Shown in pieces: positions 1-64,000 of a stretch of DNA of 64,000 nucleotides. This stretch comes from Candidatus Nomurabacteria bacterium (GTDB lineage Bacteria > Patescibacteriota > Minisyncoccia > Phycocordibacterales > SBAW01). The notes under the pieces are model-generated. The model had not been told where the DNA came from. It saw only the letters and a list, made by a program, of their open reading frames with translations, and made no database searches. Positions within the stretch are counted from its first letter, which is position 1; each line of letters opens with the position of its first letter. The stretch is taken from NCBI GenBank assembly GCA_943349945.1, contig CALQZS010000002.1:51278-115277 (forward strand). The letters run 5' to 3'. The position numbers and the translations under genes are program-made.

Positions 1-1110
1 CAAGGCGTAGCACACGCAGTACCCGAGGAGCACCTGCCGTGGCTGTTGCCCACAGACGTAGAGTTCCGCCCTACAGGCACTTCGCCACTTGGACAGTCAA
101 AAGAGCTGCTCGAGCGTACCGAGCGTATTTTTGGTAAAGGCTGGCGACCAGAGATAGACACCATGGACACGTTTGTGTGCTCGTCTTGGTATTACTTCCG
201 CTTTGGTGACCCACGCAACACAAAAGAGTTTGCCAGTAAGGAGTCTATTGCAAAGTGGCAGCCGGTAGACTTGTACATGGGCGGTGCCGAGCATACGGTG
301 CTGCACTTGATGTATGCGCGCTTTATCACCAAAGCGCTCGAGCGTCATGGGTATGTACAATTTAGCGAGCCATTTAAAAAACTGCGACACCAGGGCACCA
401 TTTTGGCAGAAGACGGGTCCAAAATGTCCAAGTCAAAAGGTAATGTTATAAACCCCGACGAAGTGGTTGGGATGTTTGGCGCAGACACGCTGCGCTTGTA
501 CGAGATGTTTATGGGTCCTTTGGAGGCCAACAAGCCGTGGAGCACAAACAACATCGTCGGGGTTCGCCGCTTTTTGGAGCGTGTGTGGTTTTTGCATACA
601 AAAGTAGCCGACACTAAGGCGGAGCCCAAGACAGAATCACTGTTACAACAAACCATACAAAAAGTGACCGAGGATTTGGAGACGTTGAAGATGAACACGG
701 CAATATCGGCGCTTATGATTTTATCTAACCACTTGTCCGAATTGGACGTAGTGCCCAAAGCCACTTATGCAACCTTGGTGCAACTGTTGGCGCCGTTGGC
801 GCCGCACATGGCAGAAGAGTTGTGGGAGCAAGTGGGCACCGGAGACTTGCGCGAAGCTTGGCCATTGTTTGATGCAAGCAAAATAGTAGTAGGGGAGGTA
901 AACGTGGCGGTACAGATTAACGGCAAAGTACGCGGTACTGTGGCTTTGGCACCCGACACACCAAAAGATGCGGCGCTTGAAGCAGCGCGTGCGGAGGCAA
1001 GCGTGGCAAAGTGGCTTGGAGCGGGTAGGGAAGTACAGGCGATATACGTCCCAGGCAAGATTATCAACTTTGTAGTACAGGGCACTGAGCCTCAAAATGG
1101 GGGCATTTGA
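1..1110 (+). CDS. leuS: leucyl-tRNA synthetase, C-terminal part (5' end outside window)
   Basis: KMSKS motif (GSKMSKSKGNV) and class I LeuRS anticodon-binding/C-terminal region. The reading frame is open from base 1 and the stop codon is TGA at 1108-1110. Confidence 0.9.
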   Translation, partial: QGVAHAVPEEHLPWLLPTDVEFRPTGTSPLGQSKELLERTERIFGKGWRPEIDTMDTFVCSSWYYFRFGDPRNTKEFASKESIAKWQPVDLYMGGAEHTVLHLMYARFITKALERHGYVQFSEPFKKLRHQGTILAEDGSKMSKSKGNVINPDEVVGMFGADTLRLYEMFMGPLEANKPWSTNNIVGVRRFLERVWFLHTKVADTKAEPKTESLLQQTIQKVTEDLETLKMNTAISALMILSNHLSELDVVPKATYATLVQLLAPLAPHMAEELWEQVGTGDLREAWPLFDASKIVVGEVNVAVQINGKVRGTVALAPDTPKDAALEAARAEASVAKWLGAGREVQAIYVPGKIINFVVQGTEPQNGGI

Positions 1111-1152
1111 CCCCAGCAAAGCAGTGTGATATACTAATAAGACATTAAATAT

Positions 1153-2208
1153 ATGGCCCAAACAATAGAAAAAACAGCCGACAAGACAGGTTTTAAGCCA
1201 AAAGCGATAGTAAAAAAGCTTCTTACCGCACTCCCTGAGCGGTCTCGTATCGTGCTTGAGGCTCGGTTTGGTTTGGGCACTAACCCAGAGCGCGTTACTT
1301 TGGAATCTATCGGCAAACGTTACCAAATTACCCGCGAGCGCGTCCGCCAGATAGAAAACCACGCGCTTGCGAGCATCAAAAAATCTCCAGCATTTAAAGA
1401 GGCTGACGCTGCGTTCCACGAGCTTGAGCGCATTATAGACTCGCTCGGCGGCATTGTATGCGAGGATGACCTGCTTAACTTTGTTACCAAGGACAAGTCG
1501 ATGCAGAACCACATCTACTTCCTGTTGGTGTTGGGTGACCCATTTAAATACCGTAAAGAAGACGACGAACTGGAGCGTTGCTGGTATGTCGACGCTGAAC
1601 TTGCTTCAAAAATAGAGAACGCACTCAAAAACTTGTACAGCGGCATCGCCGACGAAGACCTTATCCCCGAGGGCGAGATGATCGACCGTTTTCTTAAAGA
1701 GCTCCAGGTTATAAACGACAAACACCGCAATAGCGAAGTATTGAAACGCTGGTTGTCTATATCAAAACACATAGGAAAGAACCCCCTAGGCGAGTGGGGT
1801 CACTCGGCGTCACCTAACGTTAAAACCAAAGGCGTGCGCGACTATGCGTACTTGGCGGTCAAAAAGCACGGCAGCCCGTTGCACTTCCGCGAAGTGTCTA
1901 AACTTATTGAGAAGATGTTTAACCGTGCAGCGCACGTAGCAACGACCCACAACGAACTTATCAAAGACGACCGCTTTGTGTTGGTTGGTCGCGGCATGTA
2001 CGCACTTAAAGAGTGGGGGTACACCTCGGGCGTGGTACGTGACGTAGTGCGCGAAGCGCTACGCAAGCACGGCCCTATGACCAAAGAGCAGATCATTGCC
2101 GAGGTGCTTAAAGAGCGCCACGTAAAGCCAGGCACTATTGTGGTCAACCTGCAGAATCAAAAATACTTCAAACGAGCCAAAGACGGCACTTTTGCAGTCG
2201 TTAAATAA
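1153..2208 (+). CDS. sigma-70 region 4 domain fused to a C-terminal HARE-HTH/winged-helix domain (putative transcription factor)
   Basis: The N-terminus (ERSRIVLEARFGLGTNPERVTLESIGKRYQITRERVRQIENHALASIKK) matches sigma-70 region 4. The C-terminus (PLHFREVSKLIEKMF...DDRFVLVGRGMYALKEWGY) matches the HARE-HTH of the RNAP delta subunit (RpoE-like). Confidence 0.75.
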   Translation: MAQTIEKTADKTGFKPKAIVKKLLTALPERSRIVLEARFGLGTNPERVTLESIGKRYQITRERVRQIENHALASIKKSPAFKEADAAFHELERIIDSLGGIVCEDDLLNFVTKDKSMQNHIYFLLVLGDPFKYRKEDDELERCWYVDAELASKIENALKNLYSGIADEDLIPEGEMIDRFLKELQVINDKHRNSEVLKRWLSISKHIGKNPLGEWGHSASPNVKTKGVRDYAYLAVKKHGSPLHFREVSKLIEKMFNRAAHVATTHNELIKDDRFVLVGRGMYALKEWGYTSGVVRDVVREALRKHGPMTKEQIIAEVLKERHVKPGTIVVNLQNQKYFKRAKDGTFAVVK

Positions 2209-2229
2209 TCAAAAAGACTGGTTAGTTAC

Positions 2230-2265
2230 AAAGGGCGGTTGCTAGAAAGTTAGTGACCGCCCTTT
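2230..2265. terminator. hairpin between convergent genes (aaagggcggt...accgcccttt)
   Basis: A 9-10-bp GC-rich inverted repeat with a large loop, overlapping the 3' end of the minus-strand gene. Confidence 0.4.
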
Positions 2266-2600
2266 GTGCTGGTTACGGCAGTGTATACAATCCACAACAC
2301 CAGCAGCGTTACAACGCTAAATCCAAAAATTGGATGCATAGTGGTGTAGCCAAACCAACTTGCCACAAAACGCGCCGACTCCCAGGCCAAAAAAGCTGCC
2401 AAAGCAATACAAAAACCCCAAGTGGCGCGTACCCGAGCCTCTTCTTGGTGTTCGTTGTGGCCGCTATTGGTAACAAGGTGCCCCACGCCGCCAATAAACC
2501 CGCGCAAGAAGGTTAGAAAACCTATAACCGCATACACGCTTAGCGGTATGCCAACATACAGTAGCGGATTTTCGGCTAAGTTATGCAAAAGGGTATCCAT
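2250..2600 (-). CDS. hypothetical membrane protein (3-4 TM helices)
   Basis: A 116-aa ORF with a hydrophobic profile that lies convergent with the upstream gene. Confidence 0.6.
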   Translation of the reverse strand: MDTLLHNLAENPLLYVGIPLSVYAVIGFLTFLRGFIGGVGHLVTNSGHNEHQEEARVRATWGFCIALAAFLAWESARFVASWFGYTTMHPIFGFSVVTLLVLWIVYTAVTSTKGGH

Positions 2601-2636
2601 AGGCTATAGACAAAGTCATTGTATACTATATCACGT

Positions 2637-3998
2637 ATGCCCCTGCATCATACCGCAGAAAAAATCACCCACTGGTTGGACAGCTGGAATGTGGAGTCAA
2701 TTCTCGTCTCAAGTGCAGGTTTTTTAATATTGTTTGTGATGGCCGTACTTCTTGACCCAAGCGGAGTGTGGAATTTTTTTGTTGCACTTATAACCCTTAT
2801 GCCGTTTTGGCTGCCAGTGTTTCTTTCTATTGTGTTTTGGGTTATTTGGATGCACTACATCCGCTATCTGTTTTGGTTTAGCCACAACTATATAGTGCTC
2901 GAGGTGCAGCTGCCCCAAGAGGTAGAAAAGTCGCCCAAGGCGATGGAGACGTTTTTAACCGCGCTTTGGAATGCGGGTGGCGAGACTACCTTCCTTGCCC
3001 GCATATGGAAGGGCTCATACCGTCCCGTGTGGGCGCTTGAGATCGCCAGCAACGAAGGCAAGGTTGGGTTTTATATGCACATGCGCGACAGTTGGCGCAG
3101 TGTGGTGGAGGCGCGTTTGTACGGCTTGTTCCCCGACGCTAAAGTGTCCGAGGTAGAGGACTATGCGTCTAAAATAAAATTCAACCTCGACGAATATGAT
3201 TTGTTTGGCGCTGAGTATCAAAAACCTAGCTCAAACCCACACGCTCTGCCCATTAAAACCTACGTAGACTTTGGAATGGACAAAGATCCTAAAGAAGAGT
3301 TTAAAATCGACCCACTCGCCAACCTTATCGAGCTCTTGGCCCAAGTGGGCAAAGACGAGCATTACTGGTTCCAGATTGTGTTCCGTACCCGCAAAAAAGA
3401 CGAGTGGTACGGTTTTTACTTGCCAGGGGATGCATACAAAGACAAAGGCAAGGCAGAAATCCAAGCTATTATGGCCGGCGCCGCAAAGCGCGCCCAAGAT
3501 GTACTCAAGGCATCTGAAGTGGTAGAAGGGAAGGTGAGTTCGCTTTTGACCGATGGAGAAAAAAGGCGCGTGGACGCAATAGAGCGCAGTATGTCCAAAC
3601 TAGTGTTTGAATGCGGCTTCCGTGTGCTGTATTTAGCAAAAAAAGACCGTTTTAACGGCATCAATATACCCCAGTTGATACAGTTTTTTGCGCCGTTTAA
3701 CGGAGAAGGCTACGAACACAACCGGCTACACGTAACCCGTGGTATGGCCTTTTTTGACTACCCTTGGCAAGACTACAAAGACAGACGTAAACAAAAAATA
3801 AAGGAGCAGATTTTCTTTTTTTACAAACATCGGGCATACTTTTATGTGCCGTACGACCAGGAGCCATCTTTTCTGACTGTCGAAGAATTGGCAACGCTGT
3901 GGCACTTCCCAGGGTCGAGCATCAAAACACCAGGGCTTAACCGTGTGGCTGCACGCCGCGCCGAGGCGCCTCCCAATTTACCAACCTTACCTTCTTGA
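2637..3998 (+). CDS. hypothetical membrane protein (N-terminal TM helices plus a large soluble domain)
   Basis: A 454-aa ORF from ATG 2637 (the ORF track starts at TTG 2619). TATACT lies at 2622-2627, 9 nt before the ATG. No confident family assignment was possible. Confidence 0.65.
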   Translation: MPLHHTAEKITHWLDSWNVESILVSSAGFLILFVMAVLLDPSGVWNFFVALITLMPFWLPVFLSIVFWVIWMHYIRYLFWFSHNYIVLEVQLPQEVEKSPKAMETFLTALWNAGGETTFLARIWKGSYRPVWALEIASNEGKVGFYMHMRDSWRSVVEARLYGLFPDAKVSEVEDYASKIKFNLDEYDLFGAEYQKPSSNPHALPIKTYVDFGMDKDPKEEFKIDPLANLIELLAQVGKDEHYWFQIVFRTRKKDEWYGFYLPGDAYKDKGKAEIQAIMAGAAKRAQDVLKASEVVEGKVSSLLTDGEKRRVDAIERSMSKLVFECGFRVLYLAKKDRFNGINIPQLIQFFAPFNGEGYEHNRLHVTRGMAFFDYPWQDYKDRRKQKIKEQIFFFYKHRAYFYVPYDQEPSFLTVEELATLWHFPGSSIKTPGLNRVAARRAEAPPNLPTLPS

Positions 3999-4011
3999 TG
4001 TCTTTTGTTGT

Positions 4012-5022
4012 ATGAAAAAACAAGTAACGCATATCGGCGAAGTGTGTAATGAGTGGTGCCAAGAGTGGCGCATGTATGACCGCGTACTGCCGCTAGGGCT
4101 TTTGGCGGGGGTGCTACTGTTCCTTTTGTACTTTGTAACCATCTCTGCGCCACTGAACTTTCCTGGAGCCACGTACGTTAAGGTACCCAAAGACCAAAGC
4201 TTTGACGAAATCGCCCAAAACCTAGAGGAGCGCAACATCATCCGCTCGCCGCTGGCATTCCGTCTGTTCGCACGGCTCTATGGCCCACAAACACACCTGA
4301 TGAGCGGAGAGTACTTTTTCTCGGAGCCTATAACTGTAGTGGGTGTGGCGCGGCGACTGATGCGCGGCGATTTTGAATTGCTGCCCATTAAAGTAACCTT
4401 GCCCGAAGGCACCACCGCACAGCAAATGGCCGAGCTGTTGGCCAAAAAGATACCCGATTTTGACCACGAAGAGTTTCTTGAAAAAGCAAAACCAAAAGAA
4501 GGGTACTTGTTCCCCGACACCTACTTCTTTTTGCCCGGAGCCGAGGCAGACGAGGTGCTTGAAGTTTTGGAAGAAAACTTTACTCGCCAAATAAACGACC
4601 CGCGCGTACAAGAGGCGCTTGCAAAGTTCGACAAACCGCTGAGCGACGTTATCATCATGGCGTCCTTGCTGGAAAAAGAGGCAGCAAAAACAAAAGACCG
4701 TCAGATGATAGCGGGCATTTTGTGGAAGCGCATAGACATAAACATGCCGCTGCAAGTTGATGCTGTCTTCCCCTACATTATTGGCAAAAATACATTCAAC
4801 ATAACCAGAGCAGAACTGCGCACCGACTCGCCCTACAACACCTACACCAACAAAGGGCTGCCTATAGGACCCATCGCCAACCCTGGACTCGACTCTATTT
4901 TGGCGGCTATGACACCGGTTAAAACAAATTATCTTTTCTACCTATCCGACTTGAATAGCCAATTCCACTTTAGCCCTACGTACAGCGAACACTTGGCCAA
5001 ACAGCGCAAATACCTACCGTAA
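4012..5022 (+). CDS. mltG: endolytic murein transglycosylase MltG (YceG-like)
   Basis: An N-terminal TM segment and YceG motifs (YLFPDTY, LPIGPIANPG). Start was moved to ATG 4012 to avoid overlap with the upstream gene. Confidence 0.85.
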   Translation: MKKQVTHIGEVCNEWCQEWRMYDRVLPLGLLAGVLLFLLYFVTISAPLNFPGATYVKVPKDQSFDEIAQNLEERNIIRSPLAFRLFARLYGPQTHLMSGEYFFSEPITVVGVARRLMRGDFELLPIKVTLPEGTTAQQMAELLAKKIPDFDHEEFLEKAKPKEGYLFPDTYFFLPGAEADEVLEVLEENFTRQINDPRVQEALAKFDKPLSDVIIMASLLEKEAAKTKDRQMIAGILWKRIDINMPLQVDAVFPYIIGKNTFNITRAELRTDSPYNTYTNKGLPIGPIANPGLDSILAAMTPVKTNYLFYLSDLNSQFHFSPTYSEHLAKQRKYLP

Positions 5023-5025
5023 CTT

Positions 5026-5058
5026 AACTAACCCACAAGTCAGACTTGTGGGTTAGTT
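5026..5058 (+). terminator. rho-independent terminator after mltG
   Basis: A 16-bp inverted repeat (aactaacccacaagtc / gacttgtgggttagtt) followed by a T-rich stretch. Confidence 0.6.
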
Positions 5059-5094
5059 CTGTCGTTTATCACAAAAAAGTGATACGCTCCAAAC

Positions 5095-6162
5095 ATGTTT
5101 TGGCAGAAAAAGAAAAAAGGGACAGTGTTTGTAGGCCTCTCGGGTGGGGTAGACTCCGCCGTGTCTGCAGCACTGCTTCAAGCACAAGGCTACAAGGTGG
5201 TTGGCGTGTTTATCCGCATCAGCTTGCCTGGCTACCCCTGCACAGCCGGGGTCGACAAAATAGACGCCATGCGCGCCGCAGCACATCTAGGGATCCCATT
5301 TTTGGAGGTTGATTTGTCGAAGGAGTACGCCGCACAGGTTTTTGATACTACCCGCACCGAATACGCACACGGCAACACACCAAACCCCGACACGTTGTGT
5401 AATAGAGAGATTAAGTTTGGCGCTTTTTATGACTTTGCTAAAGCGCATGGTGCAGATTTTGTGGCAACAGGACACTACGCACAAACCAAAAACGGCAAGC
5501 TGTATGTAAGCGCTGATGATCAAAAAGACCAGAGTTATTTTTTGTGGATGATACCAGCGCACACTCTGCCGCATGTATTGTTTCCTGTAGGCCATTTGCG
5601 CAAACCTCAAGTGCGCGCTCTTGCAAAAAAATTTACACTCCCCAATGCGTCGCGCAAAGACAGCCAAGGTCTATGCTTTTTGGGTGACATCACCATAGAA
5701 GACATGCTCGCCCGCGAGATACAGCTCGTGCCCGGCCATGTACTCGACGAGCAGGGAGCTGTAGTGGGGCGGCACCAAGGTGTCCAACAATACACGCTGG
5801 GGCAGCGACACGGGTTTGTGTTGCACGCACAAACTCCAGACACCCTCCCGCATTTTGTAGTGAGCAAAGACATGGGCAACAACACACTGACAGTTTCCAC
5901 CAGTCCATATCCAAGTGGTGCGCAAACAACAGAGGTGTTGCTTCGCGAGGTGAATTGGTTAGGCGATGTGACCCCCGGACCATGCGAGGCGCGTTTTCGC
6001 TACCGCCAACCACTTCTTCAGGCAGAGCTTGTAGCAACTGGGCCCGAGGCACGGGTGCGCATACACGCGCCGCGACACATACCCTTGGGGCAATCCTTGG
6101 TGCTCTATAGTGGCGACCGGTGTCTCGGTGGCGGCACCGTTGCACAAACCACACTGCAGTAG
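5095..6162 (+). CDS. mnmA: tRNA-specific 2-thiouridylase MnmA
   Basis: A PP-loop (SGGVDSAV), catalytic Cys residues and full-length similarity to the MnmA/TrmU family. Confidence 0.9.
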   Translation: MFWQKKKKGTVFVGLSGGVDSAVSAALLQAQGYKVVGVFIRISLPGYPCTAGVDKIDAMRAAAHLGIPFLEVDLSKEYAAQVFDTTRTEYAHGNTPNPDTLCNREIKFGAFYDFAKAHGADFVATGHYAQTKNGKLYVSADDQKDQSYFLWMIPAHTLPHVLFPVGHLRKPQVRALAKKFTLPNASRKDSQGLCFLGDITIEDMLAREIQLVPGHVLDEQGAVVGRHQGVQQYTLGQRHGFVLHAQTPDTLPHFVVSKDMGNNTLTVSTSPYPSGAQTTEVLLREVNWLGDVTPGPCEARFRYRQPLLQAELVATGPEARVRIHAPRHIPLGQSLVLYSGDRCLGGGTVAQTTLQ

Positions 6163-6210
6163 TGGATAAGTATCGCGCTTTTGTAACAATAAAAAGCGTA
6201 TACTTTCAGT

Positions 6211-6624
6211 ATGGTAAAGCAGCAGGGAACCGCGATACTTATATTTTTTCTGCTTGCATTATTAGTAGGGTGGTGGAGTTTGCCAGAGGAACACACAAAA
6301 CCATATACTGCCGCACCAACACAGCCCAAAGAGACTCTGCCTATTAAACACACAAGCGCCAGCACGACGCACACCTACAGCGGCGAGCTACCTATGGTGC
6401 GTGACTGTGACTCTTTTTCTACAAAAATAGAGACCGCGCATAAAGAATCTTTGCATGCCACTTTGTCGTTTGTGATTACCACCTCTCACGCCTGCGACAC
6501 CAAAACCGCACCAGCGAGCTTTGCGGTTTCGCTGGCAAGTCAGGGCGCTATACCGCCCACTATTGACCACGTACTCTTAAACGGAAATCCAGTAGCGTTT
6601 CGTATTATAGAAGCGCAGCCATAA
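6211..6624 (+). CDS. hypothetical membrane-anchored or secreted protein
   Basis: A 137-aa ORF with an N-terminal hydrophobic segment. TATACT at 6199-6204 lies 6 nt before the ATG. Confidence 0.55.
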   Translation: MVKQQGTAILIFFLLALLVGWWSLPEEHTKPYTAAPTQPKETLPIKHTSASTTHTYSGELPMVRDCDSFSTKIETAHKESLHATLSFVITTSHACDTKTAPASFAVSLASQGAIPPTIDHVLLNGNPVAFRIIEAQP

Positions 6625-6628
6625 ATCT

Positions 6629-7486
6629 ATGTCTATCTTTGTTGCAAAATCAGATGGCACCACAGAGGCTTTTGACCCTGCTAAGCTGCGTGCGTCGCTT
6701 AAAAGAGCTGGCGCCGTACCGGACGAAATACATAAAGTAGTACAAACCGTAGAGAAAGACCTCTACAGCGGTATCACCACCACCGAAATATACCGCCGCG
6801 CATTCGCCTATTTGCGCGGACACAAACACACCGCCGCCGCACGTTACTCGCTGAAGCGGGCAGTGCTAGACTTTGGACCCTCTGGGTTTCCTTTTGAGGT
6901 ATACATGGCAGAACTTTTTCGCCTAGAAGGGTACAGCGCCTCGGTGGGCCAAATAATCCAAGGCGGATGCGTCGAACACGAAGTAGATGTGGTTTTGTCT
7001 GCAAAAAAATCTACCCCTTTGAGTAAAAAGAAAGATGCCACTAGCACCTACGTCGAGGCCAAATTCCACAACACCCTAGGACTCAAGACCGATCTTAAAA
7101 CAGTGCTGTACGTAAAAGCACGCATAGACGACATTCGTGCTGCAAATCCAGAGAAGCAAATTCGAGGAATGGTCGTAACCAACACCAAGTTTACCGAGCG
7201 GGCAGTCCAGTATGCTTCCTGTGTGGGGCTTGAGCTTTTGGGTTGGGAGTATCCACTTAAGGGCAACTTGCACGACCGCATAGAGGCAGCACAACTGTAC
7301 CCTGTAACCGCACTCACTACTTTGTCTAAAGGAGAAAAAATGGCTTTATTAAACGCCAAAAAAGTGCTTTGTACCGACTTACCCCAAAACACGGACCTTT
7401 TGCAGCAAATAGGCGTACGTGGCAGACGAGTGGACTCAATTTTGGAAGAAGTAGGGACGTTGTGCGTCTCGGGGAAAGAGATATAA
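6629..7486 (+). CDS. ATP-cone domain fused to an Mrr-type (PD-(D/E)XK) restriction endonuclease domain
   Basis: The N-terminus (MSIFVAKSDGTTEAFDPAKLRASLKRAG...) matches the ATP-cone consensus. The central region carries D...EVDVVL...YVEAKF, a PD-(D/E)XK (Mrr_cat-like) motif. Confidence 0.75.
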   Translation: MSIFVAKSDGTTEAFDPAKLRASLKRAGAVPDEIHKVVQTVEKDLYSGITTTEIYRRAFAYLRGHKHTAAARYSLKRAVLDFGPSGFPFEVYMAELFRLEGYSASVGQIIQGGCVEHEVDVVLSAKKSTPLSKKKDATSTYVEAKFHNTLGLKTDLKTVLYVKARIDDIRAANPEKQIRGMVVTNTKFTERAVQYASCVGLELLGWEYPLKGNLHDRIEAAQLYPVTALTTLSKGEKMALLNAKKVLCTDLPQNTDLLQQIGVRGRRVDSILEEVGTLCVSGKEI

Positions 7487-7525
7487 TCGTCGTACGGGCT
7501 CTTATTTACTTTTAACGACGCGCAT

Positions 7526-8155
7526 ATGGATAACAAGAATCAGAATAATCAGAAACCGGGTTTGTCATGGACGCAGCCTGCCTCCGCACCGCAAACAAAA
7601 ATACACGAGCAGCCACAAAAAAATCAAACTGCTCAAACTCCCACTAATGAGTCAAGCAACAGCAAGGTTGTTTGGATCGTCGGCGCCGTGGTGGTTTGTG
7701 TTATAGCAGCGCTTATTTTCATCGGGCAGCGCGACAAGTCTGGCTCCACTGCATCAAATGCCACCACTACTGCTACAAAAACAGAACGTAAAACTGATGC
7801 AACAGAACCTACGACCGTAACCCCCGTCGTTGGCAGCATGGAAGGTTTGACTGTACCGTCTCCTCAAGATGCCGGAATGGAAGTGTTAGTAGAGGTAGAG
7901 TCTGTGCCTGCACCAACTTGGATTGTTGTGTATGAAAACAATAACGGCAAACCAGGCAACGTATTGGGTGCTGCATTCTTTACACAAACGATCAACAGCG
8001 ACTCTGTAAGCTTGCTGCGCGGCACACAACCAGGACGCACTTACTTTGTCGGCAAGACACACGACGACGGCGACCGTAAATATGCACTCGACGTCGACCC
8101 TGTAGTTCGCGACGACGAGGGTAACCCCGTGTTGGTAGAATTTACTACCCGATAA
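7526..8155 (+). CDS. hypothetical membrane-anchored protein (low-complexity N-terminus, single TM)
   Basis: A 209-aa ORF with a Q/T-rich N-terminus followed by a TM helix. Confidence 0.55.
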   Translation: MDNKNQNNQKPGLSWTQPASAPQTKIHEQPQKNQTAQTPTNESSNSKVVWIVGAVVVCVIAALIFIGQRDKSGSTASNATTTATKTERKTDATEPTTVTPVVGSMEGLTVPSPQDAGMEVLVEVESVPAPTWIVVYENNNGKPGNVLGAAFFTQTINSDSVSLLRGTQPGRTYFVGKTHDDGDRKYALDVDPVVRDDEGNPVLVEFTTR

Positions 8156-8158
8156 TAT

Positions 8159-8638
8159 ATGCCTGACTTCACCCAATTCACCTCGTCCTTTGGTTTTGTA
8201 GAAATGACCTTTGCGTGGCGACTTGTGGTTGCTATGGTGCTGGGCGCTTGTTTGGGGCTTGAGCGCTCCTTGGCAGGCAAGCACGCAGGCATGCGCACCT
8301 ATTCACTGGTGTCGCTTGGCTCAGCCACGCTGGTAATTGTAGGGACACTGGCGAGCTATCAGCTGTCTATGTTTTCTGGCGTAAACCCGCTGCAAATTGC
8401 CGGGTCTATAGTCATCGGTATCGGCTTTATCGGCAGTGGCCTAGCAGCATTGCGTGGCGACCATCCCGCAGAGCTCACCACTGCAGCTGGCATTTGGGCA
8501 GTAGCGGCCATAGGCATGGCATGCGGTTTTGGACTCTACATCATCGCTATAACCGCAACAGTACTGAGTATTATCGTGTTTACTTTCTTGTCTAAATTGG
8601 AGTACCGCCTACGTACTCAGTGGGGCAAAGACAATTAA
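8159..8638 (+). CDS. mgtC: MgtC/SapB family membrane protein
   Basis: The N-terminal motif (LVVAMVLGACLGLERSLAGKHAGMRTYSLVSLGSA) is typical of MgtC. Confidence 0.8.
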   Translation: MPDFTQFTSSFGFVEMTFAWRLVVAMVLGACLGLERSLAGKHAGMRTYSLVSLGSATLVIVGTLASYQLSMFSGVNPLQIAGSIVIGIGFIGSGLAALRGDHPAELTTAAGIWAVAAIGMACGFGLYIIAITATVLSIIVFTFLSKLEYRLRTQWGKDN

Positions 8639-8683
8639 CTTCCGCCTACGCGGTTCCTGGCGTACAATAGGTAACACAAACCT

Positions 8684-9520
8684 ATGAGCCAATACTACAA
8701 ACCGCATCGCAAACCAGACTACAACTACGGCGGGCCAAAGTGGACACTGTCGCGCTCGAAGATTGACCTCTTTATGGAGTGCGCCCGCTGTTTTTATATC
8801 GATAACAAGCTGGGCACTGCACGGCCACCAGGGTATCCCTTTAACCTAAACAGCGCCGTTGACGCATTGCTTAAAAAAGAACTCGATACGCACCGCGCAA
8901 ACGGCACACAACACCCGCTGGCAGCAGCTTATGGTCTCGATGCTATACCGCTTGCGCACGCACGGATGGACGAGTGGCGAAATGCGCTGAGCCAAGGCGT
9001 TAAGTGTATCCATAAACCAACCGGCCTCACTGTGCGCGGCGGCGTGGACGATATCTGGATAAACAAAGCGGGCGAGCTTATTGTCATAGACTACAAAGCA
9101 ACTAGTAAGGACGGAAAGATTGAGTCACTGGACGAAGAGTGGCATCGTGGGTACAAACGCCAGCTCGAGATATATCAGTGGCTTTTGCGACAAAACGGTT
9201 TTGCGGTGTCTGATACTGGCTACTGGTTTTATGCAAACGCAACCAAAGACCGCGAAGCGTTTGACGCACGACTCGACTTCGAGCTCACCTTGGTGCCCTA
9301 CACCGGCACCACTGACTGGGTCGACGGAGTGCTTATTGAGCTAAAGAAGTGTCTCGATAGCGACACACTGCCCGATGCGGGCGTTGATTGCGATTATTGT
9401 AAATACCGCAGCGCGGTTGAAACTGTACTTGGCAATAAGCCACAGGCCGCACCAGCGCCTATTCCAGTAGCCGCAAAACAAACCCATGCGACAGAAACCC
9501 CGAACGGACAGCTTTTCTAA
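8684..9520 (+). CDS. PD-(D/E)XK nuclease, Cas4/RecB-like with four Cys (standalone)
   Basis: VIDYK ((D/E)xK) motif, N-terminal CxxC (ECARCFY) and C-terminal CxxC (DCDYCKY). This architecture is like Cas4/AddB-type nucleases. No cas genes lie nearby. Confidence 0.65.
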   Translation: MSQYYKPHRKPDYNYGGPKWTLSRSKIDLFMECARCFYIDNKLGTARPPGYPFNLNSAVDALLKKELDTHRANGTQHPLAAAYGLDAIPLAHARMDEWRNALSQGVKCIHKPTGLTVRGGVDDIWINKAGELIVIDYKATSKDGKIESLDEEWHRGYKRQLEIYQWLLRQNGFAVSDTGYWFYANATKDREAFDARLDFELTLVPYTGTTDWVDGVLIELKKCLDSDTLPDAGVDCDYCKYRSAVETVLGNKPQAAPAPIPVAAKQTHATETPNGQLF

Positions 9521-9803
9521 ACCAGAAAAAGCAGCGAAAGTATTTACCAGCGATTTTGCAAAGCGCGTGTACGCTGTGGTGGCCAAAATCCCCAAAGGCA
9601 AAACCATGACGTACAAGCAAGTCGCCGCCAAAGCAGGGAAGCCAGGTGCCGCGCGGGCAGTGGGTATGTTTATGATGCACAACTACAATCCAAAAATCCC
9701 TTGCCACCGCGTCATACGCTCCGACGGCAAGCCGGCCGGATACAACCGCGGCGGCCCAAGTAGAAAAATAGAAATCTTGCGCGAAGAAGGGTATCAGTTT
9801 TAA
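9486..9803 (+). CDS. ogt: methylated-DNA-protein-cysteine methyltransferase (MGMT/Ogt C-terminal domain only)
   Basis: The active-site motif IPCHRVI is present. The start is uncertain (ATG 9486 overlaps the upstream gene; an alternative GTG lies at 9567). Confidence 0.75.
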   Translation: MRQKPRTDSFSKPEKAAKVFTSDFAKRVYAVVAKIPKGKTMTYKQVAAKAGKPGAARAVGMFMMHNYNPKIPCHRVIRSDGKPAGYNRGGPSRKIEILREEGYQF

Positions 9804-9810
9804 TACACAC

Positions 9811-10482
9811 ATGGACACTATACGCCTTGAAGACTCTTGGAAGAAACATCTGGAGCCTGAGTTTGCGCAATCCTACTTCCAGAAGCTCCGCACCTTTGTG
9901 CACGACGCATACACACAAAGCACCGTATACCCACCGCCCAAAAATCTATTTCGTGCGTTTGACCTATGCCCTTTCGACCAAACAAAGGTGGTGATATTGG
10001 GCCAAGACCCATACCACGGACCAGGGCAAGCAAATGGCCTGTGCTTTGCAGTAGAAGGGGACACGCCGCTGCCGCCGTCGCTGCAAAATATTTTTAAAGA
10101 AATCGAAAAAGAGTACGGCGTGCCTATGCAAAATAAAAACGGCGATCTTTCGCGCTGGGCTGCACAGGGGGTACTGCTTTTAAATGCGACACTCACCGTG
10201 GGGGCACGCTCACCTGGCTCGCACCAGCGCAAAGGCTGGGAAGAGTTTACCGACGCTGCAATACACGCACTATCGAAAGAGCGCGAGGGGTTAGTATTTA
10301 TGTTGTGGGGCAACTATGCAAAAAACAAAGGTGCGCACATTGACCGTAAAAAACATTTGGTGCTTGAGGCGCCACACCCGTCGCCTTTTTCTGCACACAG
10401 CGGATTTTTTGGCTGCGGCCACTTCAAACTCGCGAACGAATATTTAGCCGCGCACGGCAAAAAACCAATTGACTGGCTCTAA
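9811..10482 (+). CDS. ung: uracil-DNA glycosylase (family 1)
   Basis: Motifs GQDPYHGPGQA and HPSPFS. Confidence 0.9.
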   Translation: MDTIRLEDSWKKHLEPEFAQSYFQKLRTFVHDAYTQSTVYPPPKNLFRAFDLCPFDQTKVVILGQDPYHGPGQANGLCFAVEGDTPLPPSLQNIFKEIEKEYGVPMQNKNGDLSRWAAQGVLLLNATLTVGARSPGSHQRKGWEEFTDAAIHALSKEREGLVFMLWGNYAKNKGAHIDRKKHLVLEAPHPSPFSAHSGFFGCGHFKLANEYLAAHGKKPIDWL

Positions 10483-10517
10483 AAAACTAACGTAGTCAGA
10501 CTACGTTAGTTTTTTAC
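10482..10517. terminator. bidirectional rho-independent terminator between ung and pepO
   Basis: A perfect 11-bp inverted repeat (ctaacgtagtc a gactacgttag) flanked by an A-run and a T-run. Confidence 0.75.
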
Positions 10518-10520
10518 TTT

Positions 10521-12473
10521 TTACCAAATATGGGCGCGTTTGGACGGGTCGCGGTAGAGTTTGTCGCCTTTTTTAAGTCCGAAGGTTTTGTAAAATGGCT
10601 CAAAGTTAGCAAGCGGCCCGTTGATACGGAAGGGTGCCACTGCGTGAGGGTCCGTCAGTGCGCGCATTTTGAGCGTTTCTGGCCGCGCAACTTCGCGCTC
10701 CATTTGGGCAAACCCCAAGAAAAACCGCATCTCGGGCGATAGACCGCCGACAATTTTTCGGCCTGCTTTTGCTAAATATTTTTGGTACGCATCATAGGCG
10801 ATAACCAGTCCGCCTAAGTCTGCAATATTTTCCCCCAGTGTAAGTTGACCGTTCAGGTGTATACCCCCCGCCACTTCGTGTGCATTTGCTTGGGCGACCA
10901 CCAGCTTTCCTTTTTTCTCAAACGCTTGTTTGTCTTTTGGAGTCCACCAGTTTTGCATATTGCCCTTTAGGTCAAACTTGGCGCCTTGGTCGTCGAATGC
11001 GTGCGTCATCTCATGGCCAATCACCGAGCCAATGCCCGCGTAGTTCACCGCCATGTCTGCTGTGGGGTCAAAAAACGGCCACTGCAGTATCGCAGCAGGG
11101 AACACAATATCGTTGAGTGTTTGGCTGCAGTACGCATTGACCGTCTGCGGCGACATAAACCATTCGCTGCGGTCGACACCTCGAGCAAGCTTACGCATCA
11201 TTTTTGCATAGTCGTGGGCATGTATGCGCAAACCGTTACCAAAATAGTCGTCTGGAACAATCACCACTCCTTTGTACAAATCCCATTTAGTAGGGTAGCC
11301 AATTTTACGGGTCATGGCGCGCAGCTTGGTGATGGCTTTGCGTTTGGTCGCCACACTCATCCAGTCGAGCTGCTGCATCCGCTCTGCATACACAGAAAAC
11401 AAATCGCTCACCAACTGATCGATTTTGTGCTTCGCTTCTTTGGGGAAGTAACGCTCGACGTACAACTTGCCAAGGGGCTCGCCCAAAGCTGCGTTGGTCG
11501 ACATGAGCGCGCGGCGCCAAAGGGGCTTCATCTTTTTGACCCCATGCAGCACGCCCGAGTAAAAGTTAAACTGCTCGGTCACAAACGCTTGCGACAACCC
11601 GCCACTCATATCGTTGAGCAAGTGCCAAGTCAGGTATACTTTCCAATCCTCCAGCGGGATCTCTTTGAGCATCTTTTGTGCCTCTGCAAAAAACTTTGGC
11701 TGGCCGACAATAACTTTTTTGACCACAGGCGCACCCATAAGTAACAGGTATGACTTCCAAAAAGCACTAGGTGTAACTTTGTGATAGACCTTGTGTGGGT
11801 CGCGCACGTCTTCTTTAGACATAGACGCCTTTGCCAGCGCGGTTTCTATATCCAGCACCACTTTTTGGGCACGTGCAATTTCGGCAGGCTTAAAGCCGGC
11901 GATTTTGAGCAGGTTTGCTATGTAGACTACGTACGCATCACGTACACGCTTCTGTTCGGGCTTGTTTTCTAGATAGTAGTCGCGCTCAGGCAACCCCAAG
12001 CCTCCTTGCCACAAATGCAAGATGTAGGCAGCGCTGTTTTTGGAGTCTTGGTCCACAAAAAAGCTCCACACACCAGAAACGCCGGCCTTGTGCAAAAAGG
12101 CAATAGTTTCTACGAGCTCTTTTTGAGATGAGATGTTTTCTATGCGACGCACAAAATCCCACAGCGGCTTAGTGCCAAGCTTGTTGCGGCGCGGCATATC
12201 AAACGCCGAGCGGTAGTAGTCGGCAATAAGTTGCTCGGGTGTGCCTTTTTTGTGATTTTGTTTGGCCAACAGCTCGTCTACAATTACTTTGAGCTTTTGT
12301 TCTGTCTCGACACGCAAGGTGATAAAGCTACCCCAGCGCGCCTCGTGTGGAGGGATTTTGGTTTTCTTGACCCAGCCGCCGTTGGCGTAGCTATAAAAGT
12401 CATCTTGCGGCCGGACGGCGATGTCTATACCCTTAGCATCAAAACCCCACCAGTTTTTACTCTGTTTTTGCAT
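10521..12473 (-). CDS. pepO: M13 family zinc metalloendopeptidase (PepO/neprilysin-like)
   Basis: Motifs HEMTHAFD (HExxH) and ENIADLGG, with M13 family length and layout. Confidence 0.9.
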   Translation of the reverse strand: MQKQSKNWWGFDAKGIDIAVRPQDDFYSYANGGWVKKTKIPPHEARWGSFITLRVETEQKLKVIVDELLAKQNHKKGTPEQLIADYYRSAFDMPRRNKLGTKPLWDFVRRIENISSQKELVETIAFLHKAGVSGVWSFFVDQDSKNSAAYILHLWQGGLGLPERDYYLENKPEQKRVRDAYVVYIANLLKIAGFKPAEIARAQKVVLDIETALAKASMSKEDVRDPHKVYHKVTPSAFWKSYLLLMGAPVVKKVIVGQPKFFAEAQKMLKEIPLEDWKVYLTWHLLNDMSGGLSQAFVTEQFNFYSGVLHGVKKMKPLWRRALMSTNAALGEPLGKLYVERYFPKEAKHKIDQLVSDLFSVYAERMQQLDWMSVATKRKAITKLRAMTRKIGYPTKWDLYKGVVIVPDDYFGNGLRIHAHDYAKMMRKLARGVDRSEWFMSPQTVNAYCSQTLNDIVFPAAILQWPFFDPTADMAVNYAGIGSVIGHEMTHAFDDQGAKFDLKGNMQNWWTPKDKQAFEKKGKLVVAQANAHEVAGGIHLNGQLTLGENIADLGGLVIAYDAYQKYLAKAGRKIVGGLSPEMRFFLGFAQMEREVARPETLKMRALTDPHAVAPFRINGPLANFEPFYKTFGLKKGDKLYRDPSKRAHIW

Positions 12474-12526
12474 ATATACGGTGGATAATACCCTAAATAC
12501 TCAAATCTTGGTAAGATAGAAACACT

Positions 12527-14437
12527 ATGACATTGGACGAGGTGCGGGCAAAATACTTGGCGTTTTTTAAGGAGCAGGGGCACGCAATTATCCCCAGCTC
12601 TTCTTTGGTGCCACAAAACGACCCGACTACTCTTTTTACCGGCTCGGGGATGCAGCCCCTGGTGCCGTACCTTTTGGGCAAAAACCATCCTGCAGGGTCG
12701 AGGCTCGTGGACTCGCAAAAATGCTTCCGCTCGATGGATATTGAAGAAGTAGGGGACAACCGCCACACTACTTTTTTTGAAATGTTGGGAAACTGGTCGC
12801 TCGGAGATTATTTTAAACAAGAACAGTTGCGTTGGTTTTTTACTTTTTTGACCGACAAAGAAAAAGGGATAGGGCTCGACCCAGCACGCCTGTATGTCAC
12901 CGCATTTATTGGCGATAAAGCAAATAATGTGCCACAAGATACAGAATCTGCAGAGCTATGGCAGAAACTTTTTAGCGAAAAAGGTGTTGAAGCAAACGTG
13001 GTCGAAATAGGCTCAGAAGCAAATGGATACACCGTAGGGATGCAGGGCGGGCGTATTTTCTATTACGATGCAAAGAAGAACTGGTGGTCGCGTGCGGGCG
13101 TGCCCGAAAACATGCCTGCGGGCGAGCCAGGAGGCCCAGACTCGGAAGTATTTTATGAGTTTACCGATATCGAACACGACCCTAAATGGGGCGCACAGTG
13201 CCACCCAAACTGCGATTGCGGCCGCTTCCTCGAAATTGGGAACTCTGTGTTTATGCAGTACATCAAGCAGGAGGACGGCTCTTTTGCGCTGCTTCCTAAA
13301 CAAAACGTCGACTTTGGCGGCGGTTTGGAGCGTATTGTTGCCGCATCAGAAAACTCATCGGATATTTTTAAAACAGGCACACTTCACGTACTTGTAGAAC
13401 ACATACAAAAGAGTGCGGCGGTTGCATATAATTCCAGCAAAGAAGCGACTGCTGCGTATCGTATTATTGCAGACCACGTCCGCGCAGCATCATTTCTTAT
13501 TGCCGACGGCGTGCTGCCATCCAACACTGACCGTGGATACTTTTTACGCAGACTCCTTCGTCGTAGTGTGCGCTATGCAGACAAACTTGGCTTGCCCGCA
13601 GGCTATTTAGCATCGCTGTACGCCACAGTGGGGCAACAGTACGCAAATCATTATCCCGAATTAGAGGAGGATAAGCACGAAATTATTGCAACCGAAGAAG
13701 CCAAGTTTCGAGAGACACTTGCGCGAGGAATGAAAGAACTCGAGCGTTTTGTTGGACAAGGCTCTTTGTCCGCTCAGGATGCATACCAACTTGTAACAAC
13801 CTATGGCTTTCCGCTTGAGTTGGTTATCGAAGAAGCAGGGGAGCGTGGAATCAAACAAATCGATATGGACGGCTTTAAGGAGCTACTCAAACAGCACCAA
13901 GACCTTTCCCGTGCAGGTAGCGAGCAAAAGTTTAAAGGCGGCTTGGCCGACACATCAGAAGCCACCACACGCCTGCACACTGCGCACCACCTGCTTCTTA
14001 AAGCACTTCAAACGGTGCTCGGGCCCCATGTAAAGCAGCGCGGCTCAAACATTACCCAAGAACGTTTGCGCATCGACTTCTCACACGGCGAAAAAATGAC
14101 CGACGAGCAAAAGGCTGAAGTAGAGCGTATCGTCAACGAAAAAATAAAAGAGGATATCCCTATGATCCGCTCCGAGATGGCAAAAGAGGAGGCAGAGAAG
14201 CTGGGTGCCGAGCACGAGTTTGGTGCAAAATACCCAGACCGCGTGTCTGTCTATTCACTCGGGCCAAAAGAAGCTACAGAGGACAACCCTATGCACGAGC
14301 AAGCATTTTCTATCGAGTTTTGTGGCGGCCCGCACGTTGCCCACACAGGCGAGCTGGCGCAGTCTGGTGTCTTTAAAATACAAAAAGAAGAAGCGGTTTC
14401 TGCCGGCGTACGCCGTATCCGCGCAGTGTTGCAATAA
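12527..14437 (+). CDS. alaS: alanyl-tRNA synthetase (catalytic plus editing domains, no C-Ala domain)
   Basis: A class II AlaRS N-terminal core and an editing domain with HxxxH and CGGPHV motifs. Only 636 aa. Confidence 0.9.
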   Translation: MTLDEVRAKYLAFFKEQGHAIIPSSSLVPQNDPTTLFTGSGMQPLVPYLLGKNHPAGSRLVDSQKCFRSMDIEEVGDNRHTTFFEMLGNWSLGDYFKQEQLRWFFTFLTDKEKGIGLDPARLYVTAFIGDKANNVPQDTESAELWQKLFSEKGVEANVVEIGSEANGYTVGMQGGRIFYYDAKKNWWSRAGVPENMPAGEPGGPDSEVFYEFTDIEHDPKWGAQCHPNCDCGRFLEIGNSVFMQYIKQEDGSFALLPKQNVDFGGGLERIVAASENSSDIFKTGTLHVLVEHIQKSAAVAYNSSKEATAAYRIIADHVRAASFLIADGVLPSNTDRGYFLRRLLRRSVRYADKLGLPAGYLASLYATVGQQYANHYPELEEDKHEIIATEEAKFRETLARGMKELERFVGQGSLSAQDAYQLVTTYGFPLELVIEEAGERGIKQIDMDGFKELLKQHQDLSRAGSEQKFKGGLADTSEATTRLHTAHHLLLKALQTVLGPHVKQRGSNITQERLRIDFSHGEKMTDEQKAEVERIVNEKIKEDIPMIRSEMAKEEAEKLGAEHEFGAKYPDRVSVYSLGPKEATEDNPMHEQAFSIEFCGGPHVAHTGELAQSGVFKIQKEEAVSAGVRRIRAVLQ

Positions 14438-14446
14438 TTCCGAGCT

Positions 14447-14495
14447 ACATAGGGCAACCCTATGTATGTGAATTTGTGGCGTTTTTGGTGTTGCA
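14447..14495 (+). terminator. possible terminator after alaS
   Basis: A hairpin (acataggg caa ccctatgt) followed by a T-rich tract. Confidence 0.45.
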
Positions 14496-14517
14496 GTAGT
14501 GGGGTATACTGTGGTGT

Positions 14518-15492
14518 ATGAGTTGGCTCTTTGGGGGTGGCAAAAAAACAAGAGGAGAGACCATCGTAGTGCTTGATGTAGAGAACGGCAGCGTAGGCGC
14601 CGGGCTTGTACGGCTTGTACCAGGCGCCTTGCCAAAACTTTTTGCACAAACCCGTGTCCCTATGCCGTTGGCACGCACTCGCAGTGCCGCAAGTTTGGTG
14701 CGCGCAGCGGAAGTTGCCGCGCTTGAGGCGCTCCAACACACCAGCCTTGTCGCCGCGCGCGTGCGACACAGCAAACTGCACACCTTGGGCGATGTATCGC
14801 GAGCCGTTGTTTTTTTGCATGCGCCGTGGTCGACGCTAGCTTCCACAAAACGCTCGTGGAACCACGAACCAGAAATGGTACACGGCTTGCGCGTAGCGTT
14901 GGCTAGTACGTTTGGAGATATCCCTGCCACTTTTCGTCCTTTTTCTACTGCAGCGCTCCACACTACCAACACGCTTTTTGAACAGCAGGGGAGTTTTTTG
15001 CTTTGCACCATAACCGGCGAGATGGCCGAGCTCTTGCTCGTTAAAGACGGCAACTTAGAAGGGCGTGCAACCATTCCCTTGGGTAGCAATTTAGCGTTGC
15101 GGACACTGCAGAGCCACACCGGTATGAGCCAAGCAGAGGCACGCTCGGCACTTTTGTTGGCTCACGATGCACCAACGCTGTATCCCGAGCCATTGAGCGC
15201 CGCCGCAAACCATTTTTCTGCAGCGTTTAGAGACGCTGCGCGCGAGATACTCGATACACCCGTTACAGGCGTGCTTATTATCGGCACCGAACCAGGCGGT
15301 ACGTGGGCGGCCAAAACACTCTCGGTGGCGTCGCCCCCAAGCACCGTACCCGATCCATTTGCCGAAGACACCGTGGTACGCACACTTAATGCCCGCCATA
15401 TAGCACCCTATATTGCCGCGCACGCACACAGCCCAGACATTGCACTTATGGTTGCCACTGTTTTTGTTGCTAGTAAAATTAATGAGGTATAA
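14518..15492 (+). CDS. hypothetical protein (possible actin-like ATPase fold)
   Basis: A 324-aa ORF. The N-terminus (IVVLDVENGSVGAGLV) resembles the phosphate-1 motif of actin-fold ATPases. TATACT at 14505-14510 lies 7 nt before the ATG. Antisense ORFs overlap it. Confidence 0.5.
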   Translation: MSWLFGGGKKTRGETIVVLDVENGSVGAGLVRLVPGALPKLFAQTRVPMPLARTRSAASLVRAAEVAALEALQHTSLVAARVRHSKLHTLGDVSRAVVFLHAPWSTLASTKRSWNHEPEMVHGLRVALASTFGDIPATFRPFSTAALHTTNTLFEQQGSFLLCTITGEMAELLLVKDGNLEGRATIPLGSNLALRTLQSHTGMSQAEARSALLLAHDAPTLYPEPLSAAANHFSAAFRDAAREILDTPVTGVLIIGTEPGGTWAAKTLSVASPPSTVPDPFAEDTVVRTLNARHIAPYIAAHAHSPDIALMVATVFVASKINEV

Positions 15493-15501
15493 TACACATA
15501 T

Positions 15502-16785
15502 ATGCGAGATATGAACCCAACAAACGATAGGTCAATACGCAACATCCCCGTATCAAGTAACCATCGACGTCCGCCACAACCCATGCATACACCAGAGGAC
15601 ATGATGGATGATATGCCTCCACCACCACGCCAACCAAGACCACGACGCTCTTTTGCGTTTGTGTGGTGGACAGCAGGCACCGTTTTGGTTTGTGCACTCG
15701 CAGGACTTGTAGCATCAACCATATTCCAAGGTGCAACAGTCACGGTGCACCCCAAAACAGAGCCCGTAGTGCTGCCCTCGAGCATCACCGCAGTACCCAA
15801 CGCCCAAGGCGCAGCCCTTGGCTACCAAACCATGTCTGTTACGCAAACAGCATCTACCTCGGCACCTGCAACTGGCTCACAAAAAGTATCCAAACCAGCT
15901 ACAGGGATGATAACGGTATACAACGCATACAATACCGACAAACAACCATTGGTGGCTAACACTCGTTTCGAGGCGCCAGACGGCAAAATATATCGCATCA
16001 AAGAGGCAATAACGGTCCCTGGTGGCACCAAAAAAGCTGATGGTACCATCACACCAGGCACGGTAACCGCAACCGTGTATGCCGACGTTCCTGGCGCCGA
16101 ATATAACCGTGCCGAAAGCACACGCTTTACCGTCCCTGGATTTAAAACCGACCCCCGCTACAGCAAATTTTACGCAGAGTCTCAGGGTCCTATAGGTGGC
16201 GGCTTTGTGGGAGACGAGCCTGCGGTTTCGCAAGACACCATAACTAAAGCCCAGGCAGCGCTTAAACAACAACTCGACGAGGCGCTTCGTGCCGCAACAC
16301 TAAGCAACATTCCTGCCGGTTTTATACCGGTCGAGGGTTCGCTCGCCGTAAACTACACCGCACTTACCCAAGCTGCTGGTCCAAACGGCACCGCAGTGTT
16401 GGGGCAAAGCGCTACCGCGAGCTCGGTCATAGTCCGTGCTTCCGACCTGGCGGCAGAGATAGCAAAGCAGATGGTCCCTATATACAACGGCGAGCCTATC
16501 GCTTTTGAAGACCCAACCCAAGTCCGCATCACCCTGGACCCTGCAAACAAAGAAACTACCGGCCCTTTGAACCTAAACCTAAGCGGCTCTCCAAAGCTGG
16601 TGTGGCAGTTTGACCAAAACGCAGTCAGAGAGGCACTCTTGGGCAAAGACAAAAGCGCTTTCGAAACCATCATCCTAAACACCTTTAAACCCGCAATAGC
16701 GAGCGCTGAAGCCAAAATTCGCCCCTTCTGGAAGGCAACCTTTCCCACCAGCGCCGACCAAATCATCATAAAAGTAGCAAACTAG
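15502..16785 (+). CDS. hypothetical membrane-anchored protein (Pro-rich N-terminus, single TM, large external domain)
   Basis: A 427-aa ORF. TATAAT at 15488-15493 lies 8 nt before the ATG. Confidence 0.6.
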   Translation: MRDMNPTNDRSIRNIPVSSNHRRPPQPMHTPEDMMDDMPPPPRQPRPRRSFAFVWWTAGTVLVCALAGLVASTIFQGATVTVHPKTEPVVLPSSITAVPNAQGAALGYQTMSVTQTASTSAPATGSQKVSKPATGMITVYNAYNTDKQPLVANTRFEAPDGKIYRIKEAITVPGGTKKADGTITPGTVTATVYADVPGAEYNRAESTRFTVPGFKTDPRYSKFYAESQGPIGGGFVGDEPAVSQDTITKAQAALKQQLDEALRAATLSNIPAGFIPVEGSLAVNYTALTQAAGPNGTAVLGQSATASSVIVRASDLAAEIAKQMVPIYNGEPIAFEDPTQVRITLDPANKETTGPLNLNLSGSPKLVWQFDQNAVREALLGKDKSAFETIILNTFKPAIASAEAKIRPFWKATFPTSADQIIIKVAN

Positions 16786-16853
16786 CCAACAGATTCCGGG
16801 GCAGTTTGACGCATAGAAGCGTCTCTGCTATGATGGTTTTTGTCGCTCAACGA

Positions 16854-17063
16854 ATGGAGAATCAAAACGAAGAAGTGCCGGGCGTTGTAGAAGAGGCGCT
16901 GCCCAACACGCTGTTTCGAGTTTCTTTGGGATCAGGGGAGGTGATACTTGCATACCTTGCAGGCAAGATGCGACTTCATCGCATCAAAGTGCTGGTAGGG
17001 GACAAAGTGCTTGTAAAAATCGACCCCTATGGCGGCAAAGGGCGGATCACTCGCAGAATGTAG
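16854..17063 (+). CDS. infA: translation initiation factor IF-1
   Basis: S1-like fold with LPNTLFRV...GKMR and a strong IF-1 match. Start was moved to ATG 16854. Confidence 0.9.
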
Positions 17064-17065
17064 TT

Positions 17066-17179
17066 ATGAAGATAAAAGCCTCAGTAAAAGCTCGCTGTGT
17101 TAGCTGCAAAATGCTCCGCCGGAAAGGGCGGGTGTATGTTATTTGCAGCAATCCTCGCCACAAACAACGCCAAGGATAA
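17066..17179 (+). CDS. rpmJ: ribosomal protein L36
   Basis: A 37-aa ORF ([37 protein letters not shown]) with the zinc ribbon typical of L36. It is not in the ORF track because it is under 60 aa. Confidence 0.85.
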
Positions 17180-17191
17180 TTTCAATACATC

Positions 17192-17569
17192 ATGAGAATC
17201 TCAGGTATCACTATTCCTAATAAACGACTCACCTTTGCGCTTACAGCGCTTTACGGCGTGAGCAATCCTCGCGCACGCTACATCTGCGAGCAGGCAAAAG
17301 TCGATCCTACAAAAAAAGCGGACGATCTGACCGCCGAAGAAGAAAACGAGCTCCGCCGCATCATCGAAGGTTTTAAAATCGAAGGTGACTTGAAGCGCGA
17401 AGTCTCAGGAAACATCAAACGTCTTAAGGACATCGGTGCATACCGAGGCCTCCGCCACGGTAAACGCTTGCCAGTTCGCGGACAGCGCACCAAGACCAAT
17501 TCACGCACTGTCCGAGGCAACGTTCGCAAGACCATGGGCTCTGGTCGCCGCAAGGTTGAAAAGACCTAA
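17192..17569 (+). CDS. rpsM: ribosomal protein S13
   Basis: Full-length S13 similarity (MRISGITIPNKR...). Confidence 0.95.
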   Translation: MRISGITIPNKRLTFALTALYGVSNPRARYICEQAKVDPTKKADDLTAEEENELRRIIEGFKIEGDLKREVSGNIKRLKDIGAYRGLRHGKRLPVRGQRTKTNSRTVRGNVRKTMGSGRRKVEKT

Positions 17570-17598
17570 AATATACTGTATAACTACTGACACAACCT

Positions 17599-18027
17599 AT
17601 GGGTAAGAAACGAATAGTCAAAAAAGGAGGGGATGATAATGCCGGACGTGGTAGCGGCTCTTCTCGTGCCAGCAAGCGCCGGCTCGAGTCGGGACGCCTC
17701 TATGTTGAGGCAACCTACAATAACACCAAGGTGTCGTTGACCGACGAAAAGGGCAACGTGGTTGCTTGGTCATCAAGCGGCAGCCTAGGCTTTGCGGGCG
17801 CAAAAAAGGGGACTCCCTTTGCTGCAGCAAAAGTGGGTGAGCTTTTAGCAGACAAGGCAGGGCAGATGGGGCTTAAGGAAGTGTCGGTGGTTGTGTCGGG
17901 TGTGGGCGCAGGACGCGAGTCTTCTATACGCGCGTTTACCTCAAAAGGTATCCACATCCAAAACATCAAAGACACAACCCCGGTACCACACAACGGACCT
18001 CGCCCACCTAAAGCGCGCCGCGTATAA
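17599..18027 (+). CDS. rpsK: ribosomal protein S11
   Basis: Full-length S11 similarity. Confidence 0.95.
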   Translation: MGKKRIVKKGGDDNAGRGSGSSRASKRRLESGRLYVEATYNNTKVSLTDEKGNVVAWSSSGSLGFAGAKKGTPFAAAKVGELLADKAGQMGLKEVSVVVSGVGAGRESSIRAFTSKGIHIQNIKDTTPVPHNGPRPPKARRV

Positions 18028-18041
18028 ACTGAAAATTTTTT

Positions 18042-18653
18042 ATGTTACTTGGACCAAAATTCAAAATCTGCAAACGCTTGGGCGCATCGGTATTTGAAAA
18101 ATGCCAGACGCAAAAGTTCCAGCTCGCTGAAGCGCGCGCTCCTCGTCGTTCTCGCCCTAAGCGCGGTGGCGGTGGCGACTTTGGTATCCAACTTTTGGAA
18201 AAGCAAAAAGCTCGTTTTACCTACGGACTCTCCGAGAGCCAGTTTTCTCGCTATGTGCACGAAGCCATGGAGAAGCGTGGAGGCAGTAGCTCTGCAGGGT
18301 TGGTCAGCCGCCTTGAGGCACGCCTCGACAACACTGTATACCGCGCTGGCCTGGTCAAAACTCGCCGCGCAGCGCGCCAGTTGGTGAGCCACGGACACAT
18401 CCTGGTCAACGGCCGCCGCATGACTATTCCCTCATACTGCGTGCAAGAGGGCGACACCATTTCTGTACGTCCAGAAAGCCAGAGCAGCGCTCTGTTTGTG
18501 GGCCGCAAAGAGGCAGTAGTAGAGACCAAAAATCCCGCATGGATGCAATTGTCCGAAGACGGCATGTCATACAAAATCACCAGCACACCAAGCATTACCG
18601 AGACGGAGTTGCCCTTCAATGCTGCGGTGATTATCCAATTCTATAGTCGCTAA
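18042..18653 (+). CDS. rpsD: ribosomal protein S4
   Basis: Full-length S4 similarity including the S4 RNA-binding domain. Confidence 0.95.
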   Translation: MLLGPKFKICKRLGASVFEKCQTQKFQLAEARAPRRSRPKRGGGGDFGIQLLEKQKARFTYGLSESQFSRYVHEAMEKRGGSSSAGLVSRLEARLDNTVYRAGLVKTRRAARQLVSHGHILVNGRRMTIPSYCVQEGDTISVRPESQSSALFVGRKEAVVETKNPAWMQLSEDGMSYKITSTPSITETELPFNAAVIIQFYSR

Positions 18654-18676
18654 CTTATAAGTAATTTGTATTGCAT

Positions 18677-19648
18677 ATGATGGAATATTCGATAACACTG
18701 CCGAGCAAGCCACGCATCGTCTCCGAAGAGGAGCATTCTGGCACCTACGAGATAGACGGCCTCTATCCTGGCTATGGCCACACCTTGGGCAACAGTCTGC
18801 GCCGCATTATTTTGTCGTCGCTCCCTGGCGCCGCTATTACGTCGGTCAAGATCGACGGTGTTGAGCACGAATTTTCTACCATGGACGGCGTCCGCGAAGA
18901 CGTGGTCACCATTTTGCTTAACCTCAAAAAACTCCGCTTTGAAGTTTTGACCAACGAGCCACAAACTATTACCCTTTCTGCAAAAGGCCCTAAAAAAGTA
19001 TCCGGCGAAGACTTGACCTTGCCTGGCCAAGTACGCTTGCTTAACCCAAACTCCTACATCTGCGAGTTGACCGACAAGGACGCAAAAATAGAAGCCGAGT
19101 TCCACATCGAGCGAGGACTAGGCTACGTGCCACGCGAAGCGCTTAAAAAAGAGCGCGTTGATATCGGCGAAATTTCTGTAGATGCAATATTTTCTCCTAT
19201 CCGCCGCGTAAACTACGAAGTAGAGAACATGCGCGTTGGCGACCGTACCGACTTTAACCGCCTTCGCCTTACTATCGAAAGCGACGGCACCATAGAGCCA
19301 CGCGCAGCGCTTGAGCAAGCAATAGAGGTTATGATCACCCAGCTTAAAGCCATCGTCGGCTTCCGCGAGGAAGAGTTGCCTTCATCTCCTGCAAACCACG
19401 GCGGCACTTCGTCTATTGATGCAAACCCAACTTCTGCAGAAAACACCGCAGAGGCACTTAAACGCCGCATCGACGACCTCGACCTATCGTCTCGAACAGT
19501 GTCAGCACTCGAGAAGGCAAACATCCGCACCGTCGGCGGCCTTGCTCGCAAAAAAGAGGACGATCTGTTAGAAATTGAAGGTCTGGGGCCAAAAGCGATA
19601 CAAGAGATTAAACGCTCGCTCGCAAACCTCGGCATCATCCTTAAATAA
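18677..19648 (+). CDS. rpoA: DNA-directed RNA polymerase alpha subunit
   Basis: Full-length RpoA N-terminal and C-terminal domain similarity. The start is ATG 18677 or 18680. Confidence 0.95.
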   Translation: MMEYSITLPSKPRIVSEEEHSGTYEIDGLYPGYGHTLGNSLRRIILSSLPGAAITSVKIDGVEHEFSTMDGVREDVVTILLNLKKLRFEVLTNEPQTITLSAKGPKKVSGEDLTLPGQVRLLNPNSYICELTDKDAKIEAEFHIERGLGYVPREALKKERVDIGEISVDAIFSPIRRVNYEVENMRVGDRTDFNRLRLTIESDGTIEPRAALEQAIEVMITQLKAIVGFREEELPSSPANHGGTSSIDANPTSAENTAEALKRRIDDLDLSSRTVSALEKANIRTVGGLARKKEDDLLEIEGLGPKAIQEIKRSLANLGIILK

Positions 19649-19650
19649 AT

Positions 19651-19998
19651 ATGAGACACGGTAACACCAACAGAAAATTCGGTCGAGAGACAAATGCGCG
19701 CGCAGCGCTTTTGAAGTCTCTTGCGCGCTCGTTGGTGTTGCGTGGTCGTATCAAAACCACAGAGGCAAAGGCAAAAGAAATTCGCCCATTGGTAGAGAAG
19801 ATGATTACGCGCGGCAAAAAGGACACTTTGGTGAGCCGCCGTATGCTCATTGCCGCGCTAGGAGACGCTGCAGCAGCGCAAAAAATGATCACCACCGCAC
19901 AGCAGTACCAAGAGCGAGCAGGTGGCTACTTGCGCATTACTAAAATGGGTCCGCGCAAAGGAGACGCAGCACCAATGGCCGTTATTGAGTTTGTATAA
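19651..19998 (+). CDS. rplQ: ribosomal protein L17
   Basis: Full-length L17 similarity. Confidence 0.95.
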   Translation: MRHGNTNRKFGRETNARAALLKSLARSLVLRGRIKTTEAKAKEIRPLVEKMITRGKKDTLVSRRMLIAALGDAAAAQKMITTAQQYQERAGGYLRITKMGPRKGDAAPMAVIEFV

Positions 19999-20002
19999 TT
20001 AT

Positions 20003-20344
20003 ATGATTACCATCGACGCAAAAGACAAGACACTAGGACGACTCGCCAGCGAGGTAGCAAAAGCGCTACTCGCCAAGCATTCGCCATCCTTTGCCAAGAA
20101 CATCGTCTCTGAAGAAGGGGTGACGGTAATTAACGCATCGCGCGTCGCTGTCTCTGGCGCAAAAGAGCGCGACAAAGAGTACGTTCGCTACTCGGGCTAC
20201 CCAGGCGGGCAAAAACTCGAGAGCTATGCTATGCTCGTTGCACGCAAGGGGGAAGAGGAGGCGATTCGTAAAGCAGTGCTTGGCATGCTCCCAAAAAACC
20301 GCTTGCAACAAAAGCGCATCAACCTGCTGACAATCGAGAAATAA
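20003..20344 (+). CDS. rplM: ribosomal protein L13
   Basis: L13 similarity from MITIDAKDKTLGRLAS. The ORF-track start at 19922 overlaps rplQ and was rejected. Confidence 0.9.
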   Translation: MITIDAKDKTLGRLASEVAKALLAKHSPSFAKNIVSEEGVTVINASRVAVSGAKERDKEYVRYSGYPGGQKLESYAMLVARKGEEEAIRKAVLGMLPKNRLQQKRINLLTIEK

Positions 20345-20347
20345 TAT

Positions 20348-20764
20348 ATGGCTACTGCAAAAACAAAAGAAGAGGGTCGCTACATCGAGGCTATTGGCCG
20401 TCGCAAGACTGCTATTGCGCGCGCACGCCTGACCCCGTCTGCTCGCACCTCTGTTTTGATAAACAACCAAGAGTTGGATACCTACTTTGATACCGAAGGT
20501 TTGCGCATTACTGCCTTGGAGCCATTTTTGAAAGTGTCTTTGCCTACACAATTTACCATCACGGTGATGGTGCACGGCGGCGGCATCGCAGGACAAGCAG
20601 TGGCTATGCGCCACGCAATCTCGCGCGCGCTTATCGAGTACGACAAAGAGCTCCGCACAGCTCTTAAGAAAGAAGGATTCCTCAAGCGCGACCCACGAGC
20701 CAAAGAGCGCAAGAAGCCAGGCCTCGTCAAAGCCCGCAAGCGCAAGCAATGGAGTAAGCGTTAA
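20348..20764 (+). CDS. rpsI: ribosomal protein S9
   Basis: Full-length S9 similarity. Confidence 0.95.
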   Translation: MATAKTKEEGRYIEAIGRRKTAIARARLTPSARTSVLINNQELDTYFDTEGLRITALEPFLKVSLPTQFTITVMVHGGGIAGQAVAMRHAISRALIEYDKELRTALKKEGFLKRDPRAKERKKPGLVKARKRKQWSKR

Positions 20765-20768
20765 TCAA

Positions 20769-20805
20769 AAAAACAAGCCCTTATGCGGGGCTTGTTTTTT
20801 TATAA
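20769..20805 (+). terminator. strong rho-independent terminator ending the ribosomal operon
   Basis: aaaaacaagccc / gggcttgttttt stem followed by TTTTTTT. Confidence 0.85.
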
Positions 20806-20849
20806 CAACCGCCGTACTCTACCACCACGCACCATACAAGGAGGGCGCA

Positions 20850-21401
20850 ATGTTCACTATCGCACAAGAAAAGCTGCCTACCGCCCAGTACTTAAAAACC
20901 GAGTTCTTCTTTATTATGAGTAACTACGGTTACTCGTCCCCAACCGCCAAAACCTCCGGCTTGATCGTGGAAGATCCACTTATTCAAGACGGAAAGATTA
21001 TGAAACACCACAAACGGTTCGGGGACTTCCTTCTGGTATTTACTGACCGCTGGTGGAACGGTGGCGGCCAAAGCACATTCCATCTCCAAAACATTGTTGG
21101 ACAACAGATCCTGCTATGGAGTATGACTTACTCAGGCAGCTACAACAAAATCGCCATCCCCACACTAATGGGCGCGTTGCGCACCACATACAATGCGAGA
21201 GAGTTTTGTGGTGGCAGGGGACCAAATATGTACCCATCTGACGACAAAACAATGACCTACTTCAACACCTACGATGGAGATTTCTCGCACTTTTCAGCGA
21301 ACGAGAAAATATTGGGCAAGGTGGGTGAAGAACAACGCTTACTTGGTGGACACTATTGTTGGGGAGGCCTCCATACGCTGACAGTATCACAAAAATATTG
21401 A
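20850..21401 (+). CDS. orphan hypothetical protein in its own transcription unit
   Basis: A 183-aa ORF (alternative start at MSNYGY, 20916) bounded by terminators on both sides. No recognisable family. W/G/Y-rich. Confidence 0.5.
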   Translation: MFTIAQEKLPTAQYLKTEFFFIMSNYGYSSPTAKTSGLIVEDPLIQDGKIMKHHKRFGDFLLVFTDRWWNGGGQSTFHLQNIVGQQILLWSMTYSGSYNKIAIPTLMGALRTTYNAREFCGGRGPNMYPSDDKTMTYFNTYDGDFSHFSANEKILGKVGEEQRLLGGHYCWGGLHTLTVSQKY

Positions 21402-21422
21402 TACACAAATACTGCTCATTCA

Positions 21423-21456
21423 AGCGCCCTGTCATTTGACGAGGCGCTATTTTTTA
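21423..21456 (+). terminator. rho-independent terminator after the orphan gene
   Basis: agcgccctgtca ttt gacgaggcgct hairpin followed by ATTTTTTAT. Confidence 0.7.
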
Positions 21457-21489
21457 TCTATACAGCAATGAAATGAGTCTTATTCATGC

Positions 21490-21507
21490 GGTTTGATATA
21501 TCAAACC
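21490..21507. promoter_or_regulatory. 18-bp perfect palindrome GGTTTGATATATCAAACC (operator-like, copy 1)
   Basis: A perfect inverted repeat whose core is identical to the 28-bp palindrome at 22021-22048. It lies just downstream of the TrpR-like regulator gene. Confidence 0.6.
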
Positions 21508-21582
21508 ATTCCATAGACTGAATAGAAAAATAAAGAGTAATGCAGCAGGAATTACACTGACAACAAGGGCGGCCTTGGTGGT

Positions 21583-22005
21583 TTATTTTTTCTTATTGCG
21601 GGGGAGGGGAAAGAGGAGGAAGTGGGCGGGATATTTTTGTTTAAGTCGAAAGAGGGCAGAGGTGGCGTACTGTTTTTTAAACTCGCGTTTGTCTAGCTCT
21701 TTTTCGAGCTCTGCAACAGCGCTCTCAAACCCAGGGAACTGGTCACATAACCATATCTGAACCCTGCATATCGTATCTCGCCCAACACGCAACTCTTCTT
21801 CTATAGCACGGTACGTGTGGCCTTGGATAAGCATGCGGGCAATAATAATGCGCCGCCCAAGCATCACGCGTTCGCTTTCTGTGAGCAAGTCCCGCAGAAA
21901 CAGCTTCATGGCGTCGCGTCCACGCACAGCACCCGCCGCGGTGTAGAGCATGTCCAACACTTCTATACGCTGTTTGTCGGTGAGGGCTCGCAAACGGACT
22001 TTCAT
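21583..22005 (-). CDS. TrpR/YerC/YecD-like helix-turn-helix regulator
   Basis: Its length (140 aa) and motif (TESERVMLGRRIIIARMLIQGHTYRAIEEELRVGRDTICRV) match the Trp-repressor-like YerC/YecD family. Confidence 0.7.
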   Translation of the reverse strand: MKVRLRALTDKQRIEVLDMLYTAAGAVRGRDAMKLFLRDLLTESERVMLGRRIIIARMLIQGHTYRAIEEELRVGRDTICRVQIWLCDQFPGFESAVAELEKELDKREFKKQYATSALFRLKQKYPAHFLLFPLPRNKKK

Positions 22006-22020
22006 ACCCTCTAGTGTGCC

Positions 22021-22048
22021 ATAGTGGTTTGATATATCAAACCACTAT
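22021..22048. promoter_or_regulatory. 28-bp perfect palindrome ATAGTGGTTTGATATATCAAACCACTAT (operator-like, copy 2) between the regulator gene and grpE
   Basis: A perfect inverted repeat lying 3 bp upstream of a TTGACA (22051-56)-N16-TATACT (22073-78) promoter that faces grpE-dnaK. Confidence 0.65.
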
Positions 22049-22050
22049 TG

Positions 22051-22078
22051 TTGACAGCAACAAAAAATTGTCTATACT
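22051..22078 (+). promoter_or_regulatory. sigma-70-like promoter for grpE-dnaK (TTGACA-N16-TATACT)
   Basis: Consensus -35 and near-consensus -10 elements. The -10 lies 9 nt before the grpE ATG, so the leader is very short or absent. Confidence 0.55.
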
Positions 22079-22087
22079 GTGGTACAT

Positions 22088-22603
22088 ATGGATGGTGCAG
22101 AAGAAGAGGAATTTGTGCCAGAAGACGAAGCAGAAGAGGGTCCAGGGCTTATTAAAAAACTTCGCGAAAAATTAAAGAAGGCCGTCGAAGAAAAGCAGGA
22201 GTACCTGGAAGGATGGCAGCGCTCTCGGGCAGACTTTGCCAACTACAAACGAGAAGAAGTGGGGCTCTACGCCGACCGCGAAGCGCGCATCAAAGCAGAC
22301 TTTGTAGAAGCGCTGTTACCAACACTTGATTCGTTTGAGATGGCTCTACGGCACGCTCCGGACAATGCTGAGTTGGCACTGGTACACAAACAACTTGCCC
22401 AATCTCTGCAGCAAATAGGCGTAACGCAGTTTGGACGCTCAGGAGAACCCTTTAACCCGCACCTCCACGAAGCCCTACAGGAAATACCCATAGGCGATAG
22501 CGCGCAAGACCACACCATTGAAAGCGTACATCGAGCAGGGTACAGTATTGGCGACAAAATTATCCGCCCCGCACAAGTCGCCGTATACACACTTACAAAG
22601 TAA
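22088..22603 (+). CDS. grpE: nucleotide exchange factor GrpE
   Basis: GrpE signature (RSRADFANYKREE...) and a coiled-coil N-terminus. Confidence 0.9.
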   Translation: MDGAEEEEFVPEDEAEEGPGLIKKLREKLKKAVEEKQEYLEGWQRSRADFANYKREEVGLYADREARIKADFVEALLPTLDSFEMALRHAPDNAELALVHKQLAQSLQQIGVTQFGRSGEPFNPHLHEALQEIPIGDSAQDHTIESVHRAGYSIGDKIIRPAQVAVYTLTK

Positions 22604-22626
22604 TTAGCTACTAATAAAAAAATACT

Positions 22627-24528
22627 ATGGGAAAAATTTTAGGCATTGACCTTGGTACTACAAACTCTGCAGTCGCAGTTATGCGCGGCGGCGAGGCACA
22701 GATAATCGAAAACGCAGAAGGTGCACGCACCACACCGTCGATTGTTGCAACCTCCAAAACAGGGGAGCGCTTGGCCGGGCTTATTGCACGCCGCCAAGCC
22801 GTCACTAACCCAAAAAATACCGTATACCAAATCAAGCGTTTTATCGGCCACAACTTTGACGAACCTGCAGTACAAAAAGATAAAGCCGTGCTGCCTTACG
22901 AGATGCGCAAATCAGCAAACGGCGGCATCGAGGTGCAGATGGGGGAGCAGTGGTACCGCCCCGAGGAAATCTCGGCAATGATCTTGCAAAAACTAAAGAC
23001 CGACGCAGAAAAACGCTTGGGAGAGCCTATTACCGAAGCGGTAATAACCGTGCCTGCATACTTTAACGACGCGCAACGCGCGGCTACTCGCGACGCGGGT
23101 AAAATTGCAGGACTCGACGTAAAGCGCATCATCAACGAGCCAACCGCAGCAGCACTTGCCTACGGCTTTAACAAAAAGAAAGACGAAAAGGTAGTGGTCT
23201 TTGACTTCGGCGGCGGCACCTTCGACATCTCCGTACTTGAGGTAACCATGGGCACCGAGGGCGAGGGCTCTATTGAAGTGCGCTCCACAGACGGCGACGC
23301 ACACCTGGGTGGCAAAGACCTCGACCAAAAAATTATCGACTTTTTGGCAACCGAATTTCAAAAAGAAAGCGGTATAGACGTGCGCAACGACCCTCTGGCA
23401 CGTCAGCGTTTGGACGAAGCAGCAGAGAAAGCAAAAATCGAACTCTCGACAGCCGTCGACACCGAGGTAAATATCCCGTTCATCACCTCGGACGCATCAG
23501 GCCCGCGCCACTTGCTTATTAAACTGAGCCGCGCAAAGCTCGAAGAGCTTTCGGCCGAATTTATCCAGCGCGCACTCGACATAACAAAACGTGCCATGGA
23601 AGCGTCGCCCTTTAAAGTAGGGGATATCCACGAAGTCATTTTGGTGGGCGGCCAAACCCGCATGCCCGCAATGCAGGCTGCGGTAGAAAAATACTTTGGC
23701 AAAAAGCCAAACATGTCGGTTAACCCAGACGAAGTAGTGGCCATTGGTGCAGCCATCCAAGGTGGAATCCTCGGCGGCGACGTCAAAGACGTATTGTTGC
23801 TCGACGTTATCCCGCTATCCCTCGGTATCGAGACTATGGGCGGCGTTGCAACCAAACTTATCGAGCGCAACACCACCATCCCCACAAGCCGCTCGCAAGT
23901 ATTCTCCACGGCGGCAGACAATCAAACATCTGTAGAAATTCACATCACCCAAGGCGAGCGCGCCATGGCAGGAGACAACAAGTCGCTGGGCCGCTTTGTA
24001 CTCGACGGCATCCCACCCGCACCACGCGGACTGCCACAAGTAGAGGTAACCTTTGACGTAGACGCGAACGGCATACTCGCGGTGAAAGCAAAAGACAAAG
24101 CAACCAACAAAGAGCAGTCTATACGTATCGAAGCGTCGTCTGGACTCTCGGACGCGGACATTGAAAAGATGCGCAAAGACGCAGAGGCAAACGCCGACAG
24201 CGACAAAGCCAAGGTAGAGCTTGCAAGCGCGCGCAACGAAGCCGAGCAGACTGTGTACGCAGCGCGCAAAGCACTCGCAGACAACAAAGACAAAGTGCCT
24301 GCCGAACTTGAGACTACGATTAACGAAAAAATTGCAGCGGTAGAATCTAAAAAGACTTCCGAGGATGCTGCAGAGATAAAAACCGCGCTGACAGAACTCT
24401 CGAGCGAACTATCTAAGGTGTACGAAGCGGTACAGAAAGCAGGGGGCGAACAAAAAGAGGCCCCGCAGCAAGATACTACGGGGACCAACGAGACCGGTAC
24501 AGAGACTCCACCCGAGGAGCAGAAGTAG
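22627..24528 (+). CDS. dnaK: chaperone DnaK (Hsp70)
   Basis: [12 protein letters not shown] and full-length Hsp70 similarity. Confidence 0.97.
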
Positions 24529-24536
24529 GAGCGAAC

Positions 24537-24656
24537 CTATATCTGATCTTCTTGCATCGTTTCGTCTGAGGCGACGAAGAAAAACCAAACCAGGACTCCC
24601 GCTGGGACTCCGACCAATCCTACAATTGCGAGGGCAACTTGCATGTTCATCTCCAT
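24537..24656 (-). CDS. possible small hydrophobic peptide (35-39 aa)
   Basis: Translates to MEMNMQVALAIVGLVGVPAGVLVWFFFVASDETMQEDQI. A GGAG lies 7 nt before the third ATG. It is not in the ORF track because it is under 60 aa. Confidence 0.3.
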   Translation of the reverse strand: MEMNMQVALAIVGLVGVPAGVLVWFFFVASDETMQEDQI

Positions 24657-24725
24657 TCGATTGACCGCACTGTGCGATTCTGGCAACACAATACCACAAA
24701 ATCATGCGTGATATAGTTACACCTT

Positions 24726-26501
24726 ATGAATAAAACATTTGGCATATGGGTGGTGCTTAAAACCTATTGGCACTACCTTAAACGCTACCCATGGCTTTTG
24801 ACCATCATTTTGGGGAGCAGCTTATTGTTGCAAGTCACCAATCTTGTCGCGCCGCTCTACATGCGCGACCTCTTTAACCTGCTTGCCTCGGGAGACCCGC
24901 ACACCGTCGCCATGGGCACACTGCTGTCTCTGTTGGGCGTACTCTCGACCATATGGATGCTCGACTGGGTCGCAACGCGCGGACAAGGCTTCACCACAGC
25001 ACACATGGAAGCCAAAATAATGACCGAGCTTCAGACAGATGCCTTTCGCTATCTTCTTGGCCACTCGTACAATTTCTTTACTTCCAATTTTGCCGGGTCG
25101 CTTACACACAAAGTAAAGCAATATGCACGGGCGTTCGAAGTGCTGTTTGACGGCATTACCTTTCAATTTTTACCGACACTTTTGTTTGTGGTGGGTGCGG
25201 TAACTATTTTGTTTTTGCGGCACCCAGTACTTGGAGTACTCCTTGGCGTATGGTCGGTGGCATTTATTGCCTTCCAGATATGGATAGCGAAAACGCGACA
25301 ACCTATACGCGTTGAGCGCGCCGAGATGGACACCAAGGTAACGGGTTCACTTGCAGACGCTATTTCCAACCAATCGGCTATTGCGCTATTTGCAGGAAGC
25401 AAGCACGAACTTGGCCTCTTTGGCGAGACTATTGGCCTTTGGCAGCGTGCCACGTCGCGACTATGGAAGATGGAAGACTGGACATGGGCGGGTATTGGAC
25501 TTTTTATGATTATCATACAGGCGGCCTTGTTGTACGCAGCGATGGTGTTTTGGAAGGCAGGGATGCTCACAGTCGGGGACTTTATCCTGATACAAGCGTA
25601 CCTTCTGACAACCTTTAACCGACTCATCGGCGTCAACCGCGACTTGCGTGGATTCTACGGAGCAATAGCCGACGCGAGCGAGACTATCGAGATATTGCGC
25701 ACCCCGCACGAGATTACAGACAAACCAAAAGCAAAAAAACTCGCCGTCACCGTGGGAGAAGTGGCATTTAAAGACGTATCATTTCTCTTCCTCAATAAGC
25801 AGATTTTTAAAGATCTGTCTTTCACTATCTTGGGCGGACAAAAAGTCGCACTGGTGGGGCCGTCGGGCGCAGGCAAGTCCACCATCACTAAACTCCTGCT
25901 GCGCTTGTTTGACGTAAAGAGTGGCACTGTAGAAATTGATGGACAAAACATTGCCAAAGTAACACAAGACAGTTTGCGCGAATCTATTGCGTTTGTGCCG
26001 CAAGAGCCGGTGCTCTTTCATCGCAGCCTGATGGACAACATCCGCTACGGGCGGCGTGACGCCACAGATGAAGAGGTTATTGCGGCGGCTAAAAAAGCAC
26101 ACTGCCACGAATTTATCCAAGGCCTAAGCGAAGGCTACAACACCTTTGTGGGCGAGCGCGGTATCAAACTCTCCGGCGGCGAAAGGCAGCGTGTGGCAAT
26201 TGCCCGCGCCATACTCAAAAACTCACCCATATTGGTGCTCGACGAAGCAACCTCGAGCCTCGACTCGGAGTCTGAGTCGCTTATTCAAGACGCGCTCGAG
26301 ACGCTGATGCAGGGCAAAACCGTTATCGTCATAGCGCACCGCCTCTCGACCATTATGAAGATGGATAGAATTGTGGTGCTCGAAGACGGCAAAATAGTCG
26401 CCGACGGTACACATGACGAATTGCTTAAAGAAGAAGGCTTGTATCACAAACTATGGAGCATCCAAGCAGGCGGTTTCATCATAGACGATGAAAAAGAGTA
26501 G
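24726..26501 (+). CDS. ABC exporter, fused permease/ATPase (MsbA/multidrug-type)
   Basis: A six-TM N-terminal domain, Walker A (GPSGAGKST), ABC signature (LSGGERQRVAIARA) and Walker B (ILVLDEATS). Confidence 0.9.
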   Translation: MNKTFGIWVVLKTYWHYLKRYPWLLTIILGSSLLLQVTNLVAPLYMRDLFNLLASGDPHTVAMGTLLSLLGVLSTIWMLDWVATRGQGFTTAHMEAKIMTELQTDAFRYLLGHSYNFFTSNFAGSLTHKVKQYARAFEVLFDGITFQFLPTLLFVVGAVTILFLRHPVLGVLLGVWSVAFIAFQIWIAKTRQPIRVERAEMDTKVTGSLADAISNQSAIALFAGSKHELGLFGETIGLWQRATSRLWKMEDWTWAGIGLFMIIIQAALLYAAMVFWKAGMLTVGDFILIQAYLLTTFNRLIGVNRDLRGFYGAIADASETIEILRTPHEITDKPKAKKLAVTVGEVAFKDVSFLFLNKQIFKDLSFTILGGQKVALVGPSGAGKSTITKLLLRLFDVKSGTVEIDGQNIAKVTQDSLRESIAFVPQEPVLFHRSLMDNIRYGRRDATDEEVIAAAKKAHCHEFIQGLSEGYNTFVGERGIKLSGGERQRVAIARAILKNSPILVLDEATSSLDSESESLIQDALETLMQGKTVIVIAHRLSTIMKMDRIVVLEDGKIVADGTHDELLKEEGLYHKLWSIQAGGFIIDDEKE

Positions 26502-26541
26502 GTTGCATTAGCGAGTTTTTTTAGTAGAATATGTACATATT

Positions 26542-27612
26542 ATGTCTACTAAACGCGATTACTATGAAGTATTGGGGATACAAAAAAGCGCCTCGAAAGA
26601 GGAGGTAAAGAAAGCGTTCCATAAATTGGCGCACAAATTCCACCCAGACAAAAGCACTGGCGACGCCGACAAATTTAAAGAAGTAAGCGAGGCATATAGC
26701 GTACTGTCCGACGATAAAAAGCGCGCCGAGTACGACTCGTACGGCCGTGTGTTTAGCGACGGAGCGGGTCCAGGAGCAGGCGGCTTTAATGGGGGAGGTT
26801 TTGACTTCTCGCAGTTTCAAGATGCGTTCCAAGGATTTGGATTTGATTTTGGCGACTTCTTTGGCGGCCAAGGCGGAAGCCGAGGTGGACGACGCGGCCG
26901 CGATGTATCTATTGACTTGGAGATCAACTTTAAAGAATCGATATTTGGTACCAAGCGCACCGTGCTGTTGGCAAAAATAGCACAGTGCGAAACATGCCAC
27001 GGCTCGGGCGGCGAGCCCGGGACAGAGATAGAGACCTGTAAACACTGCAACGGCTCGGGTAAAGTGCACGAGACCAGCAACTCGTTTTTTGGCCAAATCA
27101 CCATGCAGAGCCCTTGCCGCCATTGCCACGCTACAGGTAAAGTACCAAAAGAAAAGTGCCACACCTGCCGTGGCGAAGGCGTATACCGCAAACAAGAAGA
27201 AATCGAAATTATCGTACCCGCAGGTATTGAAGGGGGCGAGATGATCCGCCTTACAGGTGCAGGCGAAGCAGTCGCAGGCGGCAGTTCGGGCGACTTGTAC
27301 GTCAAAGTACACGTGCAGCCTGATGCGCGCTTTAAAAAAGACGGTGTCAATTTGGTCACCGACCTTTCGGTCAAACTCTCGGATGCACTCCTCGGCGCAC
27401 CATACCAAGTTACGACACTAGACGGCGAGCAGTCGCTCGACATCCCCATGGGGGTAACCCACGGCGAGATGATCCGCATCCCGGGCAAGGGCGTGCCAAC
27501 CCCGCGCGGCAAACGCGGCGACCTTTTTGTGCGCGTCAAAATAAACCTGCCACAAAAACTCTCGCGTGAGGCGAAGAAGCTTATAGAGAAACTTAAAGAA
27601 GAGGGGATATAA
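26542..27612 (+). CDS. dnaJ: chaperone DnaJ
   Basis: A J-domain with HPD, a G/F-rich region and four CxxCxGxG zinc-finger repeats. Confidence 0.95.
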
Positions 27613-27613
27613 G

Positions 27614-27642
27614 ACGAAAAAAGCAAATTGATTTGCTTTTTG
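27614..27642 (+). terminator. terminator after dnaJ
   Basis: aagcaaat tg atttgctt hairpin flanked by A and T runs. The stem is AT-rich. Confidence 0.55.
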
Positions 27643-27751
27643 ACATACCTATATCGGCCGGAGACATGTTTTACCAAAAGGCAAAACAGTCGAGGCGGGG
27701 TCGCGGAAATTCCGAAGCGACGGCAAGGAATTATCTGTGACTATAAGGATT

Positions 27752-27787
27752 ATAAAAAATAACCGCTCCCCTGAGAATGGGAGCGGT
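27752..27787 (-). terminator. rho-independent terminator for a minus-strand transcript
   Basis: accgctccc ctgagaat gggagcggt hairpin. On the minus strand it is followed by TATTTTTTAT. Confidence 0.65.
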
Positions 27788-27806
27788 GCATATTAAAGAG
27801 TCGGAC

Positions 27807-27899
27807 TTATTTGAAGGCCAACCCGAGAGCAACACCCCCTAGAGCCAAGAAGCCCAAGATGGCGCAGTAGAGAAAGGTAGGGACGATTTTCCAAAACAT
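27807..27899 (-). CDS. possible small membrane peptide (30 aa)
   Basis: Translates to MFWKIVPTFLYCAILGFLALGGVALGLAFK. GGAGG lies 7 nt before the ATG and the minus-strand terminator lies downstream. Confidence 0.35.
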   Translation of the reverse strand: MFWKIVPTFLYCAILGFLALGGVALGLAFK

Positions 27900-28006
27900 C
27901 GTAGAGCCTCCATACACCTAACTTAATTGTATCACAAAACACTGGGTAAGTCAAATGTGTCTATGGGTAAAGCGGCTGGAGGATTTATCTGCTATATTGA
28001 GCGAAT

Positions 28007-28960
28007 ATGGCAGAGGCACAAAAACGTATTTTTACAGGGCTCCAACCCAGCGGGCAGATGCACCTGGGCAACTACTTTGGCGCTATTAAGCCAAACGTAG
28101 ATTTGTTTGCCGAAAGCAAAGGCCTTTTTATGGTAGCCGACTATCACGCACTCACCAGCCTTAAAGACCCTGCAGCCATCCGCACAAACATTATTGAAAA
28201 TGTTAAGGACTACATGGCAGCAGGGCTCAACACCGACAACGCGATACTCTTTAAACAATCTGACGTATCCGAGCATACCGAGCTGGCGTGGATATTTGAC
28301 TGCCTCGTAACCGTGCCGTTTTTGATGCAGGGCCATGCCTACAAAGACAAAGTGGCCAAAGGACTCGAACCAAACGCCGGACTCTTTACCTACCCGATGC
28401 TTATGGCGGCAGACATTTTGCTGTACGACACCGACATAGTGCCCGTGGGCGAAGACCAGCGCCAGCATGTGGAATATGCACGCGAAGCAGCGGCCAAATT
28501 TAACACAGCCTTTGGCCAGACGTTTAAAGAGCCTACAGAGGTCATTAGCAAAGCGGTGGGCGTGGTGCCTGGCACTGACGGCAAGAAGATGAGCAAGAGC
28601 TACGGCAACACCATCCCACTCTTTGGCAGCAAAGACGAAATTACAAAAGCAGTGATGAGCATTGTTACAGACTCCAGCGGCGAGCGGCCAGAAAATGTGT
28701 ACGCAATACACAAACTATTGCTCGACCAAAGCGGATTGGACAAGGTATATAGCAACCCTGCAATTAAAGGTAAGTACAAACTTATTAAAGAAGCTTTGAT
28801 AGAAGACTTGGAGGCGTTTATTGCCCCAATGCGCGACAGACGCGCAAACATTAGCGACGATGATGTTAAAAAGGTTTTGAAAGACGGGGGAGAAAAAGCA
28901 AAAGAAATAGCAGCAGCAAAGATGGCAGAGGTACGACAGAAAGTAGGAGTAACACTATAA
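28007..28960 (+). CDS. trpS: tryptophanyl-tRNA synthetase
   Basis: Class I HIGH-like region (GLQPSGQMHLGNY) and KMSKS. Confidence 0.92.
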   Translation: MAEAQKRIFTGLQPSGQMHLGNYFGAIKPNVDLFAESKGLFMVADYHALTSLKDPAAIRTNIIENVKDYMAAGLNTDNAILFKQSDVSEHTELAWIFDCLVTVPFLMQGHAYKDKVAKGLEPNAGLFTYPMLMAADILLYDTDIVPVGEDQRQHVEYAREAAAKFNTAFGQTFKEPTEVISKAVGVVPGTDGKKMSKSYGNTIPLFGSKDEITKAVMSIVTDSSGERPENVYAIHKLLLDQSGLDKVYSNPAIKGKYKLIKEALIEDLEAFIAPMRDRRANISDDDVKKVLKDGGEKAKEIAAAKMAEVRQKVGVTL

Positions 28961-28965
28961 AATTT

Positions 28966-30294
28966 ATGGAAAGAACACTCATAAGCGAGTTGGGGCAAAA
29001 GGTAGGGGAAGTAGCACTCATTAAGGGCTGGGTCAGTGTGCGCCGCGACCAAGGCAAGATGGTGTTTTTTGACTTCCGCGACCGTTCAAGCTCGGTACAA
29101 GGAGTTGTGTTACCAAACTCAGCTGCAATAGAGATCGCAAAAGAGATCCGCCAAGAATATGTCGTTAGCGTTGAGGGCAAAGTGAATCAGCGTCCCGAAA
29201 AGAATCGTAACGATAAAGTACAGAACGGAGATATTGAACTTGAGGTGTTGCAAATAACCGTACTTGCAAAAGCCGAGCCATTACCGTTTGACATGTCGCT
29301 TGAGGGGTACAACCTCGAACTTACCGCTGAACTAGATCATCGCGCACTCACCCTGCGTCACCCACGACTGCAAGCAATATTTAAAATCCAGGCAACCATC
29401 ATCGACAGCTTCCGTGAGTATATGAAATCGCAAGATTTCTTTGAGTTTCAGGCGCCGTCTATTGTACCCGCAGTAGCCGAAGGAGGAGCAGAGGTTTTCC
29501 AGGTAGACTACTTTGATAAAAAAGCGTACTTAAGTCAGTCACCGCAATTATATAAACAAATAGTGATGACAGCCTTCGAGCGTGTTTTTTCAGTCAACAA
29601 AATATTCCGTGCCGAACCTAGCGCCACCACACGCCACCTTACTGAGGTGGTCTCGCTAGATGCCGAGATGGGCTTTATTGACTCATGGCATGACGTACGC
29701 GACATGTCCGAAGCCACAGTACGACACATCCTAAACGAGCTAGGCAAGAAATGCGCTAAAGAGCTGGAACTTATGGGTGCGACCTTGCCTCAAATGATAG
29801 AGAACACCCCCACGCTTTCGTTGACCGAAGCGTTTGCTAAGTTACAAATTCCAGCAGACAAAGATCTTAACCCAGAACAAGAGAGGAAGTTGTGTGAAGT
29901 TATTAAAGAAGAGACCGGCTCAGATTTTGTATACATATACGGCTACCCAACACGCCAGAAACCATTCTATGTATACCCAAACCCGGAAGAACCAGAATTT
30001 AACGAAGGAATGGACTTGTTGTGTCGCGGCGTAGAATGGCTATCGGGTGGTCGCCGCATCAATGATTACGCGCAACTTATGGAGCATGTACAAAAATGGG
30101 AGATGGACCCTCAAAAAATAGAGATGTTCTTGGAAGCGTTCCGTTATGGAGCTCCACCTGAAGGTGGGTTTGCTTTTGGCTCCGAGCGCATGACCATGCA
30201 AATCTTGGGTCTCAAAAACATCCGTGAAGCCACCATGTTCCCCCGAGACATGAACAGAATCGACGGGTTGTTGAGTCAAGATACTGATGAGTAA
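28966..30294 (+). CDS. aspS: aspartyl-tRNA synthetase, archaeal/eukaryal-type class IIb (AsnRS not excluded)
   Basis: About 440 aa with an OB-fold N-terminus, class II motifs 1-3 (FRAE..., GSER) and no bacterial insertion domain. Confidence 0.85.
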   Translation: MERTLISELGQKVGEVALIKGWVSVRRDQGKMVFFDFRDRSSSVQGVVLPNSAAIEIAKEIRQEYVVSVEGKVNQRPEKNRNDKVQNGDIELEVLQITVLAKAEPLPFDMSLEGYNLELTAELDHRALTLRHPRLQAIFKIQATIIDSFREYMKSQDFFEFQAPSIVPAVAEGGAEVFQVDYFDKKAYLSQSPQLYKQIVMTAFERVFSVNKIFRAEPSATTRHLTEVVSLDAEMGFIDSWHDVRDMSEATVRHILNELGKKCAKELELMGATLPQMIENTPTLSLTEAFAKLQIPADKDLNPEQERKLCEVIKEETGSDFVYIYGYPTRQKPFYVYPNPEEPEFNEGMDLLCRGVEWLSGGRRINDYAQLMEHVQKWEMDPQKIEMFLEAFRYGAPPEGGFAFGSERMTMQILGLKNIREATMFPRDMNRIDGLLSQDTDE

Positions 30295-30643
30295 CTCAAT
30301 CTCTCTCACCCTCGCACGACCGTTTTTGGGAAAGATGGTTGAAGTTACGTTTGATCGACCACTAGGGAGTAAACACCCCAAGTGGGACATGGTGTACGAA
30401 GTTAATTACGGCTACATTGCAGGAGTCAAAGCGCCCGACGGGGAAGATTTAGACGCCTACTACTTGGGAGTGTCCGAGCCGCTGCAAAAGGCGACAGGCA
30501 GATGTATTGCAATTGTGCACCGCGAGGATGACGACGACGATAAACTTATTGTTGTACCCGACGGAGTGTCCATGACCGACGAAGAAATTTCTGCTGCAAT
30601 CAACTTCCAAGAAAAATGGTACAAAAGCAACATTGTTCGCTAA
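30287..30643 (+). CDS. truncated family I inorganic pyrophosphatase homolog (118 aa)
   Basis: NYGYI, DGEDLDAYYL and DDDDDKLIVVP segments align with the PPase core (NYGYI, DGDPVDVLV, EAGEDAKLVAVP). About 35 N-terminal residues and the C-terminus are missing. Confidence 0.55.
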   Translation: MSNSISLTLARPFLGKMVEVTFDRPLGSKHPKWDMVYEVNYGYIAGVKAPDGEDLDAYYLGVSEPLQKATGRCIAIVHREDDDDDKLIVVPDGVSMTDEEISAAINFQEKWYKSNIVR

Positions 30644-30686
30644 AGCCACTATTCTTACTGAACAAACCTAGATATACTAAACATAT

Positions 30687-31049
30687 ATGCAACGCTGGAT
30701 GGAACGGTTAGAAATTTTTGCGGACTTGGTTATTTTTATTCATATTATAGCTGTGATAATGCTTACCGGACTTGAAAGTTCTGGTATATGCAAAACCGAT
30801 ACGCTCCTCTTTATCTGTCCATTTGGAAATGCTATAAATATTCCAGTACAAATTTTATATAGCGTTGTACTAGTATTTTTCTTTGGCGGTTTTCTTGTAT
30901 TTCTTCCGTTGCTTATTTTCTCTATCATCCAAAAAATTCGACGACTTATAACAACTCGCTCATTTTGGATGAGTGACCTATGGCAGAAAAGCCAGTGGGT
31001 ACTCGTTGCACTTATTCTTGGAGGTGCTCTTTTGTGGATTGTTGCCTAA
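30687..31049 (+). CDS. hypothetical membrane protein (low-GC island)
   Basis: A 120-aa ORF with 3-4 TM helices in an AT-rich context. Confidence 0.55.
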   Translation: MQRWMERLEIFADLVIFIHIIAVIMLTGLESSGICKTDTLLFICPFGNAINIPVQILYSVVLVFFFGGFLVFLPLLIFSIIQKIRRLITTRSFWMSDLWQKSQWVLVALILGGALLWIVA

Positions 31050-31066
31050 TGGCAACCCATGTACAC

Positions 31067-31102
31067 AAAAAAACAATCCCAAAAAAATGGGATTGTTTTT
31101 TT
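31067..31102. terminator. bidirectional rho-independent terminator
   Basis: aacaatccca aaaaaa tgggattgtt hairpin flanked by A-runs and T-runs. Confidence 0.75.
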
Positions 31103-31139
31103 GAATCTATTTGGTACGGAACGCTACGCAACTTACTGT

Positions 31140-31370
31140 CTAGTCGGCGTATTGCGGATAAGCTCTTTTACATTCACCAAGAGTGTTGTACTCCATGCAA
31201 TCTTCTAAAACTTCTGTCGCCAAGTCCCAGCCGAGCGCTTTTTCTTCATACGTTGCTAATATACTTTCTGCATGACTAACTTTCTTTTGTAACTCAAGTT
31301 GAGTCATAAAAAAATAGCCATTGATACTAATTAGGAAAACTATGAGAAACCATTGCAAACCCTCTTTCAT
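31140..31370 (-). CDS. hypothetical small membrane protein
   Basis: A 76-aa ORF with an N-terminal TM helix in an AT-rich island. Confidence 0.5.
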   Translation of the reverse strand: MKEGLQWFLIVFLISINGYFFMTQLELQKKVSHAESILATYEEKALGWDLATEVLEDCMEYNTLGECKRAYPQYAD

Positions 31371-31474
31371 AAAGATTCAAAGCTATATGTTAATAGTGCT
31401 CAGTATACTACAACGTACACAAAAAATATCGAGTGTTTTTTGGTGATATGGTATAAAGGTAGCATACTGAGATC

Positions 31475-31636
31475 ATGAAAATACTTGCGTACATACTGCT
31501 CTTTGTAGTTTTTGTTTATCTCGCTATTGGACTCTGGTCTGCAATCCAATGGTCACGGGCCTATGATGCCGAGCGCACTTCTGCCCCAAACAATGCGGTC
31601 TCGTTTTTTATAAACGCACTCACTTGGCCTTGGTAG
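31475..31636 (+). CDS. possible small membrane protein (53 aa)
   Basis: Translates to MKILAYILLFVVFVYLAIGLWSAIQWSRAYDAERTSAPNNAVSFFINALTWPW. CATACT lies 6 nt before the ATG. It is not in the ORF track. Confidence 0.4.
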   Translation: MKILAYILLFVVFVYLAIGLWSAIQWSRAYDAERTSAPNNAVSFFINALTWPW

Positions 31637-31641
31637 AGAAA

Positions 31642-31671
31642 TAAAAAAACCGCCGAGGAGTACTCGGCGGT
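31642..31671 (-). terminator. rho-independent terminator oriented for a minus-strand transcript
   Basis: accgccgag gagta ctcggcggt hairpin. On the minus strand it is followed by TTTTTTTAT. Confidence 0.65.
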
Positions 31672-32350
31672 TAGGGGTGGCGAGGGTAGTAGGATTTCCA
31701 CCTACAACTCCGGGTCCCGAACCTGGCGTTTTGTTTTAAACTACACCCCCAAAAGAAGCTTGCTTTACCTGAAGATCGCTTCGATCATGGTTTGGAGTTT
31801 TTCGGCTAGACTCTTAAGTTTTCTTTTTAAACTTACGGGGACTACCCGCATCACCGAGTGGCTGGATACAGTCGCTGAAGCATCGTTCGCAAAGACGCTG
31901 TGCGTCTGTTTTATGATATATTCTCGTGATAAACGGGTTACTACCCCCAGAGAACAACCCATTGATGGTGTTCAGATCGGTCAGTGCTGCAATAGCTGCA
32001 GATGCCGAACGGTACAGGGATGGTGTTTTCGCAGTACTTCTCGACACCTGCAAAGGCAGTGGATTCGGTACCCCAAAGACATGCGCGAGCGGAGTCGGCT
32101 CACCTTTGGTGCAAAATCCGTCGAGACACAGAATGATCCTGCCGGATTCATCCCTCACACACAGCCGCAATCCTCTAGACTCAGTCCCGCGTGGTTCTGT
32201 CCAACAGGGCAGTATCTGCAACACCCATCGCTTTACCGTAGACCCCGCAGCAACGTGGAAATGGGTGGTTACTCCTTCACGAGGAGAGACGCGCGGCATG
32301 TTCATAACGAACCCCTTTCTTGTTCAACTAAAATCACAATACATACTAAA
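31672..32350 (-). other. GC-rich apparently non-coding island, candidate structured RNA of about 0.7 kb (identity unresolved)
   Basis: Long ORFs appear in five of six frames but with non-protein-like composition. GC3 is not elevated and rare codons are present. A minus-strand promoter-like TTGACT...TATGTA lies near 32350-32380 and a minus-strand terminator at 31642-31671. Confidence 0.4.
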
Positions 32351-32402
32351 TATATTTTAGTCAACTCTAAAAACTTGAGCTGAATAAAGCTATACTGCGC
32401 AC

Positions 32403-33827
32403 ATGAAACTAAATTTTTCCTACAAACAGCTAGAAGATGTGCCCAAGGGCTACACCCACATTACCCTCACAGAAGATCCTATTGGCACAAAAAAGTGCAT
32501 CAAAAATGGCTCGGAGACTATGCTCGAGGTAGGGGCGGGGAAGGCGGGCGAGATGACACATCGCAAGTTTGTTTTGCTATGCCGCAGCATTGTCCGCACA
32601 GCACGGGACAGTAAGGCCAAAAAAATTGCAGTGCAGTTTGACCGCACGCCCGAGCTTTTTACAAAACTACAAGACCGCACTCCTGAAGAAATTTCCTCTA
32701 CTGCTGCACAAAGCTTCGAGATGGCAAACTATGAATTTGTTACCTTCAAAACCAAACCAAAAGACGGCTGGCCCGATATAGAGGAAGTGGCACTGTGTGG
32801 CAAAAGCAGCGCCACTATTGAAGCAGCTGCAAAACGTGGCCAAATAATAGGCCAGAACATAAACACCTGCCGCGAACTGTGCAACACACCAGGGGGTGAT
32901 ATGACCCCAAAAACCCTCGCTCAGGCCGCTAAAAAGGCCATTTTGGGCACTACAGCGACGGTTAAGGTGCTGGGCGAGAAGGAGATGAAGAAGCTCGGCA
33001 TGGGGGCTATTTTGGGCATGGCACGCGGCTCGGCCGAGGAGTCGCAGTTTATTATTATGGAATACAAGGGCGGTCCGACCTCTCAAAAACCACTCGTACT
33101 GATTGGGAAGGGGGTGACCTTTGACACTGGCGGGCTCAACATCAAACCCGGCGACCACATGTACGAGATGCACATGGACATGTCTGGCGGTGCCGCGGTG
33201 ATACATGCCGTTGCCTTGGCGGCAAAACTCAAAATCAAAGCAAACGTTGTAGCATTGATACCTGCAATAGAGAATGCTCCTGCAAGCGGGGCAGTACGGC
33301 CAGGCGACATTTTAAAATCACTCTCGGGCAAAACTATAGAGGTCGTAAACACCGACGCCGAAGGCCGCGTTATTTTGGCCGACGCCATTACGTACGCAAA
33401 GCGGTACAACCCTAGTGCTGTAGTAGACGTGGCCACGCTCACAGGCGCATCGCTCGTTGCCTTGGGCACGCATGCAAGCGGGTTTATGACCAACGAGCAA
33501 AAATTGACCATCGACGACCACATGCGCTTGGCCGAAGAAAGCGGGGACTATATGTGGCCTCTGCCTATGTGGGACGAATACGAAGAGATGGTAAAAGGCG
33601 GGTTTGGCGACATCCCCAACATCCCTACAACAGGTAACTCGCGCTATGGCGGGGTTATAGCGGGCGGGATGTTTTTGTGGCAATTTGCCAAAGAGCTTGG
33701 GTGCCACTTTACCCACATAGACATGGCGCCACGTATGACCTCGACCCCGGGCGAGCACTTGGCAAAAGGTGCTGCTGGGGCACCGGTGCGTTTTCTTCTG
33801 AAATTAATAGAAAAGGGGGTAAAATAG
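32403..33827 (+). CDS. pepA: leucyl aminopeptidase (M17 family)
   Basis: NTDAEGRV and GKGVTFDTGG motifs. TATACT at 32391-32396 lies 6 nt before the ATG. Confidence 0.92.
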   Translation: MKLNFSYKQLEDVPKGYTHITLTEDPIGTKKCIKNGSETMLEVGAGKAGEMTHRKFVLLCRSIVRTARDSKAKKIAVQFDRTPELFTKLQDRTPEEISSTAAQSFEMANYEFVTFKTKPKDGWPDIEEVALCGKSSATIEAAAKRGQIIGQNINTCRELCNTPGGDMTPKTLAQAAKKAILGTTATVKVLGEKEMKKLGMGAILGMARGSAEESQFIIMEYKGGPTSQKPLVLIGKGVTFDTGGLNIKPGDHMYEMHMDMSGGAAVIHAVALAAKLKIKANVVALIPAIENAPASGAVRPGDILKSLSGKTIEVVNTDAEGRVILADAITYAKRYNPSAVVDVATLTGASLVALGTHASGFMTNEQKLTIDDHMRLAEESGDYMWPLPMWDEYEEMVKGGFGDIPNIPTTGNSRYGGVIAGGMFLWQFAKELGCHFTHIDMAPRMTSTPGEHLAKGAAGAPVRFLLKLIEKGVK

Positions 33828-33862
33828 AAGAGAGCTAGCGTGCAATCAAGCCTTCAGGAGAC

Positions 33863-33890
33863 GAAAATTTCCTGGCTGGAAATTTTCTCT
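33863..33890 (+). terminator. hairpin after pepA
   Basis: gaaaatttcc tggct ggaaattttc perfect inverted repeat with an AT-rich stem. Confidence 0.45.
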
Positions 33891-33952
33891 GTCCTCGCGC
33901 CGTCGCGCTGTGGATGCTCCTGAAGACTTATTGCACTGTCGCTCTAACCCTT

Positions 33953-34684
33953 ATGCCCCTTACTGTAAAAACATCTGTATACGAAGGTCCGCTGGACCTT
34001 TTGCTCGATTTGATAGAAAAGCGCAAGCTTTTGATAAACGACATTTCGCTTGCCCAAGTCACCGACGAGTATATTGCCCGCATCAACGCGATGCACGAGA
34101 TGCCGGTCGAGGAGACTGCCGAGTTTATCTCACTTGCAGCGACGCTGTTGCTCATAAAGTCGCGTTCGCTGCTGCCCACACTCGACTTGTCGCCCGAAGA
34201 ATCTCGCGATATCAAAGAGCTCGAGTACCGCTTGGCGGTGTATCAACTCATCAAAGACACCGCGCGCACTTTGGGTGCCACCCCAGCGCCCATGTTGCTC
34301 GAGGGGAGCGCCCCCGACCCAGAACCTCTTTTTATATTCGACCCTAGCATTACCTTTGACTCGCTGCGCGCCGCGGCGCAAACGTTAATTGACGGATTCC
34401 CCAAATCGCTCGCCCTGCCCAAGGTCGAGGTCAAAAAAATAGTCTCCATAGAAGAAATGGTCGAAAAGCTGTCCACGCGCATCTCGTCGGCCTTTCGTCT
34501 TTCGTTTAAAGAGTTTAGCGGCTTGGGACAAAAAGCCGACGCACAAGCACGTTACGACATTATTGTGAGTTTTCTAGCCCTGCTGGAGTTGGTGAAGCAG
34601 GGTATAATACGAGCAAACCAGGGAGAGCATTTCAGCGACATCATGCTGGAGTCTGACTCTGTGTCCACACCTACCTATGAATGA
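33953..34684 (+). CDS. scpA: segregation and condensation protein A
   Basis: N-terminal motif YEGPLDLLLDLIEKRKL. Start was moved to ATG 33953. Confidence 0.85.
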   Translation: MPLTVKTSVYEGPLDLLLDLIEKRKLLINDISLAQVTDEYIARINAMHEMPVEETAEFISLAATLLLIKSRSLLPTLDLSPEESRDIKELEYRLAVYQLIKDTARTLGATPAPMLLEGSAPDPEPLFIFDPSITFDSLRAAAQTLIDGFPKSLALPKVEVKKIVSIEEMVEKLSTRISSAFRLSFKEFSGLGQKADAQARYDIIVSFLALLELVKQGIIRANQGEHFSDIMLESDSVSTPTYE

Positions 34685-35234
34685 ACGCGCCACACAAATA
34701 GAAGCTTTGCTGTTTGCACTGGGCAAGCCGCTTAGCCGTAGCGACCTGGCAGAGATGCTTGCCTGTAGCGCAGGAGAAGTTGAAGAGGCACTAGAGACAC
34801 TGCGACAGGGTAGCCGCGGCGTGGTACTTGTCGACGACGGCACTGTGCTCGAGCTACGCGTAGCACCCAGCGTCACCGAAGTGGTCGAGCAGGTGCGCAA
34901 ACAAGACTACTCGCAAGACATAGGGCGTGCAGGGCTCGAAGTATTGGCCGCAGTACTATACCGCGGCCCCTTAAGCCGCAGCGAGATAGACTTTATCCGC
35001 GGGGTCAATTCGTCGCAGACGGTGCGCACGCTCTTGATGCGCGGCTTGATCCAAAAAACTGCCAATCCAAAAAGCACTGGCCGTGGCGGCTTTGTATACG
35101 AGCCCACCACCGAGGCCCTGGCAACCTTGGGAGTTACACACTTAAGCGACCTGCCCGACTACCAGGGAGTACAAAATAAACTCAAAGAGCTGGAAGCCGC
35201 GTATCACAACACCGCACCCGAACAAATTTCATGA
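34677..35234 (+). CDS. scpB: segregation and condensation protein B
   Basis: ScpB winged-helix repeats (IEALLFALGKPLSRSDL...). Overlaps scpA by 8 nt. Confidence 0.85.
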   Translation: MNERATQIEALLFALGKPLSRSDLAEMLACSAGEVEEALETLRQGSRGVVLVDDGTVLELRVAPSVTEVVEQVRKQDYSQDIGRAGLEVLAAVLYRGPLSRSEIDFIRGVNSSQTVRTLLMRGLIQKTANPKSTGRGGFVYEPTTEALATLGVTHLSDLPDYQGVQNKLKELEAAYHNTAPEQIS

Positions 35235-36130
35235 CTCTACACCGCGCACTACAATCTGCATCCGCATTAATACTTGCCATATTGCTTGTGGTGCTTGCCT
35301 TTGGTAGCGGCGTTCTCGCGGTATCTTTTTTGCATGCGCGCGCCACACAAACACAACTAGCAGTCGTGTTTCCTCGGCCCATAACCCTGCCAGACAGCGC
35401 GCTTATTGCCAAAGCAGCAATACTCTATGACCCTACGGACGGTCGTATTTTGTATGCCAAGAACGCACAAGTGCCTTTGCCGCTTGCATCGTTGACGAAG
35501 CTTATGACCGCAGAAGTTGCGCTCAATCATTTGTCCCCAGACACTCCAGTGCGCATCACCCCAGCAGACCTAGAGCCAAGCGGGGACTGGGGGCTGCGCC
35601 CGGGTGATGTGCTGCCCTTGTCCGACCTGCTGCGCATGGGGCTTATAGCGTCGTCCAACGATGCTATGGCCGCTGCAGCAGCGCAGCTGGGGAGCCACTA
35701 CCTCGACACTATGAACAAAACTGCTGCCGACATGGGACTCACCAAAACGTATTTCCTGAACCCAACAGGACTCGACATTAACAGCAGCGCCGCTGGTGCA
35801 TACGGGTCGGCATACGACATTGCGCGTTTGGCTTCTGTATTTTTTAAACAGTATCCGCAATACCTTAGCATCACCACCAACCAGGAAGTATCTGTGGTGA
35901 GCGGCGGCCGCACGCTTTCTGCAGCTGCCACCGCAGCACCTCTGCGCAGCTTGCCTGGGTTTATCGGTGCCAAAACCGGCTATACTGACCTAGCGGGCGG
36001 CAACCTGGTTGTTTTGTTCGACATAGAGATAGGCCACCCGCTGGTCGCAGTAGTCTTGGGCTCTACAGAACAAGAGCGGTTTGCTGATATCCGCACCTTG
36101 GTGCACGCTATTCGTACTAATCAAAACTAA
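35231..36130 (+). CDS. dacA: D-alanyl-D-alanine carboxypeptidase (serine-type PBP, DacA-like)
   Basis: SLTK (SxxK), SSN (SxN) and KTGYT (KTG) motifs, plus an N-terminal signal/TM segment. Confidence 0.85.
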   Translation: MTLHRALQSASALILAILLVVLAFGSGVLAVSFLHARATQTQLAVVFPRPITLPDSALIAKAAILYDPTDGRILYAKNAQVPLPLASLTKLMTAEVALNHLSPDTPVRITPADLEPSGDWGLRPGDVLPLSDLLRMGLIASSNDAMAAAAAQLGSHYLDTMNKTAADMGLTKTYFLNPTGLDINSSAAGAYGSAYDIARLASVFFKQYPQYLSITTNQEVSVVSGGRTLSAAATAAPLRSLPGFIGAKTGYTDLAGGNLVVLFDIEIGHPLVAVVLGSTEQERFADIRTLVHAIRTNQN

Positions 36131-36135
36131 CTTAC

Positions 36136-37191
36136 ATGAACACGCTTGACGCTATGCTTTTGTTTATCCCTGCAACAGCCGCATTTCTTATCGGCATAGC
36201 GGTTACGCCGTTTTTGAATCACTTTTTATACAAATATCGGATGTGGAAGCCCAAAGCCGGCAAGGTTGCACTCGACGGTACACCAGCCGAAACATTTAAC
36301 CGCCTGCACGAAACGCGCGACATCGGCACCCCACGGTTGGGCGGCATTGTGGTGTGGGGGAGTGTGCTTTTGACCGCAGGGCTTTTGTCGGCGTTGTCGG
36401 CATTGTTCCCCGACGCCATGAGCAACGTTGCGTTTATCAGCCGTAACCAAACCTGGGTGCCACTGGCAGCGTTGGTGCTTGGTGCTTTGGTTGGTTTGGT
36501 GGACGACTTGCTCGAGGTGCAAGGTAAAGCAGGATTGTCGCTCAAAATACGCCTAGCTATTGTCGGCGCAATAGCCTTTCTTTCTGCAAGCTGGTTTTAC
36601 TACAAGCTGGACGTGTCTTCTGTGTCCTTCCCATTTATGGCGACGCCTATTGAGTTGGGGCTTGTGTTTATTCCATTCTTTATGTTAGTAGCGCTGTTTG
36701 TATATGCAGGTGGAGTTATCGACGGCATAGATGGTTTAGCTGGGGGTATTTTTTCTACTATTTTTGCCGCATACGCAGGGATAGCCTTCTTTCAAAACCA
36801 AATGGATATAGCCGCACTTGCGGCTGCCATATCGGGCGGTCTGCTCGCGTTTTTGTGGTTTAACATTCCGCCTGCGCGGTTTTATCTCTCCGAAACGGGC
36901 ACCATGGGTCTTACCTTGGCGTTGGTGGTTATTGCATTTTTGACCGACACCTTAGGCGACGGTAAGGGAGTTGCGGTGTTGCCGGTGATAGCGCTTCTGC
37001 TAGTAGCTACAGTCACCTCAAACGTTATACAAATTTTTGGTAAAAAAATATTTGGCAAGAAAGTCTTCCGCATCGCACCACTACACCACCACTTCGAGGC
37101 ACTCGGCTGGCCTCCATACAAAGTTACGATGCGCTACTGGATAGTGGGCGTCCTTGCAGCAATTATCGGCATGACACTAGCACTGTTGTGA
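36136..37191 (+). CDS. mraY: phospho-N-acetylmuramoyl-pentapeptide transferase
   Basis: Ten-TM profile with VDGIDGLAGG and PLHHHFE motifs. Confidence 0.92.
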   Translation: MNTLDAMLLFIPATAAFLIGIAVTPFLNHFLYKYRMWKPKAGKVALDGTPAETFNRLHETRDIGTPRLGGIVVWGSVLLTAGLLSALSALFPDAMSNVAFISRNQTWVPLAALVLGALVGLVDDLLEVQGKAGLSLKIRLAIVGAIAFLSASWFYYKLDVSSVSFPFMATPIELGLVFIPFFMLVALFVYAGGVIDGIDGLAGGIFSTIFAAYAGIAFFQNQMDIAALAAAISGGLLAFLWFNIPPARFYLSETGTMGLTLALVVIAFLTDTLGDGKGVAVLPVIALLLVATVTSNVIQIFGKKIFGKKVFRIAPLHHHFEALGWPPYKVTMRYWIVGVLAAIIGMTLALL

Positions 37192-38294
37192 AAAAAAGCA
37201 TCGACACGCCATTTTTGCTTGTCGTATGCGCCATAGTGGTGTTTGGGTTGCTTATATTTACCTCTGCGGCGCTGGGGCTCCTTGCGCGCGGCACTGGCGC
37301 CACGTTTACCTCGGTGGCGGTAAGTCAGCTGCTTTTGGGGTTGGTATGCGGCGGGATAGGGCTGGTGTTTTTTTCTCGCATAGACTACCGCATACTCAAA
37401 ATCTATACGCCATACTTTTTTGCTTTCGCTATTTTTTTAACCTTGCTTACCTTCGTGCCGCACGTGGGACTCTCCTTTAAGGGCGCGTCGAGGTGGGTGG
37501 CGATAGGCGGATTTACCTTCCAACCAGAAGAAATACTCAAGTTTGCAACCGTGCTCTTTTTGGCCGCAGTGTATGCAGCAAAAGGTAAAAAAGTGTCGAC
37601 CCTAAAAGGAGGTATCGTGCCACTTGGGGCAATAGTGGGTAGCGTTGCGGTTATTTTGCTGCTGCAGCCAAACACCGACGGCGTCGTGGTTATCGGCTTG
37701 GCAACTATTGCTATGCTCTTTGCGGCAGGAGGACGATTCATGCACATTGCGCTCTTGGGGTTGGTTGGTGTGGTGGCCATAGCAGGCGCCGCGCTTTATT
37801 ACCCGCACGTCGCACAACGCATCGCCACCTTTGCAAACCAAGCGGAAGACCCGCAAGGCGCTGGGTACCAGATACAGCAAGCGTTGATCGCCGTTGGCTC
37901 GGGGCAGGCAACAGGCAAAGGCTTTGGCCAGAGCATACAAAAATTCTCCTACCTACCCGAACCTATAGGCGACTCCATATTCGCAGTAGCAGGCGAGGAA
38001 TTTGGGTTTGTAGGTAGCACATTACTCGTGGTGCTCTTTGGTATGTTTGCAGTGCTTGGATTCCGCATCGCAGCACGCGCGCCGGACATGTTTGGCGCAC
38101 TACTTGTGGTTGGGTTGGTGGTGCTTATTGTAGGGCAGTCATTTATTAACATCGCCTCCACTATTGGGTTGGTGCCGCTTGCCGGCATGCCGCTTATTTT
38201 TGTATCCCACGGCGGCACCGCACTTGCCCTAGCCTTAGCAGAAGTGGGGATAATTTTGAGCGTGTCGCGGTACGCCAAAAGCAAAGCAGCGTAG
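37188..38294 (+). CDS. ftsW: SEDS family cell division/elongation protein FtsW/RodA
   Basis: Polytopic membrane protein with SEDS motifs (GGFTFQPEE, SHGGTALAL). Confidence 0.88.
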   Translation: MKKSIDTPFLLVVCAIVVFGLLIFTSAALGLLARGTGATFTSVAVSQLLLGLVCGGIGLVFFSRIDYRILKIYTPYFFAFAIFLTLLTFVPHVGLSFKGASRWVAIGGFTFQPEEILKFATVLFLAAVYAAKGKKVSTLKGGIVPLGAIVGSVAVILLLQPNTDGVVVIGLATIAMLFAAGGRFMHIALLGLVGVVAIAGAALYYPHVAQRIATFANQAEDPQGAGYQIQQALIAVGSGQATGKGFGQSIQKFSYLPEPIGDSIFAVAGEEFGFVGSTLLVVLFGMFAVLGFRIAARAPDMFGALLVVGLVVLIVGQSFINIASTIGLVPLAGMPLIFVSHGGTALALALAEVGIILSVSRYAKSKAA

Positions 38295-38327
38295 CAGCAA
38301 GGGCGCTTTTTTGATACAGTACAGCAT

Positions 38328-39458
38328 ATGAAGATTTTATTTACAGGGTGGGGGAGCGGAGGACATTTTTACCCCATCATCGCTGTTGCCGAGGCAATGC
38401 AAGACGTGGTGCGCGAACGCAAGCTGCTTGAGCCAAACCTCTATTACGCCGCACCAGACCCATACAACCGCGAGATGTTACTTGCACACAACATCACCTT
38501 TTTACCTAGTGCTGCGGGCAAGATACGCAACTACTTTTCTATTCGGAACTTTTTTGATCTTTTTAAAACTGCGTGGGGGGTCGCGCGCTCTACCGTGCGT
38601 ATATTTTTTCTCTATCCGGACGTAGTGTTTGCCACGGGCGGGTACGGCAGCTTCCCAACTTTGCTTGCGGCGCGTTTTTTCCGCATCCCGGTGGTTATTT
38701 ATGCAACCGACGCAGAACCAAGCCGGGTCAACCGCTGGGCCGGCAAGTTTGCGGTCAAGGTTGCGGTCTCGTTTAAAGAAGCGGCGGAATATTTTCCTGC
38801 CGATAAAGTTGCCTACACTGGCAACCCGCTGCGCAAGTCTGTGTTGTTGCCCGCGCGCGAAGGCGCACACGCGTTTTTAAAACTCAACCCCGAGCTCCCG
38901 GTCATACTGGTGTGGGGCGGGTCACAAGGGGCGCAAGCGCTAAACGAAGTAGTGCTTAACGCATTACCCGAGCTGCTTCAAAAATATCAAATCATCCACC
39001 AAACTGGTGACGCCAACATCGACGACATGACCTCGCGAGTTAAAGTGGTAGTAACCGACCCCGCACTACGCGAGCGATACAAGCCGTATGGCTATTTAAA
39101 TGACTTGGCCGTGCGCATGTCGGCCGGCGTTGCCGCGCTGGTCATATCGCGCGCAGGGGCGGGGAGTATTTTTGAGATGGCAGCATGGGGTCTACCATCC
39201 ATCTTGGTGCCAATACCCGAGCCAATATCGCACGATCAAACAAAAAACGCCTTTTCGTACGCGCGCGGTGGGGCTGCGGTGGTGATACAACAAAACAACC
39301 TCACGCCAAAACTACTTGCGTCAGAAGTGAATCGTATCTTTGATAACAAAGACATCAGCCGCACCATGAGCGCTGCTGCACGCGAGTTTGGCCGCCCCGA
39401 CGCAGCACACACTATAGCCACCGCACTACTCGACATCGCACTCTCTCATGAACTCTAA
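38328..39458 (+). CDS. murG: UDP-GlcNAc:MurNAc-(pentapeptide)-PP-undecaprenol GlcNAc transferase
   Basis: N-terminal GGHFYPIIAVAEA and a GT28 C-terminal domain. Extended -10 TGaTACAGT at 38312-38320 lies 7 nt before the ATG. Confidence 0.9.
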   Translation: MKILFTGWGSGGHFYPIIAVAEAMQDVVRERKLLEPNLYYAAPDPYNREMLLAHNITFLPSAAGKIRNYFSIRNFFDLFKTAWGVARSTVRIFFLYPDVVFATGGYGSFPTLLAARFFRIPVVIYATDAEPSRVNRWAGKFAVKVAVSFKEAAEYFPADKVAYTGNPLRKSVLLPAREGAHAFLKLNPELPVILVWGGSQGAQALNEVVLNALPELLQKYQIIHQTGDANIDDMTSRVKVVVTDPALRERYKPYGYLNDLAVRMSAGVAALVISRAGAGSIFEMAAWGLPSILVPIPEPISHDQTKNAFSYARGGAAVVIQQNNLTPKLLASEVNRIFDNKDISRTMSAAAREFGRPDAAHTIATALLDIALSHEL

Positions 39459-40776
39459 AAAAGTGATTACTCGGATAGCGCCGTCCCCGACGGGGCAGAT
39501 GCATATAGGCACGGTCCGCACCGCGCTGTTTAATTATATTTTTGCCAAACAGCACGGAGGTACATATTTTGTCCGCATCGAAGACACCGACCGCGAGCGC
39601 AACAAAGAAGAATGGGTGGATGCTATTTGGCGCGACTTTGAGTGGTGCGGGATACTCCCAGACAAAAAATATCGCCAGTCAGAACACATAGAGCGCCACA
39701 AAGAGCTGCTTGCATCTTTGGTTGCTTCGGGCAAAGCATACCTATCCAAAGAGCCAAAAAAAGATGATCCGTCGCAGACAGTAGAAGTGGTGCGCCTTAA
39801 AAACCCAGGAGGCGTGGTTACCTTTAGCGACTTGGTGCGTGGCGACATTAGCGTCGACACCACAGACTTGGGTGACTTTGTTATCGCACGCTCTATCGAC
39901 GACCCTCTGTACCACTTTGCAGTAGTGGTGGACGACGGGGACGCAGGGGTGACCCACGTGCTGCGCGCAGAGGAGCACATATCCAACACGCCGCGGCAAA
40001 TACTCATACTCGAGGCGCTTGGTTTTGAACGTCCTGTATACGGACACTTTCCACTTATCTTGGCACCCGACCGCTCCAAACTATCAAAGCGCAAACACGG
40101 CGCGTCGATAGAAAACTATCGTGCCCAAGGCTTTATCCCCGAAGCGCTTATCAACTACTTGGCGTTCTTGGGATGGAACCCGGGCACAGAAGAAGAGCTG
40201 TTTACCCTAGACGAGCTTATCGAGCGATTTTCTATAGACAAGTTACAGAAAGCGGGCGCCATATTTGATGAAGTAAAGATGCGCTGGTTTAACCACGAGC
40301 ATCTCAAAAAACTCTCGGACCAGGAGTTTACCGAGCGTCTTGTTACTTTTGCAGGGGAGACGCCGCTGCCGCCATATTTGGGGCACATACTCTCGCTATT
40401 GCGCGAACGCTCACAAACTTTGGGCGAAGCCCTGCAAGCTCTGGCAGATGGGGAGTTTGCGTTTATGGAAGACAACATCACCTACGAGCCCGCACTGTTG
40501 CTTAAAGGCGCAAAAGTAGATGCAGCAGCCGCAAAAGCACACCTACAAAAAGTAACTGAGATGTTGGAGAGTATAGAATCTACAAACTTTACCGCAGAAG
40601 GGACGAAAGAAGTTATATTTCCTTACGCAACAGAGCAGGGCAGAAGCGGTGTGTTGTGGCCTATGCGCGTAGCGCTGTCGGGAAAGGAGAAGTCGCCTGA
40701 CCCCTTCACACTATGCGCCTTGCTTGGCAAAGAAAAAACACTCGAGCGCATTGCACAAGCATCCCGCGTGCTTTAA
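39448..40776 (+). CDS. gltX: glutamyl-tRNA synthetase (class I GlxRS)
   Basis: HIGH-like (PSPTGQMHIGTVRTALFNY) and KLSKR (KMSKS) motifs. Confidence 0.9.
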   Translation: MNSKKVITRIAPSPTGQMHIGTVRTALFNYIFAKQHGGTYFVRIEDTDRERNKEEWVDAIWRDFEWCGILPDKKYRQSEHIERHKELLASLVASGKAYLSKEPKKDDPSQTVEVVRLKNPGGVVTFSDLVRGDISVDTTDLGDFVIARSIDDPLYHFAVVVDDGDAGVTHVLRAEEHISNTPRQILILEALGFERPVYGHFPLILAPDRSKLSKRKHGASIENYRAQGFIPEALINYLAFLGWNPGTEEELFTLDELIERFSIDKLQKAGAIFDEVKMRWFNHEHLKKLSDQEFTERLVTFAGETPLPPYLGHILSLLRERSQTLGEALQALADGEFAFMEDNITYEPALLLKGAKVDAAAAKAHLQKVTEMLESIESTNFTAEGTKEVIFPYATEQGRSGVLWPMRVALSGKEKSPDPFTLCALLGKEKTLERIAQASRVL

Positions 40777-40785
40777 AGTAGAGGA

Positions 40786-42033
40786 ATGCGAACCCTCTGT
40801 GCTGCATTGCTTGTTTTTGTATTACTGCTCGTGCCTGTATACAGCGAGGCCAACGACGCCATACAAGAGCAGATAAATAAAAACAGTGCACAAATTGCCG
40901 AGCTACAAAAAGAAATAGCGAAACTCCAAACCGAACTCAACGCAACCAGCCAACAAAAACAAACACTCCAAAGCACCGTCGCCAGCTACAATCTCAACAT
41001 TCAAAAAACCACCAAGAGTATCTCCCTTACCAACACGCAAATTTCACAAAAAGACACCGAAATAGGGAGACTCTCGGGCAGTATCTCTACCACCGCAAAC
41101 AATATCGACGGGGTGAAGGGGCAGATAGCAAACTCACTGCGACAGCTCGACATGTTAGAGCAAGAGCCTATGGCAGTGATGCTTTTAGGCGGGGGTACAT
41201 TGTCGTCTTTTTTTGACGAAGCAACAGCGCTAGCGGCACTTCGGCTAGGGCTGCAGGACCGTGTGGTCGCATTGTCTGATTTAAAAACAGACCTGACCGT
41301 CAGCAAAGACGTTGCAGAAGACAAGCGCGACGAACTGGCAAGGCTGCAGCAAAAACTCGCACAAGAAAAACAGAGCTTGGCTGTGGCGCGCGACGAACAA
41401 AATAAACTACTGCAGCAGACCAAAAACAAAGAATCCAACTATCAGGCACTTATTGCGCAAAAACAGGCCGAGCAAGCGGCCTTTGAACGCGTACTCTTTG
41501 AGCTGGCATCACAACTTAAATCTGCTGACGCAACCAACATCCCCCAGGCGGGGAGCGGGGTGCTACGTTGGCCGCTGGATGCGCCGTTTATCACACAGCA
41601 ATTTGGCAAAACCATAGACGCGGGGCGTTTGTACACCTCGGGCACACACGACGGTATAGACATGCGTGCGAGCGTGGGCACGCCGGTGCGCGCAGCGCTT
41701 TCGGGCACGGTGTTTGAAGTAAACCAAGGAGCCGTAGCTGCCTGCCAGTATGGCAAATGGGTTATTGTAAAGCACGCCAACGGCCTAGCCACACTGTATG
41801 CCCACCTCTCGACCATTAACGTACAGAAGGGCCAGACAGTCACAACAGGCCAGGTAGTGGGGCTTGCAGGCAACACCGGCTATGCAACCGGGCCGCACCT
41901 GCACTTTACGGTGTACTTAGCAGAAGCGCTGTCTCTAAAGCAATACACATGCAAAAGCGGGTACACCGTTACTGTACCCATTGCGCCACTTAACGCATAC
42001 CTAAACCCCGTGTCGTACTTGACTCGTTTGTAA
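40786..42033 (+). CDS. M23 peptidase with N-terminal coiled coil (EnvC/NlpD-like murein hydrolase or activator)
   Basis: Signal peptide, a long Q/L-rich coiled coil and a LytM domain (HDGIDM...GPHLHF) with an HxH motif. Confidence 0.85.
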   Translation: MRTLCAALLVFVLLLVPVYSEANDAIQEQINKNSAQIAELQKEIAKLQTELNATSQQKQTLQSTVASYNLNIQKTTKSISLTNTQISQKDTEIGRLSGSISTTANNIDGVKGQIANSLRQLDMLEQEPMAVMLLGGGTLSSFFDEATALAALRLGLQDRVVALSDLKTDLTVSKDVAEDKRDELARLQQKLAQEKQSLAVARDEQNKLLQQTKNKESNYQALIAQKQAEQAAFERVLFELASQLKSADATNIPQAGSGVLRWPLDAPFITQQFGKTIDAGRLYTSGTHDGIDMRASVGTPVRAALSGTVFEVNQGAVAACQYGKWVIVKHANGLATLYAHLSTINVQKGQTVTTGQVVGLAGNTGYATGPHLHFTVYLAEALSLKQYTCKSGYTVTVPIAPLNAYLNPVSYLTRL

Positions 42034-42139
42034 AAAATTATCCCCACCGCACTGCTATGGTATTTGTGTAAAAAGCCCCATACTAGAAGGGCGGAAGCGG
42101 TCGAGCCGCACACCTATTTTCTTTCAAATCAAAAAGCGT

Positions 42140-42364
42140 ATGAAATTAGTTCACTTCGTAACGTTCGTACTTACTGTGGTCGGTGCCCTCAACTGGGGAC
42201 TTGTTGGGTTGGGCTGGCTCGTAGGCAATGGCGCAGACTGGAACCTCGTACACATGCTCTTGGGCTCAAATATGCAGCTCGAGGGAATTGTCTATGTCTT
42301 GGTTGGTCTCTCTGCAGCGTGGCTCGTCGTAGGACACAAAAAAGACTGCAAAGTCTGCATGTAA
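42140..42364 (+). CDS. DUF378 family small membrane protein
   Basis: ALNWGLVGLGWL motif and a two-TM 74-aa protein. Confidence 0.7.
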   Translation: MKLVHFVTFVLTVVGALNWGLVGLGWLVGNGADWNLVHMLLGSNMQLEGIVYVLVGLSAAWLVVGHKKDCKVCM

Positions 42365-42420
42365 CAAAGGGTTTTCTACTAAAAGAGAATTTTCTTTTGG
42401 TGTGGTATACTGCCGGAGTA

Positions 42421-43152
42421 ATGACTCCGGCAGTTTCCATTTCAGGCCTCAAAAAAACCTACGACACCGGTACCGAGGCGCTTAAAGGGGTCGACCTAGC
42501 GATAGAGCAGGGCGACTTTTTTGCGCTTTTGGGGCCAAACGGGGCAGGGAAGACCACCCTTATAGGTATTTTGTCTGGCTTAGTCACCAAAACCGGCGGC
42601 AGCGTAGAAGTATTTGGTACCTCAATTGACGCCGACGCACCCAAAGCCAAAACCCATATTGGGTTGGTGCCACAGGAGTTTAATTTTAATATTTTTGCCA
42701 AAGTAATCGACATAGTAGTTACCCAAGCAGGGTACTATGGGATGCCGCGCACCGAAGCTATTGCCCGCGCAGAAGAGCTTTTAAAAGAACTGGGGCTTTG
42801 GGACAAGCGCAACGAGCCTTCGCAAAAACTCTCGGGAGGTATGAAGCGCCGTTTGATGATTGCGCGTGGGTTGGTGCACGCACCCAAGCTCCTTATACTC
42901 GACGAGCCGACGGCAGGCGTGGATGTTGAGATGCGCCTGGGCATGTGGGAGTTTTTGCGCAAATTAAACGCGAGCGGCACGACCATTATTTTGACCACAC
43001 ACTACCTCGAAGAAGCCGAAGACCTGTGCCGCAACGTAGCGGTCATAAACCACGGGAAAATATTGGTGCACGAGTCTATGCAAGGCTTGCTCGAGCGCCA
43101 CGGCAAAGACAAGCTCGAAAACGTATACCTCGAACTCATTCGCCAAAAATAA
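42421..43152 (+). CDS. ABC transporter ATP-binding protein (ABC-2 type)
   Basis: Walker A (GPNGAGKTT), signature (LSGGMKRR) and Walker B (LLILDEPT). Start is at MTPAVSISGL. The longer ORF-track N-terminus was rejected. Confidence 0.9.
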   Translation: MTPAVSISGLKKTYDTGTEALKGVDLAIEQGDFFALLGPNGAGKTTLIGILSGLVTKTGGSVEVFGTSIDADAPKAKTHIGLVPQEFNFNIFAKVIDIVVTQAGYYGMPRTEAIARAEELLKELGLWDKRNEPSQKLSGGMKRRLMIARGLVHAPKLLILDEPTAGVDVEMRLGMWEFLRKLNASGTTIILTTHYLEEAEDLCRNVAVINHGKILVHESMQGLLERHGKDKLENVYLELIRQK

Positions 43153-43153
43153 T

Positions 43154-43927
43154 ATGACTCCACAAAAAATAGCCATAGCCTACTACACCATGTTGCGCGC
43201 CGAGTTTGTGCGCATCATACGCATTTGGTCGCAGACGCTGCTGCCACCCATTGTTACCACCACACTGTACTTTGTGGTGTTTGGTAAATTCATCGGATCA
43301 CAGCTAGCACCCATAGACGGCTTCGAGTATATACAGTTTATCGTTCCGGGCCTCATCATGATGGCGATCATAACCAGCTCGTACATGAACACCGTCTCGA
43401 CATTTTATTTTGCAAAATGGACACGCACCTTAGACGAAATTTTGGTGTCGCCGATGCCCAACTGGACTGTGGTGGTAGGGTTTGTCAGTGGGGGAGTTTT
43501 GCGCGGCTTGTTGGTGGGCATACTGGTGCTTATTGTGTCTCTCTTCTTTACCCACCTAGCAGTGTTTAATGTTGTGGTGCTGATACTCGCAGCCGTGCTT
43601 ACCTCGGTGCTCTTTTCGCTTGGCGGGCTTATAAACGGCGTCTTTGCCAAGGGGTTTGACGGCATCTCCATAGTCCCCACGTTCGTCCTAACCCCACTGA
43701 CCTACCTAGGCGGCATCTTTTATTCTATAGACCAATTCTCGCCATTTTGGCAGCAGGTGTCGATGTTTAACCCAATACTCTACATGATCAATGCCTTCCG
43801 TTATGGGTTCCTTGGTATAAGCGACATCAATATCTGGGTCTGTTTTGGTGTGTTGCTTGGCATGCTCGCACTATTTGTCGGTATTATTCTCTACCTCTTT
43901 AGACAGGGGATAGGGGTCAAAAACTAA
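43154..43927 (+). CDS. ABC-2 type transporter permease
   Basis: Six-TM profile, immediately downstream of the ATPase. Confidence 0.85.
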   Translation: MTPQKIAIAYYTMLRAEFVRIIRIWSQTLLPPIVTTTLYFVVFGKFIGSQLAPIDGFEYIQFIVPGLIMMAIITSSYMNTVSTFYFAKWTRTLDEILVSPMPNWTVVVGFVSGGVLRGLLVGILVLIVSLFFTHLAVFNVVVLILAAVLTSVLFSLGGLINGVFAKGFDGISIVPTFVLTPLTYLGGIFYSIDQFSPFWQQVSMFNPILYMINAFRYGFLGISDINIWVCFGVLLGMLALFVGIILYLFRQGIGVKN

Positions 43928-43930
43928 TCT

Positions 43931-44593
43931 CTATTCTTTTTTTCTTGGGTCTTTTTGTTCTACCAAAAGTAGAATCTTTCTCTCAATTGGGGCAGTTGGG
44001 CGGAGTGTGCGCAGTATATTTTTTGGCGCTGCAGGGGAGTGTGGCGCCTCGTCTATATCGTCGGCGAACCACTCCATATTTTCTTCCACGGTGAGCCACT
44101 GCTCCAGTTTGTATTGGCGCATATTAAAAGGCTCCGAGTATGCCAACATGGTCTTGCGACCGTCGCTCATAGTGTATTCGTGGAAGTATGACATCGCTAG
44201 CTCGCGTGGGCTTGCGTATACGCCGTCGCGCCAGCGCAGCATGGCGTGGTTGGTTTTGCTTATAGCGCCCCACAAACCATTATCCTCGAATATTGCAACC
44301 ACATGGTCCTCGTCGTACTCGCGGGTTTGAAAGTCCATAAGGTATGGCGGGCGACCGTGGTACGCCAAGGCAGCCGCAGCCAACAGCGCCGCCTCTATGC
44401 AGTGTGCCCGGCCCGTGCGCATAACCCTGCGCGGCGACATCAGCGTCTCGCCATCTACTTCAAAATTTACTTTGAGCGTATCTAGATAGTCTTGAATCTT
44501 TTTTGGGGTAGAGAGTTTTTGTAATATTTTTTTCTCGGCGGGGGACAGGAGGGCCTGCATCTGTGCCCGGTATTTCTTTGGGTCCATGGACAC
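43931..44593 (-). CDS. hypothetical protein, possible transglutaminase-like/papain-fold domain
   Basis: GRAHCIEAALLAAAALAYHG (Cys at a helix N-terminus) and HVVAIFEDNGLWGAI (His...GW) resemble the transglutaminase-like core. The assignment is weak. Confidence 0.55.
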   Translation of the reverse strand: MSMDPKKYRAQMQALLSPAEKKILQKLSTPKKIQDYLDTLKVNFEVDGETLMSPRRVMRTGRAHCIEAALLAAAALAYHGRPPYLMDFQTREYDEDHVVAIFEDNGLWGAISKTNHAMLRWRDGVYASPRELAMSYFHEYTMSDGRKTMLAYSEPFNMRQYKLEQWLTVEENMEWFADDIDEAPHSPAAPKNILRTLRPTAPIERKILLLVEQKDPRKKE

Positions 44594-45019
44594 ATCTTAT
44601 CATTTTTACTGAACAGACTCCCCTGCCAAAATCCAAAAAAACCGGGGGAGGGGTTTGAGGGAATGAGTTTGATACAAAAGTACACAAACAATTTACTAGA
44701 TTTTTATTTTAAAAAGTTGCGGGCGAGTAGAGGGGAGGGGAAGTTAAAAAATTTAATTACTAATCTAGAGCTAGGGTATAGGCCACGCTTTGAATGTATA
44801 TACGTCGCACAATATACCTTTTGCGACGTATTCCAGGCACAAAAGGCTTCTTCCTATAAAGCCTCTGGCTCGCGCATACATACGCCCCGACCTTTCCCTC
44901 GTCCTAGATCTTTCCAAACACTCCTGGGGCATTCTAGGGGCATACTTTCCTACACCAACTGCCAACCTTTCTCTAAATCACCCCTCTTCCCCAAGGGTCA
45001 AAATTTTCGCTTTTAAGCA

Positions 45020-45044
45020 GGGGAGTCGCTCCCCCATTTTTATA
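45020..45044 (+). terminator. rho-independent terminator inside a long intergenic region
   Basis: ggggag tcg ctcccc hairpin followed by CATTTTTATAT. Confidence 0.65.
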
Positions 45045-45119
45045 TAAAAAGAACCGATTGATATTAGATCAGTCGATGTCTACATCTAGCGTCGAACGTA
45101 GCACAGGAGCAGCTAAAAG

Positions 45120-45524
45120 ATGCGCTACAATGGGAAGCATATGAATCGATTGATAAAAAACTACGCACCACTATTTGGCAGGATATTACTAGGCGGGTTC
45201 TTTTTGTGGAATGGGGTACAAACCCTGCTCCACCTCCCCGCCACCGCCGAGATGCTTACCACGGCAGGGCTGCCTAGCTCGGTCTTTTTGGCAACGCTCG
45301 TTGGCGCCATAGAAGTACTCGGTGGCATTGGGCTGGTAGTGGGCTTCCACACGCGCCTGTGCGCCGCAGTGCTGGCATTCTACATTGCACTGGTAGCTGG
45401 GTTTTTGTTTAACGCAAACGATGCCGCCGGCACGCACTTGTTTTTGCAGCGGATGGCTATTGTGGGCGGTTTATTGTACGTGGTGGCGTACGGCTCGGGC
45501 AGATGGAGCACCGACCACACCTAA
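45120..45524 (+). CDS. DoxX family membrane protein
   Basis: DoxX motif (FGRILLGGFFLWNGVQTL...) with four TM helices. Confidence 0.75.
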   Translation: MRYNGKHMNRLIKNYAPLFGRILLGGFFLWNGVQTLLHLPATAEMLTTAGLPSSVFLATLVGAIEVLGGIGLVVGFHTRLCAAVLAFYIALVAGFLFNANDAAGTHLFLQRMAIVGGLLYVVAYGSGRWSTDHT

Positions 45525-45526
45525 TA

Positions 45527-45568
45527 TAAAAAACAACACCCGGGGAATTCCCCGGGTGTTGTTTTTTG
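45527..45568. terminator. strong bidirectional rho-independent terminator
   Basis: aacaacacccgggg aatt ccccgggtgttgtt perfect 14-bp stem flanked by an A-run and a T-run. Confidence 0.9.
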
Positions 45569-45578
45569 TGTAAGCTCT

Positions 45579-45995
45579 TTATTTGGCCAGCGCCATGTGT
45601 TTGCTGTTGCCCCAACAAGGAGACGACGACATCCACGGTGTTACACCTTCTCGCTCATACAGGTAGCGCGCGTATGCGGCGTTGCCCTGCATGGTGTGTA
45701 TATCTAGCCCAAGCTCTTTCGAGCGTTTAAGGTGGTAATACTCGTTTATCTGCATTACCCCGACGTCTTTATTATTTACTTTGCCGCGATAGACAGACCC
45801 ACTGAGGTCATACTGGCGAAAGTGCGACTCGCACTTGGCCACATCAACCATGATAGGTACGTCGGCAAAATACTCTGCAATATACTCATGCACTGTCTGT
45901 GCCTGCGGTGCAGTAACAAACGCAGGCTCCGCAGCTGGCGCACTGGGCGCAAAAGCGACCGAGAGAGCCAACGCAAGTGAAGCGGTAAGAGGCAT
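45579..45995 (-). CDS. secreted lysozyme-like/lytic transglycosylase (SLT-like) domain protein
   Basis: Signal peptide and a CESHFRQYD...GVMQIN motif resembling the SLT catalytic E-S...GLMQI region. Confidence 0.65.
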   Translation of the reverse strand: MPLTASLALALSVAFAPSAPAAEPAFVTAPQAQTVHEYIAEYFADVPIMVDVAKCESHFRQYDLSGSVYRGKVNNKDVGVMQINEYYHLKRSKELGLDIHTMQGNAAYARYLYEREGVTPWMSSSPCWGNSKHMALAK

Positions 45996-46235
45996 AGGTC
46001 AGTTGTAAATGTTTTAGTAAGCGTATTTAGCAGTGCCGGGCTAGTGCCACAAGGGCATACCCAGGCAAAGAAAAAGCCCTGGCTCGACACCAGGGATACA
46101 GAAAGGGTACCAGGTTTTAAGGAGGGGGGTCAAGAACAGCCCTTGACAAGAAAAATGCCTACCCCATCCCCCACTGTGGATATCGGCTTGACGAGAAAAT
46201 ACGTTGTGTTTAAAGGGTTTTTTGACCTTGCAAAT

Positions 46236-46829
46236 TTACCAAGGTAGGGCGTAATTCTCGAATTCTGGCAGGAGTTTTTTGCCATATAGCAGACGCGAAA
46301 TAACCTCCGCATGGGACTTTGCCCCGGTAAGCGCATTGTGCGGATCGGGCTCATCTGGGATACCGCAGTAGTTAAGCACCGCGTCCAAGTTAAGCGCGGA
46401 GTGTTTTTTTACCGGGTCGGTTGGTGGCACTACTCCCCGCTTGACCATGTGCATATAGCACAGCGTATGCGTGTCGAGTGTGCGGTGTGCAAAGGGCCAG
46501 TTGGTGTGCCCAGCGCGCACAGCAGCCGCGCGCAAAAAGTCTCTGTCAAAAGACACGTTCTGTCCGGCAAGTGTCTGCTCATCTGCCCCCTCTGCAAACG
46601 CTATAAACGCACGCACCAAATCGGCCTCGGACTGCTTGCTTGGGTCGGTTATCTGCTCGCGTGTAAAGCCGTTTACCTCAAGCGCCCCGTCTTCTATATG
46701 CGCACCATCCCAAATGCGGCACTCTGCATACATCTGGCGGGATGGATTGGCCAAGTCGAGAGCCCCCACGCTCACTATGGAGCATTTTTCATAACTGACA
46801 CCGCTGGCTTCTACATCTACAATAATCAT
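46236..46829 (-). CDS. DEDDh 3'-5' exonuclease (DnaQ/RNase T-like)
   Basis: Exo I motif (IIVDVEASG), plus Exo II and Exo III (H...D) residues. Confidence 0.8.
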   Translation of the reverse strand: MIIVDVEASGVSYEKCSIVSVGALDLANPSRQMYAECRIWDGAHIEDGALEVNGFTREQITDPSKQSEADLVRAFIAFAEGADEQTLAGQNVSFDRDFLRAAAVRAGHTNWPFAHRTLDTHTLCYMHMVKRGVVPPTDPVKKHSALNLDAVLNYCGIPDEPDPHNALTGAKSHAEVISRLLYGKKLLPEFENYALPW

Positions 46830-46858
46830 AAGAGAATTTTAATTATTAGTGGCGAGTG

Positions 46859-47251
46859 TTATGGCAGGATGCAGTTTGCTGCTAGTGTATACCCAGCAGC
46901 CTCTGCATCTTCAATACTACCAAACCAAACCTGGTTTTCTGGCTTGATGCGCCCAGCCCCCGAACACCCCGCAGCATAGTATTTGGTGCCGTTTTTAGAG
47001 GCGACAAAGTTCTTGGGTTGGTTGGGCAGGGGCACGGGCCGCTTTGGAGCCTCTGCCGTAGGCACTGCCAACACCCGTGCCTCCCCCACTGCTGCAGGCT
47101 GCGGGGCGTATATGCGCATCCCACCTTTTTGCTCGTGCAGTACCGACAAACGGCCCAAACCAAAGGCCGCCACCCCCACCAGCACCACTGCCAAAGCCGC
47201 GCCCCAGGGGCTTGCCGCGACCTTGCTAAAATTGAGGCTTTTTGGTAGCAT
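46859..47251 (-). CDS. membrane-anchored protein with a C-terminal Ada-type metal-binding-like domain
   Basis: KYYAAGCSGAGRIKPENQVWFGSIEDAEAAGYTLAANC resembles the Ada N-terminal Zn-binding domain. An N-terminal TM anchor is present. Confidence 0.6.
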   Translation of the reverse strand: MLPKSLNFSKVAASPWGAALAVVLVGVAAFGLGRLSVLHEQKGGMRIYAPQPAAVGEARVLAVPTAEAPKRPVPLPNQPKNFVASKNGTKYYAAGCSGAGRIKPENQVWFGSIEDAEAAGYTLAANCILP

Positions 47252-47275
47252 GCTCAGTACAGATAAGTATAGTAT

Positions 47276-47554
47276 ATGGCATCAAAAAAGGCGGGCGGCA
47301 CAGCTAAAAACCTAAACGACTCAAAACCAAAATACTTGGGGGTTAAGCTCTATGCCGGCCAAAAGGCGCACATAGGCGACATCATCGTGCGTCAACGCGG
47401 CACCAAGATGGTCCCTGGTCGCAACGTAGGTCTTGGTAAAGACCACACTATTTTCGCACTCACCGAAGGCGTTGTTGCCTTCCGCAATGTCCGCAAAGTG
47501 GGCTTTGACGGACACACCACCAAGCGCTCTGCGGTGGACGTAGTTACTCAATAA
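47276..47554 (+). CDS. rpmA: ribosomal protein L27
   Basis: Full-length L27 similarity (MASKKAGG...). Confidence 0.95.
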
Positions 47555-47566
47555 ACTAGCGATTTT

Positions 47567-48016
47567 TTATATAGCGGATGCGGTAATAACCACAGTTATT
47601 GCCGCCTTTTTATTTTTGGAAACTACCTGCACCGTATGTTCGCCCACCGTCTTCATATGTTCAGGCAAGGCCAAGCATGCTTCGGGTATCTGCAGCGCAT
47701 GTTCTCCTAAAATAGCTTTGGCAATATCTTTTGCGGTTACTGTTTTAAATAAGCCACCCTTGGGGGTTGCGCGTACCGCAATAGTTACTTTTTTACCATT
47801 AAGCGAGGCGACTTTGGTATCCAACACTTCGTCCTCTTTACGCGCCGCCTCTGCTGCCGCCTGTTTTTGTTTTTCTATCTGGGCCACCTTTTCGGGCGTT
47901 GCTGGCTCGGCAGATTTGCTAGGGAAAAGGAAGTTAGCCGCATAGCCGTCGGCCACGTCTTTTATCTCCCCTGCCCGCCCAACCCTGCGCACATCCTTTA
48001 CAAAGATTACTTTCAT
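47567..48016 (-). CDS. rplI: ribosomal protein L9
   Basis: MKVIFVKDVRRVGRAGEIKDVADGYAANFLFP matches the L9 N-domain. Confidence 0.9.
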   Translation of the reverse strand: MKVIFVKDVRRVGRAGEIKDVADGYAANFLFPSKSAEPATPEKVAQIEKQKQAAAEAARKEDEVLDTKVASLNGKKVTIAVRATPKGGLFKTVTAKDIAKAILGEHALQIPEACLALPEHMKTVGEHTVQVVSKNKKAAITVVITASAI

Positions 48017-48121
48017 ACCAGAAGTGTACTCAAAATACTGTATTTAATCTATTTGACAGAAATTTTAAAAAATGATGAAATAGAGCGCAGTTGCATCTTG
48101 TGGATCGGGAGGAACAAACAA

Positions 48122-48475
48122 ATGCTGAACGCACACTCTCTCGCCGCACAACTCGAAGCGGCATACCAGCAGCACAACCAGACAATCCGCACAGACACTC
48201 TGACATTATCAGAAGGCACGCGCAAAGCACTTTTCCGAAACATTGCTGAAAAGATGGAAGGGGTAGAAACCTGGAATGCGGCACAAATTGCGGTCTTAGT
48301 GCACAACATCATGCACTACCCGGACATACGCACCACCGCAAGTTCGGGCGAGTATGCCGCGTTTATTGCCTGGATGAAACCCTTCTTGGAAGTTTTGTGC
48401 GGCGACACCGCACTCGCCGCGTCTACCTTGGCGCAATTTAACCGACTACAGGGCGAAGACACACGCCATCTGTAG
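48122..48475 (+). CDS. hypothetical protein (117 aa)
   Basis: ORF from ATG 48122 with GGGAGG 8 nt upstream. The ORF-track N-terminal extension overlaps rplI and was rejected. Confidence 0.5.
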   Translation: MLNAHSLAAQLEAAYQQHNQTIRTDTLTLSEGTRKALFRNIAEKMEGVETWNAAQIAVLVHNIMHYPDIRTTASSGEYAAFIAWMKPFLEVLCGDTALAASTLAQFNRLQGEDTRHL

Positions 48476-48486
48476 AGCGAGTCAAC

Positions 48487-48520
48487 AAACGTCGACCTTT
48501 TGGTCGACGTTTACTTTTTA
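48487..48520. terminator. bidirectional terminator between convergent genes
   Basis: aaacgtcgacc tttt ggtcgacgttt hairpin flanked by A and T runs. Confidence 0.8.
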
Positions 48521-48523
48521 TGT

Positions 48524-49741
48524 TTATCGTCCCAGCAAGTACTTCACCGCTGCATCAGTTTGCGGGTCTTTGCCTGCCTCCACATCTTTTGCTGTGCGTT
48601 CTACTTGGATATCTGCAACGAGTCCGCCATCAGATATAGACATGCCGTTTGGGGTTAGCCAGCGCGCGATGGTGATTTTAAGCTCGGCACCACCACCCAA
48701 CTCTACCAGCTGCTGTACAGAGCCTTTGCCGAAGGTGCGGGTACCCACGGTCTTAGCTACACCATGTTGTGCCAAAGCACCTGCCAAAATCTCTGATGCC
48801 GAAGCGGAGCCTTGGTTAATAAGTACTGCCATTTTGAAGCCTTTTTTATTTGCAAACACGTTATAGCCCAAACTGCGGTGTATAGTATTTTGTTGTTTAC
48901 CTTTAAAGTCTTCGGTCACCACAATATCCCCCACCGGCAGGAAGTAGCTGGCCATAGACACCGAAGCCTCTAGGTAGCCACCTGGATTACCACGCAAATC
49001 AAGTAAGAGTTTACTGCTCCCCGAAAGCACAAACTCGCGCAATGCATTGCGGAAGAGGTTGCTTGAGTTTTGAGAGAAGCTGTACAATTCGATAACGAAG
49101 ATACCGTCGTCGCGCTTGTACGACTTGAGCACCGGGATGCTAATTGTGTCGCGCACCACCGACACCACCCGAGGCTCTGATTCGCCCGGGCGCAAAAAGG
49201 TTAGTTCAATGGGCGTGCCCTTGGGTCCACGAATTAGCTTAATTGCCTCGTTGCTGTCTATAGATATAGCGCTCGTAGTACCTATGCGCGCAATAATGTC
49301 GCCGCTGCGGATACCTGCGCGCTCTGCCGGAGAGTCTTTGAGTGGTGCCACGACCACCAAGTCACCGTCGGCGTTGTTGTCTATCTCCATACCAACGCCC
49401 CCAAACGAGCCGCTTATGTCTTCTTGGAAAACTTGTGCATCCGAGGGCGGCAAAAAGACCGTGTACGGGTCACCAAAACTTCGCGCAAGGCCGGAGATGG
49501 CGCCGTATATCTGCTCTTGGGTCGTAGGGAGCGTACTGGACGAGTTGGACATCACAAATTTGGTGTTGAGCACTTGGTACGCCTCCCAAAACTGTTGCAT
49601 GTCTATGTCGGCAGGGTTTGCAAAAGAGGTGCTTGTTGCTGCAAAACTTTGTCGCTCCGAGACACCGGCGTATACACCGCCGCCAAAGGCTATGAGCAAA
49701 CTAAGCACCACCGCAACAGCACTACCCTGTGTTTTAGTCAT
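48524..49741 (-). CDS. ctpA: carboxyl-terminal processing protease (S41, CtpA/Prc-like) with PDZ domain
   Basis: S41 catalytic Ser/Lys region and PDZ domain. Start is placed at MTKTQGSAVAVVL (ATG 49741; alternative 49750). The upstream ORF-track extension was rejected. Confidence 0.88.
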   Translation of the reverse strand: MTKTQGSAVAVVLSLLIAFGGGVYAGVSERQSFAATSTSFANPADIDMQQFWEAYQVLNTKFVMSNSSSTLPTTQEQIYGAISGLARSFGDPYTVFLPPSDAQVFQEDISGSFGGVGMEIDNNADGDLVVVAPLKDSPAERAGIRSGDIIARIGTTSAISIDSNEAIKLIRGPKGTPIELTFLRPGESEPRVVSVVRDTISIPVLKSYKRDDGIFVIELYSFSQNSSNLFRNALREFVLSGSSKLLLDLRGNPGGYLEASVSMASYFLPVGDIVVTEDFKGKQQNTIHRSLGYNVFANKKGFKMAVLINQGSASASEILAGALAQHGVAKTVGTRTFGKGSVQQLVELGGGAELKITIARWLTPNGMSISDGGLVADIQVERTAKDVEAGKDPQTDAAVKYLLGR

Positions 49742-49748
49742 ACCGACC

Positions 49749-49768
49749 ATTATACCACATGGTATACT
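49749..49768. promoter_or_regulatory. back-to-back divergent extended -10 promoters (minus TGgTATAAT for ctpA; plus TGgTATACT for corA)
   Basis: Each -10 hexamer lies exactly 7 nt before the ATG of its gene (49741 on the minus strand, 49776 on the plus strand), implying leaderless mRNAs. Confidence 0.55.
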
Positions 49769-49775
49769 CGAGAGT

Positions 49776-50687
49776 ATGTTGACACGGTATGCGCGCAAAG
49801 ACGTAACCTGGGTAGACTGTGTCTCCCCTTCCTCCGCAGAAGTACGCTCGCTCATACAGGAGTTTGGTATCGACCCTCTCATTGCCGAAGAACTACTGCT
49901 ACCCTCCTATAAGTCCAAGGTCGAACAGCGCAGCGACCACCTCTATGTCATACTCCACTTCCCTGTGTTGCATGGCGCACACCGCCACCCCGAACAAGAA
50001 ATAGACTTTCTTATCGGCAAAAATTTTTTGATCACCACCCGGTACGAAAACGTGGACCCGCTACACTCGTTTGCAAAAGCGTTCGAGGTTGAAGAAGTGC
50101 TTGGCCGCGACAGCACCACAACCCACGGCGGACACTTGTTTGTGTCGATGACACAAAATCTCTACCAAGCACTGCTCAACGAGTGCGACACACTGCGCAA
50201 GCGGCTATGGAATATCGAAGAGCATATTTTCCGCGGCGATGAACGCCGCATGGTTGCCCAACTTTCCCAAGTAGGGCGCAACATACATGACTTCCGTCAG
50301 TCGCTTGCACCGCACAATGAAATGCTGCTGTCTTTTGACCCTGCCGGCACACGCATGTTTGGTCCAGAGTTTTCCTACCATGTGCGTAGCTTGACCAACG
50401 CCTATAACCGGGTCGAGCGGGTGCTCACTGGCCTACACGACTCGTTGGGTGAGCTACGCGAGACCAACAACTCACTCCTCTCGACCAAGCAAAATGAAAT
50501 AATGAAAACGCTTACTATTATGGCGTTTGTCACCTTCCCACTTACCCTTATCTCGAGTGTATTTGGTATGAACACCTCCTACCTTCCTATCGTAGGACTG
50601 TCGGGTGACTTTTGGATGGTGATTGGTATGATGATGGTACTTGCCGCAAGCTTTTTTGTATATTTTAGACACAAAGGCTGGCTATAA
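49776..50687 (+). CDS. corA: magnesium/cobalt transporter CorA
   Basis: C-terminal two-TM region with a GMN motif (FGMNTSYLP). The N-terminal 220 aa of the ORF-track entry are antisense to ctpA and were rejected. Confidence 0.85.
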   Translation: MLTRYARKDVTWVDCVSPSSAEVRSLIQEFGIDPLIAEELLLPSYKSKVEQRSDHLYVILHFPVLHGAHRHPEQEIDFLIGKNFLITTRYENVDPLHSFAKAFEVEEVLGRDSTTTHGGHLFVSMTQNLYQALLNECDTLRKRLWNIEEHIFRGDERRMVAQLSQVGRNIHDFRQSLAPHNEMLLSFDPAGTRMFGPEFSYHVRSLTNAYNRVERVLTGLHDSLGELRETNNSLLSTKQNEIMKTLTIMAFVTFPLTLISSVFGMNTSYLPIVGLSGDFWMVIGMMMVLAASFFVYFRHKGWL

Positions 50688-50725
50688 ACCCCATGTTTTC
50701 ATTTTTGCGACGACCAAAACCGGCC

Positions 50726-52153
50726 ATGAGCACGCTCCCGCCGCTTAGACTCCACAACACTCTCTCGGGCACTGCCGAGGTATTTGTGCCGCTCTCTAAA
50801 TATGAGGTCAAGATGTACAACTGCGGCCCCACCGTATATGGCACGCAACACATAGGCAACATGCGCGCCGCAGTGTTTGCCGACACATTGCGCCGCGTCT
50901 TGTTGGCCTGGGGATACAACGTTAAGCAAGCAATAAACATCACCGACTTTGGGCACCTCGCTTCCGATGCAGACGAGGGTGAAGACAAAATGACCACAGG
51001 GCTCAAGCGCGAAGGTATGGAGCTGACGCTCGAAAACATGCGCACCTTGGCGACAAAATATATGGAAGAGTATTTTGTGGATATAGAAACCCTTGGCGTC
51101 GACCGTACTAAAATTACCTTCCCCCGCGCAAGCGACTACATACAAGAGCAAGTAGCCCTCATACAAACGCTCGAGCAAAAAGGCTACGCATACCAAACAA
51201 AAAACGGCGTATATTTTGATACGGCAAAATTTACCCAATACGGCAAGCTTGGTGGCATCAACTTGGCTGGGCAGCAAGAAGGCACACGCATCGAACAAAA
51301 TAAAGAAAAACGCAACCCTATAGACTTTGTGTTGTGGAAGTCAGACGGCACGCTTGGTTGGGAGTCGCCTTGGGGGCTTGGCTTCCCCGGCTGGCACATC
51401 GAGTGCACCGCTATGATTTTTACTCTGTTGGGTAAACAGATAGACATCCACACCGGCGGCATCGAACACATCCCTGTACACCACAACAACGAGCTAGCAC
51501 AGGCCGAGGCCGCCAGCGGCAAACGGTTTGTGCAACATTGGCTCCACAACGATCACATCACCATAGAAGGCAAGAAAATTTCCAAATCACTCGGCAACAC
51601 GGTCTACCTACACAACATACTCGACAAGGGTTTTTCTGCGCGAGCGCTGCGTTATTGGTTTTTGACCGCACACTACCGCTCTACGGCAAACTTTACCTGG
51701 GATGCGCTAGACGGCGCCAACACCGCGCTTGCCCGGCTTAAGCGCGCGTACATCGAACTCCCCCAAGGCGGCAACCCAGACGAACAATACCTACAAGATT
51801 TTTATACTGCACTTGCCGACGACCTCGACACCCCCAAAGCGCTCGCGCTTGTGTGGACACTCCTTAAAGACAAAGCAGTTGAACCCCAAACTAAACGTGC
51901 GACTATTCTAGCGATGGACCGAGTACTTTGTTTGGGACTTGTCGATACTAAACCTCCGCACAAGCTCACGATCACCCAAGGCGACCTCCCCTCCCAAGTA
52001 CAGACACTACTCGCCCAGCGCGAAGAAGCGCGTGCGCAAAAAGACTTTACCCAGGCAGATGCACTGCGTGCACAATTACACGAGTTGGGCTACGAGGTAG
52101 TCGACACACCAGAAGGCCAAACCGTGGCTAAAATAGCACAGCCAGAGGCATAG
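50726..52153 (+). CDS. cysS: cysteinyl-tRNA synthetase
   Basis: HIGH region (CGPTVYGTQHIGNMR) and KMSKS (KISKSLGN). Start is at MSTLPPLRLHNTL (alternative ATG 50693). Confidence 0.92.
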   Translation: MSTLPPLRLHNTLSGTAEVFVPLSKYEVKMYNCGPTVYGTQHIGNMRAAVFADTLRRVLLAWGYNVKQAINITDFGHLASDADEGEDKMTTGLKREGMELTLENMRTLATKYMEEYFVDIETLGVDRTKITFPRASDYIQEQVALIQTLEQKGYAYQTKNGVYFDTAKFTQYGKLGGINLAGQQEGTRIEQNKEKRNPIDFVLWKSDGTLGWESPWGLGFPGWHIECTAMIFTLLGKQIDIHTGGIEHIPVHHNNELAQAEAASGKRFVQHWLHNDHITIEGKKISKSLGNTVYLHNILDKGFSARALRYWFLTAHYRSTANFTWDALDGANTALARLKRAYIELPQGGNPDEQYLQDFYTALADDLDTPKALALVWTLLKDKAVEPQTKRATILAMDRVLCLGLVDTKPPHKLTITQGDLPSQVQTLLAQREEARAQKDFTQADALRAQLHELGYEVVDTPEGQTVAKIAQPEA

Positions 52154-52226
52154 TTTTTGTCCACCAGTTGTTCGACCAGTTGTCCATATTTCCCCACTGG
52201 CTAAATAGAGGTACTCTTGAGAGACA

Positions 52227-53606
52227 ATGGCTAAAGGAGAACACAAAGGGTTGCGTATGCCACCCCAAACACTCGAGTCTGAAAAGGCGTTGCTTGGCGC
52301 TTTGCTCATACGCCCCGAGGGTATGCTTGAGGCAACTGATGTTATTTCCCCTGATGCGTTTTATAGCGAGAAGCATCGCATCCTTTACCGCGCAATGCTT
52401 GCGTTGTTTGGCAAAAACGAACCCATCGACATTGAAAGTGTGCGTGCCAAATTAGCCGACCAAGGAGCGCTGGAAAGTATTGGCGGCGTTGCGTACTTAG
52501 CAGACTTAGCGAGCGAAGTGCCGGCCGCAAGTAACGCGCGACATTACGCTGGGCAAGTGCAAAAAAAATACATGCTCCGCAACTTGATAGACGCCGGAGA
52601 GTTTGTTGCAGAACTTGGCTACGACGAGGGCAGCGAGATAGACGAGACGCTCGACAAAGCAGAGAAGCGCGTCTACGAGGTAACCTCCTCCCCTACTCTG
52701 TCTAAATTTACATCGCTACGCGAGACGCTGACCGACGCGTGGGCACGGCTGGAACACCTGCAAGAACACAAGGACGAGTTGCGCGGCGTGCGGACCGGCT
52801 TTCGCGACCTCGACAACCTGCTGGCAGGCCTTCAAAAGTCAGACTTGATTATTTTGGCCGCCCGGCCTTCTATGGGTAAGACTGCCTTTGCGCTAGACAT
52901 CGCCCGCCAAGCAGCGGTGCAACACAATACCACTGTGGGCGTCTTTTCGCTCGAGATGAGCGCACAACAGCTAGTTGACCGTATGGTTGCAGCCGAAGCA
53001 CGTGTTAATGCATGGAACCTCCGCACAGGCCGCATCAGCGACCCGGAAGATTTTTCTCGCATCCGCGACGCATACGACCGTCTCTCGCAAGCGCCTATTT
53101 TTATAGATGACCAACCAGGCACCAATATTTTAAAAATGCGCTCTGTCGCAAGACGCCTTAAACGCGAGCAAGGCTTGGGGCTGCTTATTGTCGACTACTT
53201 GCAGCTCATGGTGCCCACCGGCGCCAAAGCCTCCGACTCTATGGTGCAACAAGTCACCGAGATCTCTCGTTCGCTCAAAAACTTGGCGCGCGAGCTAGAC
53301 GTACCAGTGCTTGCACTCTCGCAGCTCTCGCGTGCGGTGGAGCAGCGCGGTGGCAAACCACGCCTCTCCGACCTGCGCGACTCTGGCTCCATCGAACAAG
53401 ATGCCGACGTGGTTATGTTTATCCATCGTGAAGACAAAACAAACAAAGAAAGTGAGCGTCCAAATATTGCCGAAATTATGATAGAAAAACACCGCAACGG
53501 CCCTGTGGGCATGGTCGAATTGTACTTCGACGACAAGCGCACCACCTTTGTTACGCTCGAAAAGAGCGAGTTCGGCTCCTTTGATACAGCAAACAAAGAT
53601 TTTTAA
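52227..53606 (+). CDS. dnaB: replicative DNA helicase DnaB
   Basis: N-terminal domain (LESEKALLGALL), Walker A (GKTAFAL) and RecA-like fold motifs. Confidence 0.93.
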   Translation: MAKGEHKGLRMPPQTLESEKALLGALLIRPEGMLEATDVISPDAFYSEKHRILYRAMLALFGKNEPIDIESVRAKLADQGALESIGGVAYLADLASEVPAASNARHYAGQVQKKYMLRNLIDAGEFVAELGYDEGSEIDETLDKAEKRVYEVTSSPTLSKFTSLRETLTDAWARLEHLQEHKDELRGVRTGFRDLDNLLAGLQKSDLIILAARPSMGKTAFALDIARQAAVQHNTTVGVFSLEMSAQQLVDRMVAAEARVNAWNLRTGRISDPEDFSRIRDAYDRLSQAPIFIDDQPGTNILKMRSVARRLKREQGLGLLIVDYLQLMVPTGAKASDSMVQQVTEISRSLKNLARELDVPVLALSQLSRAVEQRGGKPRLSDLRDSGSIEQDADVVMFIHREDKTNKESERPNIAEIMIEKHRNGPVGMVELYFDDKRTTFVTLEKSEFGSFDTANKDF

Positions 53607-53622
53607 TACGCATATCTAGATC

Positions 53623-54240
53623 ATGAATCCGATAGAGACCCTCACTTCCCTCTTTGAGCGCTTCCCCGGTATTGGCCCCCGGCAAGCGCGACGGTTTGTG
53701 CAACACCTGCTTGCCGAGCAGCCATCACTTCGCCTACAACTCGCAGACGCGATACGCTATCTTGGCGCCCAGACCAGCCAGTGCAAAAAATGCTTCCGAT
53801 GGTTTGCGACCAACCCCGAAACTGCGGTCCATTTGTGCAACATATGCCGCGACCCCGCGCGCGGGCACATACTTTTTGTGGTGGAAAAGGATGCTGATAT
53901 AGAAAACGTCGAGCGTAGCGGCTTCCGTGGCCTCTACTTTGTACTGGGCGGCACTATCCCACTTGCCAGCGAAGAATCGCACAAACACATACGCTTGCGT
54001 GAGTTGCTTGTGCGAGTCGAGACAGACGCCGCCGAGTCCAAACTTACAGAGGTAATCTTAGGCCTCTCTGCCACCACTGAGGGCGACCACACCCGGCTTA
54101 TTTTGCAAGAAAAACTGCTCCCTATTGCTGAGGGTCTGTCCTTTAAAATCTCTTCGCTCGGCCGCGGACTCTCCACCGGCTCGGAGCTGGAATATGCCGA
54201 CCCAGACACCATCCAAAACGCCCTCAACTCCCGCAACTAG
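53623..54240 (+). CDS. recR: recombination protein RecR
   Basis: HhH motif, C4 zinc finger (CKKC...CNIC) and Toprim domain. Confidence 0.92.
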   Translation: MNPIETLTSLFERFPGIGPRQARRFVQHLLAEQPSLRLQLADAIRYLGAQTSQCKKCFRWFATNPETAVHLCNICRDPARGHILFVVEKDADIENVERSGFRGLYFVLGGTIPLASEESHKHIRLRELLVRVETDAAESKLTEVILGLSATTEGDHTRLILQEKLLPIAEGLSFKISSLGRGLSTGSELEYADPDTIQNALNSRN

Positions 54241-54278
54241 AAACCAGGCCCTTTCTATCCCCATCTGTACCGCCAAAG

Positions 54279-54350
54279 TTATCCCCACCTGAGCTCCCGA
54301 AGGTCAGTCCTTCGCGAAGGACTGACCTTCGTAAGGAAAACTGTGGATAA
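54279..54350. repeat. 72-bp palindromic module, copy 1: TTATCCCCA - N10 - 34-bp perfect palindrome - N10 - TGTGGATAA
   Basis: DnaA-box-like 9-mers in inverted orientation (the second is a perfect DnaA box complement) flank the palindrome cgaaggtcagtccttcg/cgaaggactgaccttcg at 54298-54331. Confidence 0.7.
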
Positions 54351-54427
54351 GTCTTGCTGGTTTTGGCGCTATTTGCTACCCTAGCAAAAGTGACCAATTG
54401 TGGTCGATACAAAACAGGAGGGGGACA

Positions 54428-54730
54428 ATGTCCAAACCAATACAGTTCATTACAGTCAAACAACAAAGAACGATAGATTCTGACGCGCTTGCGCAGATTG
54501 TCGCAGACGCACGAAAACAAGACGCAAGCCTGTGCATCGCCGCCGCAGAATTACAGCGGAGGTACATGGCAGGTAAGGCCCTGCTTGGCCTAAGTCAAGA
54601 TCAGCAGATTGTCTTTTTTGGTTGCATCCATGAGGTTGGTAAGAAACCAACACTCACCACAACCTGGACTGCGCAAGATTTCATGGGACAGACTGTCCTG
54701 CAACAAGCAAACCTTTGGCTCCAAAGCTAG
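54428..54730 (+). CDS. hypothetical protein (100 aa)
   Basis: ORF from ATG 54428 with AGGAGGGGG immediately upstream. One of the few clear Shine-Dalgarno-like sites in the window. Confidence 0.5.
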   Translation: MSKPIQFITVKQQRTIDSDALAQIVADARKQDASLCIAAAELQRRYMAGKALLGLSQDQQIVFFGCIHEVGKKPTLTTTWTAQDFMGQTVLQQANLWLQS

Positions 54731-54742
54731 GGGCCGCCATAT

Positions 54743-54777
54743 AAAAAACCATCCGTACGGATGGTTTTCTTTTTTCT
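54743..54777. terminator. strong bidirectional rho-independent terminator
   Basis: aaaaccatccg tac cggatggtttt hairpin followed by CTTTTTTC. Confidence 0.9.
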
Positions 54778-54801
54778 TATCTAAACCCCTCGGGTTGTAG
54801 A

Positions 54802-55149
54802 TTAGGAGAGTTTAGTTATCTTAACCTCAAAGTAAGGTTGGCGATGTCCGCGCTTTTTAAAGTAGTTGCTCTTTGCTTTGTATTTGATAACCACCACCTT
54901 TTTGGCTTTGGCGATTTTTTGGATTTCTGCCGAGACTTTTGCCCCAGGGATAGTTGGTGTGCCGATGGTGGTGTTAGAACCATCGTCTACCAAAAGCACA
55001 TCAGTAAACACAAAAGAGTCGCCCACCTGGTGGTCGCCAGGCATCTTCTCGATTTTGAGTGTATCCCCTTCCGAGACAATATATTGCTTGCCGCCGGTCT
55101 GGATTACCGCAAACTCCTTTATTTCTGCTGTTTTTTCTGCTGTGGCCAT
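54802..55149 (-). CDS. rplU: ribosomal protein L21
   Basis: FAVIQTGGKQYIVSEGDTLKIEKM matches the L21 N-terminus. Confidence 0.9.
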   Translation of the reverse strand: MATAEKTAEIKEFAVIQTGGKQYIVSEGDTLKIEKMPGDHQVGDSFVFTDVLLVDDGSNTTIGTPTIPGAKVSAEIQKIAKAKKVVVIKYKAKSNYFKKRGHRQPYFEVKITKLS

Positions 55150-55212
55150 GCCAGAGTAATATACCTTACCCCAGAGCGGGGCGCAAGAGCCTTTGGTAGT
55201 CTGCTAAAACCC

Positions 55213-56313
55213 CTATTCCTTACCCTCTAAAATAGGCTTATCTAGCAGCCCTATGTCTATATTTATGTCTGTTGAGGCGTCTATTTTGAGCACGTCCTTT
55301 TCTATCTTGCCCAGCTCCTTGGTGCCCGCGTTATAGTGGTTAACCGTGGTCGAAAGCGATGCTCCGAGCTTTTTGTAATAGTCTTGGTAGGCGTTTATAT
55401 GCCGCCCTAGCGCCTCGACATTCTTAGCAATATCTTTTGCCTGCTCTTCTATCTTAAATGCTTTAAATCCATACAGCACCGACTGCAGGTAGGCAGCAAA
55501 GGTTGTGGGCGACACAATAATAACCTTGCGGTCGTTTTGCGCATAGTCCAGCAAGCTGCGCGTGTTGACCGCCCCCACCCCGTCGTTAAGCAGGTCGTAG
55601 TAAATACTCTCGGCAGGTATGTACATAAACGCAAAAGAAAGCGTGCCATCCTTGGGCCGCACATATTTACTGGTCTCGTCGATGCGCTTTTTGAGGTCGC
55701 GCTTGAATGCTTCTTCAAACTCTACCCGGCGAATGTCGTCTTTTTCGTCATGCAGACGGGTGTAGTTTTCTAGTGGAAATTTTGCGTCCACAGGGATAAT
55801 CCCCTCTTTGGTGCGAATTATTGCGTCCACCGTTTCGCCGCCAGGAAACTCGTACTGCATAGCGTAGGCGCCAGGCGGCAGGATGTTGCTCATCACCAGC
55901 TCTAGCGATGCCTCGCCCAAGTTACCGCGCTGCTTTTGGTTTTTGAGCACCTTTTCCAAATTCGATAACTGTTCGGCAATCACAAACACCTGCTTGGTAG
56001 ACTCCTGAGTTTGGGTCACCCCCTTAACCACCTCGATAAGCTGCTCGCTCACCTGTTTGGTAATAGTGGCCATCAGCGCGCGCGCTTGGTCGGACTGCTG
56101 GCTGATTTGGTTTGACTGCGACGACATAAACTCAGACATGTTCTTTGTCCCTTCTCCCAGTTTTGTATCCATGGCACGAGTGAGCTCGGCAAGTTGGTTT
56201 TGTAGCAACATCAACCCCTGCGTGTCCGCAGGCGCATCTGTTTTTGGACGCAGAAAAAAGTACGCAACCAGCCCCAAGTTAGCAACCAAAAGCACCACGA
56301 TAAGCCATTCCAT
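55213..56313 (-). CDS. rmuC: DNA recombination protein RmuC
   Basis: N-terminal TM, coiled coil and a RmuC nuclease-like C-terminal domain (VDAKFPLENY...). Confidence 0.8.
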   Translation of the reverse strand: MEWLIVVLLVANLGLVAYFFLRPKTDAPADTQGLMLLQNQLAELTRAMDTKLGEGTKNMSEFMSSQSNQISQQSDQARALMATITKQVSEQLIEVVKGVTQTQESTKQVFVIAEQLSNLEKVLKNQKQRGNLGEASLELVMSNILPPGAYAMQYEFPGGETVDAIIRTKEGIIPVDAKFPLENYTRLHDEKDDIRRVEFEEAFKRDLKKRIDETSKYVRPKDGTLSFAFMYIPAESIYYDLLNDGVGAVNTRSLLDYAQNDRKVIIVSPTTFAAYLQSVLYGFKAFKIEEQAKDIAKNVEALGRHINAYQDYYKKLGASLSTTVNHYNAGTKELGKIEKDVLKIDASTDINIDIGLLDKPILEGKE

Positions 56314-56342
56314 ACCCCTATTCTACATGATAGAATGCCAGA

Positions 56343-56795
56343 ATGACACAAAATGACCTGCGAGAATCGATGAAGGACGCTATGCGTGCCAAAGATACAG
56401 TGCGCTTGTCTGTTATACGCGGCATTTTAACCATGGTCACCAACGACCTCGTAGCTAAAGGCAATAAACCGACCGACACACTACCCGAAGACGACATCAT
56501 GGCGCTCGTGCGCCGCGCCGCAAAACAGCGCAAAGACTCTATAGAGCAGTTCGAAAAAGGTGGCCGCGCTGACTTGGCCGAAACAGAAAAAGCCGAACTT
56601 GTGATACTTGAGAGCATGCTCCCCGCGCAGATGCCTGAGGACGCGGTGCGCGCAGCGGCAGTGGCCAAAGCAGCAGAGCTGGGTATCACCGACAAAACAA
56701 AAGCAAATCAACTCATGGGCGCCTTGATGAAAGACCTTAAAGGCAAAGCGGATGGCTCGGTAGTAAAAGCCGTGGTAGAGAGTTTGTTTGCGTAG
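56343..56795 (+). CDS. yqeY: GatB/YqeY domain protein
   Basis: YqeY-like motif (LRESMKDAMRAKDTVRLSVIRGI...). Confidence 0.8.
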   Translation: MTQNDLRESMKDAMRAKDTVRLSVIRGILTMVTNDLVAKGNKPTDTLPEDDIMALVRRAAKQRKDSIEQFEKGGRADLAETEKAELVILESMLPAQMPEDAVRAAAVAKAAELGITDKTKANQLMGALMKDLKGKADGSVVKAVVESLFA

Positions 56796-56799
56796 TGTC

Positions 56800-58080
56800 C
56801 TACTCCAACCTGTTTGAAACCTCTAAGTGAGATTCTTTTTTGGGGAACATCTCCCTCCAGATTTGTTTAAATTTATCTAGACGCGTGGGCATTGGCGCCG
56901 CCAGCGGGTGCGGGTCGAGGTTGGGCATCACCTCCATTTGCGGTGGCGCCTCTTGGTAGTCCCACAGCGCTTGCAGTGCCGCAACCACCTCTTGCGGACT
57001 TGCCATGACCATTTGGGTCATATACAAGCTCGAGTTAACCCGGAATATCTCGCGTTGCGAACTTTCGTTGGTGCGCATAATAGCTGCAGACAAGGTGGCA
57101 GGCGACGCGTCGGGCACCACAAGACCATTGACCCCGTCTTTAATAAGCGCGTGCGTTATCTTGGTATCCACCGCGATAATGGGTGTGTGTGCCGCCGCAG
57201 CGCGGATAAAAGCATCTTCGTTTTCTTCGCCGCCAGAAAGATATAAAAAGATGTTGGCGGTTTTAAGACACGACACCAACGCCTGCGCATCTTCAAAATG
57301 TACCCACGAGCGGAGTCCACGGATCCACGCACGCAGACGCCACCACCATTTACTCCCACCCAACGCGACCACAATCAGCCCAGCTTTTTGATAGGACGGA
57401 TTTGCCCGCAGCAGCGCCAACGTACCCAAAGCGGCAGAGAGCTTTTTTTTGCTCCCCAATGTCGTAGCAACTAATAATGAAAAATTTATCTCTGGGTATT
57501 TTTGTTTAACATCAAATAGTAGTGGTTCTTTGTCTGCACTTTCAGTATCGTATAAACGCGGGAATACAATTATTTTATCTTCATGATGTGCCGCGGTTAC
57601 AGACAAGTACAGTCGGGTTATATCCGAAAAAATACAGATACGGTGTGCAAGCGGCAACACCAGGGACAGTGGCATGGCCCCAAAAAAACTCAGTGGTTGG
57701 CGAAATGCGCGGGCACCCCACTCGTAGGTGCGGATGTTAACCACCCACACCTTGTCGTACCAAAACGCGAGCCACGCCCCTGCCCACCCGCTGGCACGCA
57801 CATCGTCGGAGTACACCACGTGCGCGCGGAACTCCTTTTGCCACGACACCTGAAAGCGCGCCGTGCGCATCATGGACAGTGCTTTAAATCCGAAAAATGA
57901 ATTGGTGGGATATATCCATGCGTGGTCGTTGAGCTTTTTTGTTTGGAAGCCGCTTCCGCGCCTAGTCCACACCACCACATGCAGCACATCTGCGGCACTA
58001 ACCAAGCCGTCGAGAAATTTCTGCTCTTTGCCGCCTTCTTTTAAAAACTCGGTGTTGGTGGTCAAAAACAACACGTGCAT
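56800..58080 (-). CDS. glycosyltransferase family 1 (GT4-like)
   Basis: C-terminal GT1 motif (PIIAVDTKITHALIKDGVNGLVVP). Start is at MHVLFLTTN (ATG 58080), with TATACT 6 nt upstream on the minus strand (58087-58092). The R/K-rich ORF-track extension was rejected. Confidence 0.8.
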   Translation of the reverse strand: MHVLFLTTNTEFLKEGGKEQKFLDGLVSAADVLHVVVWTRRGSGFQTKKLNDHAWIYPTNSFFGFKALSMMRTARFQVSWQKEFRAHVVYSDDVRASGWAGAWLAFWYDKVWVVNIRTYEWGARAFRQPLSFFGAMPLSLVLPLAHRICIFSDITRLYLSVTAAHHEDKIIVFPRLYDTESADKEPLLFDVKQKYPEINFSLLVATTLGSKKKLSAALGTLALLRANPSYQKAGLIVVALGGSKWWWRLRAWIRGLRSWVHFEDAQALVSCLKTANIFLYLSGGEENEDAFIRAAAAHTPIIAVDTKITHALIKDGVNGLVVPDASPATLSAAIMRTNESSQREIFRVNSSLYMTQMVMASPQEVVAALQALWDYQEAPPQMEVMPNLDPHPLAAPMPTRLDKFKQIWREMFPKKESHLEVSNRLE

Positions 58081-58234
58081 AGCTGTAGTATACCCCCAAA
58101 ACTGGCGGCGGGTCTTTTGCCCTCTCTTCCCTTTTCTGCTATGCTGTGTTCGTGCTGGTTTTGGCCCTAGGCGCTTCGCGCGTAGGACCTCGCTCGCTCG
58201 CATAAGAGAACAAGCTCTCTTTGCTCACTCGCTC

Positions 58235-58306
58235 GGCCCTATCGTCTAACGGTTAGGACAGCGCCCTCTCACGGCGTAAATTGGGGTTCGATTCCCCATA
58301 GGGTCA
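58235..58306 (+). tRNA. tRNA-Glu (anticodon CUC)
   Basis: Cloverleaf: acceptor GGCCCTA/TAGGGTC, D-arm GTCT-AACGGTTA-GGAC, anticodon stem GCGCC/GGCGT with loop CTCTCAC, T-arm TGGGG-TTCGATT-CCCCA, discriminator A. CCA is not encoded. Confidence 0.8.
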
Positions 58307-58318
58307 TGGATAAAAGAA

Positions 58319-58347
58319 AATACCGCCATAGTGCGGTATTTTCTTTT
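58319..58347 (+). terminator. rho-independent terminator after tRNA-Glu
   Basis: aataccgc catagt gcggtatt hairpin followed by TTCTTTTGG. Confidence 0.7.
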
Positions 58348-58444
58348 GGCCAATATGATCGCCCTAAGGCGAGAATCGAAAAGCGCAGGCGTGACGACGC
58401 CGAGCCGGGGTCGCGAGATTTTCCAGCAGGAAAATACTTGTGAC

Positions 58445-58461
58445 CGATTCCCCATAGGGTC
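58445..58461 (+). repeat. 17-bp direct repeat of the tRNA-Glu 3' end (CGATTCCCCATAGGGTC)
   Basis: Identical to 58289-58305 (T-loop through the acceptor 3' strand). This looks like an att-site-type scar. Confidence 0.6.
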
Positions 58462-58512
58462 GCAAGCGAGTTTGCTGACGAGCAAATTCGACTTGTGACC
58501 ACAAACAAAAAG

Positions 58513-58585
58513 TTATCCCCAGTTTTCCTTACGAAGGTCAGTCCTTCGACGAAGGACTGACCTTCGTAGAGGGAGTTGTGGATAA
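58513..58585. repeat. 73-bp palindromic module, copy 2: TTATCCCCA - N10 - 35-bp palindrome - N10 - TGTGGATAA
   Basis: Same architecture and spacing as copy 1. The palindrome cgaaggtcagtccttcg a cgaaggactgaccttcg lies at 58532-58566. Confidence 0.7.
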
Positions 58586-58621
58586 GTCGAAAAAGGCACA
58601 AAGGTAGGAAGAGCAGGAAAA

Positions 58622-58846
58622 TTGGTATACTGGCGGTATATGGATCACAAAAGACTCTACAAAAGCGACACGAACAAAGTATTTGCCGGAATTTGCGGTG
58701 GGTTTGGGGAGTATCTAAACATCGACCCAGTACTCTTGCGTGTGGTGTGGCTGTTGGTGGTTATCTTTACTGGCGTAGTCCCTGGAGTATTGGCCTACAT
58801 TATTGCCGCATTTATAATCCCCAACCACACCCACCACACCAACTAG
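58622..58846 (+). CDS. PspC domain membrane protein
   Basis: KRLYKSDTNKVFAGICGGFGEYLNIDPVLLRVVW matches the PspC domain. Confidence 0.75.
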   Translation: MVYWRYMDHKRLYKSDTNKVFAGICGGFGEYLNIDPVLLRVVWLLVVIFTGVVPGVLAYIIAAFIIPNHTHHTN

Positions 58847-58872
58847 TTCCGCATAATGCTACACTTAGCAAA

Positions 58873-59205
58873 ATGAACGACCTGCACCATTTGCACGTGC
58901 GCAAACGCATCTACAAAAATTTAGAAAAATATCCAAACAAAAACTGGTTTAAGCGAGTGCTCGACTATGTGATGTACGGCGTCGCTATTGCCACACCCAT
59001 AGCCCTTTTCCCACAAGTATTTAGACTGTTTACCTACCAAGACGCCGCAGGGCTCTCAATCATCACCTGGTCGATGCTTGGATGCATAAACATACTTTGG
59101 ATTGTGTATGGTGTCGTACACAAAGAATATCCGATACTGCTGGCAAATCTTTTGGTAGGAATTTTAAACTGGGCGCTTATATACGGCATAGTACTATACC
59201 GCTAA
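58873..59205 (+). CDS. SemiSWEET/PQ-loop-like small transporter (110 aa, 3 TM)
   Basis: Three TM helices with a PQ motif in TM1 (ATPIALFPQVFRLF). Start is ATG 58873 within the ORF-track entry 58576..59205. Confidence 0.6.
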   Translation: MNDLHHLHVRKRIYKNLEKYPNKNWFKRVLDYVMYGVAIATPIALFPQVFRLFTYQDAAGLSIITWSMLGCINILWIVYGVVHKEYPILLANLLVGILNWALIYGIVLYR

Positions 59206-59226
59206 CGCCCTGCAAAAAAACAAAAA

Positions 59227-60546
59227 CTACCTCTTTTTCCAGTCTACATCTTGCCGCACCAACAACTCCCCCGCTCGCTCGGGCTCCTTCATGCAGTGTT
59301 CTGCCACACGTTCCATACGCATACTCTGTGAGCCCTTTACCAACACCACATCGCCTGGGTGGAGCATAGCTGCAAGTTCCTCGCCGGCCTTTTCTGCATC
59401 TTCGTATTGAAAAATCGCATGGTCGGGCAAGCCACGGTCGAGCGCCGCCTCGGCTATGTCGCGTGCCCGAAAGCCCACCGTTACCAACACGTCGGCAGCA
59501 GCAGCCACCTGCACCCCCACCCTGCGGTGTTCGTCGACACTGTGGCGACCAAGCTCGAGCATATCTCCCAGCGCCACCACATGCCGGCCGGATGGGAAGT
59601 GTGTTTTTAGTTCGCGCAGTGTCTCCAAAGCTGCCGACACAGCCGCAGGTGAAGAGTTGTATGAGTCATCAATTAACGTTGTGTCCTTAATGCCCGGCAG
59701 CACGCGCATGCGCCCTGGCGGTGGGTCATAGTGCCCAAGCGCCGCTACTATATCTTGCATATTGTTACCAAGTACTCGACCCACAGCGGCTGCCGCCAAC
59801 AATGGCAGCAGCGCATGCGCACCCAACACCCCCACAACCGACAATGGCGCAAATCCGCCGTCCACCTCGACTTGCATCCGCATACCAATAGGCCGGGCAC
59901 CTGCTGCACCTTCTTCTTGTATAAACTCGACATCAACCCCACGCACGCCTGAGCCAGGGGTCAGTCCGAACGTCTGTACAGCAAGAGAGCGTGCTGCAGC
60001 GCGCTCGCGCAACAAGTCTATACGCCTATCGTCGCCATAGAGCACCACTGTGCCCGTTGGTTTGACTGCATTAATTAACGACGCCTTTTCTTCTACTACA
60101 GCCTCGGGCGAGTCAAAAAACTCTACGTGCACCGGTACTTCAGGCAAACGGGTAATAACCGCCACATCCACCGGCAGCCACTTGGCCATGCCGCGAATGT
60201 CACCCGGCCTATCCGCCCCCACCTCGAGCACCAGCCACTCTGGGTATCGAGCAGGCAACACCAGCAACAGCAACCCATCAAAAATATTTTGTAACCAGCG
60301 CAGCGGATTATTCCATGCATTAGGACACCCCAAAATCGTAAGCGGCAGGCCTATTTCGCTATTAAAGCTTTTGTTGCTTTTGCGCACATGATGACTCTCT
60401 GCCAGCACAGCAAAAATTGCATCCTTGGTGGATGTTTTGCCCACACTACCGGTTACTGCCACAATGTGCGGTTTATATTTGCGCACCACGAGGCGCGCCT
60501 CCCACAACAAAATAGCGACAACGGTTTTTCTAAAAAATGCTCTCAT
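59227..60546 (-). CDS. murF: UDP-N-acetylmuramoyl-tripeptide--D-alanyl-D-alanine ligase
   Basis: Mur ligase Walker-like VTGSVGKTSTK and DDSYNSSP motifs. Confidence 0.9.
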   Translation of the reverse strand: MRAFFRKTVVAILLWEARLVVRKYKPHIVAVTGSVGKTSTKDAIFAVLAESHHVRKSNKSFNSEIGLPLTILGCPNAWNNPLRWLQNIFDGLLLLVLPARYPEWLVLEVGADRPGDIRGMAKWLPVDVAVITRLPEVPVHVEFFDSPEAVVEEKASLINAVKPTGTVVLYGDDRRIDLLRERAAARSLAVQTFGLTPGSGVRGVDVEFIQEEGAAGARPIGMRMQVEVDGGFAPLSVVGVLGAHALLPLLAAAAVGRVLGNNMQDIVAALGHYDPPPGRMRVLPGIKDTTLIDDSYNSSPAAVSAALETLRELKTHFPSGRHVVALGDMLELGRHSVDEHRRVGVQVAAAADVLVTVGFRARDIAEAALDRGLPDHAIFQYEDAEKAGEELAAMLHPGDVVLVKGSQSMRMERVAEHCMKEPERAGELLVRQDVDWKKR

Positions 60547-60548
60547 GG

Positions 60549-62255
60549 TTAGCGGTCAGGCGGTACATTATAGTAATTGATAAGAAACTGCGTAAGCGCA
60601 TGCCATGGTGGCGCGAGCGTAGTCGACGCATACGGGGCACCCACCGGCTCCACGGCAAACAAAAAGACGATAAACTTTGCGTTGTAAGACGGGAAGTACC
60701 CAAAGAAACTGTGTAGGAACCTGTCACTATAGTACCCGCCGCCGCCAGGGTTCGCAATCTGAGCCGTCCCTGTCTTGGCCGCAACACTATAATTGTCTAT
60801 TTTATACGCACCCTGTGTAAGCGCCTCGTCCACCACCTTTGTAAGCATACGACTCACCACCGTCGCCGACTGAGGCTGCAACACCTGCACCCCTTCTTTG
60901 GTTTTAGTATCTTTATCGCCGTTCGTACGCCGCACCTCGCGCACCACATGTGGGGTGACCAAAAACCCTCCGTTAGCTACAACCGCAAGTGCGCGGGCAG
61001 TAGCGATGGGGGTCATAGCTATCCCCTGCCCAAACGAGGCGGTGTTGTATTCGACCTGGCGCGGGCTTTGTAAGTTGCTCACCATGCCGCCCACCTCGCC
61101 AGGCAAGTCTATACCCGTGGTGCTCCCCATCTGGAAACGATTAAGAAAATATTCTCGCATGGTGGCCGAGCCCATGCGGGTCGCCACAAACGAAACCCCA
61201 AGGTTGAGCGACTGACTAAGTACCTCTTGCATAGGCACCACGCCGCGCGCCTTGAGGTCAAAGTTGCAGATTTTTTTAGTATCAACGGTGATGCACCCTG
61301 TGTCGTTGTAGGTGGTTGCCTCCGTTACTGCGCCCGCGTCCACACCAGCCGCCATGGTTAGTGGCTTAATAATCGACCCCATCTCGTACACGTTTTGCAC
61401 CAGCGGGTTTGCATAAATAAGCGGATTCGTTTCTTCATTAAATGCGTTGAGATCAAACGTAGGAGACACCGCCATAGCGTAGATCTCGCCGTTTTGCGGG
61501 TTCATGATGATACCGCCCGAGAGTTTGGGGTGCCACGCAGTATCGTATGCTGCTAGTTGGCGCTCCAATTCTGCCTGGACCGCAGGCTCAATGGTGGTTA
61601 CCAGGTCGCCCTGCTCTTTTGAACCAGCAAGAGACTGCACGCTACCAAACAGCTCGACAAAAAAGTTTTTGTACAGGTCGCCACTATTTCGCTCGAGCGT
61701 ACTATTGTAAAAACGCTCCAGCCCATACCTCCCTTCTTGTTTGTTGTCGGCATTGTATGCAACAAACCCCAGCGTCTGCGCCGCGAGCGAGCCACCCGGG
61801 TAGAGTCGCCAATGGTCTTGTTGGAGTATGAGCCCCGGCAGTTGCTTTGCTTGTAGGTCGGCGCCTAGGCTTGGGTCTAGGTGTTGTGCCACCACCTGGT
61901 ACTTACTGTCTGCTTTTGTGGCCTTGGCGATAAACTCTTCGTGCGATAAATCGGTAATATCTTTAAGCTCTTGGTACAGCGCTTCTGCGTCCACCACCTT
62001 TGTGGGGTTAAGCGCAATAGCATAGCCCGTTTTGAGCGCGGCGGCGGTTATTTGTGTGCCGTTTTTGTCGGTAAAGTATATGGTGCCGCGGTCTAGCAGC
62101 GGGCTCGTTTGGGGCAAAAACTGCGCATTAGCACGCACCGCATAACTGTGCCCCCGCACAATCTGCAACACATACAGCCGCCCCACAATCACGAGCACTG
62201 CCAAAATGACGAAGAGCGCAATGACTCGTATGCGGACAACAAAGCGCGCGTGCAT
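60549..62255 (-). CDS. ftsI: penicillin-binding protein 2/FtsI-type transpeptidase
   Basis: N-terminal TM and dimerisation domain, SIIK (SxxK), SQS (SxN) and KTGTA (KTG) motifs. Confidence 0.9.
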   Translation of the reverse strand: MHARFVVRIRVIALFVILAVLVIVGRLYVLQIVRGHSYAVRANAQFLPQTSPLLDRGTIYFTDKNGTQITAAALKTGYAIALNPTKVVDAEALYQELKDITDLSHEEFIAKATKADSKYQVVAQHLDPSLGADLQAKQLPGLILQQDHWRLYPGGSLAAQTLGFVAYNADNKQEGRYGLERFYNSTLERNSGDLYKNFFVELFGSVQSLAGSKEQGDLVTTIEPAVQAELERQLAAYDTAWHPKLSGGIIMNPQNGEIYAMAVSPTFDLNAFNEETNPLIYANPLVQNVYEMGSIIKPLTMAAGVDAGAVTEATTYNDTGCITVDTKKICNFDLKARGVVPMQEVLSQSLNLGVSFVATRMGSATMREYFLNRFQMGSTTGIDLPGEVGGMVSNLQSPRQVEYNTASFGQGIAMTPIATARALAVVANGGFLVTPHVVREVRRTNGDKDTKTKEGVQVLQPQSATVVSRMLTKVVDEALTQGAYKIDNYSVAAKTGTAQIANPGGGGYYSDRFLHSFFGYFPSYNAKFIVFLFAVEPVGAPYASTTLAPPWHALTQFLINYYNVPPDR

Positions 62256-62257
62256 AG

Positions 62258-62602
62258 CTAGCGCGTGTTGAGCGACAGCGCGCCAGCCTCGCTACGACCC
62301 AGCGTGTGCGCCGCAGTAAACACCACAGACACTGCGCTCGGTGCAGTAAAGCCAAGAGCCGCTGCATACTCGGGAGTTAGGCTTTTGGTTTGAGCCAGGT
62401 AGGTTGCTTCCAAGTCGCCCAGCGCCGCAACTGTGGTGCCTATTTGTTTTTCTACACTGGTGCGCGCCGCTGTGTGCATCACCGCCAACAATAAAAAGAC
62501 GCCGTATAAAAATATCGCCAAGGCGCACAGCCCCGCCAACCCTGCAGCGATGCGCGGCAAGTACGGTTGGAATGAAAGCGTGTTGGTTATTATTCGTTGC
62601 AT
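62258..62602 (-). CDS. ftsL: FtsL-like small membrane protein (dcw cluster position)
   Basis: A 114-aa single-TM protein immediately upstream of ftsI. Confidence 0.55.
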   Translation of the reverse strand: MQRIITNTLSFQPYLPRIAAGLAGLCALAIFLYGVFLLLAVMHTAARTSVEKQIGTTVAALGDLEATYLAQTKSLTPEYAAALGFTAPSAVSVVFTAAHTLGRSEAGALSLNTR

Positions 62603-63594
62603 ATTTTTTCAATCACACGTAGTTTGGCGCTGCGTGCACGAGGGTTAGTAGTAATTTCTGCGCGGGTGGGCACCAGTGGCTTCTTCGTGACCAAACGTCC
62701 AGCCTTTGCTTTGACATACCCGGCAAAGAGTCGTTTGACCGCACGGTCTTCTATGCTGTGGAAGGTAATAACCGCAACTCTCCCCCCGCACGAAAGGTGT
62801 TCGAACGCAGCCCCTACCCCGCGTTCTATGACCCCCAACTCGTCGTTGACCGCCATACGTAGCGCCTGGAACGAGCGGGTGGCAAAATGCAGCCGACCGT
62901 GGCGGTATGCGGCCGGTACCGCGTCTTTGATTATCTCGACAAGTTCGATAGTGGTTTGGATAGGCTCTATATCGCGGCGCGCCACGATAGCCTTTGCGAT
63001 GCGGCGCGAGTAGCGCTCTTCCCCATAGCCGTACAGGACATTCGCCAGAGTCTCTTCATCCCACGTATTTAAAATCTCACTCGCTACAAAACCTGACGCT
63101 GGCTTTTTGCCATAGCTCATGTTGAGCGGCTCATCATGCAAAAAAGAAAAGCCGCGGCCCGACAAAAGCTGCCCCGAGTTCCACCCCAGGTCAAAAAGTG
63201 CCTTGTCTATCGTTTCTAATTTATTTTTTTTGAGGACTTTTGCGACGGCGTCAAAGTTTGACTCCACCACCGAAGCCTTACTGCCAAACTTGTGCAGCCG
63301 CTCGCTTGCCAGCGCAACGGCGGCAGGGTCTGCATCAAGTGCCCACAATGTTATGTGTGGCTCTGCCGAGAGTATCGCGAAACTGTGCCCGCCTTGGCCT
63401 GCAGTAGCGTCCACCACCACCTCGCCTTTGTGCACATCCAAAGTGCGGAGCACTTCGTCTACCATCACACTTGTGTGCGCCACCTGCCCTAACTTCTGCC
63501 CGCCCCGACCAATACGGGACTCATGCGCCTTACCACCCTCCTCTCGACTGGAGCGATGTGGTGCACGAGCAGAAGTTAAAGCAGCTGTAGTCAT
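62590..63594 (-). CDS. rsmH: 16S rRNA (cytosine1402-N4)-methyltransferase RsmH (MraW)
   Basis: HTSVMVDEVL...VVDATAGQGGHS matches the RsmH N-terminus and SAM-binding motif. The true start is probably near 63465-63483, because the ORF-track N-terminal 40 aa are R-rich and atypical. Confidence 0.85.
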   Translation of the reverse strand: MTTAALTSARAPHRSSREEGGKAHESRIGRGGQKLGQVAHTSVMVDEVLRTLDVHKGEVVVDATAGQGGHSFAILSAEPHITLWALDADPAAVALASERLHKFGSKASVVESNFDAVAKVLKKNKLETIDKALFDLGWNSGQLLSGRGFSFLHDEPLNMSYGKKPASGFVASEILNTWDEETLANVLYGYGEERYSRRIAKAIVARRDIEPIQTTIELVEIIKDAVPAAYRHGRLHFATRSFQALRMAVNDELGVIERGVGAAFEHLSCGGRVAVITFHSIEDRAVKRLFAGYVKAKAGRLVTKKPLVPTRAEITTNPRARSAKLRVIEKICNE

Positions 63595-63596
63595 AA

Positions 63597-64000
63597 TTAC
63601 AAAATTCCTAAGTCACCCATTTTTTCGGCCATCTGGTCGGCGCCTTTTTCGATACGGCGCTTATACTCCTCCCAGGTTTTTTCGTTCCAGATTTCGATAC
63701 GGTCAGAGACTCCAGCCAACACTACACGGGAGCGCAAGTCGGCAAAATCTTTAAGGAAATCTGGCACGAGGATGCGTCCAGCTCCGTCTACCTCCGTCTC
63801 GACCGCACCTGCCAACAGAAAGCGGCTTATACCGCGAGTATCTGCTTGGCCAAACGGCAAAGAGCTCAGCTTTTGTGCAATGTTATTCCACGCCTTTTCA
63901 GGGAACATAAACAAACACGCATCAAGACCACGCGTAATAACCACCTTCCTGCCCACCTCCTTGCGGAACTTGGCAGGCAACGAGAGACGCTTTTTACTGT
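63597..64000 (-). CDS. mraZ: transcriptional regulator MraZ (5' end outside window)
   Basis: Duplicated MraZ half-domains (LPAKFRKEVG..., ILVPDFLKDFA...). The frame is open to the window edge. Confidence 0.85.
   Translation of the reverse strand, partial: SKKRLSLPAKFRKEVGRKVVITRGLDACLFMFPEKAWNNIAQKLSSLPFGQADTRGISRFLLAGAVETEVDGAGRILVPDFLKDFADLRSRVVLAGVSDRIEIWNEKTWEEYKRRIEKGADQMAEKMGDLGIL

What the first reader, a model, noticed from the sequence alone, without database searches (positions are those of the whole stretch)
54279..58585. Two copies of a ~72-bp module (inverted DnaA-box-like 9-mers flanking a 34-35-bp palindrome) bracketing a 4.2-kb segment next to dnaB-recR and a tRNA
Copy 1 is at 54279-54350 and copy 2 at 58513-58585. 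Both have TTATCCCCA, a 10-nt spacer, a palindrome (cgaaggtcagtccttcg / cgaaggactgaccttcg), a 10-nt spacer and TGTGGATAA. TGTGGATAA is the exact complement of the consensus DnaA box TTATCCACA. The flanking 9-mers are inverted relative to each other, so each module is one long imperfect palindrome. Further related 9-mers occur at 42038 (TTATCCCCACC), 6163 (GTGGATAAG) and 46170 (TGTGGATAT). The copies flank hyp-rplU-rmuC-yqeY-GT-tRNA-Glu and lie immediately after dnaB-recR. Possible roles are a bipartite oriC-like or DnaA-regulated element, a MITE/REP-like repeat family, or bidirectional terminators or insulators.
Basis: partly seen in the sequence, partly recalled or inferred. Interest (0 to 1): 0.75.

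Follow-up and report, generated by a model that had tools for sequence, protein, structure and literature searches.

The report
REP-type palindromic repeats, not an origin
The two 72-bp modules are copies of a small palindromic repeat scattered between genes of an uncultivated Candidatus Adlerbacteria genome, and the same genome encodes a REP-type tyrosine transposase flanked by that repeat, so this is a REP/REPIN-type element rather than a replication origin.

Summary

The module is not unique. Same-species DNA just outside the window has two more full copies. A second contig of the same MAG has three more (a doublet, a singlet and a partial copy).

That second contig encodes a 227-aa Y1/HUH transposase, P0041. 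A full module lies 38 nt upstream of its start codon. Its stop codon lies inside a module hairpin that is followed by TGTGGATAA. The AlphaFold model of P0041 matches E. coli TnpA-REP (PDB 4er8) best. The HUH and Tyr motifs are invariant in 25 homologs.

Three other Adlerbacteria species carry the ortholog between ftsK and rplJ, flanked by box-plus-hairpin units with compensatory stem changes. A fourth has hairpins but no box.

Each module is therefore an inverted doublet of a REP unit: 9-mer box, 10 nt, 17-nt hairpin. This is the REPIN/BIME arrangement.

Nothing supports an origin: no dnaA, no box cluster, no GC-skew switch, and at least seven copies.

The identity of the box to the DnaA-box consensus remains unexplained. 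I found no paper describing REP-RAYT systems in Patescibacteria, so this is a new member of a known kind.

The parts
54279..54350 (.). Module copy 1: REPIN-like doublet (72 nt), two inverted REP units head to head, between the recR stop (54240) and the hyp100 start (54428)
54279..54287 (+). Copy 1 left 9-mer box TTATCCCCA ('C-box')
54298..54314 (+). Copy 1 REP hairpin a: CGAAGG-TCAGT-CCTTCG
54315..54331 (+). Copy 1 REP hairpin b: CGAAGG-ACTGA-CCTTCG, the reverse complement of hairpin a. Followed by TAAGGAAAAC, as at the 3' end of the transposase gene.
54342..54350 (-). Copy 1 right 9-mer box TGTGGATAA, i.e. TTATCCACA on the minus strand ('A-box'); identical to the DnaA-box consensus
58513..58585 (.). 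Module copy 2: REPIN-like doublet (73 nt, one central A), 207 nt after tRNA-Glu and 55 nt before the pspC-like gene (58640)
58513..58521 (+). Copy 2 left box TTATCCCCA
58532..58548 (+). Copy 2 REP hairpin a: CGAAGGTCAGTCCTTCG
58550..58566 (+). Copy 2 REP hairpin b: CGAAGGACTGACCTTCG
58577..58585 (-). Copy 2 right box TGTGGATAA (TTATCCACA on the minus strand)

Best explanation
The modules are non-autonomous REP-type elements. The basic unit is a 9-mer box (TTATCC[A/C]CA), exactly 10 nt of variable spacer, and a 17-nt hairpin (CGAAGG-N5-CCTTCG).

In this species two units sit head to head in inverted orientation. The whole 72-73 nt can therefore fold into one long hairpin in single-stranded DNA or RNA. 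This is the REPIN/BIME arrangement. A 55-nt singlet form also exists: box, 10 nt, one hairpin, 10 nt, box.

The same genome has one gene for a REP-associated-type Y1/HUH tyrosine transposase (P0041, 227 aa). That gene is flanked by these very sequences, as in a REPtron.

Inferred mechanism, by analogy with E. coli TnpA-REP and IS200/IS605 TnpA: the transposase binds the hairpin in single-stranded DNA, for example at replication forks. It then cleaves and rejoins near the foot of the hairpin, which spreads or maintains the elements in intergenic space. The conserved box at a fixed 10-nt distance would be part of the recognition or cleavage site.

Shown here: the repeat family, its intergenic dispersal, its physical association with the transposase gene in four species, and the fold and motifs of the protein.

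Inferred: that P0041 actually mobilises the modules, and any host-level role such as mRNA 3'-end stabilisation.
For: (1) Dispersal. There are four full copies in window plus or minus 10 kb: 54279, 58513, and -7569 and -1412 relative to the window start (L096 1279-1351 and 7436-7508). All are intergenic between co-directional genes (recR/hyp100, tRNA-Glu/pspC, atpC/RTX-repeat protein, DUF5671/leuS).

(2) Contig 8 of the same MAGs that hold the window contig (GCA_943359535.1, GCA_943353435.1) encodes P0041. A full module lies 38 nt upstream of its ATG (L110 9890-9962). The stop codon TGA lies inside CGAAGGACTGACCTTCG, followed by TAAGACAAAC TGTGGATAA. A singlet lies at L110 8517-8571.

(3) In Adlerbacteria GW2011_GWA1_54_10 the ortholog P0001 (57-58% identical) is flanked by inverted TTATCCACA-spacer-GCGAAGGTCAGACCTTCGC units. 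Solo units occur elsewhere in that genome.

(4) Sister species with 81% identical transposases (P0032, P0046) have box-10-hairpin-10-box singlets at the gene. Their stems carry compensatory changes (CAAAGG/CCTTTG). One singlet is syntenic with the L110 singlet.

(5) Protein. Pfam Y1_Tnp scores 23.6 bits against a cutoff of 23. The best NCBIfam hit is REP_Tyr_transpos. N86-H87-x-H89 and Y147-x-H149-x-N151 are invariant in 25 homologs. The AF2 model has pLDDT 76.7 and pTM 0.80. The top Foldseek PDB hit is 4er8_A, 'REP associated tyrosine transposase bound to a REP hairpin' (E 1.6e-4, prob 1.0). IS608 and ISDra2 TnpA follow.

(6) The gene sits between ftsK and rplJ-rplL in five genomes, which is consistent with single-copy vertical descent typical of RAYTs (PMC5581495).

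(7) Doublets of inverted REPs forming a hairpin, with conserved ends and variable spacers, match the published REPIN definition (PMC3116915).
Against: - The genome-wide copy number is unknown. Only about 98 kb of this species could be read, and 7 copies is small compared with classical REP families.
- No presence/absence polymorphism was seen among same-species contigs, so there is no direct sign of recent mobility.
- The canonical GT[AG]G guide tetranucleotide 5' of the hairpin foot is absent. GTAG, GTAA or GTGA occur only at the 3' foot as part of the extended stem.
- The NCBIfam RAYT equivalog score is far below its cutoff (32.8 against 80). Sequence-only PDB matches are insignificant (E about 0.5).
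- A more distant ortholog (L119) has flanking hairpins but no box, and no dispersed copies in 41 kb.
- The exact identity of the box to the DnaA-box consensus is not explained by this model.
Confidence: 0.85

Rival explanations
1. DnaA-related element. The inverted TTATCCACA-type boxes bind DnaA, and the modules act as a bipartite origin, a datA/DARS-like titration or reactivation site, or DnaA-regulated operators for the downstream genes.
For: - TGTGGATAA is a perfect reverse complement of the DnaA-box consensus, and a chance match of a conserved 9-mer to it is unlikely.
- The box is conserved in REP units of at least four species whose transposase identity falls to 57-58%.
- It always lies exactly 10 nt, about one helical turn, from the hairpin.
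- A solo TTATCCACA is conserved upstream of mraZ in many Adlerbacteria.
Against: - No dnaA or dnaN within the window plus or minus 10 kb, and none in 1.7 Mb of fetched loci by tblastn.
- Only two boxes per module, one of them off-consensus at position 7.
- No enrichment of boxes outside the modules: 19 with up to 1 mismatch against 13.7 expected.
- No GC-skew turning point.
- At least 7 dispersed copies, including the flanks of a transposase gene, which an origin would not have.
- A distant ortholog's REPs lack the box.
- DnaA binding as a secondary property of the REP units is not excluded.
Confidence: 0.07
2. Classical MITE: a deletion derivative of a DDE-transposase insertion sequence, with the inverted 9-mers as terminal inverted repeats, inserted with a target-site duplication.
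For: The elements are short, palindromic, intergenic and dispersed, with inverted terminal 9-mers. The ends T-TA-TCC...GGA-TA-A would allow a TA duplication.
Against: - No direct repeats flank the copies beyond the shared box itself.
- No DDE transposase appears in any locus read.
- The only gene found flanked by the same box-plus-hairpin sequences is a Y1/HUH transposase, in four species.
- The internal hairpin and box are perfectly conserved while the spacers vary. This fits recognition of structure rather than decay of an insertion sequence.
Confidence: 0.05
3. Host-selected RNA or DNA structure with no mobility: bidirectional terminators, insulators or mRNA 3'-end stabilisers that merely share a sequence.
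For: - Copies 1, 3, 4 and 5 start 0-39 nt after a stop codon.
- The hairpins are very stable on both strands.
- REPs in E. coli are known to stabilise upstream mRNA and can terminate transcription (PMC6006769 background).
Against: - No T-tract follows the stem, and the scan for terminator-like sites does not call the modules.
- This genome's real terminators are A-run/GC-stem/T-run hairpins.
- Copy 2 lies after such a terminator (58312-58347).
- Convergent evolution of an identical 34-nt core plus boxes at unrelated loci is implausible without copying.
- Such a role may well be a secondary effect of REP insertion.
Confidence: 0.03

Closest known systems
REPIN-RAYT systems of Pseudomonas and Enterobacteria (Bertels & Rainey 2011, PMC3116915; Bertels et al. 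2017, PMC5581495; E. coli TnpA-REP structure, PDB 4er8)
   Same: - Short extragenic palindromes occur as inverted doublets that form one long hairpin, with conserved ends and less conserved spacers.
- There is one Y1/HUH transposase gene per genome, flanked by its own REPs.
- The gene sits at a conserved chromosomal position across related species.
- The protein model matches 4er8 best.
   Different: - The host is an ultrasmall Patescibacteria genome. tnpA-REP-like genes were reported to favour larger genomes (PMC6006769).
- The two hairpins abut (0-1 nt apart) instead of being separated by a spacer.
- A conserved 9-mer lies 10 nt outside each hairpin, and there is no 5' GT[AG]G guide.
- The protein is longer (227 aa) with a variable tail encoded by the REP itself.
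- Only 7 copies were seen.
TnpA-Y1 class 2 REPtrons, especially subclass 2.4 with 'double foot' REPs (Quentin et al. 2018, PMC6006769)
   Same: - HUH motif of the N-H-[IFV]-H type.
- REPs are found both flanking and, in-frame, inside the gene. L119 has a hairpin inside the ORF, and P0005 has one at L102 933.
- The singlet with a matching element on both sides of one hairpin resembles a 'double foot' REP derived by central deletion of an inverted dimer.
   Different: - The Y motif is YVHLNP, not YIxNNP.
- The 'WQ' position reads FQ or SQ.
- The feet are 9-mers set 10 nt away from the stem, not GT[AG]G/C[TC]AC tetranucleotides.
- Subclass assignment was not tested by phylogeny.
IS200/IS605 family (IS608, ISDra2) TnpA and their subterminal hairpins
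   Same: The Y1/HUH fold appears among the next-best Foldseek hits and in the weak profile hits. Recognition of imperfect hairpins in single-stranded DNA is the likely chemistry.
   Different: The gene appears to be single-copy and syntenic rather than a multicopy insertion sequence. There is no tnpB. The hairpin units are dispersed without the gene.
DnaA-box clusters (oriC, datA, DARS)
   Same: Each module contains the perfect 9-mer TTATCCACA.
   Different: There is no cluster, no dnaA neighbourhood and no skew switch. The element is multicopy and attached to a transposase gene.

Membership tests
REP/REPIN-RAYT system | Short (about 20-65 nt) imperfect palindrome able to form a stem-loop | tested here: met
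   17-nt hairpin CGAAGG-N5-CCTTCG. The whole module folds at -40.7 to -47.5 kcal/mol, z -5.2 to -7.2. Stems show compensatory changes between species (CGAAGG/CCTTCG versus CAAAGG/CCTTTG).
REP/REPIN-RAYT system | Many copies dispersed in extragenic space | tested here: inconclusive
   7 copies in about 98 kb of this species. Six are intergenic at five unrelated loci; the seventh overlaps the 3' end of the transposase ORF. The whole-genome count could not be obtained: the collections lack this species and walking is blocked.
REP/REPIN-RAYT system | REPs arranged as inverted doublets that form a hairpin (REPIN/BIME) | tested here: met
   5 of 6 complete copies are inverted doublets with 0-1 nt between the hairpins. 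This matches the definition in PMC3116915.
REP/REPIN-RAYT system | A cognate tnpA-REP (RAYT) gene flanked by the same REPs (REPtron) | tested here: met
   P0041 lies on contig 8 of the same MAGs. A full module lies 38 nt upstream, and a hairpin plus box lies at the stop codon. The same arrangement is seen in three other species.
REP/REPIN-RAYT system | Protein is a Y1/HUH enzyme with an HUH motif, a catalytic Tyr and the TnpA-REP fold | tested here: met
   HUH (H87, H89) and Y147 are invariant. Pfam Y1_Tnp is just above its cutoff for P0001. The Foldseek top hit is 4er8_A at E 1.6e-4, prob 1.0. Caveat: the NCBIfam REP_Tyr_transpos equivalog scores 32.8, below its cutoff of 80.
REP/REPIN-RAYT system | RAYT is single-copy and vertically inherited | tested here: inconclusive
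   One locus was found for this species, at the same ftsK...rplJ position in five genomes. Absence of further copies in the unseen part of the genome was not tested.
REP/REPIN-RAYT system | GT[AG]G guide tetranucleotide 5' of the hairpin foot | tested here: not met
   The 5' foot reads CTAC, TTAC, CCAC or CTCC. GTAG, GTAA, GTGA or GTGG occur at the 3' foot as an extension of the stem. Some published classes also lack GT[AG]G (PMC6006769).
REP/REPIN-RAYT system | RAYT binds, cleaves and mobilises its REPs | not testable with these tools
   Needs biochemistry or population data. No presence/absence polymorphism was seen among same-species contigs.
Chromosomal replication origin (oriC) | Cluster of several DnaA boxes, usually next to dnaA/dnaN | tested here: not met
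   There are two boxes per module, only one of them perfect. There is no dnaA in the window plus or minus 10 kb and no cluster.
Chromosomal replication origin (oriC) | GC-skew turning point; unique in the genome | tested here: not met
   Cumulative skew falls steadily from about 46 kb to 64 kb with no turning point at 54-58 kb. There are at least 7 copies.
MITE of a DDE insertion sequence | Terminal inverted repeats plus a target-site duplication, and a related autonomous insertion sequence | tested here: inconclusive
   Inverted 9-mers are present. No flanking direct repeats were found. No DDE transposase appears in any locus read. The gene associated with the repeats is a Y1 enzyme.
Intrinsic (rho-independent) terminator | GC-rich stem directly followed by a T/U tract | tested here: not met
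   There is no T tract after either copy, and the scan does not call them. The genome's own terminators have A and T tracts.

The most novel reading that the evidence does not exclude
The REP units of this Adlerbacteria lineage carry a perfect DnaA box at a fixed one-helical-turn distance from the hairpin, conserved across species whose transposases are only 57-58% identical. The repeat population could therefore double as a dispersed set of DnaA-binding sites, for titration or reactivation in the manner of datA/DARS. Alternatively it could use DnaA or the replication machinery to target or time Y1-transposase action on single-stranded DNA. Either way, a selfish or domesticated repeat would be linked to replication control in a genome of under 1 Mb.
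Probability: 0.08. Interest if true: 0.8.

Novelty: new member of a known kind. Interest (0 to 1): 0.45.

Why it matters
It removes a false origin candidate and explains why assemblies of this organism break at these sites.

It also shows that REP/REPIN-type repeats with a cognate RAYT-like transposase exist, apparently by vertical descent, in ultrasmall Patescibacteria genomes. The transposase family is large: more than 3,300 database homologs at E<=1e-5, and those that carry a source name come mostly from Parcubacteria/Paceibacteria MAGs. I found no paper describing it in this phylum.

Published surveys associate these genes with larger genomes. The CPR clade is therefore a useful test of the idea that REPIN-RAYT systems persist because they benefit the host.

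The REP unit is unusual. It has a 9-mer identical to the DnaA box set 10 nt from the hairpin, and the transposase stop codon lies inside its own REP. This gives concrete substrates for biochemical work.

Tried and rejected
- Exact-core scans (TCAGTCCTTCG-N0-2-CGAAGGACTGA) found nothing in genome contigs, metagenome contigs or viral contigs. The pattern works locally, so the collections do not hold this species.
- No box...box module occurs in 80 related Adlerbacteria loci, 1.19 Mb.
- Rfam gives only spurious miRNA-hairpin matches below threshold on the modules.
- An idea that the boxes (TGTGG/TGGGG) are MraZ-type TGGGN repeats was rejected. The mraZ operator of this species has clear 10-nt-period TGGGR repeats. 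The module arms show only a weak, inconsistent version, and the association with the transposase explains the boxes better.
- The 4.2-kb segment as an invertible or excisable unit was rejected. All contigs that span it have the same orientation, and it holds housekeeping genes.
- Integron attC and dif/Xer sites were considered from memory and rejected because the core motifs do not fit.
- Single-sequence phmmer of P0041 against the PDB gave nothing relevant. The profile search gave only E about 0.5 hits to 4er8 and ISDra2 TnpA, so the fold search was needed.
- tblastn with an E. coli DnaA fragment written from memory found no dnaA in any fetched locus. The true origin could therefore not be examined.

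Full report
**Observation**

- Copy 1 (54279-54350): TTATCCCCA, CCTGAGCTCC, CGAAGGTCAGTCCTTCG, CGAAGGACTGACCTTCG, TAAGGAAAAC, TGTGGATAA.
- Copy 2 (58513-58585): TTATCCCCA, GTTTTCCTTA, the same two 17-mers separated by one A, TAGAGGGAGT, TGTGGATAA.

The 17-mer core occurs 8 times (both strands, up to 3 mismatches) against 0.08 expected. TTATCCMCA occurs 7 times against 0.44 expected.

Each 17-mer is itself a 6-bp hairpin. The whole module folds into a long hairpin on either strand, at -40.7 to -47.5 kcal/mol and z -5.2 to -7.2. The right arm of copy 1 is 93% complementary to the left arm of copy 2.

**Context**

The window is housekeeping DNA of an uncultivated Candidatus Adlerbacteria (Patescibacteria). 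The closest RecR relatives, 75-77% identical, are Adlerbacteria/Paceibacteria MAGs. The gene order around the finding is as follows:
- cysS, dnaB, recR (all +)
- copy 1
- a 100-aa orphan gene (+)
- a canonical bidirectional terminator (54743-54770)
- rplU (-), rmuC (-), yqeY (+), glycosyltransferase (-)
- tRNA-Glu(CTC) (+) and its terminator
- about 160 nt of structured sequence
- copy 2
- a pspC-like gene (+)

There is no dnaA and no transposase in the window plus or minus 10 kb. Cumulative GC skew has no turning point at 54-58 kb. DnaA-box-like 9-mers with up to 1 mismatch number 19 against 13.7 expected, with no cluster. The only two perfect boxes are the ones in the modules.

**The module is a dispersed repeat**

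I extended the window by 10 kb on each side using a same-species contig (CALRHU010000001.1). This revealed two more full copies, at -7569..-7497 and -1412..-1340 relative to the window start (L096 1279-1351 and 7436-7508). They lie between atpC and an RTX-repeat protein, and between a DUF5671 gene and leuS.
- Their 34-nt core is identical to the window copies.
- The box-to-hairpin distance is again exactly 10 nt.
- The spacer sequences differ.
- They lie in the opposite orientation (TTATCCACA on the left, TGGGGATAA on the right).

Every complete copy in this species therefore has one TTATCCCCA arm and one TTATCCACA arm.

All same-species contigs carry the copies. Several short-read contigs end inside the palindrome. 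This is what a perfect palindrome or repeat does to de Bruijn assemblers.

**Link to a transposase**

The exact core is absent from the public collections. A relaxed pattern (box, N10, CGAAGG, N5, CCTTCG) found three loci in groundwater metagenomes. Each carries a half-module: TTATCCACA, about 10 nt, and a single hairpin GCGAAGGTC-A-GACCTTCGC.

In L100 two such units in inverted orientation flank a 227-aa ORF. The 3' hairpin contains the stop codon. The ORF scores as follows:
- Pfam Y1_Tnp: 23.6 bits, cutoff 23.
- Best NCBIfam hit: REP_Tyr_transpos, 32.8 bits, below the equivalog cutoff of 80.
- It is identical to a protein of Adlerbacteria GW2011_GWA2_54_12.
- It has more than 3,300 homologs at E<=1e-5; the few that carry a source name are from Parcubacteria/Paceibacteria MAGs.

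The C-terminal tails of these homologs are hypervariable and read like translated hairpins (AKV*, KGQTF, TKDRPL...). I predicted that the window species' protein should end in ...TKD, from ACG AAG GAC TGA. That prediction singled out P0041.

P0041 is encoded on contig 8 of the very MAGs that carry the window contig (GCA_943359535.1, GCA_943353435.1). Its surroundings are as follows:
- A full module lies 38 nt upstream of the ATG (L110 9890-9962).
- The stop codon is inside CGAAGGACTGACCTTCG, followed by TAAGACAAAC TGTGGATAA. This is the same arm as the right side of copy 1.
- A 55-nt singlet (box, 10 nt, one hairpin, 10 nt, box) lies 1.4 kb upstream (L110 8517-8571).

This gives 7 copies in about 98 kb of this species.

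**Protein identity**
- In an alignment of 25 homologs, N86-H87-x-H89 (HUH) and Y147-x-H149-x-N151-P are invariant or nearly so.
- Sequence searches of the PDB are weak. The only hits, at E about 0.5, are E. coli TnpA-REP (4er8) and ISDra2 TnpA, aligned across these motifs.
- The AlphaFold2 model (pLDDT 76.7, pTM 0.80) has 4er8_A as its top Foldseek hit: 'REP associated tyrosine transposase bound to a REP hairpin', E 1.6e-4, prob 1.0. IS608 and ISDra2 TnpA follow.

**Comparative support**

The gene lies between ftsK and rplJ-rplL in five genomes: L107, L110, L116, L117 and L119.
- Sister species with 81% identical proteins have singlets with both boxes at the gene. Their stems changed in a compensatory way (CAAAGG...CCTTTG).
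- One singlet (L117 12034) is syntenic with the L110 singlet.
- In L117 and L118 the gene itself is inverted in place between its flanking repeats.
- A more distant ortholog (L119, same genome as L029) is flanked by inverted ACTTCAAGGAC[C/G]GTCCTTGAAGT hairpins, with a third copy in frame inside the gene. It has no box and no dispersed copies in 41 kb.
- The 80 RecR-anchored loci of other Adlerbacteria contain no box...box module.

Expansion into doublets therefore appears specific to the window lineage.

**Interpretation**

These features match the published REPIN-RAYT/REPtron picture:
- extragenic palindromes organised as inverted doublets that form a hairpin;
- conserved elements separated by less conserved spacers;
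- one cognate Y1 transposase gene flanked by its own REPs and inherited vertically (PMC3116915, PMC5581495, PMC6006769).

The singlet with a matching element on each side resembles the 'double foot' REPs of TnpA-Y1 subclass 2.4. The in-frame REP insertions also recall that subclass.

The differences are these:
- no GT[AG]G guide 5' of the foot;
- a conserved 9-mer set 10 nt from the stem;
- abutting hairpins;
- a longer protein whose tail is encoded by the REP;
- a host genome far smaller than those in which tnpA-REP-like genes were reported to be common.

I found no paper linking RAYTs or REPINs to Patescibacteria in the searchable library.

Mobilisation by P0041 is inferred, not shown. The genome-wide copy number could not be measured.

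**What remains unexplained**

The box is identical to the DnaA-box consensus. It keeps that sequence in species whose transposases are only 57-58% identical. DnaA binding as a secondary property cannot be excluded. A solo TTATCCACA is also conserved upstream of mraZ in many Adlerbacteria.

The origin reading itself is rejected. The terminator reading fails for lack of a T tract, and because copy 2 follows a canonical terminator.

**Seen in passing**

The 200 nt between tRNA-Glu and copy 2 contains a conserved structured RNA motif of about 95 nt.
- In an 11-sequence alignment, 17 of 26 predicted pairs show compensatory changes. Two G-U pairs are kept in 11 and 9 of the 11 sequences, which points to RNA on the plus strand.
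- A covariance model finds 27 instances in the fetched loci. There are up to three in tandem after tRNA-Glu in relatives. In the window it finds 58360-58448, a half unit at 58457-58500, and 27648-27745 after dnaJ.
- A shorter version follows rplL on contig 27 of GCA_943353435.1 (L114).
- Rfam has nothing there.

Noticed in passing
window 58360-58448, 58457-58500 (half unit), 27648-27745; L114 about 6535-6600; relatives e.g. L045 7915-8009, L060 14526-14721, L068 19265-19614: A conserved structured RNA motif of about 95 nt: GGCCGGAGC, variable hairpin, CGAGGCGGGG, then a long rod closed by GGTCGCGAG/CTTGTGACC with a GACG loop. 17 of 26 predicted pairs show compensatory changes, and two G-U pairs are kept in 11 and 9 of 11 sequences, so it is RNA on the plus strand. 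It occurs up to three times in tandem after tRNA-Glu in Adlerbacteria, and also after dnaJ and rplL. There is no Rfam match. Function unknown; possibly a new ncRNA or a 3'-UTR element of highly expressed genes.
   Followed up: partly
window 58445-58462: A second copy of the 3' end of tRNA-Glu (CGATTCCCCATAGGGTC) lies about 140 nt downstream of the real tRNA, embedded in the first structured unit. The same is seen in L064. It could be an integration scar or a tRNA-like module.
   Followed up: partly
window 54241-54742: recR and rplU are directly convergent neighbours in most of 80 related genomes. Here about 500 bp lie between them, holding module copy 1 and a 100-aa orphan gene with no tblastn match in those relatives and no Pfam hit.
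   Followed up: partly
just beyond the window end, about 64020-64120 (L002 20400-20500): The region upstream of mraZ shows TGGGR repeats with a 10-nt period (an MraZ-operator-like pattern), preceded by a solo TGTGGATAA. A TTATCCACA at this syntenic position is conserved in at least 14 related genomes, in several followed 4-11 nt later by a hairpin.
   Followed up: partly
window 5025-5059 and 10479-10517: Two long perfect palindromes are centred on GTCAGAC and share AACTAAC...AGTCAGACT...GTTAGTT. The centre is the same as in the REP hairpin of related species (GGTCAGACC). Similar palindromes occur in L042 and L074. They may be a second REP-like type or simply terminators.
   Followed up: partly
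window 42038-42048: An intergenic solo box, AAAATTATCCCCACC, matches the left end of copy 1 (AAAGTTATCCCCACC) but has no hairpin after it. It may be a REP remnant.
   Followed up: no
L117 and L118 10001-10693 compared with L110 and L116: In the species carrying P0046 the transposase gene is inverted in place relative to its otherwise collinear neighbours. This is consistent with recombination between its flanking inverted REPs.
   Followed up: no
L003, L005, L008, L010 (contig ends): Several short-read contigs of this species stop 13-20 nt past the centre of the palindrome, so the modules break assemblies.
   Followed up: yes
window 31681-31750 (-): Rfam calls a second tRNA here (47.1 bits) that ARAGORN did not report.
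   Followed up: no
L028 19273-19319, L050 2047-2084, L052 8834-8870 and 19239-19294, L082 19231-19273: Other Adlerbacteria carry 'palindromes of palindromes' (two inverted copies of a short hairpin) with unrelated sequences. These are probably analogous REP doublets of their own transposases. One sits at a scaffold gap.
   Followed up: no

What the first reader, a model, noticed from the sequence alone, without database searches (positions are those of the whole stretch)
58235..58461. tRNA-Glu followed 140 bp later by a 17-bp direct repeat of its own 3' end (att-like scar)
CGATTCCCCATAGGGTC (58289-58305, the T-loop to acceptor 3' strand of the tRNA) recurs exactly at 58445-58461. Duplication of a tRNA 3' segment is the hallmark of tyrosine-integrase-mediated insertion (attL/attR). 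Here only about 140 bp, carrying two hairpins, separate the copies, and no integrase is in the window. This suggests a remnant of an excised or decayed element. Alternatively, the real partner repeat of a larger island lies on the other side: the region back to the 54.3-kb module contains a GT, rmuC and yqeY.
Basis: seen in the sequence. Interest (0 to 1): 0.5.

Follow-up and report, generated by a model that had tools for sequence, protein, structure and literature searches.

The report
Structured repeat modules behind tRNA-Glu
The second copy of the tRNA-Glu 3' end is real, but it is not a decayed scar: it closes a conserved, hairpin-rich three-way-junction module that related bacteria of the candidate phylum Paceibacterota gain, lose and swap directly behind this tRNA gene.

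Summary
Observation confirmed. tRNA-Glu(CUC) lies at 58235-58306. CGATTCCCCATAGGGTC occurs exactly twice, at 58289-58305 and 58445-58461 (0.09 matches expected).

Interpretation partly supported. The locus is a tRNA-linked recombination hot spot. Genomes with an identical MurF protein carry at least five different arrangements behind the same tRNA. Large serine recombinase (LSR) elements sit at the tRNA 3' end in two relatives.

The 139 bp between the copies is not debris. It holds a terminator hairpin and a three-way-junction module. The module's closing helix P1 (GAAUC/GAUUC here, GGGGAAUCG/CGAUUCCCC in relatives) ends in the second copy. The same architecture recurs in 1-3 copies behind tRNA-Glu in seven lineages, with different sequence:
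- 96.5% of pair cells are paired, against 74% in shuffles.
- 11 of 19 pairs change on both sides.
- A G.U wobble is invariant in P3.

No Rfam family, second tRNA or viral copy matched. The genes on the other side (GT, RmuC, YqeY) are syntenic core, not an island.

Best reading (0.45): small non-coding cassettes that recombine with the tRNA 3' segment. Main rival (0.3): a new structured ncRNA. The recombinase, and whether RNA or DNA is the active form, are unknown.

The parts
58235..58306 (+). tRNA-Glu(CUC) with no encoded CCA. Its last 17 nt before the discriminator base (58289-58305) are copy 1 of the repeat.
   Evidence: ARAGORN; Rfam RF00005 60.7 bits; sequence
58307..58352 (+). S0: a 20-bp-arm hairpin, AAAAGAAAAUACCGC/GCGGUAUUUUCUUUU, followed by a U tract. 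It looks like an intrinsic terminator for the tRNA. Every full tRNA-3'-end copy in relatives is followed by a hairpin of this kind, but the sequences differ.
   Evidence: Inverted repeat I3; fold. It is about 92% conserved in L005. Analogous hairpins appear. The simple terminator scan did not call it.
58359..58372 (+). P0: a small hairpin, UCGCC-CUAA-GGCGA, just 5' of the module. L005 has UUCCU-GGG-AGGAA at the same place, which is compensatory.
   Evidence: Second fold; alignment
58373..58453 (+). Three-way-junction module (unit 'Ub').
- P1 5' strand: 58373-58377(8), GAAUC(G).
- J1/2: AAAA.
- P2: P2a 58383-84/58404-05; a 3x2 internal loop GCA/GA; P2b 58388-92/58397-401.
- J2/3: CGG.
- P3 ('H3'): 58409-58445, with G.U wobbles.
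- P1 3' strand: 58446-58450, plus CCC to 58453.
   Evidence: Folds. The same topology is seen in L001, L015, L023, L022, L032, L157 and L159.
58445..58461 (+). Copy 2 of the 17-mer. It comprises the last base of P3, the P1 3' strand (GAUUCCCC) and the tail AUAGGGUC, which is identical to the tRNA acceptor 3' strand.
58458..58500 (+). H4: an orphan P3-type hairpin, GGUCGCAAG...CUUGUGACC. Its foot is the same as H3's and its tip is different. In L001 and L156 the same hairpin is the P3 of a further unit, so here it is the remnant of a second module.
   Evidence: (D7). H4 copies in L001, L156 and L159 match at 41-43 of 43 positions.
58513..58585 (+). H5: a palindrome with 36-nt arms upstream of pspC. 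It travels with pspC in relatives and is probably part of the pspC cassette rather than of the tRNA-linked module.
   Evidence: I1; relatives
58640..58846 (+). PspC-domain membrane protein (68 aa). It is the first gene after the array and is absent or replaced by other small membrane ORFs in some relatives.
   Evidence: Pfam PF04024, 1.4e-21; variants
56800..58080 (-). GT4 glycosyltransferase, the syntenic core gene upstream of the tRNA. The true start is probably MHVLF at 58080, not 58203.
   Evidence: synteny

Best explanation
The second 17-mer is the 3' boundary of a small non-coding cassette. The cassette consists of terminator S0, hairpin P0 and a three-way junction P1/P2/P3, about 156 bp in all. 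It sits directly behind tRNA-Glu(CUC) in a recombination hot spot.

Shown:
- The module folds as a three-way junction. Its closing helix pairs an inverted copy of the tRNA T-loop/T-stem (GGGGAAUCG in relatives, GAAUCG here) with a direct copy (CGAUUCCCC), followed by the acceptor 3' strand.
- The same architecture, with different P2/P3 sequences, occurs in 1-3 copies behind tRNA-Glu in several Paceibacterota lineages.
- Modules are present, absent, truncated or re-assorted among strains that are otherwise near-identical.
- Individual modules are far more similar between species than the flanking DNA.

Inferred mechanism:
- A cassette recombines with the tRNA gene inside the shared T-loop-to-acceptor segment. 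This could be site-specific recombination by an enzyme supplied in trans, or homology-driven exchange.
- Because the cassette carries its own ...CGATTCCCCATAGGGTCA plus terminator, insertion regenerates an intact tRNA gene with a terminator.
- The older 3' end is pushed downstream, which gives the attL/attR-like direct repeat. The newest unit lies next to the tRNA and older distal units decay.
- Recombination between repeats removes or shuffles units.
- The conserved fold, with its strand bias and invariant G.U, is taken to be what the machinery or the element's own RNA needs. One possibility is a folded single strand whose P1 rebuilds a duplex copy of the tRNA-gene site.
For: 1. Repeat and anatomy.
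2. Same three-way junction in units of unrelated sequence: Win, L001 Ua, L015 U1 and U2, L022, L032; L157 Ua, L159 Uc; L023.
3. On a hand-trimmed core alignment of 9 units:
   - 96.5% of cells are paired, against 74.3 +/- 2.3 in shuffles (0 of 500 reach it).
   - 11 of 19 pairs change on both sides.
   - Slid-partner controls give 25-43%.
   - One P2b pair follows the path A-U (L001), G.U (L154), G-C (L157).
   - G.U is invariant at P3 position 5 in 12 of 12 GC-type hairpins.
   - The + strand folds better than the - strand in 6 of 7 units.
4. Copy number and position:
   - Always directly 3' of tRNA-Glu and on the same strand.
   - 1-3 units per locus.
   - Distal units are truncated or degenerate: L015 U2, L023, L032 unit 2, window H4.
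5. Polymorphism:
   - Twelve different sequences follow tRNA-Glu genes that share this 5' half and 3' end.
   - At least five arrangements occur among contigs that encode the identical MurF P0012.
   - Loci with no module: L021, L025, L028, L031 and L020.
6. Horizontal behaviour:
   - L001 against L154/L156/L157: GT is 69% identical at protein level and the tRNA leader 58% at nucleotide level.
   - Between the same loci, S0'+Ua is 118/123, Ua 107/110 and S1'+mid unit 129/130.
   - Window H3+P1 against L164 is 45/47, while pspC is 84%.
7. Each full 3'-end copy is followed by its own terminator-like hairpin, as the regeneration model predicts.
8. Not a known RNA family and not a tRNA.
Against: - No recombinase is assigned. 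There is none in the window (LSR only). The LSR elements at this tRNA cross over at the terminal CA and leave no 17-mer duplication.
- No free, circular or phage-borne copy was found: 0 exact 17-mer hits in IMG/VR. Only one non-tRNA copy next to a tRNA turned up among GTDB species representatives, and that pattern was restrictive.
- The 3' tail after P1 stops at different points in different units...CCC|...CATAG|...GGGTC|. That fits homology or microhomology recombination and decay at least as well as a fixed crossover.
- S hairpins and junction cores assort independently.
- Some cross-species identities rest on short-read contigs (L001, L005). These could be chimeric across the identical tRNA.
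- The pair-count alignment was trimmed by hand from predicted folds, so it leans towards the structure.
Confidence: 0.45

Rival explanations
1. The module is a new structured non-coding RNA. It would be made by read-through from the tRNA-Glu promoter or from a weak promoter of its own. Its closing helix and 3' tail copy the tRNA T-stem and acceptor 3' strand, for example to borrow tRNA 3'-end processing or stabilisation, or to interact with tRNA-Glu or a tRNA-binding protein. On this view the direct repeat is a functional mimic and not a recombination junction. The locus varies because it lies next to an integration hot spot.
For: - Covarying helices and an invariant G.U.
- Purine-rich junctions and internal loops: GAAA, GNA/GA, tandem GA.
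- The + strand is more stable in 6 of 7 units.
- The module always lies on the tRNA strand.
- In the AT-rich type (L022, L032) no terminator separates the tRNA from the module, and a terminator follows the module in L022.
- The 5' strand stays complementary to the tRNA T loop (GGGAAUCGAA) even where the unit's own 3' strand is not.
- In L015 and L023 the 5' strand extends to CCCUAUGGGGAAUCG, which gives an acceptor-T minihelix-like stem.
Against: - In the GC-rich type a strong terminator-like hairpin (S) stands between the tRNA and the module, and no consistent promoter motif precedes the module.
- The tRNA-like tail is truncated at different points in many otherwise intact units, so it is not required.
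- The module is dispensable: it is absent in L021 and L025, which carry the same tRNA.
- It is swapped among near-identical strains.
- Downstream genes differ between loci (pspC, greA, others), so it is not a cis-regulator of one gene.
- There is no Rfam match.
Confidence: 0.3
2. This is the first reader's reading: a plain attL/attR scar. A tyrosine-integrase (or other) element once integrated in the T loop of tRNA-Glu and later lost everything but about 140 bp. The hairpins are incidental.
For: - The repeat runs from the T loop to the acceptor end, the classic identity block of tRNA-targeted integration (the comparison rests on general knowledge of tRNA-targeted islands).
- The site is demonstrably used by mobile elements in relatives.
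- There is presence/absence polymorphism.
Against: - The intervening DNA is a conserved architecture with compensatory changes in lineages with different GC content and different neighbours.
- It recurs in tandem.
- Modules are near-identical between species whose flanks have diverged.
- No integrase remnant or ORF lies between the copies.
- The only recombinases seen at this tRNA (LSRs) do not create this repeat.
Confidence: 0.1
3. The array is palindromic debris with no function. It arose by tandem or inverted duplication of the tRNA 3' end and its terminator, through slippage or fold-back at the long terminator palindrome, followed by unequal crossing-over. The hairpins persist only because palindromes copy themselves.
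For: - In L015 and L023 the tRNA 3' end, the terminator and the inverted copy form one long, near-perfect palindrome.
- L032 shows a tandem duplication of about 115 nt.
- L154 is a deletion at a 9-bp microhomology, GGTCAGGCG.
Against: - Palindromic duplication predicts perfect stems that decay. It does not predict independent sequences that keep the same junction, the same internal loop (GNA/RA) and a fixed G.U.
- It does not explain the bias towards the + strand.
- It does not explain 96-99% identity across species.
Confidence: 0.1
4. The second copy belongs to a second tRNA or a pseudo-tRNA.
For: The copy carries the T-stem 3' strand and the acceptor 3' strand. A GGGG lies upstream of it.
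Against: ARAGORN finds one tRNA in the region. A permissive Rfam search of 58150-58700 (E up to 10) finds no second tRNA. The fold is a three-way junction with tetraloop-capped arms, with no anticodon or D arm.
Confidence: 0.02

Closest known systems
attL/attR of tRNA-targeted integrative elements, and their gene-less derivatives (CIMEs, cis-mobilizable elements flanked by att sites)
   Same: A direct repeat of the tRNA segment from the T loop to the 3' end flanks an insert. The tRNA stays intact. The insert is polymorphic among relatives. Arrays can build up at the same tRNA.
   Different: The insert is only about 140-215 bp and codes for nothing. It is a conserved folded module rather than a deletion remnant. 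No cognate integrase is known. The right-hand boundary varies between units.
Folded single-strand recombination sites: integron attC and the CTX-phi attP(+) hairpin used by XerCD
   Same: Structure is conserved while sequence and tip length vary. There is a strand bias and a fixed non-Watson-Crick feature. The stem rebuilds a duplex recombination site. The newest unit lies next to the fixed site. Arrays are interspersed with small ORF cassettes (ORF95, pspC, ORF211 in relatives).
   Different: There is no IntI or attI. There are no RYYYAAC/GTTRRRY cores. The shape is a three-way junction rather than a bulged hairpin. The target is a tRNA T arm. This is purely an analogy; nothing was shown biochemically.
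REP/BIME, PATE and MITE-type hairpin repeats
   Same: Short non-coding elements rich in palindromes lie in an intergenic region. They have terminal inverted repeats (GGGGAATCG...CGATTCCCC, up to 20 bp in L015 and L023) and behave as mosaics.
   Different: They are not dispersed. Every copy seen lies behind tRNA-Glu, and there is no other copy in the 64 kb. There is no clear target-site duplication apart from the tRNA segment itself, and no associated transposase.
Functional tRNA trailers and tRNA-like 3' modules (3'ETS-leuZ sponge RNA; acceptor-T minihelices such as the mascRNA precursor)
   Same: The element lies in the 3' trailer region of a tRNA gene. It reuses the T-stem and acceptor sequence, which could be read by tRNA-processing enzymes.
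   Different: A terminator usually separates it from the tRNA. The acceptor pairing is absent in many units, including the window's. No match was found to the Rfam models of such RNAs beyond the tRNA itself.

Membership tests
tRNA-targeted integrase island (attL/attR) | A direct repeat of the tRNA 3' segment flanks the insert | tested here: met
   Exact 17-mer at 58289-58305 and 58445-58461
tRNA-targeted integrase island (attL/attR) | An integrase gene, or its remnant, lies inside the insert next to one att site | tested here: not met
   The 139 bp between the copies holds no plausible ORF. There is no LSR in the window. Tyrosine integrases in the rest of the window were not screened.
tRNA-targeted integrase island (attL/attR) | The insert is present or absent among related genomes, with an intact empty site | tested here: met
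   L021 and L025 carry the same tRNA with no module. L154-L159 differ from one another.
tRNA-targeted integrase island (attL/attR) | Foreign composition or cargo genes | tested here: not met
   There is no GC step across 50-64 kb. The neighbours are core genes and are syntenic in relatives.
tRNA or pseudo-tRNA | A cloverleaf detectable by ARAGORN or the Rfam tRNA model | tested here: not met
   Only 58235-58306 is called
Any Rfam 15 family (ribozymes, riboswitches, sRNAs, leaders) | A covariance-model match | tested here: not met
   The window at gathering threshold; 58150-58700 at E up to 10; five relatives at E up to 1. Only the tRNA matched, plus chance miRNA-like hits on plain hairpins.
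Hammerhead ribozyme (considered because of the three-way junction and GAAA) | Junction strands CUGANGA / GAA / H around three stems | tested here: not met
   The junction strands are GAA(A), GG and none. There is no Rfam hit.
Integron attC | IntI with attI nearby, and R''/R' cores RYYYAAC/GTTRRRY | tested here: not met
   Reading the units shows no such cores. No integrase is adjacent.
Integron attC | A conserved fold with variable sequence and tip, and a strand bias | tested here: met
   This is a resemblance only.
MITE | Terminal inverted repeats | tested here: met
   GGGGAATCG/CGATTCCCC, extending to about 20 bp in L015 and L023
MITE / REP | Many dispersed copies in the genome | tested here: not met
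   There is no other copy of the motifs in the 64 kb. All copies in relatives lie behind tRNA-Glu. Whole genomes were not available.
Large-serine-recombinase att site | The crossover position explains the repeat | tested here: not met
   Filled site L004/L160 compared with empty site L159. The junctions are GGGTCA-CA-ATCATC... and ...TACTCT-CA-CAGGTATCG, at the tRNA's last bases. There is no 17-mer duplication.
Intrinsic terminator (S0, 58307-58352) | A GC-containing hairpin followed by a U tract, directly after the gene | tested here: inconclusive
   The hairpin and the UAUUUUCUUUU tract are visible, but the consensus scan reported no terminator.

The most novel reading that the evidence does not exclude
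The modules are a new class of protein-less mobile cassettes, or mobile ncRNA genes, of CPR bacteria. They integrate into the tRNA-Glu gene by presenting a folded T-arm/acceptor mimic (helix P1 on a three-way junction) as their attachment site. This would be an integron-attC or CTX-like folded-strand mechanism aimed at a tRNA gene. The tRNA is regenerated at each insertion, and arrays build up in which small membrane-protein cassettes are exchanged between species.
Probability: 0.2. Interest if true: 0.85.

Novelty: new variant of a known kind. Interest (0 to 1): 0.6.

Why it matters
If the modules are what they appear to be, tRNA-linked hot spots in the tiny genomes of Paceibacterota hold more than islands with integrases. 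They also hold a family of 100-200-nt non-coding elements under structural selection that copy part of the tRNA, move between species and accompany the exchange of small membrane-protein genes.

That would give a concrete, testable candidate for either a new structured RNA class or a new kind of attachment site. It would also give a marker for strain-level variation in organisms that cannot yet be grown alone.

There is a practical consequence too. Short-read assemblies break at this locus, so its content is under-sampled in metagenome-assembled genomes.

Tried and rejected
- Second tRNA or pseudo-tRNA: rejected.
- Known RNA family, including ribozymes with three-way junctions: no Rfam hit. 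The hammerhead junction rule fails by inspection.
- Island on the upstream side (GT, rmuC, yqeY): rejected on synteny and composition.
- Phage attP carrying the 17-mer: 0 hits in IMG/VR.
I did not inspect those loci.
- Non-tRNA copies of the 17-mer in GTDB representatives gave 10 hits. Nine are in unrelated taxa with no tRNA nearby, so I treat them as chance. One is a true array, L015.
- LSR as the maker of the repeat: rejected from filled and empty site junctions.
- The tblastn 'hit' of the L004 LSR on the window at 58272-58343 is an artefact. The called ORF reads through the tRNA on the opposite strand.
- The MAFFT alignment of full-length units was structurally wrong in the variable arms. 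I therefore used hand-trimmed cores and built no covariance model.
- Four literature searches found no description of such modules. [quoted passage not shown]
- I thought about C/D or H/ACA guide RNAs, an S15-site mimic, an RNase P external guide sequence, TnpB/IscB omega-RNA and CAST homing spacers. These stay as analogies only. None has a defining feature that I could show here.

Full report
**1. The observation.** tRNA-Glu(CUC) lies at 58235-58306 on the + strand (ARAGORN; Rfam tRNA 60.7 bits). It has no encoded CCA. CGATTCCCCATAGGGTC covers tRNA positions 56-72. It occurs exactly at 58289-58305 and 58445-58461, and nowhere else in the window even with three mismatches. The expected count is 0.09, and no shuffle gave two matches. 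Identity ends sharply on both sides.

**2. Surroundings.** The neighbours are housekeeping genes:
- DnaB, RecR, L21, RmuC, YqeY and a GT4 glycosyltransferase. The glycosyltransferase most likely starts at 58080.
- The tRNA.
- A 68-aa PspC-domain protein, MurF, a PBP and MraW.

GC content shows no step. L21-RmuC-YqeY-GT is syntenic in every relative recovered. MurF homologues carry source names such as Candidatus Adlerbacteria, Kaiserbacteria and Paceibacterota, so the organism is a CPR bacterium of the Paceibacterota.

**3. What lies between and around the copies.** The 335-nt spacer between the tRNA and pspC is exceptionally structured: MFE -152.7 kcal/mol, z = -13.3. Reading 5' to 3':
- S0 (58307-58352), a terminator-like hairpin.
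- P0 (58359-58372), a small hairpin.
- A three-way junction. P1 is GAAUC (58373-77) paired with GAUUC (58446-50). P2 (58383-58405) carries a 3x2 internal loop, GCA/GA. P3, which I call H3 (58409-58445), abuts P1.
- The tail AUAGGGUC, which runs to 58461.
- H4 (58458-58500), a hairpin with the same foot as H3 (GGUCGCRAG/CUUGUGACC) but another tip.
- H5 (58513-58585).

The second 17-mer is thus the last base of P3, the 3' strand of P1, and a tail identical to the tRNA acceptor 3' strand. The 5' strand of P1 is the inverted complement of the tRNA T loop and T stem. No second tRNA and no Rfam family matches the region, even at E up to 10.

**4. Relatives.** I collected loci in four ways:
- Through GT homologues.
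- Through a genome scan for non-tRNA copies of the 17-mer.
- Through a metagenome scan for the tRNA 3' end.
- Through MurF homologues.

Directly behind tRNA-Glu, on the same strand, the same kind of module occurs in these loci:
- the window (identical to L007);
- L001 (GT 92% identical): at least three units, two of them incomplete;
- L005 (GT 66%): cut by the contig end;
- L015 = L026 = L027, a Paceibacterota MAG: two units;
- L023: one unit;
- L022 = L030 and L032, AT-rich contigs with another tRNA-Glu variant: one unit, and one plus a degenerate one;
- L154-L161 and L164/165.

It is absent in L021 and L025, which have the window's tRNA, and in L028, L031 and L020.

Every complete unit folds to the same topology:
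- P1: GGGGAAUC(G)/(C)GAUUCCCC.
- J1/2: GAA(A).
- P2: a 2-4-bp base, an internal loop 5'-GNA/5'-RA, and a variable arm.
- J2/3: GG.
- P3: adjoins P1.

**5. Is the structure selected?** P1 never varies, because it is tied to the tRNA sequence. P2 and P3 differ in sequence between units but keep pairing.
- In my hand segmentation, 276 pairs are Watson-Crick, 19 are G.U and 2 are mismatches.
- A G.U sits at position 5 of P3 in 12 of 12 GC-type hairpins, even where the neighbouring pairs have switched.
- One P2b pair is A-U in L001, G.U in L154 and G-C in L157.
- On a 55-column core alignment of nine units, 96.5% of cells pair, against 74.3 +/- 2.3 in shuffles (0 of 500 reach it).
- On the same alignment, 11 of 19 pairs change on both sides and the covariation score is 0.64 against 0.18. 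Partners slid by 1-3 columns give 25-43%.
- The + strand folds better than the - strand in six of seven units.

The caveat is that I trimmed the variable arms by hand, following predicted folds, so the counts lean towards the structure. Plain MAFFT on full units misaligned the arms.

**6. A hypervariable hot spot.** Twelve different sequences follow tRNA-Glu genes that share this 5' half and 3' end in the loci I hold. Among contigs that encode exactly the same MurF protein (P0012, at least 21 contigs) I found these arrangements:
- tRNA-S0'-Ua, truncated at a 9-bp microhomology (L154).
- tRNA-[816-bp cassette with a 216-aa ORF, flanked by GGGTCA]-S0'-Ua (L155, L158).
- tRNA-S1'-'mid' unit-H5-pspC (L156).
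- tRNA-S-P0-Ua-ORF95 (L157).
- tRNA-S-P0-Uc-H4-H5-pspC (L159).
- The L159 arrangement preceded by a recombinase element (L004 plus L160, which come from one assembly).

Terminator hairpins and junction cores assort independently. The break points fall at the conserved strands: the P1 5' strand, the foot of P3 and the 17-mer. Several metagenome contigs end inside the array (L001, L003, L005, L153, L160-163), as expected for a locus that varies within populations.

**7. Horizontal behaviour.**
- L001 and L154/L157 have GT proteins 69% identical and tRNA leaders 58% identical. Yet S0'+Ua is 118/123, Ua 107/110, and S1'+mid unit 129/130 (L001 against L156).
- The window's H3+P1 is 45/47 identical to L164, while pspC is 84%.
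- H4 is 41-43 of 43 identical in L001, L156 and L159.
- The 85 nt behind the tRNA are 80% identical between the window and L005, although the leaders cannot be aligned.

The long blocks rest on L001, a short-read contig that could be chimeric across the identical tRNA. The H3 and H4 comparisons rest on long contigs with unique genes on both sides.

**8. Recombinases at this tRNA.** L004 carries a 519-aa large serine recombinase (Resolvase, Recombinase and Zn_ribbon_recom domains). Its gene is flanked by inverted repeats of about 125 bp and abuts the tRNA 3' end. L020 carries a different one, 22.6% identical to the first, in the same position.

Comparing the filled site (L004/L160) with the empty site (L159) places the crossover at or next to the CA of tRNA positions 72-73. 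The ORF211 cassette sits at the same point. These events do not duplicate the 17-mer, so they show that the site is a hot spot but do not explain the repeat. The window has no LSR.

**9. Interpretation.**
- Shown: the repeat is real. It bounds a conserved, covarying three-way-junction module derived in part from the tRNA T arm. Such modules are polymorphic, arrayed and shared between species.
- Inferred: the modules behave as miniature non-coding cassettes that recombine with the tRNA gene within the T-loop-to-acceptor segment. Because each carries its own copy of that segment plus a terminator, insertion restores the tRNA and displaces the older 3' end. This gives direct repeats, a new unit next to the tRNA and decaying distal units. 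Recombination between repeats deletes or shuffles units. I give this 0.45.
- Main rival (0.3): a new structured RNA whose 3' part mimics the tRNA. For it speak the G.U, the purine-rich loops and the strand bias. Against it speak the terminator in front of most units, the variable loss of the tail, and the module's dispensability.
- Lesser rivals: a plain decayed att scar (0.1) and functionless palindromic debris (0.1) both fit poorly with the covariation. A pseudo-tRNA is excluded.

**10. Comparison with known systems.** The closest known are:
- attL/attR of tRNA-targeted elements and gene-less CIMEs: same repeat logic, but here a tiny folded insert and no integrase.
- Folded-strand sites such as integron attC or the CTX-phi attP: same 'structure conserved, sequence free' logic, but none of their defining sequence features or enzymes.
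- REP, PATE and MITE repeats: hairpins and terminal inverted repeats, but not dispersed.
- Functional tRNA trailers.

None passes a membership test. Four literature searches found no description of such modules. I rate the finding a new variant of a known kind, a tRNA-linked recombination site, with interest 0.6. The most novel reading not excluded, folded T-arm mimics acting as attachment sites of protein-less cassettes, gets 0.2.

Noticed in passing
window 31681-31750 (-): Rfam calls a tRNA here (47.1 bits) that ARAGORN misses. Read by eye, it looks like tRNA-Pro(CGG) with an odd D arm (GTTTAAAACAAAAC), a T loop TGGAAAT in place of TTCRANT, two G.U pairs in the acceptor stem and an encoded CCA, followed by a clean terminator. 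It shows no 3'-end repeat module.
   Followed up: partly
window 58163-58199: The roughly 90-nt leader of tRNA-Glu begins with GGCCCTA...TAGGAC. This is a degenerate copy of the tRNA 5' half one tRNA length upstream (repeat D3). L004 has a similar leader hairpin (GGCCCTATAC...GTATAG). L005 has another partial 5' copy (CACTCGGCCCTATAATCTAGCG). Partial tRNA copies therefore flank the gene on both sides.
   Followed up: partly
L004 145-1960 and L160 (same assembly, GCA_964693605.1): A large serine recombinase gene flanked by inverted repeats of about 125 bp abuts the tRNA-Glu 3' end. The sequence after it (ending contig L004) is the reverse complement of the start of L160. The element therefore contains an internal junction that reads as an inverted attP, which suggests a composite or inverted insertion.
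   Followed up: partly
L020 84-1133: A second large serine recombinase, only 22.6% identical to the one in L004, also converges on and abuts a tRNA-Glu(CUC) in another lineage. This looks like independent use of the same tRNA end as attB.
   Followed up: partly
L155 / L158, first 816 nt downstream of the tRNA: A cassette with a 216-aa ORF (no Pfam hit) is inserted exactly after GGGTCA of the tRNA and is followed by a second GGGTCA. L154 is the matching empty site.
   Followed up: partly
window 58513-58585: H5 is a palindrome with 36-nt arms in front of pspC. Its core GGTCAGTCC/GGACTGACC occurs in one orientation in L156 and L164 and the other in L159. In the window both occur in tandem.
   Followed up: partly
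window 58626-58642 and 58080-58100 (-): Both pspC and the glycosyltransferase have a TATACT box 6-8 nt before the ATG and no Shine-Dalgarno sequence, which suggests leaderless mRNAs. In relatives a motif ATGCTACACTTA precedes the gene after pspC and also marks a cassette boundary.
   Followed up: no
window 56800-58203 (-): The database protein P0001 (467 aa) uses the ATG at 58203. The N-terminal 41 residues look non-coding and homologues start at MHVLF (58080).
   Followed up: partly
L024 (Ga0315539_1002054), 251-13325: This contig carries about 40 tRNA genes in 13 kb. One of them, a tRNA-Glu(UUC), shares the 23-nt 3' end. It has no module behind it.
   Followed up: no
L164/L165 7900-9314: Zeta-toxin and nucleotidyltransferase (MNT-like) genes lie beside the inserted element upstream of the S-P0-Ud array. 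This is toxin-antitoxin-type cargo at the same hot spot.
   Followed up: no
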